Source: Calothrix sp. HK-06
GTDB taxonomy: Bacteria; Cyanobacteriota; Cyanobacteriia; Cyanobacteriales; Nostocaceae
DNA: 16,720 bases
Direction: 5' to 3'
Assembly: GCA_001904745.1 (NCBI GenBank)
Contig: MRCD01000152.1
Coordinates: 1-16,720, forward strand
Shown here: positions 1 to 16,720 of the stretch, piece after piece
How the letters are laid out: each line of letters begins with the position of its first letter
How positions within the stretch are numbered: position 1 is the first letter of the stretch
The notes under the pieces: generated by a model
Told to the model about the DNA's origin: nothing
Databases searched by the model: none
Seen by the model: the letters and a program-made list of their open reading frames with translations, nothing else
Program-made: the position numbers and the translations under genes

Positions 1-98
1 TACATCACTATACGCACGTTCATGACGCTTGAAAAAACTTTGCGATTTACTGAATATAGTTTGTAGCGGTGCCTATGGATGGTGGGAAGATGCTTGGT
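1..98 (+). promoter_or_regulatory. candidate promoter / oriT region upstream of the relaxase gene
   Basis: In MobV plasmids oriT normally lies just upstream of the relaxase gene. The only structure seen is an imperfect inverted repeat (tacatcactata at 1-12 versus tatagtttgta at 54-64). The window is cut at position 1, so this cannot be judged properly. Confidence 0.2.
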
Positions 99-1826
99 AT
101 GACTAACTTTGCAGTTTGCCGAATCCAAAAGATAAAAAGCTGGGCATCGCTAATTAACAGTGCGATGCACGTAGCACGCGCGCATGAAATCGAGAACGCT
201 GATTTATCAATAAAAAATGTTTCCTTAATTGATGGCGCCGACGGTAAGGACATCAAGGAAATGTTTTTAGAAAAAATCGGCACCCAGAAGATACGCTCGA
301 ATGCAGTGCTGGGCATCGAAATGCTCTTGACCGCTAGTCCCCAATACTTCCGACCTGATAATCCAGACCAAGCTGGATTCTATATCCAAGAACGAGTAGA
401 CAATTTTGCTGCTGCTTGTACCGATTGGTTACTGACTCGTTATTACGGTAAAGTTGTCCAAGCTACAATGCACTTGGATGAATCGACTCCACATATCCAC
501 GCTTATATAGTACCCCTGGATAACAGAGGAAAACTTAATGCGAAGGGATTATTCCACGGGCGCCATAAACTCTCAGAATTATTAGATAGTTTTGCCCGCG
601 CGGTTGAACACCTGGGTATCAAACGCGGAGTCAAAGGAAGCAAAGCCAAACACCTTGATATAAAAAAATATTACGCTGCTGTAAACTGCAAGTCACTCCA
701 CATTAATTTAGATGATGTACTGCCGATACCAAACGATAATCAATCGGCTTTTGCATACCGTGAGTTAATCAAAGAAATTCTCCAACCCCAACTGGATATT
801 CTGAATCATCAAATCAATGACCGTGATTTACAACTACGGGAGAAAAAACATATCGAGCAGACTGCACAAGCTAGCGAGCGCGAAAGACAAAAGTTAGAAT
901 CGCGTGTGCAAAACTTAGCCTGGACTTTAGAATTATGGCAAGCGCAAGCTAACTTGTTACGCGACTTACCTTTAGAAGAGGTCGCTTACCATTTGGGGCT
1001 GCATTTAAATAGTAAAGGAATTTGGGAGGGTAATGGTTCTTCATTACGAATAGTCGGCGCCAAGTTTTACGATTACAGCGGCGCGCAATATGGTAGTGGT
1101 GGCGCTATTGATTTGGCGATGCATTTATTGCAGTGTAACTTTCGGCAAGCTGTTGCTTGGTTACATGAAATTTTTGGAGAGTCTGATTGCTTGCGTGCAG
1201 TTACCCATCATGCTAGAGAACAAACCCAAGAAATTATCTCTACCGAACGAGTACCAGAATTTGTGGCGCCTGACAGTGACCAAAGTCGATGGCATGATGT
1301 TCGTAATTATTTAGTGGACACTCGTAAGTTACCTGGCAATTTTATAGATAATCTACATGCTGCTGGGTTGATATATAGTGACGCGCGTGCAAATGCTGTT
1401 TTTGTAATGCGGTCGATGGAAAATGAAGTTACGGGCGCCTTTTTACGTGGAACATATGGATTTAACAACACTTTCTATGGTTTAGCCAAGGGTAGTAAAC
1501 GCAGTAAAGGTTGGTTTCATTTTACTGCTGGTGGACAAGGTGAGGATAAGATAATACGCACGGTTCTTACAAAATCCCCAATTGAAGCGTTATCAATCGC
1601 AGTGCTAGACCATTCCCTACTGGAGAAAACTATATATATAGCTATTGACAGTCCTCGGTGTATGCCTGTTGAGTTCCTAAGTTACTTTAAAAATATTCTT
1701 GCTGCTTATGATAACAATGCTTCGGGGGAAGAAATAGCAGGCGCCCTCTTAAAAGTTTTACCGCAAACTACTCGACTTAAACCTTCATGCCAAGATTGGA
1801 ATCAACAGTTAATTTTGATGAGGTAA
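99..1826 (+). CDS. MobV-family (Mob/Pre) relaxase with a C-terminal DUF3991/Toprim-like domain
   Basis: The ORF is open from GTG 69. ATG 99 gives MTNFAVCRIQKIKS, a typical Mob/Pre N-terminus. HLDESTPHIHAYIVP matches the HxDExxPHxH metal-binding relaxase motif. The middle is coiled-coil (QASERERQKLESRVQNL). The C-terminal half has GSGGAIDLAMHLL..AVAWL (DUF3991-like) and KSPIEALS .. AIDSP .. AYDNNASGEE (Toprim-like acidic motifs). Confidence 0.85.
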   Translation: MTNFAVCRIQKIKSWASLINSAMHVARAHEIENADLSIKNVSLIDGADGKDIKEMFLEKIGTQKIRSNAVLGIEMLLTASPQYFRPDNPDQAGFYIQERVDNFAAACTDWLLTRYYGKVVQATMHLDESTPHIHAYIVPLDNRGKLNAKGLFHGRHKLSELLDSFARAVEHLGIKRGVKGSKAKHLDIKKYYAAVNCKSLHINLDDVLPIPNDNQSAFAYRELIKEILQPQLDILNHQINDRDLQLREKKHIEQTAQASERERQKLESRVQNLAWTLELWQAQANLLRDLPLEEVAYHLGLHLNSKGIWEGNGSSLRIVGAKFYDYSGAQYGSGGAIDLAMHLLQCNFRQAVAWLHEIFGESDCLRAVTHHAREQTQEIISTERVPEFVAPDSDQSRWHDVRNYLVDTRKLPGNFIDNLHAAGLIYSDARANAVFVMRSMENEVTGAFLRGTYGFNNTFYGLAKGSKRSKGWFHFTAGGQGEDKIIRTVLTKSPIEALSIAVLDHSLLEKTIYIAIDSPRCMPVEFLSYFKNILAAYDNNASGEEIAGALLKVLPQTTRLKPSCQDWNQQLILMR

Positions 1827-1831
1827 GTTAT

Positions 1832-2072
1832 ATGAAAGCAACAGAGTGAGAAAAAATATCCAAACATTGCTCGCTGGATAGACGAACATACTGGTTGGAT
1901 TGAGATTGGTTATAACGTTGATAGTCCTCTTAATTCTTATATCCGCGCGATTGACTGTGGTGGGATGTTTTGAGAGGGAAAGGAGAGTTACGAAACTGTA
2001 GAGGAAGCACTGCAAGATTTAAATGCTGGACTGGAAGATGTTTTAGAAGAAATTTACGGCACCGATAATTAA
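1832..2072 (+). pseudogene. decayed small conserved hypothetical gene (frameshift plus TGG-to-TGA nonsense)
   Basis: ATG 1832 reads MKATE and then hits TGA at 1847. Shifting one base continues as EKKYPNIARWIDEHTGWIEIGYNVDSPLNSYIRAIDCGGMF, then TGA at 1971-1973, then EGKESYETVEEALQDLNAGLEDVLEEIYGTDN, with stop at 2070-2072. The GGMF-stop-EG context looks like GGM(F/I)WEG with Trp TGG mutated to TGA. Recognition of the family is from memory only. Confidence 0.4.
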
Positions 2073-2093
2073 TTTTATTGAGAGGAATTTAAT

Positions 2094-2465
2094 TTATATT
2101 GTGATTGAGCCGGGAGCATCCAAAAAGATTCCCAAATGGGCCTCGCATTTGACAAATTGCTTGCTGTTCCTCAATTACTAAAGGTTCTCTATATAATTTG
2201 GTGCCATGCTTTTTAGCATAATCTACAGCTTGCTCAAATTTCTCAACGCGCTCCTTTTGCTACTTGACCTGCATTTCCAGAACGCCTGCATTTCGTCCGT
2301 AAGATGGAAAAACATTTTAATCCCGTTGATGTCAATAGCTGCTCCTCGTACTTCGTTCTCTACGTAAAAGTATTTTACTGGTAAATCTAAAAGTTGACTG
2401 TACCATTGAGCAGCTGCAACAACATCATTAACAAAATAAAATATAGCTTGAACACTCTTAAACAT
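2094..2465 (-). pseudogene. VOC / glyoxalase-bleomycin-resistance family gene broken by frameshifts
   Basis: The N-terminal part (ORF 2223-2465) reads MFKSVQAIFYFVNDVVAAAQWYSQLLDLPVKYFYVENEVRGAAIDINGIKMFFHLTDE and is VOC-like. The reading frame then degenerates. A different frame downstream encodes VEKFEQAVDYAKKHGTKLYREPLVIEEQQAICQMRGPFGNLFG, with stop at 2094-2096, resembling the usual C-terminal DPFGN.FG end of VOC proteins. Confidence 0.5.
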
Positions 2466-2471
2466 ATTTAC

Positions 2472-3011
2472 TTATTCTATTTTTTGTAGTCGGTGCCTAA
2501 ATTCCAAATCTATAATATTTCTAGCTCCTATGAACAATACAATTTCACGCTCAGTTGGAGAAAGCCAAATTTGATATAACTGTTCATCATATTCTTCGGC
2601 TTCAAGTATTGTACCTACTTCCAAATATTTACTTCCAAAAAAATCAGAATTACCAAAATGGAACTCTCCTTCTATTTTTAGTTTTGCTTGCTTCAATCGT
2701 CCGCTCGTCTTGGCTTGGTAATAAGCTTGAGACAGTTCTTCTGAACTTGTAACCTTATAAACAAACTTCTCCATTAATGTATTACATTTTTCTTCTCCTA
2801 ACTTCATCATTAACTTTGATGGTGGTGGACTTTTATAATTTGCTATTTTCTCTTCGTTATCGCCCTTCGGGCAAACTACGTTAACAGCAATCTGAACTTT
2901 TAACTTTTGAATACAATACTTTACTGCTTCTTGTACACTGATATTATGAATCTCGGCTATTTGCTTAACATGAGCAATAAGCTCAAGCTTCCGAAAAGAA
3001 TTAGATTCCAT
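2472..3011 (-). CDS. hypothetical protein (179 aa)
   Basis: An intact ORF with an ATG start and a protein-like composition. The N-terminus (ELIAHVKQIAEIHNISVQEAVKYCIQKL) could be a small DNA-binding helix pair. No family was recognised. Confidence 0.5.
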   Translation of the reverse strand: MESNSFRKLELIAHVKQIAEIHNISVQEAVKYCIQKLKVQIAVNVVCPKGDNEEKIANYKSPPPSKLMMKLGEEKCNTLMEKFVYKVTSSEELSQAYYQAKTSGRLKQAKLKIEGEFHFGNSDFFGSKYLEVGTILEAEEYDEQLYQIWLSPTEREIVLFIGARNIIDLEFRHRLQKIE

Positions 3012-3371
3012 ATTTATTGATGAATGTAAACGTCAACAAAGTATTACTATCCGCTCGCTCCAGGCACCGATTAATCCTAATTATTTTTAATTAAACTCTA
3101 AACTACAGATAAATCAAAATTTTCTCCTTTTTCCTCAACTGCATACTCTAAAACTAATCTTTTTATTTCCTTAAAGTATTTTAGGTATGTTTCTACACTT
3201 TGGAAGATATAAAAGGTGAGAAGGTTGAAGTATATAGAGACACTACTGGTATTCCACCCACAGATTATGCGCGTATCATTGGACAGCTGTTAGTAAAAGA
3301 TTACAACTTAATTTAGAACAATAAGAAAGCCTACAACTTCTTCATATTAAATTAACTTTACATACTTGGGA

Positions 3372-4028
3372 TTACTTGAGCAACCCCAATTCCATGCCAG
3401 CGATTAATTGTTGGGCAAGAGGATAAAATATTTCTGCACGTTGTTTAGTCTTAGAACTAAACCCACCATTATCAACAATTTCGCATTTAATTTCAGTTTG
3501 TCCCGGTGACTGCTGCTTTATTACAATCCTACCAAGTTTACCAAGTTCTTTGTGCGTAAACACGTAATAAAAAGTAGTACCTTCTTGTTCCTTGCGAAAG
3601 CTAACTCCCGTGGGCATCTTCATGGGGGTTAAGATGACATTGCTTATTCCTACCATATCCATTACACCGTTCGGCCGTGCGATAAATAGTTCTACTTTAG
3701 GTGGTACAACCATAACAACCACAGCTTCGTTGCTAGGGTCATATTGTTGAAGAACGCTTGCAACTTCACGCTTAAATTCGACGCTTGTCATCCACAAGGC
3801 AACTGAACTATCAGCTTGGGGCACATAAAGAAAATCTTTCCGTGGCGCCTGTAAACCCAAAATGATACCTCTATCCCATTCGCTGTATTGTGCAAGAGCT
3901 ACCTGTAACGCAACACTTCCAAACACTTGTAAAAATGGTCGGTTTGGGTCGGTATGGATTTGCACTATGCCATTTTCAATCAAATGCTTGACCGAAAAAC
4001 TAATTGGGTCATTATGTGAATCTTTCAC
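3372..4028 (-). CDS. hypothetical protein (218 aa)
   Basis: An intact ORF with a GTG start at 4028, preceded by AGGTG 5 nt upstream. No recognisable motifs. Confidence 0.55.
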   Translation of the reverse strand: MKDSHNDPISFSVKHLIENGIVQIHTDPNRPFLQVFGSVALQVALAQYSEWDRGIILGLQAPRKDFLYVPQADSSVALWMTSVEFKREVASVLQQYDPSNEAVVVMVVPPKVELFIARPNGVMDMVGISNVILTPMKMPTGVSFRKEQEGTTFYYVFTHKELGKLGRIVIKQQSPGQTEIKCEIVDNGGFSSKTKQRAEIFYPLAQQLIAGMELGLLK

Positions 4029-4344
4029 GGATACACCTAGTTAACAAAGCTTCAATCATTGTACGGTAAGCGGCGCCAACTTTATGCTACAACCTGGCTC
4101 TCTATTAGCATCGGAACAAAAACCGGGTAATCGCAGTGTTACATGAATGTTACAGAAGTAACCAAGCGCTGTTCGCAGAGCGTGCCGTTAGGCATAACCC
4201 TTGATTTATAGCTCTTGAGATTGCTTAGTAATTTATAGAGTGAGCCACCACACCCCCAATCAAATCCTTATGCAATAAGACTTTTAAGCTTAACCCGGTA
4301 ATAGTTCCAATGATGCTTCTAAGCCTTCCCATGCGAATGTCGAA

Positions 4345-5298
4345 TCACCTATTAAGTGAGTTAACACAAGTATAAATTATTCTTTTAAATCCTTGTACTT
4401 TACGCTTAGGCATTGGCTTGTTAAATTCAGAGGTTAATATTGCTAATCCCTCATTCGATACCAAATAACTCGTATTATTGATTGGGCAATTTTGTGGTGT
4501 ACGTTTTTCAATCAACGCACTACAAATATGATGCCACGGAATGGCACCAAGTAAACTAGTACATATCACCATCAGCGAAGAAGGTAAGTCTACATAATTG
4601 CATAATATATCTTGTGATTTATGCAATATCCAGCAGTAAGACATTAGAGATATTAGTATATTTTCCTTACCAGGAGTAAATACATATTGTGAAGCAAGCT
4701 GGGCACTTGATGTCTGAATGTCAAGATATTGTTTGGTAATTTGACCAATTTGTTTTTTCAATTCATAATCAACTTCAATGTTGATAAAATCGTCGTTGTA
4801 CAAATTGTTTATTGCAATATCTACTAATCCAGTAATTATATCAGTTCGCTTGCGATGCTTCCTATAAATTTCAAATATTACTGTATCGAAACTAGCCTTT
4901 CTATCATTACATGTGATGGGGAGTAGTCTTGCTATATTGTACATCATTGGTTCGCGAAATGATAATTTCTGAGGGGTGTCTGATAAACCCACAAATGTAG
5001 GTTGAATCCCAAAATCCAATATTTCAAGAAATCGCTGCCTAAACAATGCCAATGATTGTTTGCGATTTGTGTGTTTTATTGATTTGTAAACGACGCTTTT
5101 TATGTTTGACCTATCAGGACAGTCGATGCTTACACCGGGAAAGTGGCGCCAGTAAGTTCGTTTATGCTCACCGCAAGCTAAACAAATTTCTCCGAAACAC
5201 GTGCCGCATACTGGTAGTTTATCGCAATACGTTTCATAATCGGCATCGGATGCCTTTATTATATCTCCGTCAGCTATACTGAATGCTGTTACACTCAT
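4345..5298 (-). CDS. hypothetical protein with an N-terminal Cys-rich zinc-ribbon (CoiA-N-like pattern)
   Basis: 317 aa. The N-terminus CDKLPVCGTCFGEICLACGEHKRTYWRHFPGVSIDC has CxxC..CxxC, then a basic-aromatic-His segment, then Cys. This is reminiscent of the zinc-finger N-terminus of CoiA-like proteins. The rest is unrecognised. Confidence 0.55.
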   Translation of the reverse strand: MSVTAFSIADGDIIKASDADYETYCDKLPVCGTCFGEICLACGEHKRTYWRHFPGVSIDCPDRSNIKSVVYKSIKHTNRKQSLALFRQRFLEILDFGIQPTFVGLSDTPQKLSFREPMMYNIARLLPITCNDRKASFDTVIFEIYRKHRKRTDIITGLVDIAINNLYNDDFINIEVDYELKKQIGQITKQYLDIQTSSAQLASQYVFTPGKENILISLMSYCWILHKSQDILCNYVDLPSSLMVICTSLLGAIPWHHICSALIEKRTPQNCPINNTSYLVSNEGLAILTSEFNKPMPKRKVQGFKRIIYTCVNSLNR

Positions 5299-5377
5299 GT
5301 TCGCTCAATTAATAATTATTTAATTACGAACATGCGTGCATTTGCGATGATATTGATTATAAATAATTAAGCGCATG

Positions 5378-5408
5378 AAGAGGAATGTACATAGGTTGTA
5401 CACCTCTT
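5378..5408 (-). terminator. candidate hairpin terminator / regulatory stem-loop after the 5420-5971 gene
   Basis: aagagg(aa)tgtaca-taggt-tgtaca-cctctt forms about 12 bp of stem with a 5-nt loop, starting 11 nt downstream of the stop codon at 5420-5422. It lacks a clean U-tract on the minus-strand transcript. Confidence 0.3.
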
Positions 5409-5419
5409 TACTCTGTGAG

Positions 5420-5971
5420 TTAATTCAAGCAATAGTTATTAAACCAAGTTATAATTCTGTTTCGATAGGCACTAGGGCTTCTGAATGATTCAAACATTCC
5501 ATTTTTTGAATAATTTTGTATATATTCTTGCATTTGCTTTTGATGCTCAAGTAATATTTGTTCTAATTGCTCAGGAGTGATTTCTGCTTTTTGGCTGGGG
5601 TTAGCTTTTGGGTATTGTTCCCGTAGAAATTTCATTTCTGTGTTGAATTCTGTTACGTATAAATCGCATGAATATTGATTGAGTAAAAGGATGTGTGATG
5701 GCTCAGTATCATCGGAGCCAAAGTCGATATTGTAATCTGGTTTTAATTTTTGGTATGCTTTTGCTAATTCTATGCTCATACCATCATTTTTTAAAAGGGG
5801 ATAGTACACATCGTAGTAGCTGAAGGTTTTGCTCCATCCACCGTCGCTCCAAGTTGCATTTGTTGCCTGGTAAAATATCCCAATCCATTGTTTCGTTTCT
5901 TCTACCACATTTATTGCTTCTTTTAGAAATTCAGGAGCGGGAATTGAGAGTTTGTAACTATGTTCAAACAT
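5420..5971 (-). CDS. hypothetical protein (183 aa from ATG 5971)
   Basis: The ORF track starts at 6061, but that would overlap the upstream gene by 62 nt. ATG at 5969-5971 (MFEHSYKLSIP) lies 28 nt after the upstream stop codon and is the more plausible start. No family was recognised. Confidence 0.5.
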   Translation of the reverse strand: MFEHSYKLSIPAPEFLKEAINVVEETKQWIGIFYQATNATWSDGGWSKTFSYYDVYYPLLKNDGMSIELAKAYQKLKPDYNIDFGSDDTEPSHILLLNQYSCDLYVTEFNTEMKFLREQYPKANPSQKAEITPEQLEQILLEHQKQMQEYIQNYSKNGMFESFRSPSAYRNRIITWFNNYCLN

Positions 5972-5999
5972 AATGTTTTTCTTGATAGTTAATAGTTTT

Positions 6000-6692
6000 T
6001 CAATTTGTTGGCGGCATAGGTTCAACTTTATACCGTTGCCGCATGATTCTGAATAACGCAATTCTTACCTCATAGGGGTTGCGATGTGAGTGAAATGTGA
6101 AACACATCCCGTTATTTAATGCCTTTATTTCATCCGATGTTAGTGGTACATGTTCTGCATAATTTGATACTCCTTGCCTATGTGCTATTTCTACCTGTTT
6201 ATTGATGCCAGGTTTTGTTTGTAGCAATTTTAAACATTCAATGGGTATTATTTCTACCATCCAGCTACCATCCGAAGTACTGAACCAGGCGGCACCTATT
6301 TTACATCTACCAAAATTGACGTTGAGGTTGGTAGCGTGCGACTGGGCAATGTTGATGCTATCGTATTCGCCTAATGTTTTTTGATGCCACACAGTATTAA
6401 AAACTTCCCATTTCGTCGGGTTTATTGTACTTTGTCGTACCATGTAACGAGCAGGTGTAGGCGCCAATAGTTGTGTGTCAACCCAAGTGTAGTAATCTTC
6501 CCCTATATACACAGCATGAATAAATGCGCGATTTTTTGATTCGTTTTTATGCAGAATCTCTACTTCGTACCCGTGCGCGAGGGCGACTGGTGTACCATCA
6601 CAAACCCAGGTGTTAGAGTTATCTATGTCTCCATCATATTCGGGGTAAGCGATATTGAGTTTCAAAGTTACCCATACTTTACTTTCACGCAT
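6000..6692 (-). CDS. hypothetical protein (230 aa)
   Basis: An intact ORF with ATG at 6690-6692, preceded by an extremely AT-rich leader. No family was recognised. Confidence 0.55.
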   Translation of the reverse strand: MRESKVWVTLKLNIAYPEYDGDIDNSNTWVCDGTPVALAHGYEVEILHKNESKNRAFIHAVYIGEDYYTWVDTQLLAPTPARYMVRQSTINPTKWEVFNTVWHQKTLGEYDSINIAQSHATNLNVNFGRCKIGAAWFSTSDGSWMVEIIPIECLKLLQTKPGINKQVEIAHRQGVSNYAEHVPLTSDEIKALNNGMCFTFHSHRNPYEVRIALFRIMRQRYKVEPMPPTN

Positions 6693-6967
6693 ATTTTTAT
6701 TAAAATTATTATTAATATAATTGTGTGAGCAATAACGATTTTATTAATATAAGTTATATTATATAAATCGATAGGGTCACATGCTATAACCGCAGCCAAT
6801 TCATTGATAAAATAAAATTCATGTTTACCTTCGTTATCCTCGATTACCAGCATATTGTCTACGTCGTAGTCGATTGAAGAATAACCATAAAGATAGATAA
6901 CTGGCGCCAGTTTAATATTTTTCAATAAGGGCGAAGGTTTGGGGACATTATGGTTAAAGCGCATCAT
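6668..6967 (-). CDS. possible small hypothetical protein (99 aa)
   Basis: The first ~70 aa look protein-like (APVIYLYGYSSIDYDVDNMLVIEDNEGKHEFYFINELAAVIACDPIDLY). The tail (AHTIILIIILIKICVKVKYG) is a translation of the AT-rich leader of the next gene, so the true 3' end is uncertain. Confidence 0.35.
   Translation of the reverse strand: MMRFNHNVPKPSPLLKNIKLAPVIYLYGYSSIDYDVDNMLVIEDNEGKHEFYFINELAAVIACDPIDLYNITYINKIVIAHTIILIIILIKICVKVKYG
6709..6752 (-). promoter_or_regulatory. AT-rich leader with a 12-nt direct repeat upstream of the 6000-6692 gene
   Basis: TTATTAATATAA occurs at 6709-6720 and 6741-6752, a 32-nt period, in an almost pure A/T stretch just upstream of ATG 6692. It is a possible promoter or operator, but low sequence complexity makes chance repetition likely. 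Confidence 0.2.
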
Positions 6968-7168
6968 CTTAATTACGTGTATACTTATGACGTATTTTAT
7001 ACTATAATTGTTTGATTATGATTAGCCACGTTAGTAAAATAAGTACCAGTTAAATTAGGTTACATAACTAGCGCTTATTGAATTACGTGATGGTACTGTC
7101 AAATAATGTTTTTTGTTAGCAATTTATCAATTGCTACCATACCATTGGATTCTGCTATTTTTGGTACC

Positions 7169-8047
7169 TTAAGCATAACAATTGAAAATATTTGTTTGAA
7201 TTGTCAATTCGTCGATATTTTGAGCATAGGCGATTGAAATTGCAGGGTCACGACTATTTTGATATTTACTACCCTTACTACCGCTAAGTTGACCACTTGC
7301 TGAGTCAGCACTGAATAGCAACCCAATAATTAAATTATCATCAAGCTGCCTTTTTGATAGTCCATAGCCATGTAGTTTTATATCGGGTCGCTGCATTTTT
7401 ATTGAAGTCAGTATCGAAAAGACTTCACTGTTTGGGCGCCGTTTTAACCCCCCAACCCCGACCCAGGCATTTTGCTGAATAGTATCACCGTATTGTGAAA
7501 GATGACAATTGTAGTCTGCTGCTGTTTTACCTTGTAGTATAGGTATTACATACGGGAGGTCACGTTCATCAAACTCCTCACAAACTTGGTCGTAGATATC
7601 CAGTAATTCATAATCACATTCCTCGTCAGCATACTCCATGAAACTCGCATGAAGCTCCACCATTGCTTCAAGATGAATATCTTTCAGGTGCTTTTTGATC
7701 TTATGGTATCGATGTATTGTTAAACGTTGATGTGCAGGGACATCGAGTTTTGTGAAATCAATTACCTCATCGAAGCATGGGTAGTCCTGGGTAGAGGCGC
7801 CGACGAGAGAACCACCCACTAACTTACTATTCAGGGCCCATTTATATATAGTACTTGCATATTTTTTTGTGGATGGGTAGGGTTTACCATTGAGTAGTCG
7901 CGTAAATCCGCAATCTAGCAACCAATCTTTGACGGGAAAGGTGGATTTACGATGTTCAATGCGATTGTAGGAAATGCATACTCTTAAAAAATCGCGTGTG
8001 CCCGATTTACCGCAGTTTGGCTGATTCCAGCCAGGAAAAAACAGCAT
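7169..8047 (-). CDS. DpdA-like TGT-fold protein (putative DNA-guanine / 7-deazaguanine transglycosylase)
   Basis: 292 aa. The ordered motifs match my memory of the DpdA / tRNA-guanine transglycosylase superfamily:
- MLFFPGWNQPN at the N-terminus;
- VCISYNRIEHRKSTF;
- WLLDCGFTRL, in place of the usual LDSGGF substrate-Asp motif;
- VIPILQGKTAADY, the (P)V(L/V)QG motif;
- VGVGGLKRRP;
- IKLHGYGLS, the LHGFG motif;
- FSADSAS, the SADS(M)AW motif.
ATG at 8045-8047. No HMM or structure search was possible. Confidence 0.6.
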   Translation of the reverse strand: MLFFPGWNQPNCGKSGTRDFLRVCISYNRIEHRKSTFPVKDWLLDCGFTRLLNGKPYPSTKKYASTIYKWALNSKLVGGSLVGASTQDYPCFDEVIDFTKLDVPAHQRLTIHRYHKIKKHLKDIHLEAMVELHASFMEYADEECDYELLDIYDQVCEEFDERDLPYVIPILQGKTAADYNCHLSQYGDTIQQNAWVGVGGLKRRPNSEVFSILTSIKMQRPDIKLHGYGLSKRQLDDNLIIGLLFSADSASGQLSGSKGSKYQNSRDPAISIAYAQNIDELTIQTNIFNCYA

Positions 8048-8741
8048 TATGTGTTTGGAGATAAGATTTAATGGCGTTTGCGATAAACTCTGCCAACTTC
8101 ACGGGTACGGCATTACCAATCATTTCTTCTAAATTAGTGTTTGTTTCATTACTGAAATCAAAGTTTGACGGGAATGTTTGAATCGCCGCACGTTCAAACG
8201 TAGTCAGTGGTCGTAGTTTTGAATTAATAGGCGCCGTATCACTTGGATGACCCTTATAACCCGGTGGTATCGGTCGATTCGTTCCCCGAATTGTGGGCGA
8301 TGGTTCCGAAATACTGAATACTGCTCGCCTTTTATAACTGCGTGCGTGTCTATAATAATGTTCGATGTTGAGACTATCGCCAAAATAATCACGCACCGTC
8401 ATTGGTTTGAATGACAATCCTGCGTTTAAATAGGGTAGTAACTCATGGTCGGCACCATTGAGTACACCCACACAGATGTAACGTTGCCTGTTTTGGGGTA
8501 CTCCACAATATGCGGCATTGAATACTTTTTCAGTTAATCCATATTTATTACGTTTTAATATTTCGATAACTTGTTTATATTTTTTGCTTTTTTGATAGCG
8601 TTCAACATTTTCCATTACGAATATTGATGGTTGAATGTATTCAATTAATTCAGCAAACCTGATACTCAAATCTCCGCGACCACTATCTTCATTACGGGAG
8701 CCAGCAGAGCTAAAATCTTGGCAAGGTGAATTATGTTTATT
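8007..8741 (-). pseudogene. 5'-truncated DNA (cytosine-5) methyltransferase remnant (motifs IV-X only)
   Basis: The frame is open from the stop at 8742-8744 and reads NKHNSPCQDFSSAGSRNEDSGRGDLSIRFAELIEYIQPSIFVMENV..GVPQNRQR..PSPTIRG..QTFP..GNAVPV. It is collinear with residues ~80-320 of the intact paralog at 9059-10045, roughly 60% identical by eye. Motifs I-III, including the FxGxG SAM-binding loop, are missing. Homology starts at the PCQ codons (~8721-8729). The start in the ORF track is only a TTG (an internal Leu of DLSIRF). Confidence 0.8.
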
Positions 8742-9058
8742 CTACAACGTAAAATCCGCCTCAAAAAGTAATTATAATTATACCTTCTACAAAGTAAGCC
8801 ATTGAAAAACCAATTTTATATTTTTTTAATTATTGAAGAAAATTCTAGGGAGGTCGGCGCCTGGAGCATTAGAGTTTTAGGCTTGACCTTCACTCTCAAT
8901 ACCATGCTTGTTCTTTAACGCACGGCTTGTTAAAGTTATTAGATTCAACAACCGCCTCGTATTTCTCATTAACAAGACTCCTTTTTTGTTAACTTTGCTT
9001 TCTGGGCATCGCAAGCTCCGTTCCTATATGGAACACAGTGAAAGACATTAACTTATTA

Positions 9059-10045
9059 CTAAATTTGTAAGCTAGGTACTAACTGTGTTGATTGCATTTG
9101 TTTAACATTCAACTCAATGTTATCTTTCATATATTGGAGCAAGCATCTTGCAAAAAACTCAGCTAACTTAACAGGTACAGCATTAGCAATCATTTGTTCT
9201 AAATCAGTTTTCGATTGGCTTTTTTCATCAAAATCAAAACTTTTGGGAAATGTTTGTATGTAGCTTCGCTCAATAGTAGTTAATGGACGTAAATCAGGAG
9301 TGAGAGGCGCCGCATCACCAGGATGTAATTTATAAGTTTTAGGAATTGGTCGGTTTACCCCTCTGATTGTAGGACTAGGTTCATCAATACTAAATATACC
9401 TCGTCTTTGATAAGTTCTAGGATGCCTGTAGTAATATTCAAGACCCAGCCTGTTTCCTAAATAATGCCTGATTGTAGTTGGTTCTTTGGATAAATTATAG
9501 TTTATGTATGGAATTAATGCGTTATCAATACCGTTTAATTCTCCTATACAAAAATATCTTTTTCTACTTTGAGGAACTCCGCAAAATGCTGCATTAATTA
9601 TTTTTTCTGTCAACCCATAACCACTATTTTTAAATATATTGATAACTTGGTTATATTTCTGGCTTTTTTGAAACCTATCTACATTTTCCATTACAAACCA
9701 TTTAGGTTTGACCGAAGCAATTATTTTAGCAAACGTGATACTCAAATCACCTCTTCCTAAATTCTCATTGCGCTTCCCGACACTTGAGAAGTCTTGACAA
9801 GGTGGACCAGAAATAATAATATCAGGTTTGAAACTGGTAAAATCATTATAATCGTTTAAATTGCCTAAGTCACAATTATAAATTTCATGCAAGAAGTTCT
9901 TTCTATAAATTTGTATTGCTGGCTCCCAGTTATCAAAAGCTGCTACTATTTTAAAACCTACATTTTGAAACCCTAGAGATAGTCCACCACAGCCAGCGAA
10001 TAAATCAATAGCTCTTAAACTTATCTCATGTGTTTTATTGCTCAT
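9059..10045 (-). CDS. DNA (cytosine-5) methyltransferase, intact
   Basis: 328 aa with the full set of C5-MTase motifs:
- I: IDLFAGCGGLSLGF
- IV: GPPCQDFS
- VI: ENV
- VIII: QSRKR
- TRD with PSPTIRG
- IX: QTFP
- X: ANAVPV. Confidence 0.9.
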   Translation of the reverse strand: MSNKTHEISLRAIDLFAGCGGLSLGFQNVGFKIVAAFDNWEPAIQIYRKNFLHEIYNCDLGNLNDYNDFTSFKPDIIISGPPCQDFSSVGKRNENLGRGDLSITFAKIIASVKPKWFVMENVDRFQKSQKYNQVINIFKNSGYGLTEKIINAAFCGVPQSRKRYFCIGELNGIDNALIPYINYNLSKEPTTIRHYLGNRLGLEYYYRHPRTYQRRGIFSIDEPSPTIRGVNRPIPKTYKLHPGDAAPLTPDLRPLTTIERSYIQTFPKSFDFDEKSQSKTDLEQMIANAVPVKLAEFFARCLLQYMKDNIELNVKQMQSTQLVPSLQI

Positions 10046-10165
10046 TTTAGTCTATAAACCTTAAAGATATTTTGTTGCCTAAATAATACCATAAAATGTT
10101 CGGATAAAACTGGGATTTTACAGAATAAAATTATCCGTATTAAATTTTAAATTTTGATGATTAAG

Positions 10166-11479
10166 CTAATCTTTGTAATTAGAAAATTTACCAATACTAG
10201 GGTCAAATACTACCTTACAAGTATCTGTTACGCCATTTCTGTTTTTAGCGACTATTATCTCCATAATTCTTTTATCACTAGTATTTGAGTTGTAATATTC
10301 ATCTCGATAAAGTAGTAGTCCTAAATCCATATCCTGTTCAATATCGCCAGAATCTTTAATATCAGCCATAGAAGGACGTTTATTACTTTGACCTTCTACA
10401 CCACGATTGATTTGAGCAAGAACTACAAATGGGACATTAAATATTTTAGCAATATCTTTACAAGCCCCACAATATTTACCAATGGCTTGCGCTCTATTTC
10501 CTGCTGCTCTATCCCCAAGCTTTTGAATATAGTCTAATACTACTAATCCTAATTCTCCTTTTTCAGATTCTACTCTACGAAGTGCAGAACGAATTTTAGT
10601 GGGGGTTAGCTCACCTGCTGGAGTATCATCAATTATAATCGGTAATTCAGATAGATTAGATAAACCTTTTACTAAAGAATCATATTCCTCCTCATAAATT
10701 AGATTGTGCATCAGCCTTTGGGAATCAATACCTGTGTGCATAGAGAGGAACCTTTTAGTTAGTTGTTCCTCAGACATTTCTGCACTAAAAAACAATACTG
10801 GCTTATGGATACTGCTTGCAATATAATTAGCCAGATAACAGCCAAACCAGCTTTTACCCATAGATGGTCTAGCAGCAACTACAATTAAGTCTTGTTTAAT
10901 TAAGCCACCAATTAGAGTATCTAAGCCTGTTAAACCTGTAGGGTAAGCAGGAGACGAACCCTGCTCTATCCTATTCAATAAATTAGCTAAACACTCATTA
11001 ATGGGTTTAGGTTGGAATTTAGTTTTATTGTTAGTTGTAATATTAAATAGTTTTTGTTCAGATTGCTCAAATATTTGTTCTAATTCCGTACTAGTATCGC
11101 ATCCTAAATCTACTATTGTATGTCCTACTGATACTAATTGACGGCGTTGGTATTTATCCAGTACTAGGGCAGCGTAATGGTCTATATTTACTGCTGATAC
11201 AGCCCGGTTAAGAAGTTGAGATAATTTAGTGTCACCTCCTACTTTTTCTAAAAGTTTATGGTCAGCCAGCCAAGTAGAAACAGTCATTAAATCTGTTTGT
11301 TTATTATTTTGATATAGCAGTAAAGCTGCTTTATAAATTTGTTGATGACCATGAGTACAAAAAGATTCTACAGGAAGTATGTCAGCAAGTATACCCATAG
11401 CATTGGGGTCAAGTAAAATACATCCCAATATGGCTTCTTCAGCTTCGATATTTCCTAAAAACTGATTACTCTTCGACAT
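10166..11479 (-). CDS. dnaB: replicative DNA helicase DnaB
   Basis: 437 aa. The DnaB N-terminal signature is NIEAEEAILGCILLDPNAM. Walker A is ARPSMGKSWF and Walker B is LVVLDYIQ. The RecA-like C-terminus has LAQINRGVEGQSNKRPSMADIKDSGDIEQDMDL. There is no intein. The start overlaps the upstream gene by 14 nt. Confidence 0.9.
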   Translation of the reverse strand: MSKSNQFLGNIEAEEAILGCILLDPNAMGILADILPVESFCTHGHQQIYKAALLLYQNNKQTDLMTVSTWLADHKLLEKVGGDTKLSQLLNRAVSAVNIDHYAALVLDKYQRRQLVSVGHTIVDLGCDTSTELEQIFEQSEQKLFNITTNNKTKFQPKPINECLANLLNRIEQGSSPAYPTGLTGLDTLIGGLIKQDLIVVAARPSMGKSWFGCYLANYIASSIHKPVLFFSAEMSEEQLTKRFLSMHTGIDSQRLMHNLIYEEEYDSLVKGLSNLSELPIIIDDTPAGELTPTKIRSALRRVESEKGELGLVVLDYIQKLGDRAAGNRAQAIGKYCGACKDIAKIFNVPFVVLAQINRGVEGQSNKRPSMADIKDSGDIEQDMDLGLLLYRDEYYNSNTSDKRIMEIIVAKNRNGVTDTCKVVFDPSIGKFSNYKD

Positions 11480-12350
11480 TTGTTTTGTTAAATAAGTTGC
11501 TAAGTTGTTTGAGTTTATCCTGTGAAATTAATTTCTTTTGGTTATCTTGTATAACCACTGAAGATTGATTTGATGTTAATGGTGTCGATTGTTCACGAAT
11601 GTTAGGCTGTGCTTCGTCACGTATCATTGATAGTAAACAAGCAGCAGGATTTTCTACATTAGTTTTACTACTATACTCTTGAAAAGCTTCAATTGATAAC
11701 TTAACTTTATGATATTCGCGGCTGACTATTTCCTGCTTTAGTTTTGAATTAATCTTAATTCCCATTTCGTTGATTAATTGAAATATATCTAAGTTTTCTG
11801 ATTGAACATTCTTCTCATGAATTTCTCTGGTTATATAAATATCAGTTGTAGAGGAACTTGTATTAGATTGATTTACTCTTATAGGGACTATTTTTTTATC
11901 AGAGTGAACAGGAACTACCTCTCGTAATTGTGAGCGTAAACGTTCGCACTCGTCTCTAAGTTCGTAAATTTCTGCTACATGACCTCTAAGTTTTTCATTT
12001 TGATGTTTAAGTTCCCTAACCTCTGTTTCTAGTTCTCTAATTCTTTGCTTGGCAACTTCATGTAAAGTTTTAAGGCTATGGGGTCTTGGGTCTTTTTGTT
12101 CTAACGTATTTAATGTAGACTCCTTTTCATGTTGAATTTCGTGTATATATACTTTAATTTCATCCCATTTATAGAGATAAGAAATAGAACATCCTGCAAC
12201 ATTAGCAATCGAAGCAAATGTCAATGGTTGTTTTTGAGCAAGTATTTCTTGAATTGCTTTTAATACTTGCTCTTTTTTTTGTTCCTTTTTTTGGGCTTGA
12301 GTGCGACGCAGAACTTCAGCTTGTTTATCGCGATTATGATTTTTAACCAT
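11466..12350 (-). CDS. HTH plus coiled-coil protein, TnpC/DUF6262-like accessory protein of Tn554-type recombinase modules
   Basis: 294 aa. The basic N-terminus is followed by a probable HTH (PLTFASIANVAGCSISYLYKW) and then a strong heptad coiled coil (IRELETEVRELKHQNEKLRGHVAEIYELRDECERLRSQL). It overlaps both neighbours (8 nt and 14 nt). The family assignment is from memory of proteins found next to paired Tn554-like integrases. Confidence 0.5.
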   Translation of the reverse strand: MVKNHNRDKQAEVLRRTQAQKKEQKKEQVLKAIQEILAQKQPLTFASIANVAGCSISYLYKWDEIKVYIHEIQHEKESTLNTLEQKDPRPHSLKTLHEVAKQRIRELETEVRELKHQNEKLRGHVAEIYELRDECERLRSQLREVVPVHSDKKIVPIRVNQSNTSSSTTDIYITREIHEKNVQSENLDIFQLINEMGIKINSKLKQEIVSREYHKVKLSIEAFQEYSSKTNVENPAACLLSMIRDEAQPNIREQSTPLTSNQSSVVIQDNQKKLISQDKLKQLSNLFNKTNVEE

Positions 12351-14169
12351 TTGTTAAATCTCTTAATTGTGGTAGCCATTTATCCATTGCCTCGATAGTG
12401 GCTCTGGCTTCTTCTTTCGCTAGTTCAGCACCTGCTTGTCCTGCTTCTTCTAGTCTTTGATGTTCTCCTTTATACTGGCGTTCGTAGAGAGGTAATTTAG
12501 CTGTGCTAGGACGAAAACTAGAACAGCCATAGCATTTAGGGTAAAGATTAATAGGACAGGGCGTTTTGGGTTCAAGAACACAGTGTCCATAAACTACTAA
12601 GCGTGGGGCTATTTCGAGGTCAAGTTCGTGTGCTTTAGAATTTTTAATTAGGCTTTCTGGTAAAGTTTGCCAAGGAAGGAACTTGTTATCAGGGTTCATT
12701 AACAGTTCCTGAAAAGGCAAGTCTACTGCTGCTACCTGCTCCCTAGTAGGGGGTGCATAGTTTTGAAAAGTAGTACTACTTATTGTATGGTCAGCATAAA
12801 GTTTAGCAGCTTCAATACCGTATTTTACACGTATTTCTTGCAATCTGTTGTGGCGAGTAATTTTACCTGTAAAATGAGGTCTTTGCCCGTTGGTATCACG
12901 GATGTTTTCTTTTTCTATAAGTAAACGAATAATGCATACCATTGTATTTTCCTTGACATTTACACGGGGTGGAATTGGTAAGGGTTTCATGTTAGTAAAG
13001 GCTGGGTAAGAATCATTTTTTACATTTATAAAATGACAAAACAGATATGGATACTCTAACTCCAATGTTTGTCTTATCCATTGCTGTTGTTCTTCAATTA
13101 TTTTTCTAATTTCACGAGTGGCAGGTATTTGATGCCATCGCTTAGTTTTATGTTGATAAAATTTAATATACCATTTTTGATTTTCTTCCACTAAGCAATC
13201 AAATAACAATTGGCAAATATCTCCTGGACGAGCAGCAGTATACTCCTGTATTAAGTAATGACAAGCAATAAATGCAGGAATTTTAGATAGATTATTTTGA
13301 ATGGATGTGCGCGTTACTTCATCCAACCAGTCTGGGTCATTTTTAATTTCTTTGAGGTAATCACGCCGACGAATTAAGTATGATGAATTAAGCCCTAACC
13401 ATTCAAAAAAACATTTTAGATAGCTTAGTTTGTGATTGATGGTTTTATTGTCGCAATCCTTATAGTTATCTAAAAAACTTAGCAAGGCTTCGCGGCTAAT
13501 ATCGGTAGCTTCTTTGATGTTGAAATTTTCTACAATTTGTCCAAACTGCTTTAAATTTGTTAGAGAGTGTCTAATTCCTGACGGAGCAGAATAAGCTCTC
13601 GATTTGAGTAAGTATTGTATATAGTTTTTAACCTCTAATTTATACCATTGTGGTAAAACTTTTTGAAAATTAATTGATTGTGGATAAGGATTATCGTAGA
13701 AATGTCTTAAATCCCAAATATCATCATCTAAATAGAAAGGCGGCAATTTATTTTTTGTTTTGCCATCTATCCAACTTCGACAAAACGTTGAATTAAGTTC
13801 AAAGCTAGTACCGCAAAAGTGACAATGACACTTTTCTCGTGTATGTTTTGTTGTATAAATCCACCCTTTTTGTCCATTATATCCTACTTCATTACAAACA
13901 GGATTAGGACATTCTATATCAGGACGATAGTTGCAAGTATAGGTAGGAACTGAAGAAGTTAGAGATACCCACTTTTCACAATTACTACACATAAATCTAA
14001 TCTTACATTTTGAAGTGTCTTTAAAATAAGTTTTCTTAAGATTACTTTTCTGACAGTTTGGGCAAATAAATTCGCCTTTATAATCCTTCTCCCAATCCAC
14101 CTTTAATTGTCCGTGTAAAGTAGGATGAATAGAGATAGTAGAAGATTGTTGTTTAGTCATTAAATTCAC
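12343..14169 (-). CDS. tyrosine recombinase-like protein 3, with N-terminal zinc ribbons and a C-terminal Cys cluster
   Basis: 608 aa. The GTG start at 14167-14169 overlaps the upstream TGA (GTGA); an alternative ATG is at 14160. The N-terminus has CPNCQ..CSNCEKW and CPNPVC..CHCHFCG. The recombinase-like core has AARPGDICQL (Arg), TRHNRLQ (a degenerate HxxR box) and ADHTISSTTFQNY (His..Tyr). The C-terminus has CVLEPKTPCPINLYPKCYGC. Confidence 0.65.
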   Translation of the reverse strand: MNLMTKQQSSTISIHPTLHGQLKVDWEKDYKGEFICPNCQKSNLKKTYFKDTSKCKIRFMCSNCEKWVSLTSSVPTYTCNYRPDIECPNPVCNEVGYNGQKGWIYTTKHTREKCHCHFCGTSFELNSTFCRSWIDGKTKNKLPPFYLDDDIWDLRHFYDNPYPQSINFQKVLPQWYKLEVKNYIQYLLKSRAYSAPSGIRHSLTNLKQFGQIVENFNIKEATDISREALLSFLDNYKDCDNKTINHKLSYLKCFFEWLGLNSSYLIRRRDYLKEIKNDPDWLDEVTRTSIQNNLSKIPAFIACHYLIQEYTAARPGDICQLLFDCLVEENQKWYIKFYQHKTKRWHQIPATREIRKIIEEQQQWIRQTLELEYPYLFCHFINVKNDSYPAFTNMKPLPIPPRVNVKENTMVCIIRLLIEKENIRDTNGQRPHFTGKITRHNRLQEIRVKYGIEAAKLYADHTISSTTFQNYAPPTREQVAAVDLPFQELLMNPDNKFLPWQTLPESLIKNSKAHELDLEIAPRLVVYGHCVLEPKTPCPINLYPKCYGCSSFRPSTAKLPLYERQYKGEHQRLEEAGQAGAELAKEEARATIEAMDKWLPQLRDLTNG

Positions 14170-15608
14170 TTCCTTTTCAAATTTTCTAGTTGTTCTAGTC
14201 CTTTTAATCGAGCTTTTATTAAATCGCCGAGACGATTAATTTCAGTAACTCTTCTTTCTTGCATTAGATTTTCTGCTTGTTGTAAATCTTTTTGTAAGCT
14301 TGTATAATCAGCTTCTAACTTAGTCTTATCTTCTAAAGTTACTCGATGGTGGTCACAACTTAAACAGGCATAGCGAAGATTGCAATCACCTAACATGCTT
14401 GGTCGATGGCATTCTCCCAAAGGAGTACTAACTTTGAGAATCTCAGCTAATTTCTCGTATCTACGTTTTCTAGGTATAAAGCTAGTAACCTGACCATACA
14501 TATCGACATAACCTTTAGAATTAGCCTCTTTCTCTAATCGTTCCAAAGAACGTTTTCGATAATGTGGCAACATATCCAAAGAGCCATGACCCAAAACCGC
14601 AGCAATATATTCATCTTCTGCTTCGCAGTAAGCCATGATGCTAGCTTTAGTACGGCGAAAATGATGGCTAGTAAGATGAAACTTATTACCATGCTTATCT
14701 TTAAGGTTTACTTCTTCTCTAAAATCTTGTAACCAAAGTCTAATTGTATCAAAGCGTAAAGTTTCAGGTTTATAAACTGGCTCTACCTGAAATCTTTTAC
14801 CATTATAGCCATGATGTGAAACATCAACTTTACAAAATAATTTATCAAATTTAGAATTAGCACCAAATTGAACCTCCAAAAATTTCTGTTGCTCTTGAAC
14901 TAATTCAGCTACCAAATAATTAATTTGATAAAATCGCCAGTGCTTGCGTTTCTCTACCCAACGCAACAAAAACCACTTATCACCTTCCTGTTTTAAACAT
15001 TGACGAGGCATCCTAAGCATTTCGCCTATACGACATCCCAAAACAAGCTGTAGTCGAAATAGCCTTTCCAATGGTGCTGGAAAAAGGTCGAATTGCTGGT
15101 AAATTTGATAAAGAACTTCTTCTGGAATGGTCTCAATTTTCGGAGCTTGTTTTTTTATTTTAAATGGAGTGTATATTAATTTTAGCCATCCCTCTTCTGC
15201 CCATAGTTTTAGTGCGTAGACTATATCATTTTGACGTTGTTTTGTAGAACTTTGAGTTATAAATTCTCGCAATATAGTATCAGTTAAATCTTCTGGTTTA
15301 CTATACCCTTTAGACACTAAAAACTTGTCTAGCTGTTTTAAAACGCCATTTCTATGTCTAACAGTATCCAGCGAATGTTTTGCTCTAACACTTGCTAGAA
15401 CTGTTAATTTTGTTAACAATTTTAGCCAGGATAATGAAAAAGTATCAAAATAAATATTTTTAATACGACTAAAATCAGATTCATCTTTGGTATAACCTAT
15501 TGCTTCAGTTGTCCAAACATCTTTCTCTAATAAAGTGATATCTAACAATTTTTGACCAAATTCCGAATTACTTATCCTTGACTGTAATATTTCCAAAGGT
15601 AACATCAT
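14166..15608 (-). CDS. tyrosine recombinase 2 (Tn554 TnpB-like position), with a C-terminal Cys cluster and coiled coil
   Basis: 480 aa. Catalytic-type residues are GCRIGEMLRM (Arg), LTSHHFRRTKAS (HxxR) and VLGHGSLDMLPHY (His..Tyr). The C-terminus has CHRPSMLGDCNLRYACLSCDHH followed by a coiled coil. The ATG at 15606-15608 overlaps the upstream TAA by 1 nt. Confidence 0.8.
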   Translation of the reverse strand: MMLPLEILQSRISNSEFGQKLLDITLLEKDVWTTEAIGYTKDESDFSRIKNIYFDTFSLSWLKLLTKLTVLASVRAKHSLDTVRHRNGVLKQLDKFLVSKGYSKPEDLTDTILREFITQSSTKQRQNDIVYALKLWAEEGWLKLIYTPFKIKKQAPKIETIPEEVLYQIYQQFDLFPAPLERLFRLQLVLGCRIGEMLRMPRQCLKQEGDKWFLLRWVEKRKHWRFYQINYLVAELVQEQQKFLEVQFGANSKFDKLFCKVDVSHHGYNGKRFQVEPVYKPETLRFDTIRLWLQDFREEVNLKDKHGNKFHLTSHHFRRTKASIMAYCEAEDEYIAAVLGHGSLDMLPHYRKRSLERLEKEANSKGYVDMYGQVTSFIPRKRRYEKLAEILKVSTPLGECHRPSMLGDCNLRYACLSCDHHRVTLEDKTKLEADYTSLQKDLQQAENLMQERRVTEINRLGDLIKARLKGLEQLENLKRK

Positions 15609-16720
15609 TATTCTTGCTCCTCTGCCGCTAGATAAACATCTAGGCTCATGTCATTTAGTACATGAGAATAAATATCTTTAGTAGTCGCAATTGAACTGTG
15701 CCCTAATAGCTGCTGAACATAGTGGTCGGCATAACCAGCTTGAAGCATCCTAGTAGCAAAAGTATGCCTGAATAAATGAGGATGTGCTTTAATTCCTGTT
15801 CTATCTTTTAGTTGATAAAAGAGACTATTTAACCTTGCACTAGTCATAGGTTTTCCAATATACTGACCATCCAAATTAACAAACAGCATTCCATGCCTAA
15901 GTTTTTCTGCTTCTTTTGGATATTCTTCTAGTAAATAAGTATGAAAAGTTTCTTGAACCGCCTCTCTGTTATGAAGGACTGGTATTTCTCTCTCTGTGCC
16001 TTTGGCTATCGCTCCATTGGGATTATTGTCCCGCCTTATAACTCTAATTCTTCCTCTTTTATCAAAGTCATGTAAGTCTACTAAATGCAAGCCTAATAGT
16101 TCTCCTCTTCGTATTCCGGTTTCTCTCAGTAGCATCATTATTAGCCTGTCTCTATAGCTATAACAGGCATTTGCCAGTTGACTTACTTGTTCGTCAGTCA
16201 GGCAACCAGGGAAGATTTTAGGCTCTTTTACTTTAATCCGCTTACGTTTTTCTGGAGTGCTTTTAACTATGCCGCGTAAGAAACCACCTCGTTTACCCCA
16301 TCCGTGAACCAATTTGGTAAAAACTTTTTCGTCAATCCTACCTTCTACAATGTGGAATTCGTAAAGCCCTTGAATGGCTGTAACTGCTTGGTTGACTGTT
16401 TTTGGGCTACGTTTAGAAACTATTTCGCGTACTTCTTCACTGATTACTTCTACTTCGCCACCAAGAAGATACCAGTTGACAAAATCAGCTAGTTCTTGGA
16501 GTCCCACATCTTGCCAGTTAAGAGATTTGTATTCTAGCCACTGCCAAAAACCTACTAATCGGTAAGCGTAAGTATTAACTGTATTAGCCGCTAATTGGCG
16601 TTTACGGCAGTAATTTAAGTATCGCTGGATTGGTTCTACTGGTAAGCAAGTTTCTGTGTCAAATACACAGCAAACTTTTTGCTCTGTTTGAGGGTCAATC
16701 CCTCTCTCTAGGCTTATCAT
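15608..16720 (-). CDS. tyrosine recombinase 1 (XerC/D-like, Tn554 TnpA-like position)
   Basis: 370 aa. The N-terminal SAM-like domain has AANTVNTYAYRLVGFWQWLE. Catalytic residues are ETGIRRGELLGL (Arg), HPHLFRHTFATRML (HxxR), LLGHSSIATT (His) and DIYSHV (Tyr). The ATG sits exactly at the window edge, so a longer N-terminus cannot be excluded. Confidence 0.85.
   Translation of the reverse strand: MISLERGIDPQTEQKVCCVFDTETCLPVEPIQRYLNYCRKRQLAANTVNTYAYRLVGFWQWLEYKSLNWQDVGLQELADFVNWYLLGGEVEVISEEVREIVSKRSPKTVNQAVTAIQGLYEFHIVEGRIDEKVFTKLVHGWGKRGGFLRGIVKSTPEKRKRIKVKEPKIFPGCLTDEQVSQLANACYSYRDRLIMMLLRETGIRRGELLGLHLVDLHDFDKRGRIRVIRRDNNPNGAIAKGTEREIPVLHNREAVQETFHTYLLEEYPKEAEKLRHGMLFVNLDGQYIGKPMTSARLNSLFYQLKDRTGIKAHPHLFRHTFATRMLQAGYADHYVQQLLGHSSIATTKDIYSHVLNDMSLDVYLAAEEQE

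Follow-up and report, generated by a model that had tools for sequence, protein, structure and literature searches.

Why should one palindromic hexamer, GGCGCC, crowd the left part of a contig of Calothrix sp. HK-06, up to two genes for C5 methyltransferases (MTases), and be lacking from the rest? The window, as we call the whole stretch of 16,720 nucleotides analysed here, holds 16 GGCGCC by exact search, all within a block of 9.3 kb (Table 1), and the same search finds none in 9312–16720; under uniform placement, the probability that all 16 fall to the left of position 9312 is ~9e-5. A sequence-only reading of this DNA had taken GGCGCC for a local palindrome, linked to the adjacent MTases through methylation-linked biased repair. 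Its count of 16 and 15 of its start positions are correct, whereas the last site begins at 9306 rather than 9307.

GGCGCC behaves as a DNA-level signal

The strong over-representation claimed for GGCGCC is borne out by dinucleotide-preserving shuffles of the window, which yield a mean of 0.97 sites (maximum 5) against the 16 observed. Under a maximal-order Markov model, the background proposed with that claim, GGCGCC is the highest-ranked hexamer of the window (z = 7.7; runner-up, 3.9). The control counts were likewise reproduced (GCGCGC, 2; CGGCCG, 1), and HIP1 (GCGATCGC) occurs zero times across the window. The sites occupy eight ORFs, with six in the relaxase, and two intergenic spacers (4072 and 8856), the 14 coding sites fall into codon phases 0, 1 and 2 in 5, 3 and 6 cases, and no flanking consensus was seen around the 16 sites. 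Placement, phase use and flanks had thus been described correctly, and GGCGCC behaves as a HIP-type signal at the level of DNA.

That the excess stems from coding (Gly-Ala as GGC-GCC) or from a longer repeat dispersed in copies has next to no probability. The five phase-0 sites do encode Gly-Ala, but all three phases are used, two sites are intergenic and a flanking consensus is absent. In addition, GGCGC continues with C in 16 of 18 cases (GCGCC itself numbers 16 in the window), and homologous sites in relatives are separated by single substitutions. Phase and flank data rule out such an origin; the 16 sites arose through point substitution, in coding and non-coding DNA, and are not repeat copies.

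Table 1. Features of the window and their GGCGCC sites
Feature	Position	Strand	Remarks
GGCGCC starts	234, 559, 1056, 1265, 1434, 1740, 3844, 4072, 5145, 6460, 6903, 7435, 7796, 8230, 8856, 9306		
MobV-type relaxase (Mob_Pre + DUF3991 + Toprim-like)	69..1826	+	6 GGCGCC
Block holding all 16 GGCGCC	234..9311		1.72 per kb
DpdA-like ORF, 292 aa	7169..8047	-	2 GGCGCC; Pfam PF23859, E 5e-10
MT2, 5'-truncated C5 MTase	8007..8735	-	one GGCGCC, at 8230
Junction spacer	8729..9058	.	one GGCGCC, at 8856
MT1, intact C5 MTase, GRCGYC family, 328 aa	9059..10045	-	one GGCGCC, at 9306
DnaB-type helicase	10166..11479	-	no GGCGCC
Mobile cassette, trio + DUF6262	11466..16720	-	no GGCGCC; Pfam
DUF6262 gene	11466-12350	-	after recombinase trio
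Three tandem tyrosine recombinases	15608-16720, 14166-15608, 12343-14169	-	

Related chromosomes and plasmids carry the same density

Most stretches of the window that align with Calothrix plasmids do so at ~90–98% nucleotide (nt) identity, and one at 80%. The relaxase is ~90% identical (nt) to that of Calothrix PCC 7716 plasmid p1, with which it shares four of its six sites; the differing sites read GGTGCC and GGCACT. The DpdA-like ORF runs 41 nt into the 3' end of MT2, the truncated MTase gene, and only 12 relatives of it turned up in the protein database; it is 96% identical (nt) to the NIES-4105 plasmid, whose copy is interrupted by an IS. For the junction spacer, homology to the fetched loci was sought and none was found.

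The relatives are rich in GGCGCC, with 52 sites in 45 kb of the NIES-4105 plasmid and 62 in 42 kb of the PCC 7716 plasmid, and with 30, 40 and 35 sites in 21-kb chromosome loci of PCC 7103, PCC 7716 and NIES-4105, respectively, as well as 33 in 21 kb of the C42 MAG. Plasmid and chromosome loci range from 1.15 to 1.9 per kb, bracketing the value of the window block, and together contain a single HIP1, within a PCC 7103 island. Indeed, for Calothrix PCC 7103 and D253 an earlier study described GGCGCC as the alternate HIP and tied it to GrCGyC MTases; in PCC 7103 it is the commonest hexamer, with an observed/expected ratio (O/E) of 30 and 1535 sites per Mb (Elhai 2015, Life 5:921, PMC4390886), compared with 1150–1900 per Mb in the loci here and 1720 per Mb in window positions 1–9311. 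The two cases are alike in hexamer, genus, lack of HIP1 and MTase family; ours differs in the strain, HK-06, and in being plasmid-type DNA.

Two C5 methyltransferase genes and their predicted target

MT1 has all m5C motifs and a conserved GRCGYC-family TRD, and matches PADLOC PDLC03270 (E 5e-142). It shares 83% amino-acid and 86% nt identity with a chromosomal gene of PCC 7103 (KB217478.1, 8004469–8005410), which is Elhai's 'GrCGyC MTase 2', and 67% identity with an A. cylindrica MTase encoded after a HindVP-family REase gene; near MT1 itself, no REase gene was seen. MT2 retains motifs IV–X and the TRD and lacks motifs I–III, its frame beginning with '..SPCQDFS'; its 98% homology to an intact 317-aa NIES-4105 gene ends at 8728, and no N-terminal fragment was found elsewhere in the window. 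Of the two paralogous C5 MTase genes originally listed, MT1 is therefore intact, whereas MT2 is a 5'-truncated pseudogene; action of both is not supported. Their GGCGCC sites at 8230 (T-A-P) and 9306 (A-A-P) do lie at homologous codons of MT2 and MT1, as had been pointed out, but cannot count as independent: the MTase-gene site is also present in the orthologues on the PCC 7103 and PCC 7716 chromosomes, so that both were inherited.

The MTases of the window and of the clade belong to the BsaHI/HgiDI/HindVP GRCGYC family and, by homology, would methylate the central C, giving GG(m5C)GCC. The proposal that the MTase target includes GGCGCC is thus upheld at the level of the family, of which the one tested member, M.BsaHI, methylates the central C of GRCGYC and shields GGCGCC from HhaI (PMC2413257). 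MT1 resembles the BsaHI/HgiDI/HgiGI/HindVP (and AcyI-type) RM systems (Neely & Roberts 2008, PMC2413257) in its m5C motifs and conserved TRD; in contrast to these, the MTase stands without an REase here and throughout the HIP clade.

Among 80 genomes examined, the MTase homologue adjoins a PF09519 REase gene in 47, and in these 47, with MTase and HindVP-type REase, GRCGYC occurs 25 times against 446 expected. Hosts of GRCGYC RM systems thus avoid the target, whereas here its GGCGCC form is ~28-fold enriched and the second MTase copy is truncated. In 20 other genomes, the fetched flanks of the MTase homologue contain no REase homologue, and these genomes hold GGCGCC twice against 26 expected. 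Since they show no GGCGCC excess, an orphan GRCGYC MTase alone is not sufficient for it, and the MTase falls as a sufficient cause. PCC 7103 has two GrCGyC MTases (PMC4390886), and a syntenic chromosomal orphan copy is retained across the Calothrix clade; given this copy, the MTases of the window need not be the responsible ones.

The right part is a palindrome-free, probably mobile module

The right part of the window (10046–16720) is one operon comprising the recombinase trio, the DUF6262 gene and DnaB; DnaB and the DUF6262 gene share 14 nt, at the start of the former and the end of the latter, which places both in a single operon. The nearest plasmid relatives of this DnaB lie on Pleurocapsales plasmids (~71% nt), not in Calothrix, and the four-gene cassette is also present in Nostoc, Brasilonema and Anabaena plasmids (~69% nt). 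It is free of HIP1 in Nostoc pNPM8 (gap 8098–15617; 22 HIP1 in the flanks) and in the Anabaena WA102 plasmid (6 in the flanks). Tn554-like or 'recombinase in trio' elements have three tandem tyrosine recombinases; the cassette resembles them in its trio, its small accessory gene (DUF6262) and its unrelated plasmid contexts, but differs in being transcriptionally coupled to DnaB. The 7.4-kb site-free stretch exceeds all 261 GGCGCC intervals in 180 kb of relatives' DNA, the longest of which is 6.4 kb. The 9.3-kb edge marks where a HIP-free, probably mobile module begins, rather than where a local enrichment stops. As the cassette is palindrome-free in every host examined, its residence may have been too brief, or restriction-prone sites may have been selected against. 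That it has just arrived is too simple, since the right part is no richer in GATC than the left (0 against 24 expected) and MT1 is of the clade type.

It is highly improbable that the enrichment is local to this region of the replicon and caused by its two MTase genes, even though all 16 sites lie within 9.3 kb ending at these genes, with zero beyond, and the target of both MTases' family includes GGCGCC. In chromosomal loci of PCC 7103, PCC 7716, NIES-4105 and the MAG, as well as in two megaplasmids, the density is equal or higher; of the two MTase genes, one is truncated; and the site-free stretch is explained by a cassette that lacks the palindrome in other hosts too. A merely local palindrome is already refuted for the relatives. 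Improbable as well is an assembly artefact, in which two molecules or organisms were joined where the MTase genes resemble each other. In an independent assembly (Logan) of SRR4407853, 25–8659 and 9673–16827 do come out as separate contigs, with breaks inside MT2 (8659) and MT1 (9673), with 8660–9672 bridged in the NCBI contig only. However, MT1 is one intact ORF with a uniform 80–86% nt identity to clade orthologues across 9673, its 5' third is linked to DnaB and the cassette within the Logan contig, and the right part avoids GATC as extremely as the left. No exact string of more than 14 nt is common to MT1 and MT2, which excludes k-mer collapse.

Very probably, then, the window is plasmid-like DNA from a member of the PCC 7103 lineage, Calothrix sp. 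HK-06, and in that lineage GGCGCC (~1.5 per kb) has replaced HIP1 genome-wide, a status that for HK-06 rests on the DNA of its relatives; the 16 sites would represent the background density of 9.3 kb of long-resident DNA, and the right part a palindrome-free mobile cassette operon.

Conservation and replacement of the sites

The view that GGCGCC is maintained gains support from related chromosomes, between which the sites are conserved at 71–92%, compared with 32–71% for the hexamers next to them (Fisher p as low as 4e-6); their conservation also exceeds that of other all-G/C or CpG-rich hexamers. Active maintenance of the sites is thus supported. In 96 kb of plasmid-like DNA, GGTGCC/GGCACC is observed 64 times against 15 expected and GACGCC/GGCGTC twice against 15, whereas the remaining single-base variants range from depletion to about the expected number (O/E 0.1–1.3); in Elhai's Calothrix HIP, the other GRCGYC forms are depleted alike. 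GGCACC/GGTGCC is also the most frequent replacement at non-conserved sites. GGTGCC would be the deamination product of the central C, and its specific enrichment fits m5C deamination. This excess is the opposite of what efficient T-to-C very-short-patch conversion leaves. The density, one site per ~0.6–0.9 kb, is alike in six loci, and spacings are near exponential (pooled CV 1.09) apart from a deficit below 50 bp (4 against 19 expected).

Two known systems invite comparison. The Dcm/Vsr system of E. coli combines very-short-patch repair, T:G correction and an excess of CCWGG, and is similar in that an m5C MTase target is over-represented via repair favouring the methylatable sequence, as proposed here. 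It differs from the present case in that the window has no recognisable gene for Vsr, a MutH-like protein or any other repair function, that GGTGCC is in excess instead of being depleted, and that GGCGCC is enriched more strongly by orders of magnitude. HIP1, like GGCGCC, is a bare G+C-rich palindrome at ~1 per kb that occurs in genes as well as spacers and in all phases, spreads by substitution, is over-conserved and is tied to orphan MTases with specificity for its core. It is, however, an octamer associated with GATC and CGATCG enzymes, whereas GGCGCC is a hexamer associated with GRCGYC m5C enzymes and confined to one Calothrix clade.

Biased repair or direct selection

We tentatively suggest, as plausible rather than probable, that GGCGCC is sustained by mismatch correction biased by hemimethylated sites, the ratchet of Elhai's biased-MMR model (PMC4390886). 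After replication, hemimethylated G(m5C) sites would bias mismatch correction, such that substitutions creating or restoring GGCGCC would be kept and existing sites shielded, while m5C deamination would steadily leak GGCGCC to GGTGCC; the recombinase–DUF6262 cassette would move between Nostocales plasmids and carry no host palindrome. Rather unlikely is direct natural selection for a functional GGCGCC, acting as an MMR strand, recombination/uptake or chromosome-organisation signal as proposed for HIP1, with methylation as a mere read-out. Such selection would suit a conservation far above that of adjacent and other all-G/C or CpG-rich hexamers, the similar density in the six loci, the deficit of short spacings and the persistence of the trait across at least five strains of one clade; HIP1 is likewise reported to be conserved (PMC5861425). 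Yet the near-exponential spacing shows no strong regularity, a reader protein for GGCGCC has not been identified, exceptional HIPs may be by-products according to Elhai (PMC4390886), and high conservation is predicted equally by biased repair.

A GGCGCC HIP with methylation-linked biased repair was already published for the same hexamer and genus (PMC4390886). New here are the conservation of sites above their flanks, the GGTGCC excess, the insufficiency of an orphan MTase and the palindrome-free mobile cassette. Also new is the breadth of the trait: whereas Elhai called exceptional HIPs sporadic (PMC4390886), the GGCGCC HIP is clade-wide, common to PCC 7103, PCC 7716, NIES-4105, the C42 MAG, HK-06 and metagenome contigs.

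GGCGCC in the window is the palindrome of its lineage

An exact search finds GGCGCC 16 times in the window, always within 234–9311, and not once in 9312–16720. The sequence-only reading had reached the same count and 15 of the same starts; the last site begins at 9306 and not at 9307. Dinucleotide-preserving shuffles of the window contain 0.97 sites on average and at most 5, with none of 200 reaching 16, and a maximal-order Markov model ranks GGCGCC first among the hexamers of the window (z 7.7; runner-up 3.9), which bears out the proposed excess beyond chance. Within the window, GGCGC is followed by C in 16 of its 18 occurrences. As also described earlier, the sites are spread over eight ORFs and two spacers and over all three codon phases (5, 3 and 6 sites in phases 0, 1 and 2), a search for a flanking consensus in the window finds none, and control hexamers are rare there (GCGCGC 2, CGGCCG 1), as is HIP1 (0), the usual highly iterated palindrome (HIP) of cyanobacteria. 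The window GGCGCC is a bare palindrome in coding and non-coding DNA that varies by substitution. Spacing is near-exponential (pooled CV 1.09), by which regular spacing is essentially rejected, save that spacings below 50 bp are under-represented. With 6 sites in 1.76 kb, the relaxase gene reaches 3.4 per kb, roughly double the average for the lineage; its PCC 7716 homologue has 5 sites.

Related Calothrix plasmids and chromosomes show comparable densities across six loci, at 1150–1900 sites per Mb with a pooled observed/expected ratio (O/E) of ~28, and density is alike in three short metagenome contigs with an orthologous methyltransferase (MTase).

GGCGCC sites in loci of related Calothrix
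Locus	GGCGCC sites	Length
NIES-4105 plasmid	52	45 kb
PCC 7716 plasmid	62	42 kb
PCC 7103 chromosome	30	21 kb
PCC 7716 chromosome	40	21 kb
NIES-4105 chromosome	35	21 kb
Calothrix C42 MAG	33	21 kb

The enriched chromosomes, those of PCC 7103, PCC 7716, NIES-4105 and the C42 MAG, belong to relatives of HK-06, and parts of the left 8.7 kb of the window are ~80–98% identical to the megaplasmids of Calothrix NIES-4105 and PCC 7716. The 1.72 sites per kb of the window (1720 per Mb in 1–9311; 957 per Mb when all of the window is counted) are therefore the lineage background, and, judged by these relatives, the earlier description of the enrichment as local does not hold. HIP1 is likewise absent from the NIES-4105 and PCC 7716 plasmid loci (L001, L002) and from three further relative loci (L011, L013, L014), and occurs once in the PCC 7103 chromosomal locus (L004), inside a GGCGCC-free island.

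Indeed, PCC 7103 has been reported to carry GGCGCC at 1535 per Mb, to have lost HIP1, to encode two GrCGyC-specific MTases and to be depleted in the other three GrCGyC forms, and GGCGCC is enriched also in fragments of Calothrix D253 (Elhai 2015, PMC4390886). In the model proposed there, G(m5C)-directed mismatch repair ratchets the sequence towards the palindrome. A literature search for GGCGCC together with Calothrix found no further paper. The window adds strain HK-06 and plasmid-type DNA to the Calothrix GGCGCC HIP already known; hexamer and genus were already in Elhai 2015 (PMC4390886), and no new category is opened. What stands of the sequence-only reading is the HIP itself, the fit of the MTase family and the maintenance of the sites; its local character falls away, and the idea is not new.

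Gene content and contiguity of the contig

Features of the window
Feature	Coordinates	Strand	Remarks
MobV relaxase	69–1826	+	
Six ORFs	2472–6967		No family match in Pfam, NCBIfam or PADLOC
DpdA-like ORF, 292 aa	7169–8047	−	Pfam PF23859, DNA 7-deazaguanine transglycosylase family, E 5e-10
C5 MTase fragment MT2	8007–8735	−	
Complete C5 MTase MT1, 328 aa	9059–10045	−	
DnaB	10166–11479	−	One unit with the cassette in the next row
DUF6262 gene and three tandem tyrosine recombinases	11466–16720	−	One unit with DnaB

In the independent Logan assembly of run SRR4407853, positions 25–8659 and 9673–16827 lie on separate contigs that break inside MT2 (8659) and MT1 (9673), and 8660–9672 is bridged by the NCBI contig alone. 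Across the 9673 break, MT1 is a single ORF whose identity to the orthologues stays uniform, and the longest exact string common to MT1 and MT2 is 14 nt, so that a chimeric contig is unlikely. A repeat-induced break at MT1/MT2 is rejected on the same 14 identical bases; the breaks might, for example, stem from a third MTase copy on the HK-06 chromosome. We also rejected capture of a chromosomal segment, since homology of MT1 to its chromosomal orthologues stops at the gene bounds and the 330-bp spacer matches nothing among the fetched sequences. The 107 bp that the Logan contig adds past the window end do not overlap the window start, and thus give no sign of circularity.

The DpdA-like ORF overlaps the 3′ end of MT2 by 41 nt and belongs to a very rare family (12 proteins in 5.8 billion). 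Its counterpart on the NIES-4105 plasmid is split by an IS, and no conserved operon was found around it, only the ORF itself being common to one other context examined. Apart from the HIP, the two halves of the window differ in oligonucleotide signature: CTAG occurs 14 times against 32 expected on the left (1–9311) and 31 against 24 on the right (9312–16720), whereas GTAC shows the opposite (34 against 32 on the left, 9 against 24 on the right).

The window methyltransferases are REase-less members of the GRCGYC family

MT1 aligns with the full length of PF00145 (positions 2–320 of 324) and has the complete m5C MTase motif set I–X, with FAGCGG, PPCQ, ENV, QSRKR and NAVP present. It shares 83% protein and 86% DNA identity with the PCC 7103 gene at KB217478.1 8004469–8005410, coordinates listed as 'GrCGyC MTase 2' (PMC4390886). 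The target-recognition domain (TRD), YYRH(P/A)RxYxRR(G/A)(I/V)FSI(D/S)EPSPTIRG(V/T)NRPIP, is kept in both window copies and in the A. cylindrica, Crinalium, Lyngbya and Rossellomorea homologues, and its TI motif, conserved upstream R and G/A position fit the GRCGYC family as far as the text description of that family goes (PMC2413257). TRD and homology together place MT1 in the GRCGYC family, which fits the proposed link between hexamer and MTase, and GGCGCC in the window thereby co-occurs with an MTase predicted to recognize the palindrome.

BsaHI, HgiDI, HgiGI and HindVP form one GRCGYC family (Neely & Roberts 2008, PMC2413257). The A. cylindrica homologue (67% identical) lies directly 3′ of a 366-aa gene with a match to Pfam RE_HindVP (E 1e-154), presumably the same pair as Anacy-0949 and Anacy-0948, which are listed as a GrCGyC MTase–REase pair (PMC4390886). 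A full-length HindVP-type REase gene is found just upstream of the homologue in 47 of 80 species genomes, and at these 47 loci GRCGYC occurs 25 times against 446 expected. The A. cylindrica neighbor, the described family and this avoidance together support the family specificity. No REase gene is present in the window or beside the chromosomal copies of the clade, and the window MTases are therefore REase-less family members and not part of an R-M system, in contrast to HindVP/BsaHI-type systems with their REase partner and GRCGYC avoidance. Methylation of the central C of GRCGYC has been demonstrated for M.BsaHI only (PMC2413257); for MT1 it is predicted from homology, with indirect support from the excess of GGTGCC/GGCACC described below.

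MT2 is a 5′-truncated pseudogene at a rearrangement breakpoint. It is 98% identical to an intact 317-aa gene of the NIES-4105 plasmid, homology runs out at 8728, its reading frame begins with motif IV, motifs I–III are missing, and the N-terminal piece was not found elsewhere in the window. The GGCGCC that both MTase genes had been noted to carry does lie at a homologous codon; chromosomal orthologues have GGCGCC at the same codon, so the two sites are inherited and not independent. Upstream of the orphan GRCGYC MTase of PCC 7103, at a distance of 1.5 kb, are a C5 MTase of 658 aa and an ORF of 435 aa that matches no family (L004 5204–8495). PCC 7716 has short ORFs only at the syntenic place, and the two PCC 7103 genes are possibly an inserted R-M-like pair.

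The methyltransferase alone does not make a HIP

Of 80 species genomes with a homologue of the window MTase, two alone have the palindrome (68 GGCGCC against 2.4 expected): the closest ones, Calothrix NIES-4105 and the C42 MAG, which lack both REase and HIP1. In twenty further genomes the homologue is present and the fetched flanks show no REase homologue; there GGCGCC occurs twice against 26 expected. An MTase of this kind is thus not sufficient, and a REase-less GRCGYC MTase looks necessary at most for a HIP; something beyond the MTase sets the HIP clade apart. In the same 20 genomes GGCGTC/GACGCC has partly recovered (39 against 71 expected, O/E 0.55) and GACGTC stands at 7 against 49, leaving both palindromic forms near zero, which hints at more enzymes acting on GGCGCC and GACGTC in these genomes.

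The window MTases also differ from Dcm/Vsr-type very-short-patch modules, where a Vsr gene lies beside the MTase: no window ORF matches a Vsr-type T:G endonuclease or another repair family in Pfam, NCBIfam or PADLOC.

Sites are maintained, and GGTGCC is in excess

In pairwise alignments of four syntenic chromosomal loci, GGCGCC is kept in 71–92% of cases and the four hexamers flanking each site in 32–71% (28 of 31 sites against 56 of 124 flanking hexamers in one example pair, Fisher p 4e-6). Sites are thus kept about twice as well as adjacent sequence, and well above other all-G/C or CpG-rich hexamers, in agreement with the maintenance proposed earlier. Where window DNA can be aligned to Calothrix plasmids, 8 of 10 sites are common to them.

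The state facing a non-conserved GGCGCC is most often GGCACC/GGTGCC. This is also the sole enriched single-base variant, with 64 against 15 expected in 96 kb of plasmid-type DNA and 12 against 8 in 42 kb of chromosome. By contrast, only 2 GACGCC/GGCGTC stand against 15 expected in the plasmid-type DNA, and the remaining variants are depleted or close to expectation (O/E 0.1–1.3). Such an excess is what deamination of a 5-methylated central C would leave, in line with the requirement of Elhai's model. Simple, efficient Vsr-like conversion of T to C would deplete GGTGCC, and the excess argues against it. We suggest that mismatch correction biased by methyl-cytosine may favor GGCGCC; this is the most likely mechanism, put forward tentatively as a real possibility. 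Its main rival, by which the same well-kept sites would be under direct selection, we consider less likely. Separately, the plasmid-type DNA (1–9311, L001 and L002; 96 kb) has a single GGTACC, the KpnI/Asp718 site, where 12 are expected, and the chromosomal loci have 6 against 6.

The palindrome-free right part

Three ORFs of the cassette match Pfam Phage_integrase and the fourth DUF6262, whose end on the minus strand is overlapped by the DnaB start by 14 nt. Past the first recombinase gene, 107 bp remain to the contig end. As in tyrosine-recombinase trios (Tn554/RIT-like), where three tandem recombinases and an accessory gene appear in unrelated contexts, the recombinase–DUF6262 cassette recurs in Nostoc, Brasilonema and Anabaena plasmids at ~69% nucleotide identity, without DnaB or MTase. 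HIP1 occurs 22 times in the flanks and 0 times in the cassette (gap 8098–15617) of Nostoc pNPM8, and 6 and 0 times, respectively, in the Anabaena WA102 plasmid. Lacking HIP1 in HIP1 hosts and GGCGCC here, the cassette is consequently free of the host palindrome in both cases. Only 2 of 261 Calothrix inter-site intervals in 180 kb exceed 3.5 kb (6.4 and 4.7 kb), and the window gap of 7.4 kb is the longest. The 4.7 kb without GGCGCC at L004 12881–17597 in the PCC 7103 chromosome has a G+C of 0.444 against 0.397 for the locus, holds histidine-kinase and NMT1-type genes and the sole HIP1 of the locus (16731), and seems to have come from a HIP1-type cyanobacterium.

A simple recent arrival of the right part is not the whole story, because GATC is as scarce there as on the left (0 against 24 expected), few GATC, CCGG and GGCC are present in the cassette in all three hosts, and MT1, downstream of DnaB, is of the clade type. 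An equally good reading is that the cassette has been selected against restriction-prone palindromes while moving between hosts, in favor of which HindVP-type GRCGYC REases are common in cyanobacteria and HIP1 contains GATC. General palindrome avoidance is too modest to be the full cause (Markov O/E 0.82–0.86 on the right against 0.90–0.92 on the left). GATC occurs once in the 16.7 kb (at 7697) against ~56 expected and is strongly depleted in related Calothrix loci too; PCC 7103 has a GATC MTase and REase pair and a GATC O/E of 0.16 (PMC4390886, table).

Implications for the origin of HIPs

A wider reading, which we put forward as speculative and on balance doubtful, is that GGCGCC would have taken the place of HIP1 throughout a Calothrix clade, stably inherited and actively maintained there, and would not be a sporadic by-product; it would be driven by REase-less GRCGYC MTases, also on plasmids and the recombinase-trio element, together with a repair factor that reads methyl-cytosine. 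The comparative value lies in a HIP inherited by a clade, in better-protected sites, in GGTGCC as the only enriched near-miss and in the insufficiency of the MTase alone, which narrow the question of HIP origin to a missing second factor that might be looked for across HIP and non-HIP Calothrix genomes. If the wider reading is true, the HIP clade would be a natural experiment on how HIPs arise, and palindrome-free islands, such as the window cassette and the HIP1-bearing island of PCC 7103, would serve as a residence-time clock for imported DNA. The cassette without palindromes points to HIP density as a possible marker of mobile or recently imported DNA in cyanobacteria.

Follow-up and report, generated by a model that had tools for sequence, protein, structure and literature searches.

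A gene on a plasmid fragment of Calothrix sp. HK-06 encodes a DpdA-family protein that stands alone, with no DpdB or preQ0-synthesis gene beside it. The fragment is contig MRCD01000152.1 of assembly GCA_001904745.1, and the window, by which we mean the whole stretch of DNA analysed, covers 16,720 nt. Judged from sequence profiles and a structure model, the 292-residue product is a TGT-fold protein belonging to the short subfamily of Orion gp20 (phrog_1279). By analogy with known DpdA enzymes, we lean modestly towards a working phage-type DNA guanine transglycosylase that acts without partners and putatively uses host preQ0. The features of the window are collected in Table 1.

Table 1. Features located in the 16,720-nt window.
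Feature	Position (nt)	Strand	Remarks
Relaxase gene	69–1826	plus	Mob_Pre + DUF3991 + Toprim-like (Pfam)
16 dispersed GGCGCC hexamers	234–9311		Lineage-wide HIP-type signature
Block of three genes (230, 213, 317 aa)	4345–6692	minus	Downstream, syntenic; context only
DpdA-like ORF, Orion-type short solitary DpdA	7169–8047	minus	ATG start, 292 aa; TGT fold predicted
S246-A247-D248-S249	7301–7312	minus	Aligns with Rosebush SVDS, CAjan SCDS, Orion TADS
Acidic helical insertion, residues 118–164 (47 aa)	7556–7696	minus	Clade-specific
Q87-D88, predicted base-recognition Asp	7784–7789	minus	After strand E79-84 in the model; Orion gp20 QDW
D45-C46-G47-F48	7904–7915	minus	Clade form of DSG(A/G)F; aligns with Rosebush/CAjan DSGAF, Orion DSGGF
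C5-cytosine DNA methylase remnant, 5'-truncated	8007–8728	minus	PF00145, profile positions 93–323 only
Full-length C5-cytosine DNA methylase paralog, 328 aa	9059–10045	minus	PF00145 E 7e-65; PADLOC MTase_II PDLC03270 E 5e-142

Family assignment and fold

The original prediction took the product for a DpdA-like, TGT-fold protein from seven motifs in DpdA order. All seven are present in the ORF in that order, and the profile-HMM and AlphaFold/Foldseek searches that had been suggested as a check place the protein with TGT and DpdA. Its score for Pfam PF23859 (DpdA) is 39.2 bits, where the curated threshold is 27 (E 5.4e-10), and phrog_1279 ('queuine tRNA-ribosyltransferase') is matched with an E value of 1.3e-22, both well beyond chance. 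PF23859 is the only Pfam family matched, and searches of NCBIfam and PADLOC gave no match for the protein. Among the candidates scored, a profile of the clade picks up 4,557 proteins, with PF23859 in all of the 120 listed, and an exhaustive search yields 1,321 representatives. No close clade members were found in IMG/VR.

The AF2 model (pLDDT 92, pTM 0.89) comprises eight beta-alpha units. In Foldseek against the PDB all of the best 50 matches listed are TGT (E ~4e-5, probability 1.00), with the enzymes of Z. mobilis and E. coli as the closest solved fold. The best match in BFVD is the 'queuine tRNA-ribosyltransferase' of mycobacteriophage Bella96 (E 7.7e-14, TM 0.70). Family and fold evidence together rule out placing the protein among restriction endonucleases or in another unrelated family.

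Both the TGT fold and the annotation of phage homologs as 'queuine tRNA-ribosyltransferase' could suggest a tRNA-guanine transglycosylase that acts on tRNA. This is extremely improbable, since those phage annotations are older than the recognition of DpdA (PMC6884629), and the TGT Pfam family PF01702 gives no match. With 292 residues, the protein lacks the Zn subdomain, the N-terminal beta-lid, the C-terminal tRNA-binding region and the other tRNA-binding elements of TGT, and among the TGT matches listed the TM-score is just 0.45–0.55 at 11–15% identity.

The closest likeness is to Orion gp20, which aligns by hhalign with 99.9% probability over 214 columns (E 1.9e-35) and by BLASTP with 27% identity (E 3e-17). 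The validated DpdA Rosebush gp2 aligns by hhalign with 92.5% probability (E 4.8e-7), and CAjan DpdA with an E value of 5.8e-5. In the Rosebush and CAjan alignments the motifs D-S-G-x-F, V-G-x-G, H-G-x-G and S-x-D-S are in register, and the middle region of the protein aligns unreliably. A tblastn search with the CAjan and Rosebush proteins found no similarity to the DpdA-like protein, so that this likeness exists at the profile level only. Neither phmmer nor the family profile reaches the bDpdA and TGT crystal-structure sequences in the PDB, which counts against an active DNA transglycosylase.

Predicted active site and features of the clade

Conservation was counted in alignment A2 of 57 diverse family members. 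D45, G47, Q172, G197, H226 and D248 are invariant (57/57), while F48, Q87 and D88 are conserved in 56 of the 57. Conservation of the catalytic Asp residues, another of the checks suggested earlier, is thus complete for D45 and D248. By analogy with Asp95 and Phe99 of the Salmonella Montevideo DpdA (bDpdA; PMC10164549), D45 is predicted to serve as general acid/base and F48 as the aromatic residue that stacks on the base. D248 is the predicted catalytic nucleophile, comparable with Asp256 of bDpdA (PMC10164549). It was reported that mutation of the bDpdA residues matching the two Asp abolishes activity (PMC10164549). D88 would correspond to Asp130 of bDpdA and Asp156 of TGT, an equation drawn from its position after strand E79-84 of the model.

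The replacement of the usual DSGGF motif by DCGF, pointed out in the original prediction, holds and is specific to the clade. The D-S-G-A-F of the wider family becomes D-C-G-F through a Ser to Cys change plus a one-residue deletion; position 46 is Cys in 9 and Ser in 48 of the 57 sequences. Also specific to the clade is the insertion of residues 118–164, modelled as helices with pLDDT 78–98. It holds 16 D/E versus 4 K/R (net −12), compared with 19 D/E versus 29 K/R in the remaining protein, and it is missing from P0012 and from the family members of about 250 residues. The Cys residues are at positions 12, 24, 46, 91, 144, 156, 181 and 290, among which only C91 is conserved. The structural Zn2+ site (Cys3His) that is conserved in TGT and bDpdA has no counterpart, there being no C-terminal cluster in the window protein. 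The DCG-F loop, the acidic insertion and the missing Zn site all depart from the family, and they weigh against the preferred reading as a preQ0-using DNA transglycosylase.

Gene neighbourhood on the plasmid fragment

The gene had been placed on a mobilisable element. This is borne out by the Mob_Pre relaxase gene and by the closest records of the window, which are MOBV-typed Calothrix plasmids; the relaxase gene has 90% DNA identity to that of a 'plasmid recombination enzyme' on the Calothrix PCC 7716 plasmid. The DpdA-like gene is also solitary in the window, as had been claimed. Pfam, NCBIfam and PADLOC searches of the neighbouring ORFs detected no preQ0-pathway gene, dpdB or dpdC-K, and no ParB-like, DpdC or helicase/nuclease dpd gene occurs in the window. 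A tblastn search of the window with FolE, QueD, QueE, QueC and ParB of CAjan and Rosebush found nothing.

Two C5-cytosine methylase ORFs, unmentioned in the original prediction, lie immediately upstream of the DpdA-like gene. The nearer one is a remnant. It lacks motif I, its frame opening only shortly ahead of motif IV (PCQ), and it ends within the DpdA-like ORF, overlapping the start codon by 41 nt. The remnant is 99% identical to the C-terminal 220 residues of a full-length 317-residue methylase in Calothrix NIES-4105/4071. The second, full-length methylase is a paralog with about 59–62% identity to the remnant and to the intact homolog of the remnant. Alignment of the methylase to M.HaeIII and M.HhaI covers the catalytic domain only.

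The adjacency of methylase and DpdA is conserved across three Calothrix plasmids. Together with the 41-nt stop/start overlap this is typical of R-M operons, and the DpdA-like protein might be a toxic or 'restriction' partner of the methylase, a TGT-fold glycosylase hitting unmethylated sites in a glycosylase-type R-M module. Such a role is very improbable. In NIES-4105 the methylase survives while DpdA is broken, whereas in the window and in PCC 7716 DpdA is intact while the methylase is broken, a combination that a true R-M pair could not survive unless the paralog took over. Clade members at loci L002, L004, L008 and L099 have no methylase neighbour, and the wider family goes with YhhQ rather than with methylases, a C5 methylase being found within 8–10 kb in only 13/78 and 6/80 of its loci.

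Downstream of the gene, the block of three genes gives no Pfam, NCBIfam, PADLOC or PHROG match. The block recurs in loci L102, L001 and L012, and its 317-residue gene recurs in L099 and L004-6. The 317-residue protein belongs to a 13-cluster family without a Pfam domain; its model (pLDDT 70.5) finds no fold match with E <1. The gene turns up as well on contigs where no DpdA is visible, and we rejected it as a demonstrated DpdA partner. The downstream genes of P0004 (201, 258, 255, 334 and 169 aa) and of P0006/P0008 (293 and 333 aa) were likewise considered as conserved partners and rejected, for they are not homologous to the neighbours in the window.

Integrity and expression of the gene

The DpdA-like gene is intact and under purifying selection. 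Both the window and PCC 7716 have an unbroken ORF. The dN/dS ratio between these two copies is 0.094, equal for both gene halves, and it is 0.087 for the clade pair P0006 and P0008; the range of 0.09–0.12 over both gene halves and independent clade pairs indicates long-term purifying selection. The methylase-DpdA module as a whole is decaying in every copy seen, namely those of the window, NIES-4105 (DpdA gene interrupted by an IS) and PCC 7716 (methylase frameshifted), and this counts against the preferred reading. So does the fact that no promoter can be assigned: in a promoter and terminator scan, promoter-like sites are at chance level (18 versus 14.9 expected). The same scan found no terminator-like site between the gene and the full-length methylase upstream, so that read-through transcription is possible.

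The decay of the module raises the question of whether the gene is a passenger relic, an intact ORF with little or no expression in HK-06 and no current role on the plasmid. The 5' third of the upstream methylase is gone, so that no native promoter and no translational coupling can be left from it; the broken NIES-4105 and PCC 7716 copies and the chance level of promoter-like sites fit such a relic. So does the public annotation of Calothrix sp. HK-06, where the gene is called as just 156 residues, a 'hypothetical protein', a miscall made by two annotation pipelines. The relic is nevertheless doubtful, given the low dN/dS over both gene halves and independent clade pairs, the intact ORF in two plasmids and the possible read-through.

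The GGCGCC palindrome

The window was said to be enriched in GGCGCC, and it is: 16 sites are present versus 0.97 expected, a count reached by 0/200 shuffles. All 16 sites fall in nt 1–9311 and none in nt 9312–16720. The further suggestion, offered as speculation, of a link between the palindrome and the DpdA-like enzyme finds no support. GGCGCC replaces HIP1 throughout the genomes of the Calothrix PCC 7103/D253 lineage (Elhai 2015, PMC4390886), and in the same work two m5C methylases of GrCGyC specificity and a repair bias, not DpdA, account for it (PMC4390886). The window shares with that lineage the GGCGCC excess, the absence of HIP1 and the presence of m5C methylase genes. HIP1 (GCGATCGC) has no site in the window or in the NIES-4105 and PCC 7716 plasmids, and GGCGCC is spread over unrelated genes of these plasmids, with 31 sites in 23 kb of NIES-4105 and 31 sites in 20.9 kb of PCC 7716.

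It is hardly probable, then, that the enzyme hypermodifies G specifically in GGCGCC and that the enrichment is linked to it. The hexamer does hold GGC on both strands, which is one of two target motifs of CAjan DpdA (PMC10484667), and all three GGCGCC-rich Calothrix plasmids examined carry the methylase-DpdA module. Against these stand the lineage-wide signature and its coverage of unrelated genes, the zero sites in nine loci with 62–66% identical DpdA homologs, and the persistence of the enrichment in NIES-4105 despite the IS-inactivated copy. The GGCGCC richness is a lineage quirk, not evidence of the enzyme target, and a tempting but false link is removed.

Some other short palindromes are scarce. 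The window has 1 GATC versus 41.7 expected and 3 GGCC versus 27.3 expected, and GATC and CGATCG are almost missing from the window and from the NIES-4105 and PCC 7716 plasmids. The scarcity of GATC and GGCC is counted as restriction pressure on the window DNA, in favour of a modification enzyme.

Related loci and the putative inserted base

The solitary position of the gene was thought unusual, but the whole subfamily is alike. None of 160 related loci has dpdB, and que genes are missing from 159 of them; the single exception has queE-folE-queC close by. Neighbour clustering over 78 genome loci revealed no universal partner, only SSB-like, GcrA-like and RadC-like neighbours. Among phages, 76 'DpdA-only' members form the largest group in Hutinet et al. 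2019, with a proposed reliance on host preQ0 (PMC6884629). In 10 of the 160 loci a co-oriented YhhQ/Vut_1 gene (PF02592) abuts the DpdA homolog. A YhhQ-type preQ0/preQ1 transporter and que neighbours suggest that the wider family, at any rate, handles 7-deazaguanine bases.

The Orion gp20 type ('group 3, DpdA only' of Hutinet et al. 2019) is the same subfamily, with about 250–290 residues and the same motif order; as in the window, it has no que genes or DpdB-like partner nearby and lies on mobile DNA. Orion gp20 differs in having DSGGF and a C-terminal C...HxHCxxC, in place of the DCG-F, the missing Cys cluster and the 47-residue acidic insertion of the window protein. The Orion copy is in a phage of an actinobacterium without preQ0, the present copy on a cyanobacterial plasmid, where, unlike Orion's, it has an operon-like fusion to an m5C methylase gene. 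Orion, the only member of the short subfamily tested, had no 7-deazaguanine in its DNA, which was attributed to a host without preQ0 (PMC6884629). Modification by short-subfamily members is so far putative, and this argues against the preferred reading.

The protein may instead be an active TGT-fold enzyme with other chemistry, inserting CDG, ADG, preQ1, 7-deazaguanine or a non-deazapurine, or carrying out only a glycosylase-type excision. Although no modification was seen in Orion DNA, the Orion-type gene persists in 361 mycobacteriophage records, in hosts without a preQ0 pathway, and DpdA3 was already proposed to use non-preQ0 substrates (PMC10516641). The Ser to Cys change, the loss of one residue ahead of the stacking Phe in the loop that begins with the Asp, the missing Zn site and the acidic insertion could also fit. 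We regard other chemistry as unlikely, because the pocket residues common to preQ0-inserting DpdAs are all conserved, and because 10 relatives have an adjacent YhhQ-type transporter and 1 has queE/folE/queC. A bolder proposal, which we hold only tentatively and rather doubt, is that the Orion-type short subfamily as such, the Calothrix plasmid clade with its DCG-F loop, missing Zn site and acidic insertion included, is not a preQ0 inserter. It would exchange or excise a different base, and in Calothrix the overlapping m5C methylase would be its partner in a two-layer marking of plasmid DNA. Chemistry other than preQ0 insertion would account for the retention of the gene by hundreds of mycobacteriophages whose hosts make no preQ0.

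Proposed mechanism

The absence of DpdB and preQ0-synthesis neighbours makes a stand-alone enzyme that works on host or salvaged preQ0 the best reading, and here we agree with the original prediction. By analogy with TGT and bacterial DpdA, D45 would protonate the target guanine, and D248 would attack C1' and displace the base to give a covalent enzyme-DNA intermediate, which a free 7-deazaguanine base would resolve. This base would most likely be preQ0 from a putative queuosine pathway of the Calothrix host, because the element carries no synthesis genes. Replicated DNA would in this way come to carry dPreQ0, with no DpdB ATPase taking part, and the plasmid would probably benefit by shielding its own DNA against restriction in recipient cells. 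We infer in this way the catalytic activity, the inserted base, any sequence motif, the host supply of preQ0, the expression and the anti-restriction role.

Such a path has precedents. It was reported that phage 9g DpdA alone puts dPreQ0 into plasmid DNA in E. coli from host preQ0, and that in Rosebush 28% of G is replaced by dPreQ0 (PMC6884629). Phage DpdAs accompanied by preQ0-pathway genes (Rosebush gp2, CAjan, 9g, iggy) share the TGT-like barrel, the catalytic motifs and the Gly-rich loops. The window enzyme is expected, by analogy, to work like the Rosebush/CAjan type, in a post-replicative exchange of guanine for preQ0 without the DpdC-K machinery. Unlike the window protein, these enzymes have 306–385 residues, stand beside folE/queD/queE/queC (with a ParB-like gene in Rosebush), and have an activity and target motifs (GA, GGC) that are experimentally established. 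The bDpdA of the Salmonella Montevideo dpd cluster shares with the window protein the Pfam family name and the proposed two-Asp double displacement (PMC10164549). In contrast, it needs the DpdB ATPase, belongs to an 11-gene dpdA-K cluster, binds structural Zn and has four insertions for DNA binding; all of these are missing here.

Significance

The annotation of the Calothrix gene is to be corrected from a 156-residue 'hypothetical protein' to a 292-residue DpdA-family protein. Since hundreds of phages were already known to carry lone DpdAs of this type, the window gene is an incremental addition to the family, not a new system. Lone DpdA genes are the largest phage DpdA group and the least understood. 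Calothrix sp. HK-06 / NIES-2101 can be cultured and would be a natural test case if the host has a queuosine pathway, with an intact relative of the gene in PCC 7716. This test case bears on whether lone DpdAs write 7-deazaguanines into DNA from host precursors, and on whether plasmids, besides phages, use such modification as armour against restriction.

Reading frame and selection

The minus-strand ORF encodes a protein of 292 residues from an ATG start, and it contains, in order, all seven motifs on which the original prediction of a DpdA (DNA guanine transglycosylase) was based. The HK-06 annotation has at this place OKH33442.1, a hypothetical protein of 156 residues starting at the internal Met137 of the frame. 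BDA76094.1 on the PCC 7716 plasmid, also a 'hypothetical protein', comprises the same C-terminal 156 residues. The half bearing the catalytic Asp45 is left out of both public annotations. Compared with the PCC 7716 copy, dN/dS is 0.088 for codons 1–136 and 0.118 for codons 137–292. Strong purifying selection acts alike on both halves; therefore, the full 292-residue frame is a real gene. That it is an unexpressed relic is rather improbable.

Features of the window and of related loci
Feature	Position	Strand or remark
Relaxase, Mob_Pre + DUF3991 + Toprim-like fusion, 585 aa	69-1826	plus
Three genes of unknown function (230, 213, 317 aa)	4345-6692	minus; also 746-3310 of contig L102
DpdA-like gene	7169-8047	minus
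m5C methylase remnant, 5'-truncated, opens at motif IV	8007-8728	minus
Full-length paralogous m5C methylase, upstream of remnant	9059-10045	minus
DnaB helicase	10166-11479	
DUF6262	11466-12350	
Three tandem tyrosine recombinases	12343-14169, 14166-15608, 15608-16720	last runs off the window
NIES-4105 plasmid, IS	L001 11358-12881	
NIES-4105 plasmid, methylase	L001 13305-14258	
PCC 7716 plasmid, methylase	L012 7088-7995	
PCC 7716 plasmid, BDA76094.1	L012 8406-8876	
Orion gp20	L098 2867-3643	
DpdA with queE-folE-queC	L135 7968-15343	IMG/VR viral contig
YhhQ abutting DpdA homolog	L049 1783-3260; L068 9427-10732; L073; L077; L123; L140; L145; L149; L150; L164	co-oriented

Family, fold and active site

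PF23859 (DpdA) is the sole Pfam match of the protein (39.2 bits vs a gathering score of 27), and the PHROGs match is phrog_1279, 'queuine tRNA-ribosyltransferase' (E 1.3e-22); NCBIfam and PADLOC scans gave no match. The close clade comprises just 12 clusters at 58–85% identity and one at 31%. Its profile pulls 4,557 proteins of about 250 residues among the scored candidates, PF23859 is present in all 120 relatives among the matches listed, and an exhaustive HMMER pass yields 1,321 representatives at 50% identity.

The AlphaFold2 model, computed from 57 sequences, is a beta/alpha barrel (pLDDT 92, pTM 0.89). The best 50 Foldseek matches in the PDB are all tRNA-guanine transglycosylases (TGT; E ~4e-5, TM 0.45–0.55), and among viral structures a mycobacteriophage protein labeled 'queuine tRNA-ribosyltransferase' ranks first (E 7.7e-14, TM 0.70). 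Sequence profiles searched against the PDB did not reach TGT or bDpdA, the DpdA of Salmonella Montevideo. A role as a tRNA TGT is very improbable. Profile comparison matches Orion gp20 with 99.9% probability (E 1.9e-35), Rosebush gp2 with 92.5% (E 4.8e-7), and CAjan DpdA at E 5.8e-5; D-S-G-x-F, V-G-x-G, H-G-x-G and S-x-D-S are in register in all three phage alignments. Rosebush DNA carries dPreQ0 in place of 28% of G (PMC6884629). The predicted DpdA-like TGT fold is thus borne out by family, model and phage alignments, and an unrelated family, e.g., a restriction endonuclease, is excluded by the family and fold evidence.

D45, G47, Q172, G197, H226 and D248 are invariant in the 57-sequence alignment, and F48, Q87 and D88 are conserved in 56 of the 57, which answers the question raised earlier about the catalytic aspartates. 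By analogy, D45 would correspond to Asp95 (acid/base) and D248 to Asp256 (nucleophile) of Salmonella DpdA, in which mutation of either residue abolishes exchange (PMC10164549). The DCGF remarked on earlier is a true clade difference: the loop reads D-C-G-F instead of the family D-S-G-A-F, with Ser replaced by Cys and one residue deleted. Residues 118–164 form a helical insertion of 47 residues, 16 acidic and 4 basic, whereas the remainder of the protein is net basic. TGT and bDpdA have a structural zinc site (PMC10164549). Orion gp20 keeps a C-terminal C...HxHCxxC (GC...HVHCGNC), whereas the alignment reveals no Cys/His cluster for such a site in the clade protein. At the place of the Orion cluster, K-Y-x-N-x-N-x-P stands in the short family of cyanobacteria and proteobacteria; therefore, the putative zinc site was lost within the subfamily.

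Neighboring genes

The DpdA-like gene begins 41 nt within the ORF of the m5C methylase remnant, which shares about 59–62% identity with its full-length paralog. In NIES-4105 the start-overlapping methylase is full length and 99% identical to the remnant, and an IS with a 1.5-kb transposase gene splits the NIES-4105/NIES-4071 DpdA-like gene near codon 38. PCC 7716 has an open DpdA-like frame next to a frameshifted methylase. No methylase flanks the gene in other clade members. The pairing is a Calothrix-subclade feature, each copy decaying in a different way, and an R-M-like role as the toxic partner is highly unlikely. According to Elhai (PMC4390886), Calothrix PCC 7103, which is rich in GGCGCC, is alone in having two GrCGyC m5C methylases, and the present pair may be related to these.

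The three-gene block is syntenic in several contigs, and its products have no match in Pfam, NCBIfam, PADLOC or PHROG. The 317-residue protein has an N-terminal zinc-ribbon-like CxxC...CxxC...H motif, belongs to a family of 13 clusters from cyanobacterial-type contigs only, and gave no domain or fold match. The relaxase is 90% identical in DNA to the PCC 7716 plasmid gene and 53% in protein to that of NIES-4105. Window 2116–2467, holding an 80-residue ORF (2223–2465), matches at 79% identity a stretch of a Nostoc commune HK-02 plasmid that carries a hypothetical-protein annotation.

7-Deazaguanine functions at related loci

No que genes, dpdB or dpdC-K were found within the window. FolE, QueD, QueE, QueC and Rosebush-type ParB are absent from 80 genome loci covering 1.33 Mb, with flanks of at most 10 kb, and 1 of 80 IMG/VR loci (1.03 Mb) has queE-folE-queC on the DpdA strand. 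This locus, L135, the only one of the 160 with such a pairing, places the cluster 4–7 kb downstream of a short-family DpdA. Neighbor clustering revealed no universal partner, only SSB-like, GcrA-like and RadC-like genes. The gene is solitary as predicted, but this is not unusual: 159 of the 160 loci lack the que cluster, and 76 'DpdA-only' phages were already known as the largest group, with reliance on host preQ0 proposed (Hutinet et al. 2019, PMC6884629). The 9g DpdA alone places dPreQ0 into plasmid DNA in E. coli (PMC6884629).

With the CAjan homolog ('putative preQ0 transporter') as query, a YhhQ/Vut_1 (PF02592) gene was found abutting the DpdA homolog in 10 of 160 loci. The ten belong to several lineages; the two genes overlap by 4 nt in L049 and are 20–80 bp apart in the others. 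YhhQ is a preQ0/preQ1 importer. Such abutment is independent evidence, from gene context, that the family works with free 7-deazaguanine bases obtained from outside the element. No description of this 'salvage plus insertion' two-gene module was found in the literature searched.

GGCGCC and other word biases

The noted GGCGCC enrichment is real, with 16 sites vs 0.97 expected, many inside ORFs, all in 1–9311, and without wider shared context. Its proposal as the target of the enzyme is unsupported: the NIES-4105 and PCC 7716 plasmid stretches each have 31 sites across unrelated genes, and nine loci with 62–66% identical homologs have none. GGCGCC-specific modification is accordingly a most doubtful reading. 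In the Calothrix PCC 7103/D253 lineage the hexamer takes the place of HIP1 throughout the genome, and Elhai connects it with biased repair and with two m5C methylases that can methylate it (PMC4390886). Both plasmid stretches lack HIP1; the whole window lacks HIP1 and CGATCG.

The 7.4 kb of 9312–16720 is free of GGCGCC (P ~3e-6 at local density), which marks the DnaB/DUF6262/recombinase half as recently acquired; it looks like a recombinase-trio mobile element. GATC (1 vs 41.7 ± 5.8 expected) and GGCC (3 vs 27.3 ± 5.1) are strongly avoided, consistent with heavy restriction pressure on this mobile DNA. The lone GATC (7697–7700) and one GGCC (7835–7838) lie inside the DpdA-like gene. CCWGG raw counts, with no expectation computed, are 16 in 1–9400 and 3 in 9401–16720.

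Proposed function

We infer the activity of the short subfamily. Orion, its only tested member, had no 7-deazaguanine in its DNA, ascribed to a host without preQ0 (PMC6884629), yet 361 mycobacteriophage records retain the gene, a combination consistent with another chemistry, which we consider unlikely but not negligible. The best explanation, slightly more likely than not, is a functional stand-alone phage-type DpdA, which would replace guanine in plasmid DNA by preQ0 from the host, or by a base closely derived from it, plausibly benefiting the plasmid by anti-restriction. Of the original proposal, the family, the catalytic aspartates and the lack of partners stand; the GGCGCC link and the unusual solitude do not. 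The IS-split NIES-4105/NIES-4071 copy provides a natural knock-out strain for comparison. The protein is a plasmid-borne cyanobacterial member of a known DpdA kind, with a variant catalytic loop, an acidic insertion and no zinc site.

Follow-up and report, generated by a model that had tools for sequence, protein, structure and literature searches.

The question raised by this locus is what brings together a gene for a DpdA-like protein, predicted to adopt the fold of tRNA-guanine transglycosylase (TGT), and the remnant of a C5 cytosine methyltransferase (MTase) gene that overlaps it. The window analysed here is the whole 16,720-nucleotide stretch of Calothrix sp. HK-06 DNA, for which the initial annotation proposed either a dual-modification cassette or a restriction-like pair in which the DpdA-like enzyme is the toxic component. 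The reading held here, with moderate confidence, is that of two independently acting DNA-modifying enzymes encoded in one transcription unit on a Calothrix-type plasmid; the pair looks like two DNA-marking enzymes side by side, and not like a new kind of restriction system. The features of the window are as follows.

69..1826, plus strand: MobV-type relaxase with a DUF3991/Toprim-like C-terminus (context; Mob_Pre E 1e-31, DUF3991 E 2.5e-15)
234..9311, no strand: 16 GGCGCC sites (motif count against shuffles)
7169..8047, minus strand: homolog of short phage-type 'singleton' DpdA-family DNA-guanine transglycosylases, 292 aa (PF23859, PHROG 1279, AF2/Foldseek)
8007..8047, minus strand: overlap of the remnant's end with the start of the DpdA-like gene, 41 nt (read from the sequence)
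8007..8741, minus strand: 5′-truncated C5 cytosine methyltransferase remnant (partial PF00145 match)
8729..9058, no strand: junction or spacer with no recognisable relative (PLSDB, Rfam)
9059..10045, minus strand: intact C5 cytosine methyltransferase of putative HindV/GRCGYC type, paralog of the remnant, 328 aa (PF00145, PADLOC)
10166..11479, minus strand: DnaB-type replicative helicase (context; TIGR00665, E 1e-133)
11466..16720, minus strand: a 294-aa protein and three consecutive tyrosine recombinases (context; NCBIfam)

The DpdA-like gene, the remnant and the paralog are all encoded on the minus strand. By direct reading, the plus-strand tta at 8007-8009 is the minus-strand TAA that stops the C5 methyltransferase remnant, and the plus-strand cat at 8045-8047 is the ATG that starts the DpdA-like ORF; the 41 nt overlap stands as first annotated. 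The window belongs to a cyanobacterial plasmid of Calothrix type: it carries a MobV-type relaxase gene, whose product shares 53% identity with its counterpart on NIES-4105 plasmid1. Its recombinase module (11466..16720), where the NCBIfam recombinase matches include XerC/D and GmtY, is probably a mobile module and has ~69% nucleotide identity to modules of an integrase, two tyrosine recombinases and DUF6262 in Nostoc, Anabaena and Brasilonema plasmids. An element built on the recombinase trio may have carried the paralog into the old methylase gene, but the module found in other plasmids spans 11928-16694 only, without DnaB or methylase. The other end of this putative element falls beyond the window. 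One side of a relaxase gene is the side expected to reach the recipient first; the cassette lies downstream of the relaxase gene and away from that side, and a leading-region anti-defence role was set aside on these general grounds.

The 292-aa protein belongs to the DpdA family as one of its short, phage-type members and has a modelled TGT-type TIM-barrel fold, which agrees with the initial annotation. In particular, it matches Pfam DpdA PF23859 above the cutoff (E 5.4e-10; 39.2 bits, where the cutoff is 27), a match also carried by all of its close and distant relatives, as well as PHROG 1279, 'queuine tRNA-ribosyltransferase' (E 1.3e-22). Its AF2 model has a pLDDT of 93.1 and a pTM of 0.90; in Foldseek searches with this model, the best 50 PDB matches are all tRNA-guanine transglycosylases, headed by Z. 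mobilis TGT (E 3.2e-6), and the best BFVD match is the 'queuine tRNA-ribosyltransferase' of Mycobacterium phage Bella96 (E 5e-14, TM 0.70). At the sequence level, profile and HMMER searches of the PDB yielded no match to solved DpdA or TGT structures, and hhalign gave no significant alignment of the family profile with E. coli TGT. Pfam recognised no nuclease domain in the protein.

Across 110 relatives, D45 (in 'DWLLDCGF') and D248-S249 (in 'SADS') are invariant and D88 (in 'QDYPC') is at least 90% conserved. Their order and motif context match the catalytic and base-binding aspartates of DpdA/TGT; Salmonella DpdA has three invariant active-site aspartates, D95, D130 and D256 (PMC10164549), and the motifs suggest that D45, D88 and D248 are equivalent to the catalytic aspartates of these enzymes. 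The family-wide pocket motifs are all kept, including the Gly-rich loop WVGVGG and the Q-G motif, and the gene has a dN/dS of 0.06-0.11. The structural Zn site CXCX2CX22H, which has been described as conserved in DpdA (PMC10164549), is absent; the translation has no CxCxxC motif, ends at residue 292 and has scattered cysteines. Moreover, the close clade carries a lineage-specific, acidic, helical insertion of 42 residues (15 D/E versus 1 K/R) that is missing from the ~250-aa family. No DpdB ATPase and no DpdC-K partner were recognised among the window's ORFs by Pfam or NCBIfam, and PADLOC returned no match for the DpdA-like protein or its neighbours. Likewise, none of the 17 scanned window ORFs of at least 80 aa (15 in Pfam, 8 in NCBIfam, 6 in both) matched FolE, QueD, QueE or QueC, which are also absent from the called genes of the close homolog loci.

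The wider DpdA-type family has more than 5000 proteins, found in phages and prophages. Of 80 metagenome loci, 8 have a gene of the YhhQ/Vut_1 type adjoining the DpdA gene, as does Sinorhizobium phage phiLM21, YhhQ being the preQ0/preQ1 transporter, and C5, N6/N4, Dam and dnd-related methylase genes lie adjacent to or within a few kb of family members. This neighbourhood is a pattern of clustered DNA-modification genes, although recurrent linkage to several methylase classes is equally expected of a restriction gene family. The window and the close relatives (at least 60% identity) have neither YhhQ nor genes for preQ0 synthesis, and the link to deazapurines therefore comes from relatives of ~30-38% identity. 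Phage DpdA alone inserts host preQ0 into plasmid DNA in E. coli, and this modification protects DNA from restriction (PMC6884629, PMC10516641); a cyanobacterium encodes QueF, a consumer of preQ0 (PMC12475003). The first enzyme of the two-enzyme reading would be a short 'singleton' DpdA, by homology a TGT-fold transglycosylase, that would remove guanine from double-stranded DNA via a covalent Asp-deoxyribose intermediate and insert a 7-deazaguanine. The inserted base would most likely be preQ0 or a relative; with no synthesis genes on the plasmid, it would come from the queuosine pathway of the host, and the benefit would probably be the protection or marking of plasmid DNA against restriction, by analogy to phage DpdA.

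The alternative that survives best, though it is rather unlikely, is that the 292-aa protein is a diverged singleton DpdA that keeps the TGT fold and the aspartates without inserting 7-deazaguanine, with the methylase an unrelated neighbour; it may exchange or remove another base, or act in anti-defence or interference against the DNA of the host or of a competitor. Mycobacterium phage Orion encodes a 'singleton' DpdA that, at 27% identity, is among the nearest characterised phage relatives of the 292-aa protein. Its type is conserved across hundreds of mycobacteriophages, but 7-deazaguanine is absent from Orion DNA, and the authors of that study left open a functional divergence of singleton DpdAs (PMC6884629). 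This case counts against deazaguanine insertion by the 292-aa protein, and divergence would also fit the acidic insertion special to the close clade, the missing Zn site, and conserved neighbours of no known function. The latter include gene X (no Pfam, NCBIfam or PDB match; only 7 homologs among 5.8 billion proteins; an AF2 model with an unusable pLDDT of 35) and, downstream of DpdA in loci L005, L011 and L015, a gene for a 293-aa protein with no match in any library. However, the pocket motifs common to the family are all retained, members at 30-38% identity adjoin YhhQ-type genes, and the unmodified state of Orion DNA is explained by a host without preQ0 (PMC6884629), an explanation that should not apply to cyanobacteria.

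The second enzyme of the two-enzyme reading would be an m5C methylase of the HindV family, whose gene next to DpdA is truncated in the window, as had been annotated. ORF 8007-8669 covers only positions 93-323 of the 324 in the Pfam PF00145 profile; the frame of the remnant is open from 8741 onwards, directly preceded by an in-frame TAG (8742-8744), and its homology to the intact NIES-4105 ortholog ends at 8728, in the first Pro of the PPCQ motif. It lacks ~77 N-terminal codons, including AdoMet-binding motif I, and is without motifs I-IV. The earliest possible start, TTG at 8667-8669, is downstream of the catalytic Cys codon (8721-8723), and the remnant (8007..8741) is therefore, on its sequence, unable to act as a methylase. 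The remnant and its intact 317-aa ortholog, carried by Calothrix NIES-4105 plasmid1, share 98-99% identity, and the dS of 0.04 between them makes the truncation recent. The spacer at 8729..9058 stands where relatives have the methylase 5′ end and gene X; PLSDB holds no match to this stretch, and Rfam recognises no family in the window.

The paralog (9059-10045), 318 nt upstream of the open-frame end and 390 nt upstream of the TTG, matches PF00145 almost end to end (E 6.9e-65, positions 2-320 of 324) and PADLOC MTase_II PDLC03270 with 470 bits, a model also matched by the remnant's ortholog. With the remnant's intact orthologs it shares 57-60% identity and a well conserved target-recognition region, which bears out the similarity first proposed. 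The paralog is 53% identical to a methylase annotated 'M.HindV' on E. coli 6.7-kb plasmids; taken together, both window methylases are 51-53% identical to that protein, for which M.HindV is an annotation of untested specificity, and the target-recognition region is conserved across all of them. Judged by these resemblances, the family is of the HindV/GRCGYC type, and the methylase target is probably GRCGYC or its subset GGCGCC. In the window, a recent rearrangement removed gene X and the methylase 5′ end; what stands there now is the dead remnant and the intact DpdA gene, with the 58%-identical paralog methylase a short way upstream.

That same event could have silenced the DpdA gene, its promoter having gone with gene X and the methylase 5′ end, in which case the gene would still be whole only because the event is recent. 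This is quite improbable, even though the truncation is indeed recent, both genes often decay in sister plasmids, and no convincing promoter was found within 8048-9058, where the scan was at chance level. Across 6900-10300 the scan gave 15 promoter-like sites versus 13 expected, but it captures cyanobacterial promoters poorly. The DpdA ORF is full length with its conserved residues all present, and no terminator-like site was found in 6900-10300, so that read-through transcription from upstream, where the paralog and DnaB genes lie on the same strand, is plausible. Expression of the DpdA gene in the window is presumed.

Returning to the two-enzyme reading, the MTase-DpdA pair is present in five Calothrix-type plasmid loci with 80-98% nucleotide identity. 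The MTase has a dN/dS of 0.10-0.15 and the dS of both genes is similar (0.75-1.0); the pair is a conserved, co-inherited unit with both genes under purifying selection, and in this respect the initial annotation was right about the linkage. The survey of homologs that it had proposed gives a divided answer: MTase adjacency recurs in these five loci, whereas no C5 methylase was recognised in L005, L011 and L015, relatives at 60-66% identity. The stronger statement, that the homologs have no methylase whatever, is only partly true, as L003 and L017 lack a C5 methylase but carry a dnd-related putative methyltransferase (TIGR04096, E 5e-44), whose gene overlaps their DpdA gene at the latter's 3′ end. 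The 'truncated' lengths of 210-221 aa given for the homologs P0005, P0010 and P0011 are an artefact of gene calling that the overlap causes.

The overlap had been taken as the mark of a restriction-modification layout, a meaning that does not withstand the comparison of loci. It is 41 nt long in frame +2 in the window and in NIES-4105, 64 nt in frame +1 in L098, and 31 nt in frame +1 in L099; in PCC 7716 there is none, and the methylase's own stop lies 2 nt before the ATG. The conserved C-terminus of the methylase ends in '...KSYLQT', and because the overlap varies in both length and frame, the tail past this point is unconstrained read-through. Further, gene X immediately precedes DpdA in L003 and L017, and in L001, L098 and L099 it is the MTase that follows gene X directly; these positions, together with the variable overlap, argue that the methylase gene is a secondary insertion, placed between DpdA and an older gene X. 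The methylase would then have lost its own stop codon and would now read through into the DpdA gene, with both genes therefore co-transcribed.

The sister loci also differ in which gene is whole. In PCC 7716 the 292-aa DpdA gene is intact and the methylase is frameshifted by a 1-nt deletion; the MTase is intact in NIES-4105, where an IS disrupts the DpdA gene, and in L099, where the DpdA gene is frameshifted; both are intact in L098. That either gene can be found broken speaks for MTase and DpdA enzymes that act independently of each other. A 'never both intact' pattern, which would have hinted at incompatibility or restriction-modification logic, was considered and is contradicted by L098.

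These states bear most directly on the restriction-modification-like reading, according to which a toxic DpdA would excise or exchange guanine at unmethylated GRCGYC/GGCGCC sites, self DNA being protected by m5C from the neighbouring methylase or its paralog. Glycosylase-type restriction enzymes do exist in the R.PabI family, which excises adenine at GTAC, and this family would be the mechanistic precedent for a base-excising partner of a methylase; its fold, however, is unrelated, and nothing here indicates excision without re-insertion. The gene pair is tight, co-inherited and under selection, the methylase family otherwise occurs in true Type II systems of the HindV type, and beside the dead copy the window retains an intact paralog whose recognition region is of the same type. 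Moreover, 2 of the 5 loci have an intact methylase and a broken DpdA, the usual direction of decay in restriction-modification systems, linkage of the DpdA family to methylases of several classes is frequent, and the TGT mechanism itself passes through guanine excision (PMC10164549). Against this, DpdA is intact beside the frameshifted methylase in PCC 7716, where a chromosomal GRCGYC methylase of the kind expected in GGCGCC-rich Calothrix (PMC4390886) could still protect the DNA in trans, the 60-66% identical relatives have no recognisable methylase, the methylase is a secondary insertion into the X-DpdA arrangement, YhhQ-type neighbours point to base insertion and not to bare excision, PADLOC has no defence-system match, and nothing indicates toxicity or methylation sensitivity. 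DpdA as a toxic, restriction-like component thus found no positive support, and this reading is very unlikely. The dual-modification cassette fits the evidence better, in the form of independent DNA-marking enzymes, with the qualification that the adjacent MTase is dead in the window.

Among known systems, the closest are the phage 'singleton' DpdA proteins (Orion gp20, Bella96, phiLM21 gp25, and those of Microcystis phages Mwe-JY25/JY07). Like the 292-aa protein, they are TGT-fold DpdA family members of ~250-290 aa with no preQ0 synthesis genes encoded alongside; they share 27-32% identity and the same PHROG with it, and supply its best BFVD structural match. phiLM21 further shares the neighbourhood of a DpdA, a DNA methylase and a DnaB helicase, but the window has no adjacent YhhQ gene. 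The present protein differs from the phage singletons in being plasmid-borne, in its 42-residue acidic helical insertion, and in the direct overlap with a C5 methylase gene. The Dpd system of Salmonella Montevideo (DpdA/DpdB/DpdC plus DpdD-K) has in common with it the Pfam family, the TGT-type TIM barrel, three conserved aspartates and a predicted guanine exchange in double-stranded DNA; in contrast to that system, the protein here has no CXCX2CX22H Zn site and is ~100 residues shorter, and the locus has no DpdB ATPase, DpdC or restriction genes and no PADLOC match. The HindV-type Type II systems of small enterobacterial plasmids have methylases 51-53% identical to those of the window, with a conserved recognition region; however, their partner is a 353-aa HindVP-type restriction enzyme encoded on the opposite strand, whereas the neighbour here is TGT-fold and encoded on the same strand, with no recognisable restriction gene. 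Also unlike a Type II system, the adjacent methylase is dead in the window, although in L098 the methylase beside DpdA is intact.

DpdA enzymes are known to put 7-deazaguanines into DNA, both in phages and in the bacterial Dpd island. In the literature searched, no description was found of a short DpdA that lacks the Zn site, is borne on a plasmid and shares a transcript with an m5C methylase, nor of any C5-MTase/DpdA pairing, which is consistent with the initial statement that no pairing of a C5 MTase with a TGT-fold enzyme had been described. Calothrix plasmids would be a natural setting in which to see whether host-made preQ0 is put into DNA by a singleton DpdA, because the Orion host is without preQ0 whereas cyanobacteria have the queuosine pathway, and the sister loci supply each of the states (a dead methylase, a dead DpdA, both genes intact) in which an interaction between the two marks could be sought. 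If the two enzymes are merely an anti-restriction pair, they only add plasmids to the elements that use deazaguanine chemistry.

The window has 16 sites of the GGCGCC palindrome versus 0.97 expected, a ~16-fold excess, and none of 200 shuffles reached 16; the sites are absent from 9312-16720, including the recombinase module. Sister plasmids have 21-59 sites per 13.5-20 kb, and the shorter contigs L098-L100 (3.9-4.8 kb) have 6-8. Related loci that bear the methylase share the excess, whereas methylase-free homolog loci have none, and HIP1 (GCGATCGC) is absent from the window and the sister loci checked. GGCGCC lies within GRCGYC, the likely target family of both methylases; its over-representation was already described for Calothrix PCC 7103 (Elhai 2015, PMC4390886), and Calothrix genomes probably carry further GRCGYC/GGCGCC methylases able to protect DNA in trans (PMC4390886). 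A bolder proposal is that DpdA is gated by the methylase, either as a restriction-like, TGT-fold 'restriction glycosylase' at unmethylated GRCGYC/GGCGCC or by combining deazaguanine with m5C within GGCGCC; this is quite improbable, but if the second version were true, it would tie a base-exchange enzyme to the GGCGCC excess of Calothrix.

In E. coli dcm-vsr, the start of the downstream gene overlaps the 3′ end of the C5 methylase gene, a layout like the one seen here. That DpdA is a comparable repair partner, handling T:G mismatches from m5C deamination and perhaps feeding the GGCGCC excess via biased repair, is the least credible reading: although the pair is found only in loci with GGCGCC excess and Elhai proposed methylation-directed biased repair as a source of such palindromes (PMC4390886), the downstream gene here encodes no Vsr endonuclease (its Pfam match is to DpdA only) and its modelled fold is TGT, TGT/DpdA act on guanine, so that removing the G of a T:G would fix the mutation instead of repairing it, homologs without a methylase occur in HIP1-type genomes free of GGCGCC, and the overlap is accidental, variable read-through. 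The sequence context resembles the 'alternative HIP' of PCC 7103 (PMC4390886): in both, GGCGCC is grossly over-represented, and the other GRCGYC variants and HIP1 are absent. Elhai 2015 found GrCGyC methylases but no link to DpdA (PMC4390886); here, plasmid-borne methylases of that type adjoin a DpdA gene.

All genes of interest in the window are carried on its minus strand:

7169-8047, minus strand: DpdA-like gene of 292 aa, whose ATG reads 'cat' at 8045-8047 of the plus strand
8007-8741, minus strand: remnant of a truncated C5 methylase, whose stop codon TAA reads 'tta' at 8007-8009 of the plus strand
9059-10045, minus strand: intact C5 methylase paralog of 328 aa

Read directly from the sequence, the remnant and the 292-aa ORF have 41 nt in common. 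The gene arrangement is real, and the initial annotation described it correctly, both in this overlap and in the truncation of the upstream methylase. In particular, the remnant covers only positions 93-323 of the 324 in the PF00145-type Pfam profile for C5 methylases; a TAG at 8742-8744 bounds its reading frame, which is open no further upstream than 8741, and its similarity to the intact ortholog ends at 8728, the first Pro of the PPCQ motif. Because its sole start codon (TTG, 8667-8669) is downstream of the catalytic Cys codon, its product is certainly inactive as a methylase. The codon analysis gives a dS of only 0.04 against the NIES-4105 ortholog, which points to a recent truncation.

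The 292-aa protein matches the Pfam DpdA family PF23859 (E 5.4e-10, 39.2 bits, cutoff 27), its AlphaFold2 model with 110 relatives is a confident TIM-barrel (pLDDT 93.1, pTM 0.90), and each of the 50 highest-ranking solved structures in a Foldseek search of that model is a Zymomonas tRNA-guanine transglycosylase (TGT; best E 3e-6), bearing out the original call of a DpdA-like protein with a TGT fold. Of the viral models, a 'queuine tRNA-ribosyltransferase' from a mycobacteriophage comes closest (E 5e-14, TM 0.70), and PHROG 1279 is also matched (E 1e-22). Close relatives are rare, with only 12 in a collection of 5.8 billion proteins; a profile built on these 12 reaches more than 5000 proteins of ~250 aa, all with PF23859, and an exhaustive HMMER pass over 50%-identity representatives yields 1321 clusters at E <= 0.001. 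All 110 relatives keep D45 and D248-S249, and at least 90% keep D88, Q172-G173 and a Gly-rich loop (W195-V-G-V-G199). Salmonella DpdA and TGTs have three invariant Asp residues in common: D95, the general acid/base; D130, which binds the base; and D256, the nucleophile (PMC10164549). In a motif-level comparison, D45, D88 and D248 have the same order and similar motifs.

In contrast to bacterial DpdA, the protein is ~100 residues shorter, its translation contains no CXCX2CX22H zinc site, and family and PADLOC scans find no DpdB or other Dpd partner among the window genes. These differences place it in the short, phage-type branch and outside the bacterial Dpd system. Among named proteins, it is nearest to those of Microcystis phages (32% identity) and Sinorhizobium phage phiLM21 (gp25, 29.5%), and ~360 mycobacteriophages such as Orion carry relatives at 27% identity. 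Hutinet et al. named the Orion-like proteins 'singleton DpdA'; they detected no 7-deazaguanine in the DNA of Orion, pointed out that its host lacks preQ0, and left the singleton function open (PMC6884629). Overall, the 292-aa protein is a new plasmid-borne member of an already known DpdA family. A strongly acidic helical insertion of 42 residues (15 D/E versus 1 K/R; residues 125-166, window ~7550-7675) sets the close plasmid clade apart from the ~250-aa phage-type family, where it is absent. Such an insertion is unexpected in a DNA-binding enzyme, and could have a regulatory role or form a protein-protein interface.

The methylase-DpdA junction is shared by five loci, the window included:

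Window: methylase truncated; DpdA-like gene intact
Calothrix NIES-4105 plasmid1 (L001): methylase intact, 317 aa; DpdA-like gene split by an IS with a 5-bp target duplication
Calothrix PCC 7716 plasmid (L002, L113): methylase with a 1-nt deletion; DpdA-like gene intact, 292 aa
L098: methylase intact; DpdA-like gene intact, 64-nt overlap
L099-L101 (three samples): methylase intact; DpdA-like gene with a 1-nt deletion beside an A-run

The low dN/dS of the DpdA gene (0.06-0.11) and the methylase (0.10-0.15) in the codon analysis, together with their similar synonymous divergence (dS 0.75-1.0), shows that purifying selection has acted on both genes over a long shared history. The NIES-4105 IS (L001 8770-11022) is 2.25 kb long with a 1524-nt transposase gene, and interrupts the DpdA gene at codon ~38, where its target duplication corresponds to window 7931-7935. 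At L098 (2107-3015) and L099 (3481-4355), the true start of the DpdA gene overlaps the methylase gene, so that automatic gene callers choose an internal Met instead and report 210-221 aa; database entries for this clade, P0005, P0010 and P0011 among them, thus appear N-terminally truncated but are not.

Adjacency to a C5 methylase, which the initial annotation proposed to survey, is conserved over these five close-clade loci; the loci of the 60-66% identity relatives, set in plasmid or conjugative surroundings that include TraG/TrwB, have no C5 methylase. A further gene, gene X (~270-320 aa), is directly upstream of the DpdA gene at two of those loci and of the methylase at three others:

L003 4911-5726 and L017 5164-5964: gene X upstream of the DpdA gene
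L001 12213-13184, L098 126-1004 and L099 1353-2213: gene X upstream of the methylase

These positions show that the methylase was inserted secondarily between gene X and the DpdA gene, and that the window, where gene X is missing, has lost it. Gene X is very rare (7 homologs in 5.8 billion proteins), has no match in Pfam, NCBIfam or PDB sequences, and its product is modelled by AlphaFold2 at a pLDDT of 35. At the other end of the DpdA gene, L003 (6803-7408) and L017 (6875-7414), of the 64-66% identity clade, carry a gene that overlaps its 3' end by 59 nt and is assigned to the dnd-related model TIGR04096, 'DNA phosphorothioation-associated putative methyltransferase' (E 5e-44, at cutoff); it would be a second, unrelated putative methyltransferase coupled to this DpdA. 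In the 61-63% identity clade (L005, L011, L015), a conserved ~293-aa gene without a match in any library scanned is just downstream, followed in L005 by a gene of ~333 aa that faintly matches DUF8270.

The conserved methylase sequence finishes at '...KSYLQT', two or three codons 5' of the DpdA ATG. Beyond it, the tail differs among loci, with overlaps of 41 nt in frame +2 or of 64 or 31 nt in frame +1, and the PCC 7716 genes do not overlap. The overlap is therefore a by-product of a lost stop codon rather than a conserved coupling device, and is not diagnostic of the restriction-modification geometry formerly read into it.

The survey of the wider family covered 80 metagenome loci whose relatives are 29-38% identical; in 51 of these, the flank on one side is 1 kb or longer. 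Vut_1/YhhQ, the preQ0/preQ1 transporter family, is the commonest neighbour: Pfam assigns 7 of the 119 immediate neighbours to it, and phmmer finds it at 8 loci. Where present, it always abuts or overlaps the DpdA gene, and phiLM21 gp26 is also Vut_1. A C5 methylase directly adjoins the DpdA gene in L062 (upstream, abutting), L047, L051 and L053, N6/N4 methylases adjoin it in ~4 loci and are within 3.5 kb in 5 more, and Dam-type methylases are near P0019 and P0104. The remaining neighbours are phage-type (NinB, Ead/Ea22, RuvC, Mu gp36, capsid, terminase, integrases). These neighbours point to an early-region DNA-modification gene of phages, prophages and plasmids, often, though not obligatorily, clustered with unrelated methylase classes and a putative deazapurine importer.

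The best reading is that the methylase and the DpdA-like protein would be two independent DNA-modifying enzymes. Independence is argued by the loci where one gene is intact and the other broken, in both directions, by the relatives without the methylase and by its secondary insertion; DNA modification is argued by family membership, conserved putative catalytic motifs and the linkage to YhhQ-type genes and several methylase classes. There is also precedent, as a phage DpdA alone puts host-made preQ0 into plasmid DNA and shields it from restriction (PMC6884629, PMC10516641). Against this reading count the unmodified DNA of the tested singleton (Orion), the acidic insertion, and the close-clade loci, where no YhhQ or synthesis genes were found. 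On preQ0 supply in cyanobacteria, QueF is documented for Synechocystis (PMC12475003). Any form of methylation gating of the DpdA-like enzyme seems improbable, and a restriction-like pair, with the enzyme held in check by methylation, slightly more so: gene order and the TGT-type excision step favour it, nothing further does, and several observations count against it. For the two-enzyme module, what is new is the predicted co-transcribed m5C methylase. The pair is of moderate interest because it offers a presumed preQ0-proficient setting, with natural single-gene knockouts, for testing the singleton DpdA role.

The paralog covers positions 2-320 of the C5-methylase profile. Both it and the remnant's ortholog match one PADLOC Type II methylase model and are 51-53% identical to the annotated M.HindV of 6.7-kb E. 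coli plasmids, whose gene adjoins a HindVP-type restriction gene. The target-recognition region is conserved among all three, as had been proposed for the paralog, and together with the identity favours a putative GRCGYC-type target, a set of sites that includes GGCGCC. The window contains 16 GGCGCC sites versus 0.97 expected (~16-fold excess; 0 of 200 shuffles reach 16), all within 234-9311; the right part (9312-16720) has none and seems to be a recent arrival from a genome that lacks the bias. Plasmid DNA of NIES-4105 and PCC 7716 has 21-59 sites per 13.5-20 kb. In sister Calothrix plasmid stretches the excess is 40- to 85-fold (59 sites in 16 kb of L102, NIES-4105 plasmid2), and the shorter contigs L098-L100 (3.9-4.8 kb) have 6-8. 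The other GRCGYC variants (GACGCC, GGCGTC, GACGTC) are absent or nearly so, and HIP1 is absent; loci of relatives without a C5 methylase have zero GGCGCC sites, some having HIP1 instead. This excess is already known, matching the alternative 'highly iterated palindrome' of Calothrix PCC 7103, where two GrCGyC methylases were found (Elhai 2015, PMC4390886), and accounts for GGCGCC having come to mind in the initial annotation. By analogy, the hosts probably methylate GGCGCC from chromosomal genes, so that an intact DpdA gene beside a dead plasmid methylase is not in itself proof against a protective role. L102 (7004-8817) also carries a third HindV-like methylase (305 aa), followed by a 253-aa 'bacteriophage protein homolog' without a match in Pfam or PADLOC, possibly a restriction partner or another companion.

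Two further features flank these genes:

69-1826, plus strand: MobV-type relaxase with DUF3991 and a Toprim-like C-terminal part, 53% identical to the NIES-4105 plasmid1 relaxase
11466-16720, minus strand: gene for a 294-aa protein plus a run of three overlapping tyrosine-recombinase genes (608, 480 and 370 aa)

No family is assigned to the genes that separate the relaxase from the DpdA gene (2223-6967), one of which (4345-5298) has conserved counterparts in NIES-4105 plasmid1, the PCC 7716 plasmid and L005. The four-gene recombinase module recurs on Nostoc, Anabaena and Brasilonema plasmids at ~69% nucleotide identity, its plasmid relatives being annotated 'integrase, tyrosine recombinase x2, DUF6262', and one recombinase weakly matches the gamma-mobile-trio recombinase GmtY. 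The module is probably a recombinase-trio mobile element with its other end beyond the window.

Follow-up and report, generated by a model that had tools for sequence, protein, structure and literature searches.

A Tn554/GInt-type element probably inserted at the catalytic P-C-Q codons of a C5 methyltransferase gene in Calothrix sp. HK-06

We consider it highly probable (roughly 0.85) that, in the window (the whole 16,720-nt stretch of Calothrix sp. HK-06 DNA analysed here), a site-specific integrative element of the Tn554/GInt type has inserted into a resident C5 methyltransferase gene of a Calothrix-like plasmid at its catalytic P-C-Q codons. The break in this gene coincides to the nucleotide with a conserved right terminus found in other mobile elements of the same family, in agreement with the original prediction that an element carrying a recombinase and its own methyltransferase had entered the resident gene at a conserved motif. 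The insertion point would lie between the second and third bases of the Pro codon (resident ...CCA CC/T TGC CAA...), and the element, on the minus strand, would extend from a left terminus (TTATAACAAC...) located 103 nt past the window to position 8731. Its order would be TnpA-like, two TnpB-like, TnpC-like, DnaB, cargo methyltransferase and a 112-nt terminal region (Table 1), with a spacer, TTCACC, travelling with the right end. The cargo methyltransferase, of the same subfamily as the resident one, would plausibly make up for the lost methylation.

Table 1. Features of the window around the putative insertion
Feature	Positions	Strand	Basis or remarks
DpdA-like gene, overlapping the 3' end of the resident methyltransferase	7169..8047	-	PF23859, E 5.4e-10, above cutoff
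Resident C5 DNA methyltransferase, 3' two-thirds remnant	8007..8724	-	PF00145; paralog and orthologue alignments
6-nt spacer TTCACC between right terminus and resident gene	8725..8730	-	Right-end alignment of family members
Conserved right terminal region, 112 nt	8731..8842	-	A-rich stretch, then TTACTTTGTAGAAG, 37 nt, then TGTAGAATAAACATAA
In-frame TAG closing the remnant frame upstream	8742..8744	-	Inside element terminus; direct reading
Non-coding DNA downstream of cargo methyltransferase	8843..9058	-	Without counterpart in the relatives examined
Cargo C5 DNA methyltransferase, intact, 328 aa	9059..10045	-	PF00145, E 6.9e-65; PADLOC MTase_II PDLC03270, E 4.7e-142
DnaB-type replicative helicase	10166..11479	-	PF03796 and PF00772
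TnpC/GinD-like protein, 294 aa, DUF6262 N-terminal domain	11466..12350	-	PF19776, E 3.7e-12
Third, large tyrosine-recombinase-fold protein, 608 aa	12343..14169	-	Weak PF00589 and PF02899; aligns to TnpB core-binding region
Second tyrosine recombinase, 480 aa, TnpB-like catalytic domain	14166..15608	-	PF00589; E 8e-13 to B. cereus TnpB
First tyrosine recombinase, 370 aa, TnpA-like	15608..16720	-	PF00589, E 1.5e-31

The resident methyltransferase gene and its orthologues

The remnant's first nucleotide is the third of the Pro codon ahead of the catalytic Cys, and its last codon is the stop at 8007-8009. Direct reading of the minus-strand frame at the break gave N-K-H-N-S-P-C-Q-D-F-S-S, with the TAG at 8742-8744 upstream, as had been noticed before. 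The Pfam profile PF00145 matched the remnant only at positions 70-323 of 324 (E 3.6e-42); therefore motifs I-III are absent, as predicted. Alignment with the intact 328-aa methyltransferase (9059-10045) runs from PCQ onward, with 139 identities in 226 positions (62%, E 2e-108). The homology had been proposed to start at SPCQDFSS, which holds from PCQ onward, but the S and P (TCA CC) belong to the spacer at 8725-8730, the resident gene resuming at 8724.

Intact or full-length orthologues were found in plasmid1 of Calothrix NIES-4105 (98.2% nucleotide identity over window positions 7931-8728, 99% amino acid identity over 239 aa), in a plasmid of Calothrix PCC 7716 (80% nucleotide identity, similarity ending at 8726) and in the Logan contig L048 (83% nucleotide identity, similarity starting at 8726). 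The similarity of all three to the window ends at one and the same place within the Pro codon (8726-8728), supporting that the resident gene is broken at the catalytic PCQ motif. No relative showed the same truncation without the element, a situation that would have indicated a deletion or another rearrangement, and the intact orthologues exist without it. Because the insertion parts motifs I-III from the catalytic Cys, the resident enzyme is, to judge from its sequence, inactivated. Counting against the insertion model, the resident stretch right behind the spacer (its first five nucleotides, T TGC) differs from all three orthologues at two synonymous positions.

The genes downstream of the orthologue are syntenic with the window, and its upstream neighbours are missing from it. 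A query with the upstream neighbour retrieved two further empty sites, in contigs L048 and L049, and nothing from the source strain. The intact methyltransferase/DpdA-like operon, which the original prediction had suggested looking for in related replicons, was present in NIES-4105 plasmid1, the PCC 7716 plasmid, L048 and L049, all of which keep the pair; the DpdA-like gene is thus part of the resident operon and lies outside the element. The six open reading frames downstream of DpdA produced no PADLOC or Pfam matches.

The presence of two homologous methyltransferase sequences about 330 bp apart on the same strand could also reflect a local duplication, or homologous recombination between paralogs, followed by decay of one copy. 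We regard this as extremely unlikely, given that the two sequences share only 62% amino acid identity, that the element harbouring the intact copy also occurs at sites lacking this resident gene, and that the remnant is 98% identical to an orthologue with an unrelated 5' neighbourhood. The earlier argument against a recent tandem duplication, built on an estimated identity of about 60%, stands on the measured value and on the location of the intact copy in the element. Homologous recombination between paralogs was rejected, as a single crossover would generate two full-length chimeras and not a truncation.

Genes, termini and distribution of the element

The recombinase genes bear out the proposal of a Tn554-type element. 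The first protein is 34% identical to a B. cereus "Tn554-related transposase A" and has a complete R-HxxR-H-Y set. The two further recombinases align with TnpB (E 8e-13 and 1e-6); in the alignment the second has a complete R-HxxR-H-Y set and a Cys-rich C-terminus, and the third, with a Cys-rich zinc-ribbon module at its N-terminus, has a degenerate active site that retains R, KxxR and Y but lacks both His. The fourth protein, whose DUF6262 domain carries the label TnpC (PMC11947258), aligns along the full length of a B. cereus Tn554-related TnpC. The three PF00589-related reading frames and the DUF6262 gene overlap one another in the same orientation, the set beginning 103 nt from the left terminus. 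They are followed by DnaB, the conserved fifth gene of the element family (64-89% identity among members).

The non-coding junction of about 320 bp described between the two methyltransferase sequences was confirmed in part: the stretch 8725-9058 contained no open reading frame with a family match and no Rfam match at the gathering or E-value threshold, but it takes in the conserved right end of a mobile element. The junction (~330 bp) had no match in PLSDB, its promoter-like sites were at chance level, and no terminator was found in it. The right terminal architecture is common to the right ends of seven other loci (L006, L008, L009, L011, L023, L027 and L046). Two direct 13-nt repeats are located at 8740-8752 and 8785-8797, with one inverted copy (TTCTACAATTTAG) at the left end.

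Alignment of the right ends across family members revealed six variable nucleotides after ...ATAA. In L011, L027 and L046 this junction hexamer is identical to that of the left flank, and in L006, L008 and L009 the two are different; in the window, the right hexamer TTCACC faces ??CACC at the left. The metagenome contig L023 ends with the right terminus plus its own hexamer. Tn554 insertion does not duplicate the target. In the Tn554 family, 6-7 nt from the left flank of the donor are carried to the right end (PMC12486829), and in both Tn554 and SE (strand-biased circularizing integrative element) elements the spacer derives from the left flank of the preceding site. A spacer also sits at the right junction of the window. 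We infer that 8725-8730 is a footprint carried from the previous insertion site. As the spacer in frame, (G)GT TCA CC, reads Gly-Ser-Pro, that site was probably also a methyltransferase motif IV.

The left terminus was placed 103 nt beyond position 16720 from L003 and more than 25 loci. The source contig (16,827 nt) reaches 107 nt farther than the window, with just 4 nt (CACC) beyond the left end of the element, so that the left flank of the window itself consists of these 4 nt only and falls short of the 5' methyltransferase fragment predicted past 16720. Both L003 and the source contig end CACC/TTATAAC, where CACC agrees with the ...CCCACC of the orthologue; the Logan contigs of run SRR4407853 (L003 and L019) are fragments that break off at the region or within it. 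A hybrid query joining the orthologue N-terminus to the left-end read-through, run against 5.8 billion proteins, retrieved only four unrelated methyltransferases. Under the insertion model the attL junction is expected to be ...GGTAGCCCACC/TTATAACAACAAC, a circular or tandem junction would read ACATAATTCACC/TTATAACAAC, and the empty site would be CCCACCTTGCCAAGATTTT.

With a left flank readable for 4 nt, and with relatives in which no right ends or C-terminal halves are visible, showing that rearrangements are common around these elements, it could be argued that the element landed beside or within a methyltransferase gene whose 5' third was later lost by an adjacent deletion or rearrangement. 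This seems unlikely, as the remnant begins exactly at the conserved terminus and its 6-nt spacer, the four left-flank nucleotides agree with the expected CCCACC, and deletions would not repeat the pattern seen at four other loci, where N-terminal fragments end at the complementary position.

More than 25 cyanobacterial loci whose flanks are unrelated share both conserved termini, and two metagenome contigs begin exactly at the left terminus. Contigs breaking at, or 4 nt outside, the termini are the sole hint of circular excision. The cargo varies among members (none, a methyltransferase, a type I R-M system or CRISPR-Cas). The subgroup targeting methyltransferase genes is hosted mostly by Nostocales, with Microcoleus as a further host; Xenococcaceae, Crocosphaera and Okeania harbour members of the wider family. 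Beyond this subgroup, most members lie elsewhere than in methyltransferase genes; the same is true of two plasmid relatives (L020 and L021, ~72% recA identity), which represent another subgroup, without DnaB.

Heterocyst-forming cyanobacteria have programmed interruption elements in nifD, fdxN and hupL. An element of this kind, excised in particular cells to restore the methyltransferase, would be compatible with the insertion described here and would fit the mostly Nostocales hosts of the subgroup; excision at the hexamer would also restore the frame, as GSPPCQ or GSSPCQ. We nevertheless judge it very unlikely: the methyltransferase on the element makes restoration unnecessary, the recombinase set is a four-gene one of the Tn554/GInt type instead of a single tyrosine recombinase of the XisA/XisC type or serine recombinase of the XisF type, and the presence of the subgroup in Microcoleus and of the family in Xenococcaceae, Crocosphaera and Okeania extends the hosts beyond heterocyst formers. 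For the last two reasons the element was not assigned to the heterocyst interruption elements.

Attachment site and cargo in other methyltransferase genes

In Nostoc, Mojavia and Microcoleus, closely related elements adjoin the N-terminal parts of three further C5 methyltransferases, and every one of these fragments is cut off behind the second base of that same Pro codon. These left flanks read ...VVICGSP in L004, L041 and L017 (GGC TCA CC/), GGG AGT CC/ in L005, ...LVFGGPP in L042, L043 and L044 (CCT CC/) and ...ILCGGFP in L045 (TTC CC/). All the fragments score above the PF00145 cutoff, and those of the L004 type and of L045 end at profile position 70, where the remnant in the window begins; the match of L042 stops at position 60, ahead of an insertion in the protein, and its sequence still ends GGPP. 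The target methyltransferases are at most 60% identical to each other and occupy different genomic contexts. Because four different target genes are cut there, these junctions show, at the level of sequence, that the clade of the element uses the P-C-Q-encoding DNA of C5 methyltransferases as attachment site. No published description of this target specificity was found in the literature.

Right termini and CQxFS-coding DNA were also searched for downstream of these relatives, including two 10-kb extensions (L050 and L051). Over the 1.6-14 kb covered past DnaB, a length that varied with the locus, L004, L005, L041, L042/L051 and L045/L050 showed no right terminus and no C-terminal half of a methyltransferase; therefore, those elements are either large or rearranged. 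In none of the loci examined were the two halves of a target gene present together.

In three of the four insertion events, which for the resemblance of cargo to target amount to two independent cargo acquisitions, the cargo belongs to the same subfamily as the destroyed methyltransferase. Cargo and target share their best PADLOC model, PDLC03270 in the window (remnant and intact copy) and PDLC03326 in the L004 and L042 events, and are 61.5% and 63.8% identical within pairs vs about 36% across pairs. Such pairing suggests that same-subfamily cargo is a general way to neutralise the cost of inserting into a gene, and the methyltransferase of the element plausibly replaces the lost methylation. 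It has its own PCQ site (CCA CCT TGT CAA). More tentatively, the P-C-Q DNA may be a universal attachment site giving access to any replicon, plasmid or prophage with such a gene, while the repeated same-subfamily cargo might preserve host methylation and hence protection from the cognate restriction enzyme. This "methylase swap", if true, would make the element both tolerated and hard to lose.

Relation to known integrative elements

GInts have a four-gene 5' module that encodes two catalytic tyrosine recombinases, a degenerate third one and a small TnpC-like protein, with cargo after the fourth gene; their 3' end is short, AT-rich and poorly conserved except for some conserved stretches, and they insert site-specifically, often into genes, leaving short imperfect junction repeats (PMC5385486). 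The window element has a ginABCD-type module (three recombinase-fold proteins plus a TnpC-like one) and was set beside GInts by its architecture. Its first two recombinases are complete and the third is degenerate, a match in kind only, given that the residue missing from GinC is the first Arg. Variable cargo also follows the fourth gene, and the conserved terminal region is here of about 110 nt. In contrast to GInts, its hosts are cyanobacteria, a phylum absent from the GInt list of Bardaji et al. 2017 (PMC5385486), DnaB is a conserved fifth gene of its family, and it hits internal catalytic-motif codons of a gene family, destroying the gene, whereas GInts are usually found at gene ends.

With the Tn554 family the element shares homologues of TnpA, TnpB and TnpC and orientation-specific insertion into a conserved gene. 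It differs from Tn554 in having four core genes with two TnpB-like paralogs instead of tnpABC only, a much longer TnpC-like protein and DnaB, and in its target, a methyltransferase motif common to several gene subfamilies vs one locus (radC or a yolD-like gene). A cargo gene that resembles the target and contains a copy of the att site is also a trait of Tn552-II, in which the cargo tgl gene is homologous to the target and has an att copy, and for which rescue of the disrupted function was suggested (Wan et al. 2025, PMC12486829). The repeated pairing of destroyed and cargo genes extends this "target-gene-like" cargo, reported once, in a staphylococcal Tn554 relative. SEs likewise have four core genes, including a small and a large recombinase and the TnpC-like Srap, but they have been reported only from Gammaproteobacteria and their order is intA-tfp-intB-srap, where the second protein, Tfp, lacks RHRY; in the window the second protein is complete and the third degenerate. 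RIT elements combine three catalytic recombinases of ~300-400 aa with long terminal inverted repeats and lack a TnpC-like gene (PMC10214605); the 370-, 480- and 608-aa proteins, the DUF6262 gene and end repeats of only 8-13 nt place the window element outside this group.

Little is understood of how Tn554, GInt and SE elements select their targets, the known ones being single loci. The four C5 methyltransferase genes hit at the same nucleotide constitute a natural series of target variants for what the recombinases read. Methyltransferase genes, common on plasmids and prophages, are also landing pads for elements without transfer genes of their own, and truncated dcm-like genes beside recombinase trios in cyanobacteria can be read in annotation as att junctions. 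Inteins, and group I introns with homing endonucleases, target DNA encoding invariant active-site motifs, conserved across genes and hosts. Unlike these homing elements, the window element relies on tyrosine recombination and not on splicing; it brings a substitute gene and does not restore the interrupted one.

The resident methyltransferase and its intact orthologues

Direct reading of the minus-strand frame gave a TAG at 8742-8744, followed by N-K-H-N-S-P-C-Q-D-F-S-S and continuing to the stop at 8007-8009. From PCQ on, this remnant and the 328-aa product of 9059-10045 aligned with no large gaps (139/226 identities, E 2e-108); in Pfam it covers positions 70-323 of the 324 of the PF00145 profile, and the intact enzyme covers positions 2-320. 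The broken methyltransferase, the junction and the intact paralog of the original prediction are all present where it had placed them. The low identity between remnant and cargo enzyme (62%), together with the topology, agrees with its statement that this is not a recent tandem duplication, and contradicts an origin of the two paralogs by duplication or by recombination between them.

Plasmid1 of Calothrix sp. NIES-4105 carries an intact 317-aa methyltransferase with 98.2% DNA identity to the remnant (window 7931-8728). A full-length but frameshifted copy with 80% identity is found on a Calothrix PCC 7716 plasmid, with similarity stopping at 8726, and similarity to a third intact copy, in Logan contigs L048/L049, begins at the same nucleotide. 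This last copy shares its upstream neighbour and its DpdA-like downstream gene with the other intact sites, so that the pair for which the original prediction had proposed a search, an intact methyltransferase with a DpdA-like gene downstream, exists there, and on NIES-4105 plasmid1 with the DpdA-like gene split. The window is syntenic with NIES-4105 downstream of the methyltransferase gene, and nothing in the window corresponds to the 5' third of the orthologue or to the genes upstream of it. Therefore, the resident order is neighbour, methyltransferase and DpdA-like gene, and the window leaves it at one sharp point.

The first resident bases after the hexamer (8721-8724) are T TGC, the three intact orthologues having A or C and then TGT. 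These two synonymous differences from all three orthologues within the first 5 resident nt, in a gene otherwise 98% identical to that of NIES-4105, may reflect heteroduplex repair at the crossover or be due to chance. In the PCC 7716 plasmid, matches to the methyltransferase (L002, 8875-9776) are split over two frames, suggesting a frameshift near codon 195, and the gene is annotated as two hypothetical proteins. In NIES-4105 plasmid1, an IS transposase (L001, 6130-7653) splits the DpdA-like gene downstream of the intact methyltransferase into codons 1-39 (8001-8117) and codons 37-292 (4984-5751).

Genes and ends of the element

All genes in 9059-16720 are on the minus strand (Table). The first recombinase is 34% identical to a Bacillus cereus "Tn554-related transposase A", and the second, with a complete R-HxxR-H-Y set, aligns to the neighbouring TnpB over its catalytic domain and Cys-rich tail (E 8e-13). 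The third protein, whose integrase matches in Pfam are weak, aligns to the core-binding region of TnpB (E 1e-6) and keeps R, KxxR and Y, with both His missing. The DUF6262 domain, labeled TnpC in PMC11947258, aligns over the entire B. cereus TnpC. These TnpA, TnpB and TnpC alignments uphold the Tn554-type assignment made from the sequence alone. GInts have the same published architecture, in which a pair of catalytic recombinases at one end precedes a degenerate third one and a TnpC-like protein in fourth place, with cargo and then a short, AT-rich 3' end following (PMC5385486); in SEs, by contrast, the degenerate protein is the second (PMC10214605). Neither the recombinase type nor the host range supports the alternative of a developmental excision element.

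Features of the element and its junction with the resident gene
Feature	Position	Strand	Remarks
Hexamer TTCACC	8725-8730	-	resident gene resumes at 8724
Right terminal region	8731-8842	-	alignment with seven loci
Two direct 13-nt repeats	8740-8752 and 8785-8797		within right terminal region
Element genes, in order of transcription	9059-16720	-	370-aa tyrosine recombinase, 480-aa tyrosine recombinase, 608-aa protein, 294-aa DUF6262 protein, DnaB, intact methyltransferase

Scanning with the first recombinase yielded about 30 related loci in cyanobacterial genomes and metagenomes. In all of them conservation begins at TTATAACAAC, approximately 103 nt upstream of the recombinase start, with unrelated flanks, and two metagenome contigs start exactly at the first T of this left terminus. 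The right terminal region common to the window and seven loci consists of an A-rich stretch, TTACTTTGTGGAAG, about 38 nt and TGTAGAATCAATATAA; one inverted copy of its 13-nt repeat is found at the left end. Thus, the non-coding junction of the original prediction is there as described, but part of it is the element's own conserved right terminal region, besides about 216 nt of other DNA.

Six variable nt come after the conserved ...ATAA of the right terminus. This right hexamer equals the six nt to the left of the element in L011 (GACTGA), L027 (CCCAGT) and L046 (GGCTTA), and differs from them in L006, L008 and L009. Contig L023 starts with the first T of the left terminus and ends with the right terminus plus hexamer, so the hexamer seems to belong to the unit that is repeated. 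In frame, the window hexamer reads (G)GT TCA CC, Gly-Ser-Pro, and we infer from the sequence that the previous insertion site of this element was probably also a methyltransferase motif IV.

The third protein (12343-14169) has an N-terminal Cys-rich zinc-ribbon module (…ISIHPTLHGQLKVDW…FICPNC…), single in the window and repeated in tandem in an 815-aa protein of a Nostoc plasmid relative (about five copies visible; L020, 14569-17013) and in Xenococcaceae members (several copies; L006, 9260-9920). Its copy number differs between subgroups having different targets. The element of a 4068-nt metagenome contig (L029) has apparently suffered an internal deletion. Its genes two to four are similar to those of the methyltransferase-targeting subgroup (70-82%), but the left flank of this element is not a methyltransferase.

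Targets and cargo of related elements

In the source strain, a member of the recombinase 90% cluster lies on a 16,827-nt contig equal to the window plus 107 nt, and an identical element in a Logan contig (run SRR4407853) starts at the nucleotide where that contig ends, with first bases CACC/TTATAAC (the slash marks the element boundary). The sequence therefore ends 4 nt outside the element, short of any 5' methyltransferase fragment; these 4 nt agree with NIES-4105, AGC CCA CC/A. Searches aimed at the adjoining contig did not recover it.

In Mojavia pulchra, Nostoc sp. WHI and a Nostoc MAG, which share one site downstream of lpxB, the left terminus adjoins an N-terminal fragment, 85 aa long, of another C5 methyltransferase, ending in ...DIDVVICGSP (GGC TCA CC/); Nostoc sp. 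T09 has GGG AGT CC/ at the same site. Next to rplL and tsf in GCA_014696155.1 (recombinase named Microcoleus sp. ZQ-A2), the fragment ends in ...IDLVFGGPP (CCT CC/), and in Nostoc sp. FACHB-888 it ends in ...FDILCGGFP (TTC CC/), behind an unrelated DnaB and an ASCH-like gene, the latter by reading of the sequence. All three fragment types score above the PF00145 cutoff and are at most 60% identical to one another. The Mojavia-type and FACHB-888 fragments reach profile position 70, where the window remnant begins; the Microcoleus match ends at position 60 and its sequence in the same GGPP. Thus, in four different genes the cut falls between the second and third base of the Pro codon preceding the catalytic Cys. 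With a left flank read for 4 nt only, the window itself may, though improbably, have lost the 5' part by deletion adjacent to the element; such a deletion leaves the complementary methyltransferase fragments at the other loci without explanation.

Elements at methyltransferase sites form a subgroup, with second and DUF6262 proteins 73-74% and 70-79% identical to those of the window, compared to 57-67% and 51-59% in members outside methyltransferase genes. In these methyltransferase-site relatives, the 1.6-14 kb next to DnaB (the length varies by locus) contained no right terminus, and at no single locus examined were both halves of one target gene seen. No published account of a methyltransferase P-C-Q target was found in the literature searched, the coverage of which was incomplete.

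Besides insertion at CC/N of the P-C-Q codons, the data show Tn554-type proteins, termini that are conserved and carry short repeats, and a hexamer that varies. In the proposed mechanism, the recombinases and the TnpC-like protein would recognise DNA that the invariant motif (N TGY CAR...) keeps constrained, and a circular form, whose junction would carry the donor hexamer, would integrate there. DnaB may help to replicate this form, and the cargo enzyme could keep methylation going once the resident gene is destroyed. In a staphylococcal Tn554 relative with a "target-gene-like" gene, described in 2025, rescue was suggested by the authors (PMC12486829).

In PADLOC, PDLC03270 is the top model both for the cargo enzyme of the window (E 4.7e-142) and for its resident enzyme (1.6e-128 with the orthologue). 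For the Mojavia-type and Microcoleus-type elements, PDLC03326 is common to their 425-aa cargo enzyme and both targets. Cargo-target identity is 61.5% and 63.8% within pairs versus around 36% across pairs. In one lineage the cargo gene follows DnaB; in the other it separates DUF6262 from DnaB, which implies two separate acquisitions. In the FACHB-888 element only the last 70 codons of the cargo gene are left, and the target is from another subfamily.

At the lpxB-proximal site (L004, L005, L017 and L041, about 9640-9900; four Nostocaceae genomes) the DNA after DnaB differs. Three of these genomes have CTCACC as the hexamer beside the element; Nostoc T09 has GAGTCC, with four base changes in a row that leave Ser-Pro encoded. 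After DnaB, an entire type I R-M system (hsdR, hsdS, hsdM) comes next in the Microcoleus-type element (L051, 11652-19113), and cas1-cas2 with a Cmr-type CRISPR-Cas module in the FACHB-888 element (L050, 1-13958), each being either cargo or flanking DNA, as no right terminus was found there. Two elements with different left flanks (L041, 17949-19184; L045, 8321-9586) have, directly after DnaB on the opposite strand, a 411-421-aa protein without a Pfam match, whose 90% cluster has 96 members, nearly all Nostoc.

The rest of the resident replicon

Downstream of the DpdA-like gene, seven consecutive minus-strand ORFs (2223-6967) gave no Pfam match for six of them, no PADLOC match for six and no NCBIfam match for the four that were run; within them, 4830-6010 is 80% conserved in NIES-4105. 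A MobV-type relaxase fused to DUF3991 and Toprim domains is encoded on the plus strand at 69-1826. Like the two Calothrix plasmids matching it, the resident replicon is therefore probably a plasmid that can be mobilized.

Follow-up and report, generated by a model that had tools for sequence, protein, structure and literature searches.

Gene Organization of the Locus

The window, the whole 16,720-nt stretch of Calothrix sp. HK-06 DNA analyzed here, carries three tandem tyrosine recombinase genes, designated YR1, YR2, and YR3, followed by a TnpC/DUF6262-like gene. This tightly packed array, proposed in an initial annotation, is confirmed by the open reading frames, by Pfam, and by the Tn554 counterparts of the proteins. 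The four genes are followed by cargo genes and an AT-rich right end, and the features are as follows:

15608-16720, minus strand: YR1, 370 aa, ATG start; first gene of the element
14166-15608, minus strand: YR2, 480 aa, ATG start
12343-14169, minus strand: YR3, 608 aa from a GTG start, or 605 aa from the ATG at 14160
11466-12350, minus strand: TnpC-like DUF6262 protein, 294 aa, ATG start
10166-11479, minus strand: dnaB cargo, a DnaB-family replicative helicase (NCBIfam TIGR00665, 446 bits, above cut-off)
9059-10045, minus strand: intact C5 cytosine DNA methyltransferase cargo, 328 aa (Pfam DNA_methylase, 6.9e-65)
8725-9058, minus strand: right end, non-coding and AT-rich (right-end profile match, E 1e-21)
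8007-8724, minus strand: right flank, 3' portion of the interrupted C5 methyltransferase gene (matches Pfam DNA_methylase, profile positions 93-323)

As read from the sequence, YR1 and YR2 overlap by 1 nt (TAATG), and YR2 and YR3 by 4 nt (GTGA) if YR3 starts at GTG. In homologues and in the NCBI model (605 aa), YR3 starts at the ATG 9 nt downstream, which gives a 5-nt gap and no overlap. The YR3 and DUF6262 genes share 8 nt (ATGGTTAA). The gene lengths of 370, 480, and 608 codons and the 1-, 4-, and 8-nt overlaps first reported are thus reproduced with the GTG start for YR3, but the coupled array does not end at 11466 as had been supposed, since the dnaB start (11479) overlaps the DUF6262 stop by 14 nt. 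A promoter scan of the left end gave one weak match, not above chance. The window resembles plasmid DNA in encoding a Mob_Pre relaxase and in being syntenic with a MOBV plasmid; a near-identity search of the module against plasmids found no match.

Recombinases and the Fourth Protein

YR1 matches Pfam Phage_integrase at 1.5e-31 and Tn554 TnpA at 30% identity over 338 aa (E 9e-45), and the YR1 family HMM retrieves TnpA at 7e-53 (hhalign 99.9%). Judged by these profiles, it is a TnpA-type recombinase, encoded first as in Tn554. Its catalytic residues R204, H315, R318, H341, and Y351 are invariant in 38 homologues, as are R193, H315, R318, H341, and Y350 of YR2 in 39, so that the R..HxxR..H..Y signatures originally read in these two proteins stand.

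YR2 and YR3 both resemble TnpB. YR2 (Pfam Phage_integrase, 3.7e-9) matches Tn554 TnpB with hhalign values of 98.4-99.2% and a Legionella large recombinase at 99.6%. YR3 falls under the Pfam Phage_integrase cut-off of 27.1 bits (24.5 bits, 2.6e-5; SAM-like domain, 7e-6) and matches Tn554 TnpB at 99.2-99.5%. Both align to TnpB over about 400-420 columns, with family HMM matches of 1e-18 and 8e-26 for the two TnpB-like recombinases, and each aligns end to end with the TnpB proteins of two-recombinase elements at 98% or more. Their profiles also match one another (99.7%, E 1.8e-26, 420 columns), and a neighbor-joining tree places the YR2 clade (88% support) and the YR3 clade (100%) within the TnpB group. 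On this comparative evidence YR2 and YR3 are paralogous, and the extra recombinase gene is a TnpB paralogue.

The two proteins differ at their termini and in box II. About 150 N-terminal residues of YR3 form zinc ribbons, and at its C-terminus a CxnCxnCxxC motif precedes a coiled coil; YR2 is without the N-terminal zinc ribbons and has a C-terminal Cys motif in common with TnpB. The number of zinc-ribbon units varies from 1 to 5 across the YR3 family and is 3-5 in all HNH-targeting elements. In YR3, R314, K341, R439, H461, and Y471 are invariant, the last three across 45 homologues, and K436 replaces His-II, a position occupied in these homologues by K (36), R (6), E (2), or S (1). An Arg-Lys-Arg-His-Tyr set is invariant in all three recombinases, and their sole loss is the first His of HxxR in YR3. 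The HxxR box of YR3 had been described as degenerate and read as TRHNR; His-II is indeed replaced, but the box is K436-I-T-R439-H, and Arg-II, His-III, and Tyr are intact.

A sequence search of the PDB with the YR2 and YR3 profiles gave no match at E <=0.01, after which a predicted structure (AlphaFold) was used for YR3. The model has a pLDDT of 72.9, with residues 140-440 mostly above 80, and its best 17 Foldseek matches are XerH, Cre, lambda Int, and IntI. In residues 461-552 pLDDT drops to less than 50, and since H461, Y471, and the Cys motif all fall in this segment, the geometry of the active site lies outside the reach of the model. The TnpB profile match and the predicted fold together identify YR3 as a tyrosine recombinase.

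The fourth protein matches Pfam DUF6262 at 3.7e-12, the family to which Tn554 TnpC itself belongs (8e-15). It is 33% identical to Tn554 TnpC over 110 aa (hhalign 97.2%; family HMM 2e-12) and consists of an N-terminal HTH, a leucine-zipper-like helix, and a C-terminal extension of about 170 aa that is absent from Tn554 TnpC. By these matches the gene is the TnpC (DUF6262) counterpart, last in the recombination operon as in Tn554.

Ends, Cargo, and Target Site

The conserved ends of the element map to window position 8725 and to the TTATAACAAC terminus, and the element spans from 8725 to about 103 bp past the window end (16720), a size of about 8.1 kb. The originally annotated range of 11466-16720 describes the recombination module, while the element itself continues to 8725. 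Its gene order is tnpA-like, two tnpB-like paralogues, tnpC-like, cargo (dnaB and C5 methyltransferase), and AT-rich right end. In Nostoc T09, Nostoc WHI, and Mojavia, a gene for a 425-aa methyltransferase lies between the DUF6262 gene and dnaB; in the window element, this gene has been lost between two ATG..AAGAGTAA repeats. The cargo C5 methyltransferase gene (9059-10045) lies inside the mapped ends, and its own target-like site, CCACC-T-TGTCAAG, is uninterrupted.

The right end, which has homologues in 20 other loci, terminates in ...ACATAA at 8731, followed by the 6-bp junction hexamer TTCACC at 8725-8730. It contains two TTGTAGAA repeats (8740-8747 and 8785-8792), a sequence counted five times against 0.97 expected. 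The target is another C5 methyltransferase gene, plasmid-borne and split at the Pro-Cys-Gln codons of the catalytic site: the right flank opens at the Cys-Gln codons (translation ...NSPCQDFSSAGSR...). The Mojavia element has the same Pro-Cys-Gln target motif.

Comparison with an empty site had been proposed as the means of defining the ends. The empty site is an intact 317-aa orthologue on plasmid1 of Calothrix NIES-4105, with 98.2% nucleotide identity over 798 bp; similarity begins within 3 bases of the right tip (window 8728), with two mismatches directly past the right junction. The element begins beyond the window, with a left tip some 103 bp upstream of YR1, and attL is taken from relatives because the left flank is not assembled (4 bp known). 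A search for further contigs with YR1 or YR3 that might supply this flank returned one Logan contig, which stops at the same place. A circular contig with the 5' part of the methyltransferase gene at window position 1 was considered and rejected, the minus strand of window 1-330 having no methyltransferase reading frame.

Related Elements in Cyanobacteria

The order YR1-YR2-YR3-DUF6262 with stop/start overlaps is conserved across about 40 cyanobacterial loci with identities as low as 45-58%, and the family extends to the non-heterocystous Gloeomargaritales, Pleurocapsales, and Crocosphaera. Gloeomargaritales VI4D9 carries three copies of 5,418 bp that are 100% identical, lie in different flanks, and hold exactly the four genes. 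For 21 elements, 5.0-13.8 kb in size, the positions of both ends could be determined; most copies measure 5-7.5 kb and carry hardly any cargo or none. The ends are asymmetric, with a short inverted core (..YATAA-N6-TTATA..), and the 6 bp at the right tip equal the 6 bp of the left flank exactly in 12 of the 21. The right-tip hexamers of elements L036 and L051 are exactly the left-flank hexamers of their siblings L035 and L031.

When the two flanks are joined, continuous open reading frames with Pfam identities reappear, and these define seven targets: the Pro-Cys-Gln codons of C5 methyltransferase, CxxCH of HNH, DQLPSV of RecD2, the helix-hairpin-helix of RecD2, D..SR of DDE transposases, Walker B of an AAA_24 ATPase, and Arg-I of the recombinase of another family member. 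One element (L013) is nested in the tnpA-like gene of another family member. The recurrent left flanks GGTGGCA.CCAC, considered as an RNA or repeat, are the HNH CxxCH codons on the other strand. A search of assembled metagenome contigs for the circular junction (right end-N6-left end) or a tandem copy gave 12 pattern matches, all unrelated to the family.

The window element is thus placed, by gene content and protein relationships, in a cyanobacterial branch with three recombinases inside the Tn554 superfamily. No description of this lineage was found in the literature, where the nearest report is a passing mention of a cyanobacterial tyrosine-recombinase element targeting comM (PMC9881144). 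A broader reading, which we regard as possible but somewhat doubtful, is that cyanobacteria host a large, active, undescribed branch of the superfamily in which duplication of TnpB produced a three-recombinase machine, and in which targets diversified, in a homing-like manner, to the conserved catalytic-motif DNA of mobile-element and defence genes, the YR3 zinc-ribbon array being the specificity module.

Proposed Mechanism

Very probably, window 11466-16720 is the recombination operon of a site-specific integrative element of about 8.1 kb that belongs to the Tn554 superfamily and would move as follows. The element would excise as a circle whose junction consists of right end, hexamer, and left end. 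This junction and the target would then recombine by ordinary tyrosine-recombinase strand exchange with a 6-bp overlap, and the hexamer picked up at the previous site would end up at the right junction of the new one, a behavior described for Tn554 and SE. The 6-bp footprint is common to SE and Tn554, and the transposition route of Tn554 is itself unsettled (PMC10214605). The three recombinases, with the nucleophile intact in all, may build a heteromeric synapse, with different protomers recognizing the two dissimilar ends and the half-sites of the target. For an additional DNA-reading module, the best candidate is the YR3 zinc-ribbon array, and the DUF6262 protein may act as a TnpC-like accessory or directionality factor. 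GInts form circles and require every one of the four gin genes (PMC5385486); in Tn554, tnpA and tnpB are required and tnpC modulates (PMC3414803).

Alternative Interpretations

The plasmid-borne look of the window, with its relaxase and MOBV synteny, and the splitting of a gene, as by nif-interrupting elements, would also suit recombinases that serve the replicon in plasmid multimer resolution, inversion, or developmentally programmed excision. This is very improbable given the identical multi-copy elements in unrelated flanks, the presence of the family in non-heterocystous cyanobacteria, at least seven different target genes, the sibling hexamer carry-over, and the empty site in a close relative. 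Nested insertion is known in the family from L013, and the array could be imagined as a two-recombinase Tn554-like element combined with an unrelated integrase; the overlapping four-gene order in about 40 divergent loci, the absence of element ends between the four genes, and the minimal 5,418-bp copies leave this next to no likelihood. Three adjacent, overlapping tyrosine-recombinase genes with catalytic motifs are also present in recombinase-in-trio (RIT) elements (PMC3414803), yet the resemblance of pHG1 RitA/B/C to YR1 is of the generic recombinase kind (hhalign E 1e-9 to 1e-5, where TnpA gives 1e-34), and their comparison with YR2 and YR3 yields nothing significant. RITs are without a TnpC-like fourth gene, and in YR2 and YR3 the C-terminus carries a Cys motif and coiled coil of TnpB type. 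The profile comparison with pHG1 RitA/B/C agrees with the earlier view that the array is not a RIT, an identity that is now barely conceivable.

The GInts (Tn6571; ginABCD) have exactly the 3+1 layout (PMC5385486) and were missed when the array was first framed between RIT and Tn554. Were the element a cyanobacterial GInt, YR1, YR2, YR3, and DUF6262 would be orthologous to GinA, GinB, GinC, and GinD, and the 3+1 operon would be ancestral rather than the product of a separate TnpB duplication. Sizes are similar (401/437/543/132 aa in the E. coli Sakai GInt vs 370/480/608/294 aa), R, HxxR, W, and Y are also invariant in the enterobacterial GinC family, and GinD is reported as TnpC-like and reaches 65.9% by hhalign with the DUF6262 family profile. 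GInts have the operon at the 5' end, then cargo, an AT-rich 3' end, and short flanking repeats (PMC5385486), and the window shows this layout, with the operon 5', cargo from the stop codon of the fourth gene, and the right end at 8725-9058. GinA and YR1 (BLASTP 3.6e-9) fall within the lenient published criterion of at least one integrase at BLAST E <1e-5 plus the same organization (PMC10121019), yet this similarity is generic among recombinases (1e-9 by profile vs 7e-53 for TnpA). The remaining proteins speak against orthology: GinB reaches 8.5-47% with YR2; GinC gives 0.2-1% (0.8% probability between the YR3 and GinC families) and 60% with YR2 in box II only; and GinD lies outside DUF6262. 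With the end-to-end alignment of YR2 and YR3 to two-recombinase TnpB proteins, GInt membership is unlikely. The 3+1 gene layout is thus already known from GInts, and the sequences, as compared here, differ from theirs; a three-recombinase branch within the Tn554 superfamily is the preferred reading.

Significance

This lineage could help to explain how two or three tyrosine recombinases act on asymmetric ends in Tn554, GInt, and SE. It is a small natural model (5.4 kb, four genes, cargo-free, nucleophile intact in all three recombinases) with mapped ends, empty sites, and many sub-lineages with precisely defined different targets, and it could serve to work out what each protein contributes to half-site recognition and strand exchange and to test whether the modular zinc-ribbon array determines the target. 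For annotation, the family explains why methyltransferase, HNH, RecD2, and transposase genes are found split in genomes of cyanobacteria and names a widespread gene trio now labelled only 'integrase'.

Comparison with Known Systems

RIT recombinases belong to other subfamilies and are about 300-410 aa long (pHG1 RitA/B/C, 412/314/332 aa). The 'Tyrovirus' three-recombinase phages are not a relevant comparison because their recombinase genes are dispersed. The SE (intA-tfp-intB-srap; PMC10214605) is similar in pairing an ordinary recombinase with a large one, in placing a third protein of recombinase fold between the two, and in having a TnpC-like fourth gene and the same behavior of the 6-bp footprint. 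It differs in that Tfp is without the RHRY motif, whereas YR2 retains R/H/R/H/Y, and in being confined to Gammaproteobacteria. The window proteins have no detectable sequence similarity to those of the pAQU1 SE, and SE membership is not supported by profile matches. GInts also start their cargo at the stop codon of the fourth gene, often insert within genes or at gene ends, and have imperfect short flanking repeats (Bardaji et al. 2017, PMC5385486), but the phyla from which they are reported are Proteobacteria, Verrucomicrobia, Bacteroidetes, and Firmicutes and do not include Cyanobacteria; the GinB and GinC positions are without significant profile similarity, and cargo is scant or absent in most of the cyanobacterial copies (5-7.5 kb).

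The closest likeness is to Tn554 and its relatives (tnpA-tnpB-tnpC), known from Staphylococcus, Enterococcus, Bacillus, Actinobacteria, Legionella, and pNL1; every protein of the window module has a counterpart in Tn554 at high significance. Gene order and overlaps, asymmetric ends without long inverted repeats, site-specific insertion, and a 6-bp junction hexamer brought from the previous site (PMC10214605) are also shared. The array was initially held to fit neither RIT nor Tn554 cleanly, which is right as regards RIT and the canonical two-recombinase Tn554 but understates the Tn554 link of all four proteins; the suggested distinct lineage holds if taken more narrowly, as a branch of the Tn554 superfamily in which cyanobacterial elements have three recombinases. 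Two recombinases are found in Tn554 and in the elements of Legionella, pNL1, Bacillus, Mycobacterium, and Microvirga, as in every non-cyanobacterial relative inspected, and three in about 40 cyanobacterial loci. YR3 has zinc-ribbon units, the fourth protein is more than twice the length of TnpC, and, in contrast to the one att site of Tn554, the cyanobacterial elements use many target genes.

Gene organization of the window

The 16.8-kb contig of Calothrix sp. HK-06 carries the following features.

69-1826, plus strand: fusion protein of a Mob_Pre relaxase, DUF3991 and Toprim (domain matches)
7169-8047, minus strand: DpdA-like ORF (Pfam PF23859, 5e-10), overlapping the end of the split methyltransferase gene by 41 nt
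8007-8724, minus strand: 3' part of a C5 methyltransferase gene, split exactly at the catalytic Pro-Cys-Gln codons
9059-10045, minus strand: intact C5 methyltransferase gene, cargo inside the element
10166-11479, minus strand: dnaB-family gene, cargo
11466-16720, minus strand: four tightly packed ORFs of 370, 480, 608 and 294 codons

The four ORFs encode three tyrosine recombinases (YR1, YR2 and YR3) and a TnpC-like protein. Pfam Phage_integrase matches YR1 (1.5e-31), YR2 (3.7e-9) and YR3 (2.6e-5, slightly below the curated cut-off), and Pfam DUF6262 matches the fourth protein. The initial annotation had described these genes as coupled by short overlaps, and each junction (TAATG, GTGA and ATGGTTAA) is found in the sequence. 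Its four-gene set at 11466-16720 holds, but the array does not end at 11466, where the start of the dnaB-family gene overlaps the DUF6262 stop by 14 nt. For the third gene, the ATG 9 nt downstream of the GTG is the more probable start, as it is the one used by the homologues and by the NCBI model (605 aa). The Mob_Pre fusion protein and synteny to a MOBV plasmid suggest that the contig comes from a mobilizable plasmid, and the DpdA-like ORF with the methyltransferase hints at a DNA-modification gene pair of that host plasmid.

Relationship to Tn554 and catalytic residues

The array was compared with a plasmid record in which tnpA, tnpB and tnpC of Tn554 adjoin ant(9)-Ia and ermA. YR1 aligns with TnpA over 338 aa (30% identity, E 9e-45), YR3 with TnpB over 455 aa (E 8e-21), YR2 with the C-terminal 285 aa of TnpB (E 2e-12), and the fourth protein with TnpC over 110 aa (E 7e-11). 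Family HMMs made from 37-45 cyanobacterial homologues give, at Z=1e6, E-values of 7e-53 for YR1 against TnpA, 1e-18 and 8e-26 for YR2 and YR3 against TnpB, and 2e-12 for the fourth protein against TnpC, which is itself a DUF6262 member. YR2 and YR3 are paralogous across their entire common length (hhalign 99.7%, E 1.8e-26, 420 columns) and, like TnpB, carry a CxnCxnCxxC motif and then a coiled coil in their C-terminal part; YR3 has an extra N-terminal zinc-ribbon region of ~150 aa. A sequence search of YR2 and YR3 profiles against solved structures gave no match. The 17 best Foldseek matches of the YR3 AlphaFold model (pLDDT 72.9) are all tyrosine recombinases (XerH, Cre, lambda Int, IntI and XerA). 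Database labels for genes of the family are 'integrase' or 'Tn554 transposase B'.

The catalytic signatures first noticed in YR1 and YR2 are borne out, as Arg-I, His-II, Arg-II, His-III and Tyr are invariant in 38 YR1 and 39 YR2 sequences; the Tyr is Y351 in YR1 and Y350 in YR2. YR3 does depart from HxxR, as originally noted, but its box is better described as KxxRH than as degenerate: R314, K341, R439, H461 and Y471 are invariant among 45 sequences, and only His-II is replaced (K436; the column holds K in 36, R in 6, E in 2 and S in 1). With this single replacement, the box does not read as a dead site. Lysine occupies the equivalent position in type IB topoisomerases, and by this analogy its presence in YR3 need not abolish catalysis.

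Ends and insertion site of the element in the window

Read on the minus strand, the element's right end is ...GTAGAATAAACATAA-TTCACC, followed by the junction and TTGCCAAGATTTTAGC..., with the tip at window position 8725; in translation, the right flank gives ...(S)PCQDFSSAGSR.... The window does not reach the left tip; a Logan contig from this organism supplies 107 further bases, beginning with CACC, the junction and TTATAACAACAAC. The two tips give an element of about 8.1 kb. The empty-site comparison proposed in the initial annotation led to plasmid1 of Calothrix sp. NIES-4105, where an uninterrupted orthologue (locus L066, 5769-6722) encodes 317 aa and is 99% identical in amino acids. Nucleotide similarity is 98.2% over 798 bp, starting at most 3 bases from the junction; downstream synteny is partial, and an IS transposase is inserted directly downstream of the intact methyltransferase gene. 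Two mismatches to this empty site come directly after the right junction. The NCBI contig and the independent Logan contig both end 4 bp beyond the left tip (CACC/TTATAAC, the slash marking the junction; L001 1-8); a second copy, a mixed population of occupied and empty sites, or a repeat within the methyltransferase 5' part could each produce these ends. A 13.8-kb relative in Mojavia pulchra interrupts a different methyltransferase at the same codons, with the junctions GGCTCACC/TTATAAC (attL) and ATAATCCACC/CTGTCAAGG (attR).

Nostoc T09, Nostoc WHI and Mojavia have a methyltransferase gene of 425 aa ahead of dnaB, its start overlapping the fourth-gene stop. This 1.26-kb gene is absent from the window between the DUF6262 gene and dnaB (11466-11479), and the deletion is bounded by two short ATG..AAGAGTAA repeats that are the starts of both genes (12685-12698 and 13957-13970 in the related locus L004). 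The cargo methyltransferase at 9059-10045 (minus strand) retains an uninterrupted CCACC-T-TGTCAAG that matches the element's target consensus, so the element brings along a potential target for its own insertion or that of relatives.

Element ends across the family

A 5,418-bp segment of Gloeomargaritales VI4D9, containing only the four genes, occurs in three 100% identical copies with two unrelated flanks. Across loci, a conserved left terminus (TTATAACAACAAC...) starts ~100 bp 5' of YR1, and a search profile made from three known right ends located homologous right ends 3' of the fourth gene at 21 loci. Family elements measure 5.0-13.8 kb, the majority 5-7.5 kb. The right terminus has the consensus ...YTACRNNGTRGAWT.WAYATAA followed by six variable bases, and ATAA-N6-TTAT forms a short inverted core with a 6-bp spacer. 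The octamer TTGTAGAA forms two direct repeats in the window's right end and is found five times in the window (0.97 expected).

The hexamer at the right tip equals the six bases left of the element in 12 of the 21 elements; one other has a single mismatch, four have two and four have four. Two of these four most divergent hexamers equal the left flank of a sibling (CCGTTC in L036, from the L035 flank; GCCACT in L051, from the L031 flank). The same behaviour is described for strand-biased circularizing integrative elements (SE) and attributed also to Tn554: the six left-adjacent bases pass to the circular junction and then to the new right junction (PMC10214605). The pattern points to a 6-bp overlap region and to an intermediate that is circular or forms a junction, and is compatible with conservative or copy-out excision. 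A search for the circular junction in assembled metagenomes was negative.

Targets and the zinc-ribbon array

Joining the left and right flanks yields continuous ORFs, identified by Pfam, and several further insertions fall in unannotated DNA.

Interrupted genes in joined-flank ORFs (L-numbers are loci with family members)
C5 methyltransferase, PCQ: the window, L004-L006
HNH endonuclease, C^SGCH: L040 (with Pfam support), L021 (without a Pfam match), L027, L031, L048, L051 (by motif alone)
RecD2-type helicase, D^IDQLPSV: L012, L014
RecD2-type helicase, helix-hairpin-helix GVGP^V: L018, L044
Mu/rve transposase, VIDTY^SR: L024
AAA_24 ATPase, IIIDSL^T: L030
TnpA-like gene of another family member, Arg-I motif: L013

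In L013 (74-5260; 5146-5880), the host tnpA-like gene belongs to a 37%-identical Tn554-like element and is entered at its Arg-I codons. The repeated use of conserved-motif codons in plasmid-, phage- and transposon-type genes is striking, but the sample is small and unsystematic. The N-terminal zinc-ribbon unit of YR3, W..EY..EF.CP.C-(~20)-C..C, occurs in one to five tandem copies (alignment A1, columns 1-400), giving homologues of about 605, 677, 749, 815 and 882 aa. Every HNH-targeting element has 3-5 units and the others 1-2, a relation that may reflect phylogeny instead of function. The family would gain in interest if the motif-targeting pattern and a role of the zinc ribbons in specificity hold up.

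Distribution and origin of the third recombinase

Searching with YR3 gave 179 proteins, many of them on contigs of 4-8 kb; among those with a named organism, nearly all are cyanobacterial. A scan with one genome per species gave 53 loci. The YR1-YR2-YR3-DUF6262 order and the stop/start overlaps are kept in ~40 of the 53, down to 45-58% identity, and Acaryochloris has a more distant version (29% identity) with the same four genes. One contig binned as Crocinitomicaceae (Bacteroidota; L029) has a YR1 81% identical to a cyanobacterial YR1 and is probably cyanobacterial and mis-binned. Beside the complete element in L015, on the opposite strand, lies a second, 29% identical YR2/YR3 pair (2926-6178, minus strand), which indicates an additional divergent subfamily.

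Each non-cyanobacterial Tn554-clade relative inspected (Tn554, Legionella, Novosphingobium pNL1, Bacillus cereus, Mycobacterium and Microvirga) has two recombinases and a DUF6262 gene, in agreement with the Tn554-related elements of Van Houdt et al. (PMC3414803). In a neighbor-joining tree, the YR2 (88%) and YR3 (100%) clades each include Acaryochloris-type and L015b-type orthologues, and the two group together within the TnpB family. This placement suggests that the extra gene arose by an old TnpB duplication within the cyanobacterial lineage; the node that joins the clades is weak (56%), so that the origin of the extra gene may be deeper.

Proposed mechanism

The anatomy of the element, its empty site, the hexamer pattern and the conservation of three active sites are established. 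In the proposed mechanism, the element would be excised as a circle whose junction, right end-hexamer-left end, would read ...GTAGAATAAACATAA-N6-TTATAACAACAAC (attI), and excision would restore attB, a methyltransferase sequence resembling ...GGTAGCCCACCATGTCAAGAT. A heteromeric synapse would then recombine circle and target over the 6-bp overlap, with the three recombinases differing in the DNA they recognize, to suit two ends and target half-sites that are themselves dissimilar, and the DUF6262 protein presumably acting as a TnpC-like accessory factor.

Comparison with known systems

No account of a cyanobacterial three-recombinase Tn554-like lineage was found in the searchable literature; the closest text mentions in passing a tyrosine-recombinase element of cyanobacteria that targets comM (PMC9881144).

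Recombinase-in-trio (RIT) identity was rejected, as RitA/B/C of pHG1 resemble YR1 at a generic level only, and YR2 and YR3 not significantly. Beside the RIT elements of pHG1 (L079, 47083-51199), a 116-aa ORF, a 626-aa 'integrase' and a 626-aa hypothetical protein lie in a row and may be another multi-recombinase module. SE proteins from pAQU1 gave no match to the family profiles.

The gene layout is that of the ginABCD elements (GInts), also named the Tn6571 family (PMC10121019). Their 5' end holds three recombinase-like genes and one TnpC-like gene, their cargo begins at the fourth-gene stop, and their 3' end is AT-rich; none of the four genes is dispensable, and circles were detected (PMC5385486). 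Published descriptions give GinC as without a catalytic motif or without the first Arg; in an alignment of the enterobacterial GinC family (A2), Arg, HxxR, Trp and Tyr are invariant. The proteins were compared with those of the GInt of E. coli Sakai (401/437/543/132 aa): by profile, YR1 matches GinA at 1e-9, YR2 scores 8.5-47% against GinB, YR3 0.2-0.8% against GinC, for which a family alignment was also built, and the fourth protein 66% against GinD, which lies outside DUF6262. This similarity appears to be at the generic recombinase level only. The element is therefore best described as GInt-like in its probable working and as a member of the Tn554 superfamily by sequence. It differs from canonical Tn554 in its third, apparently catalytically competent, recombinase.
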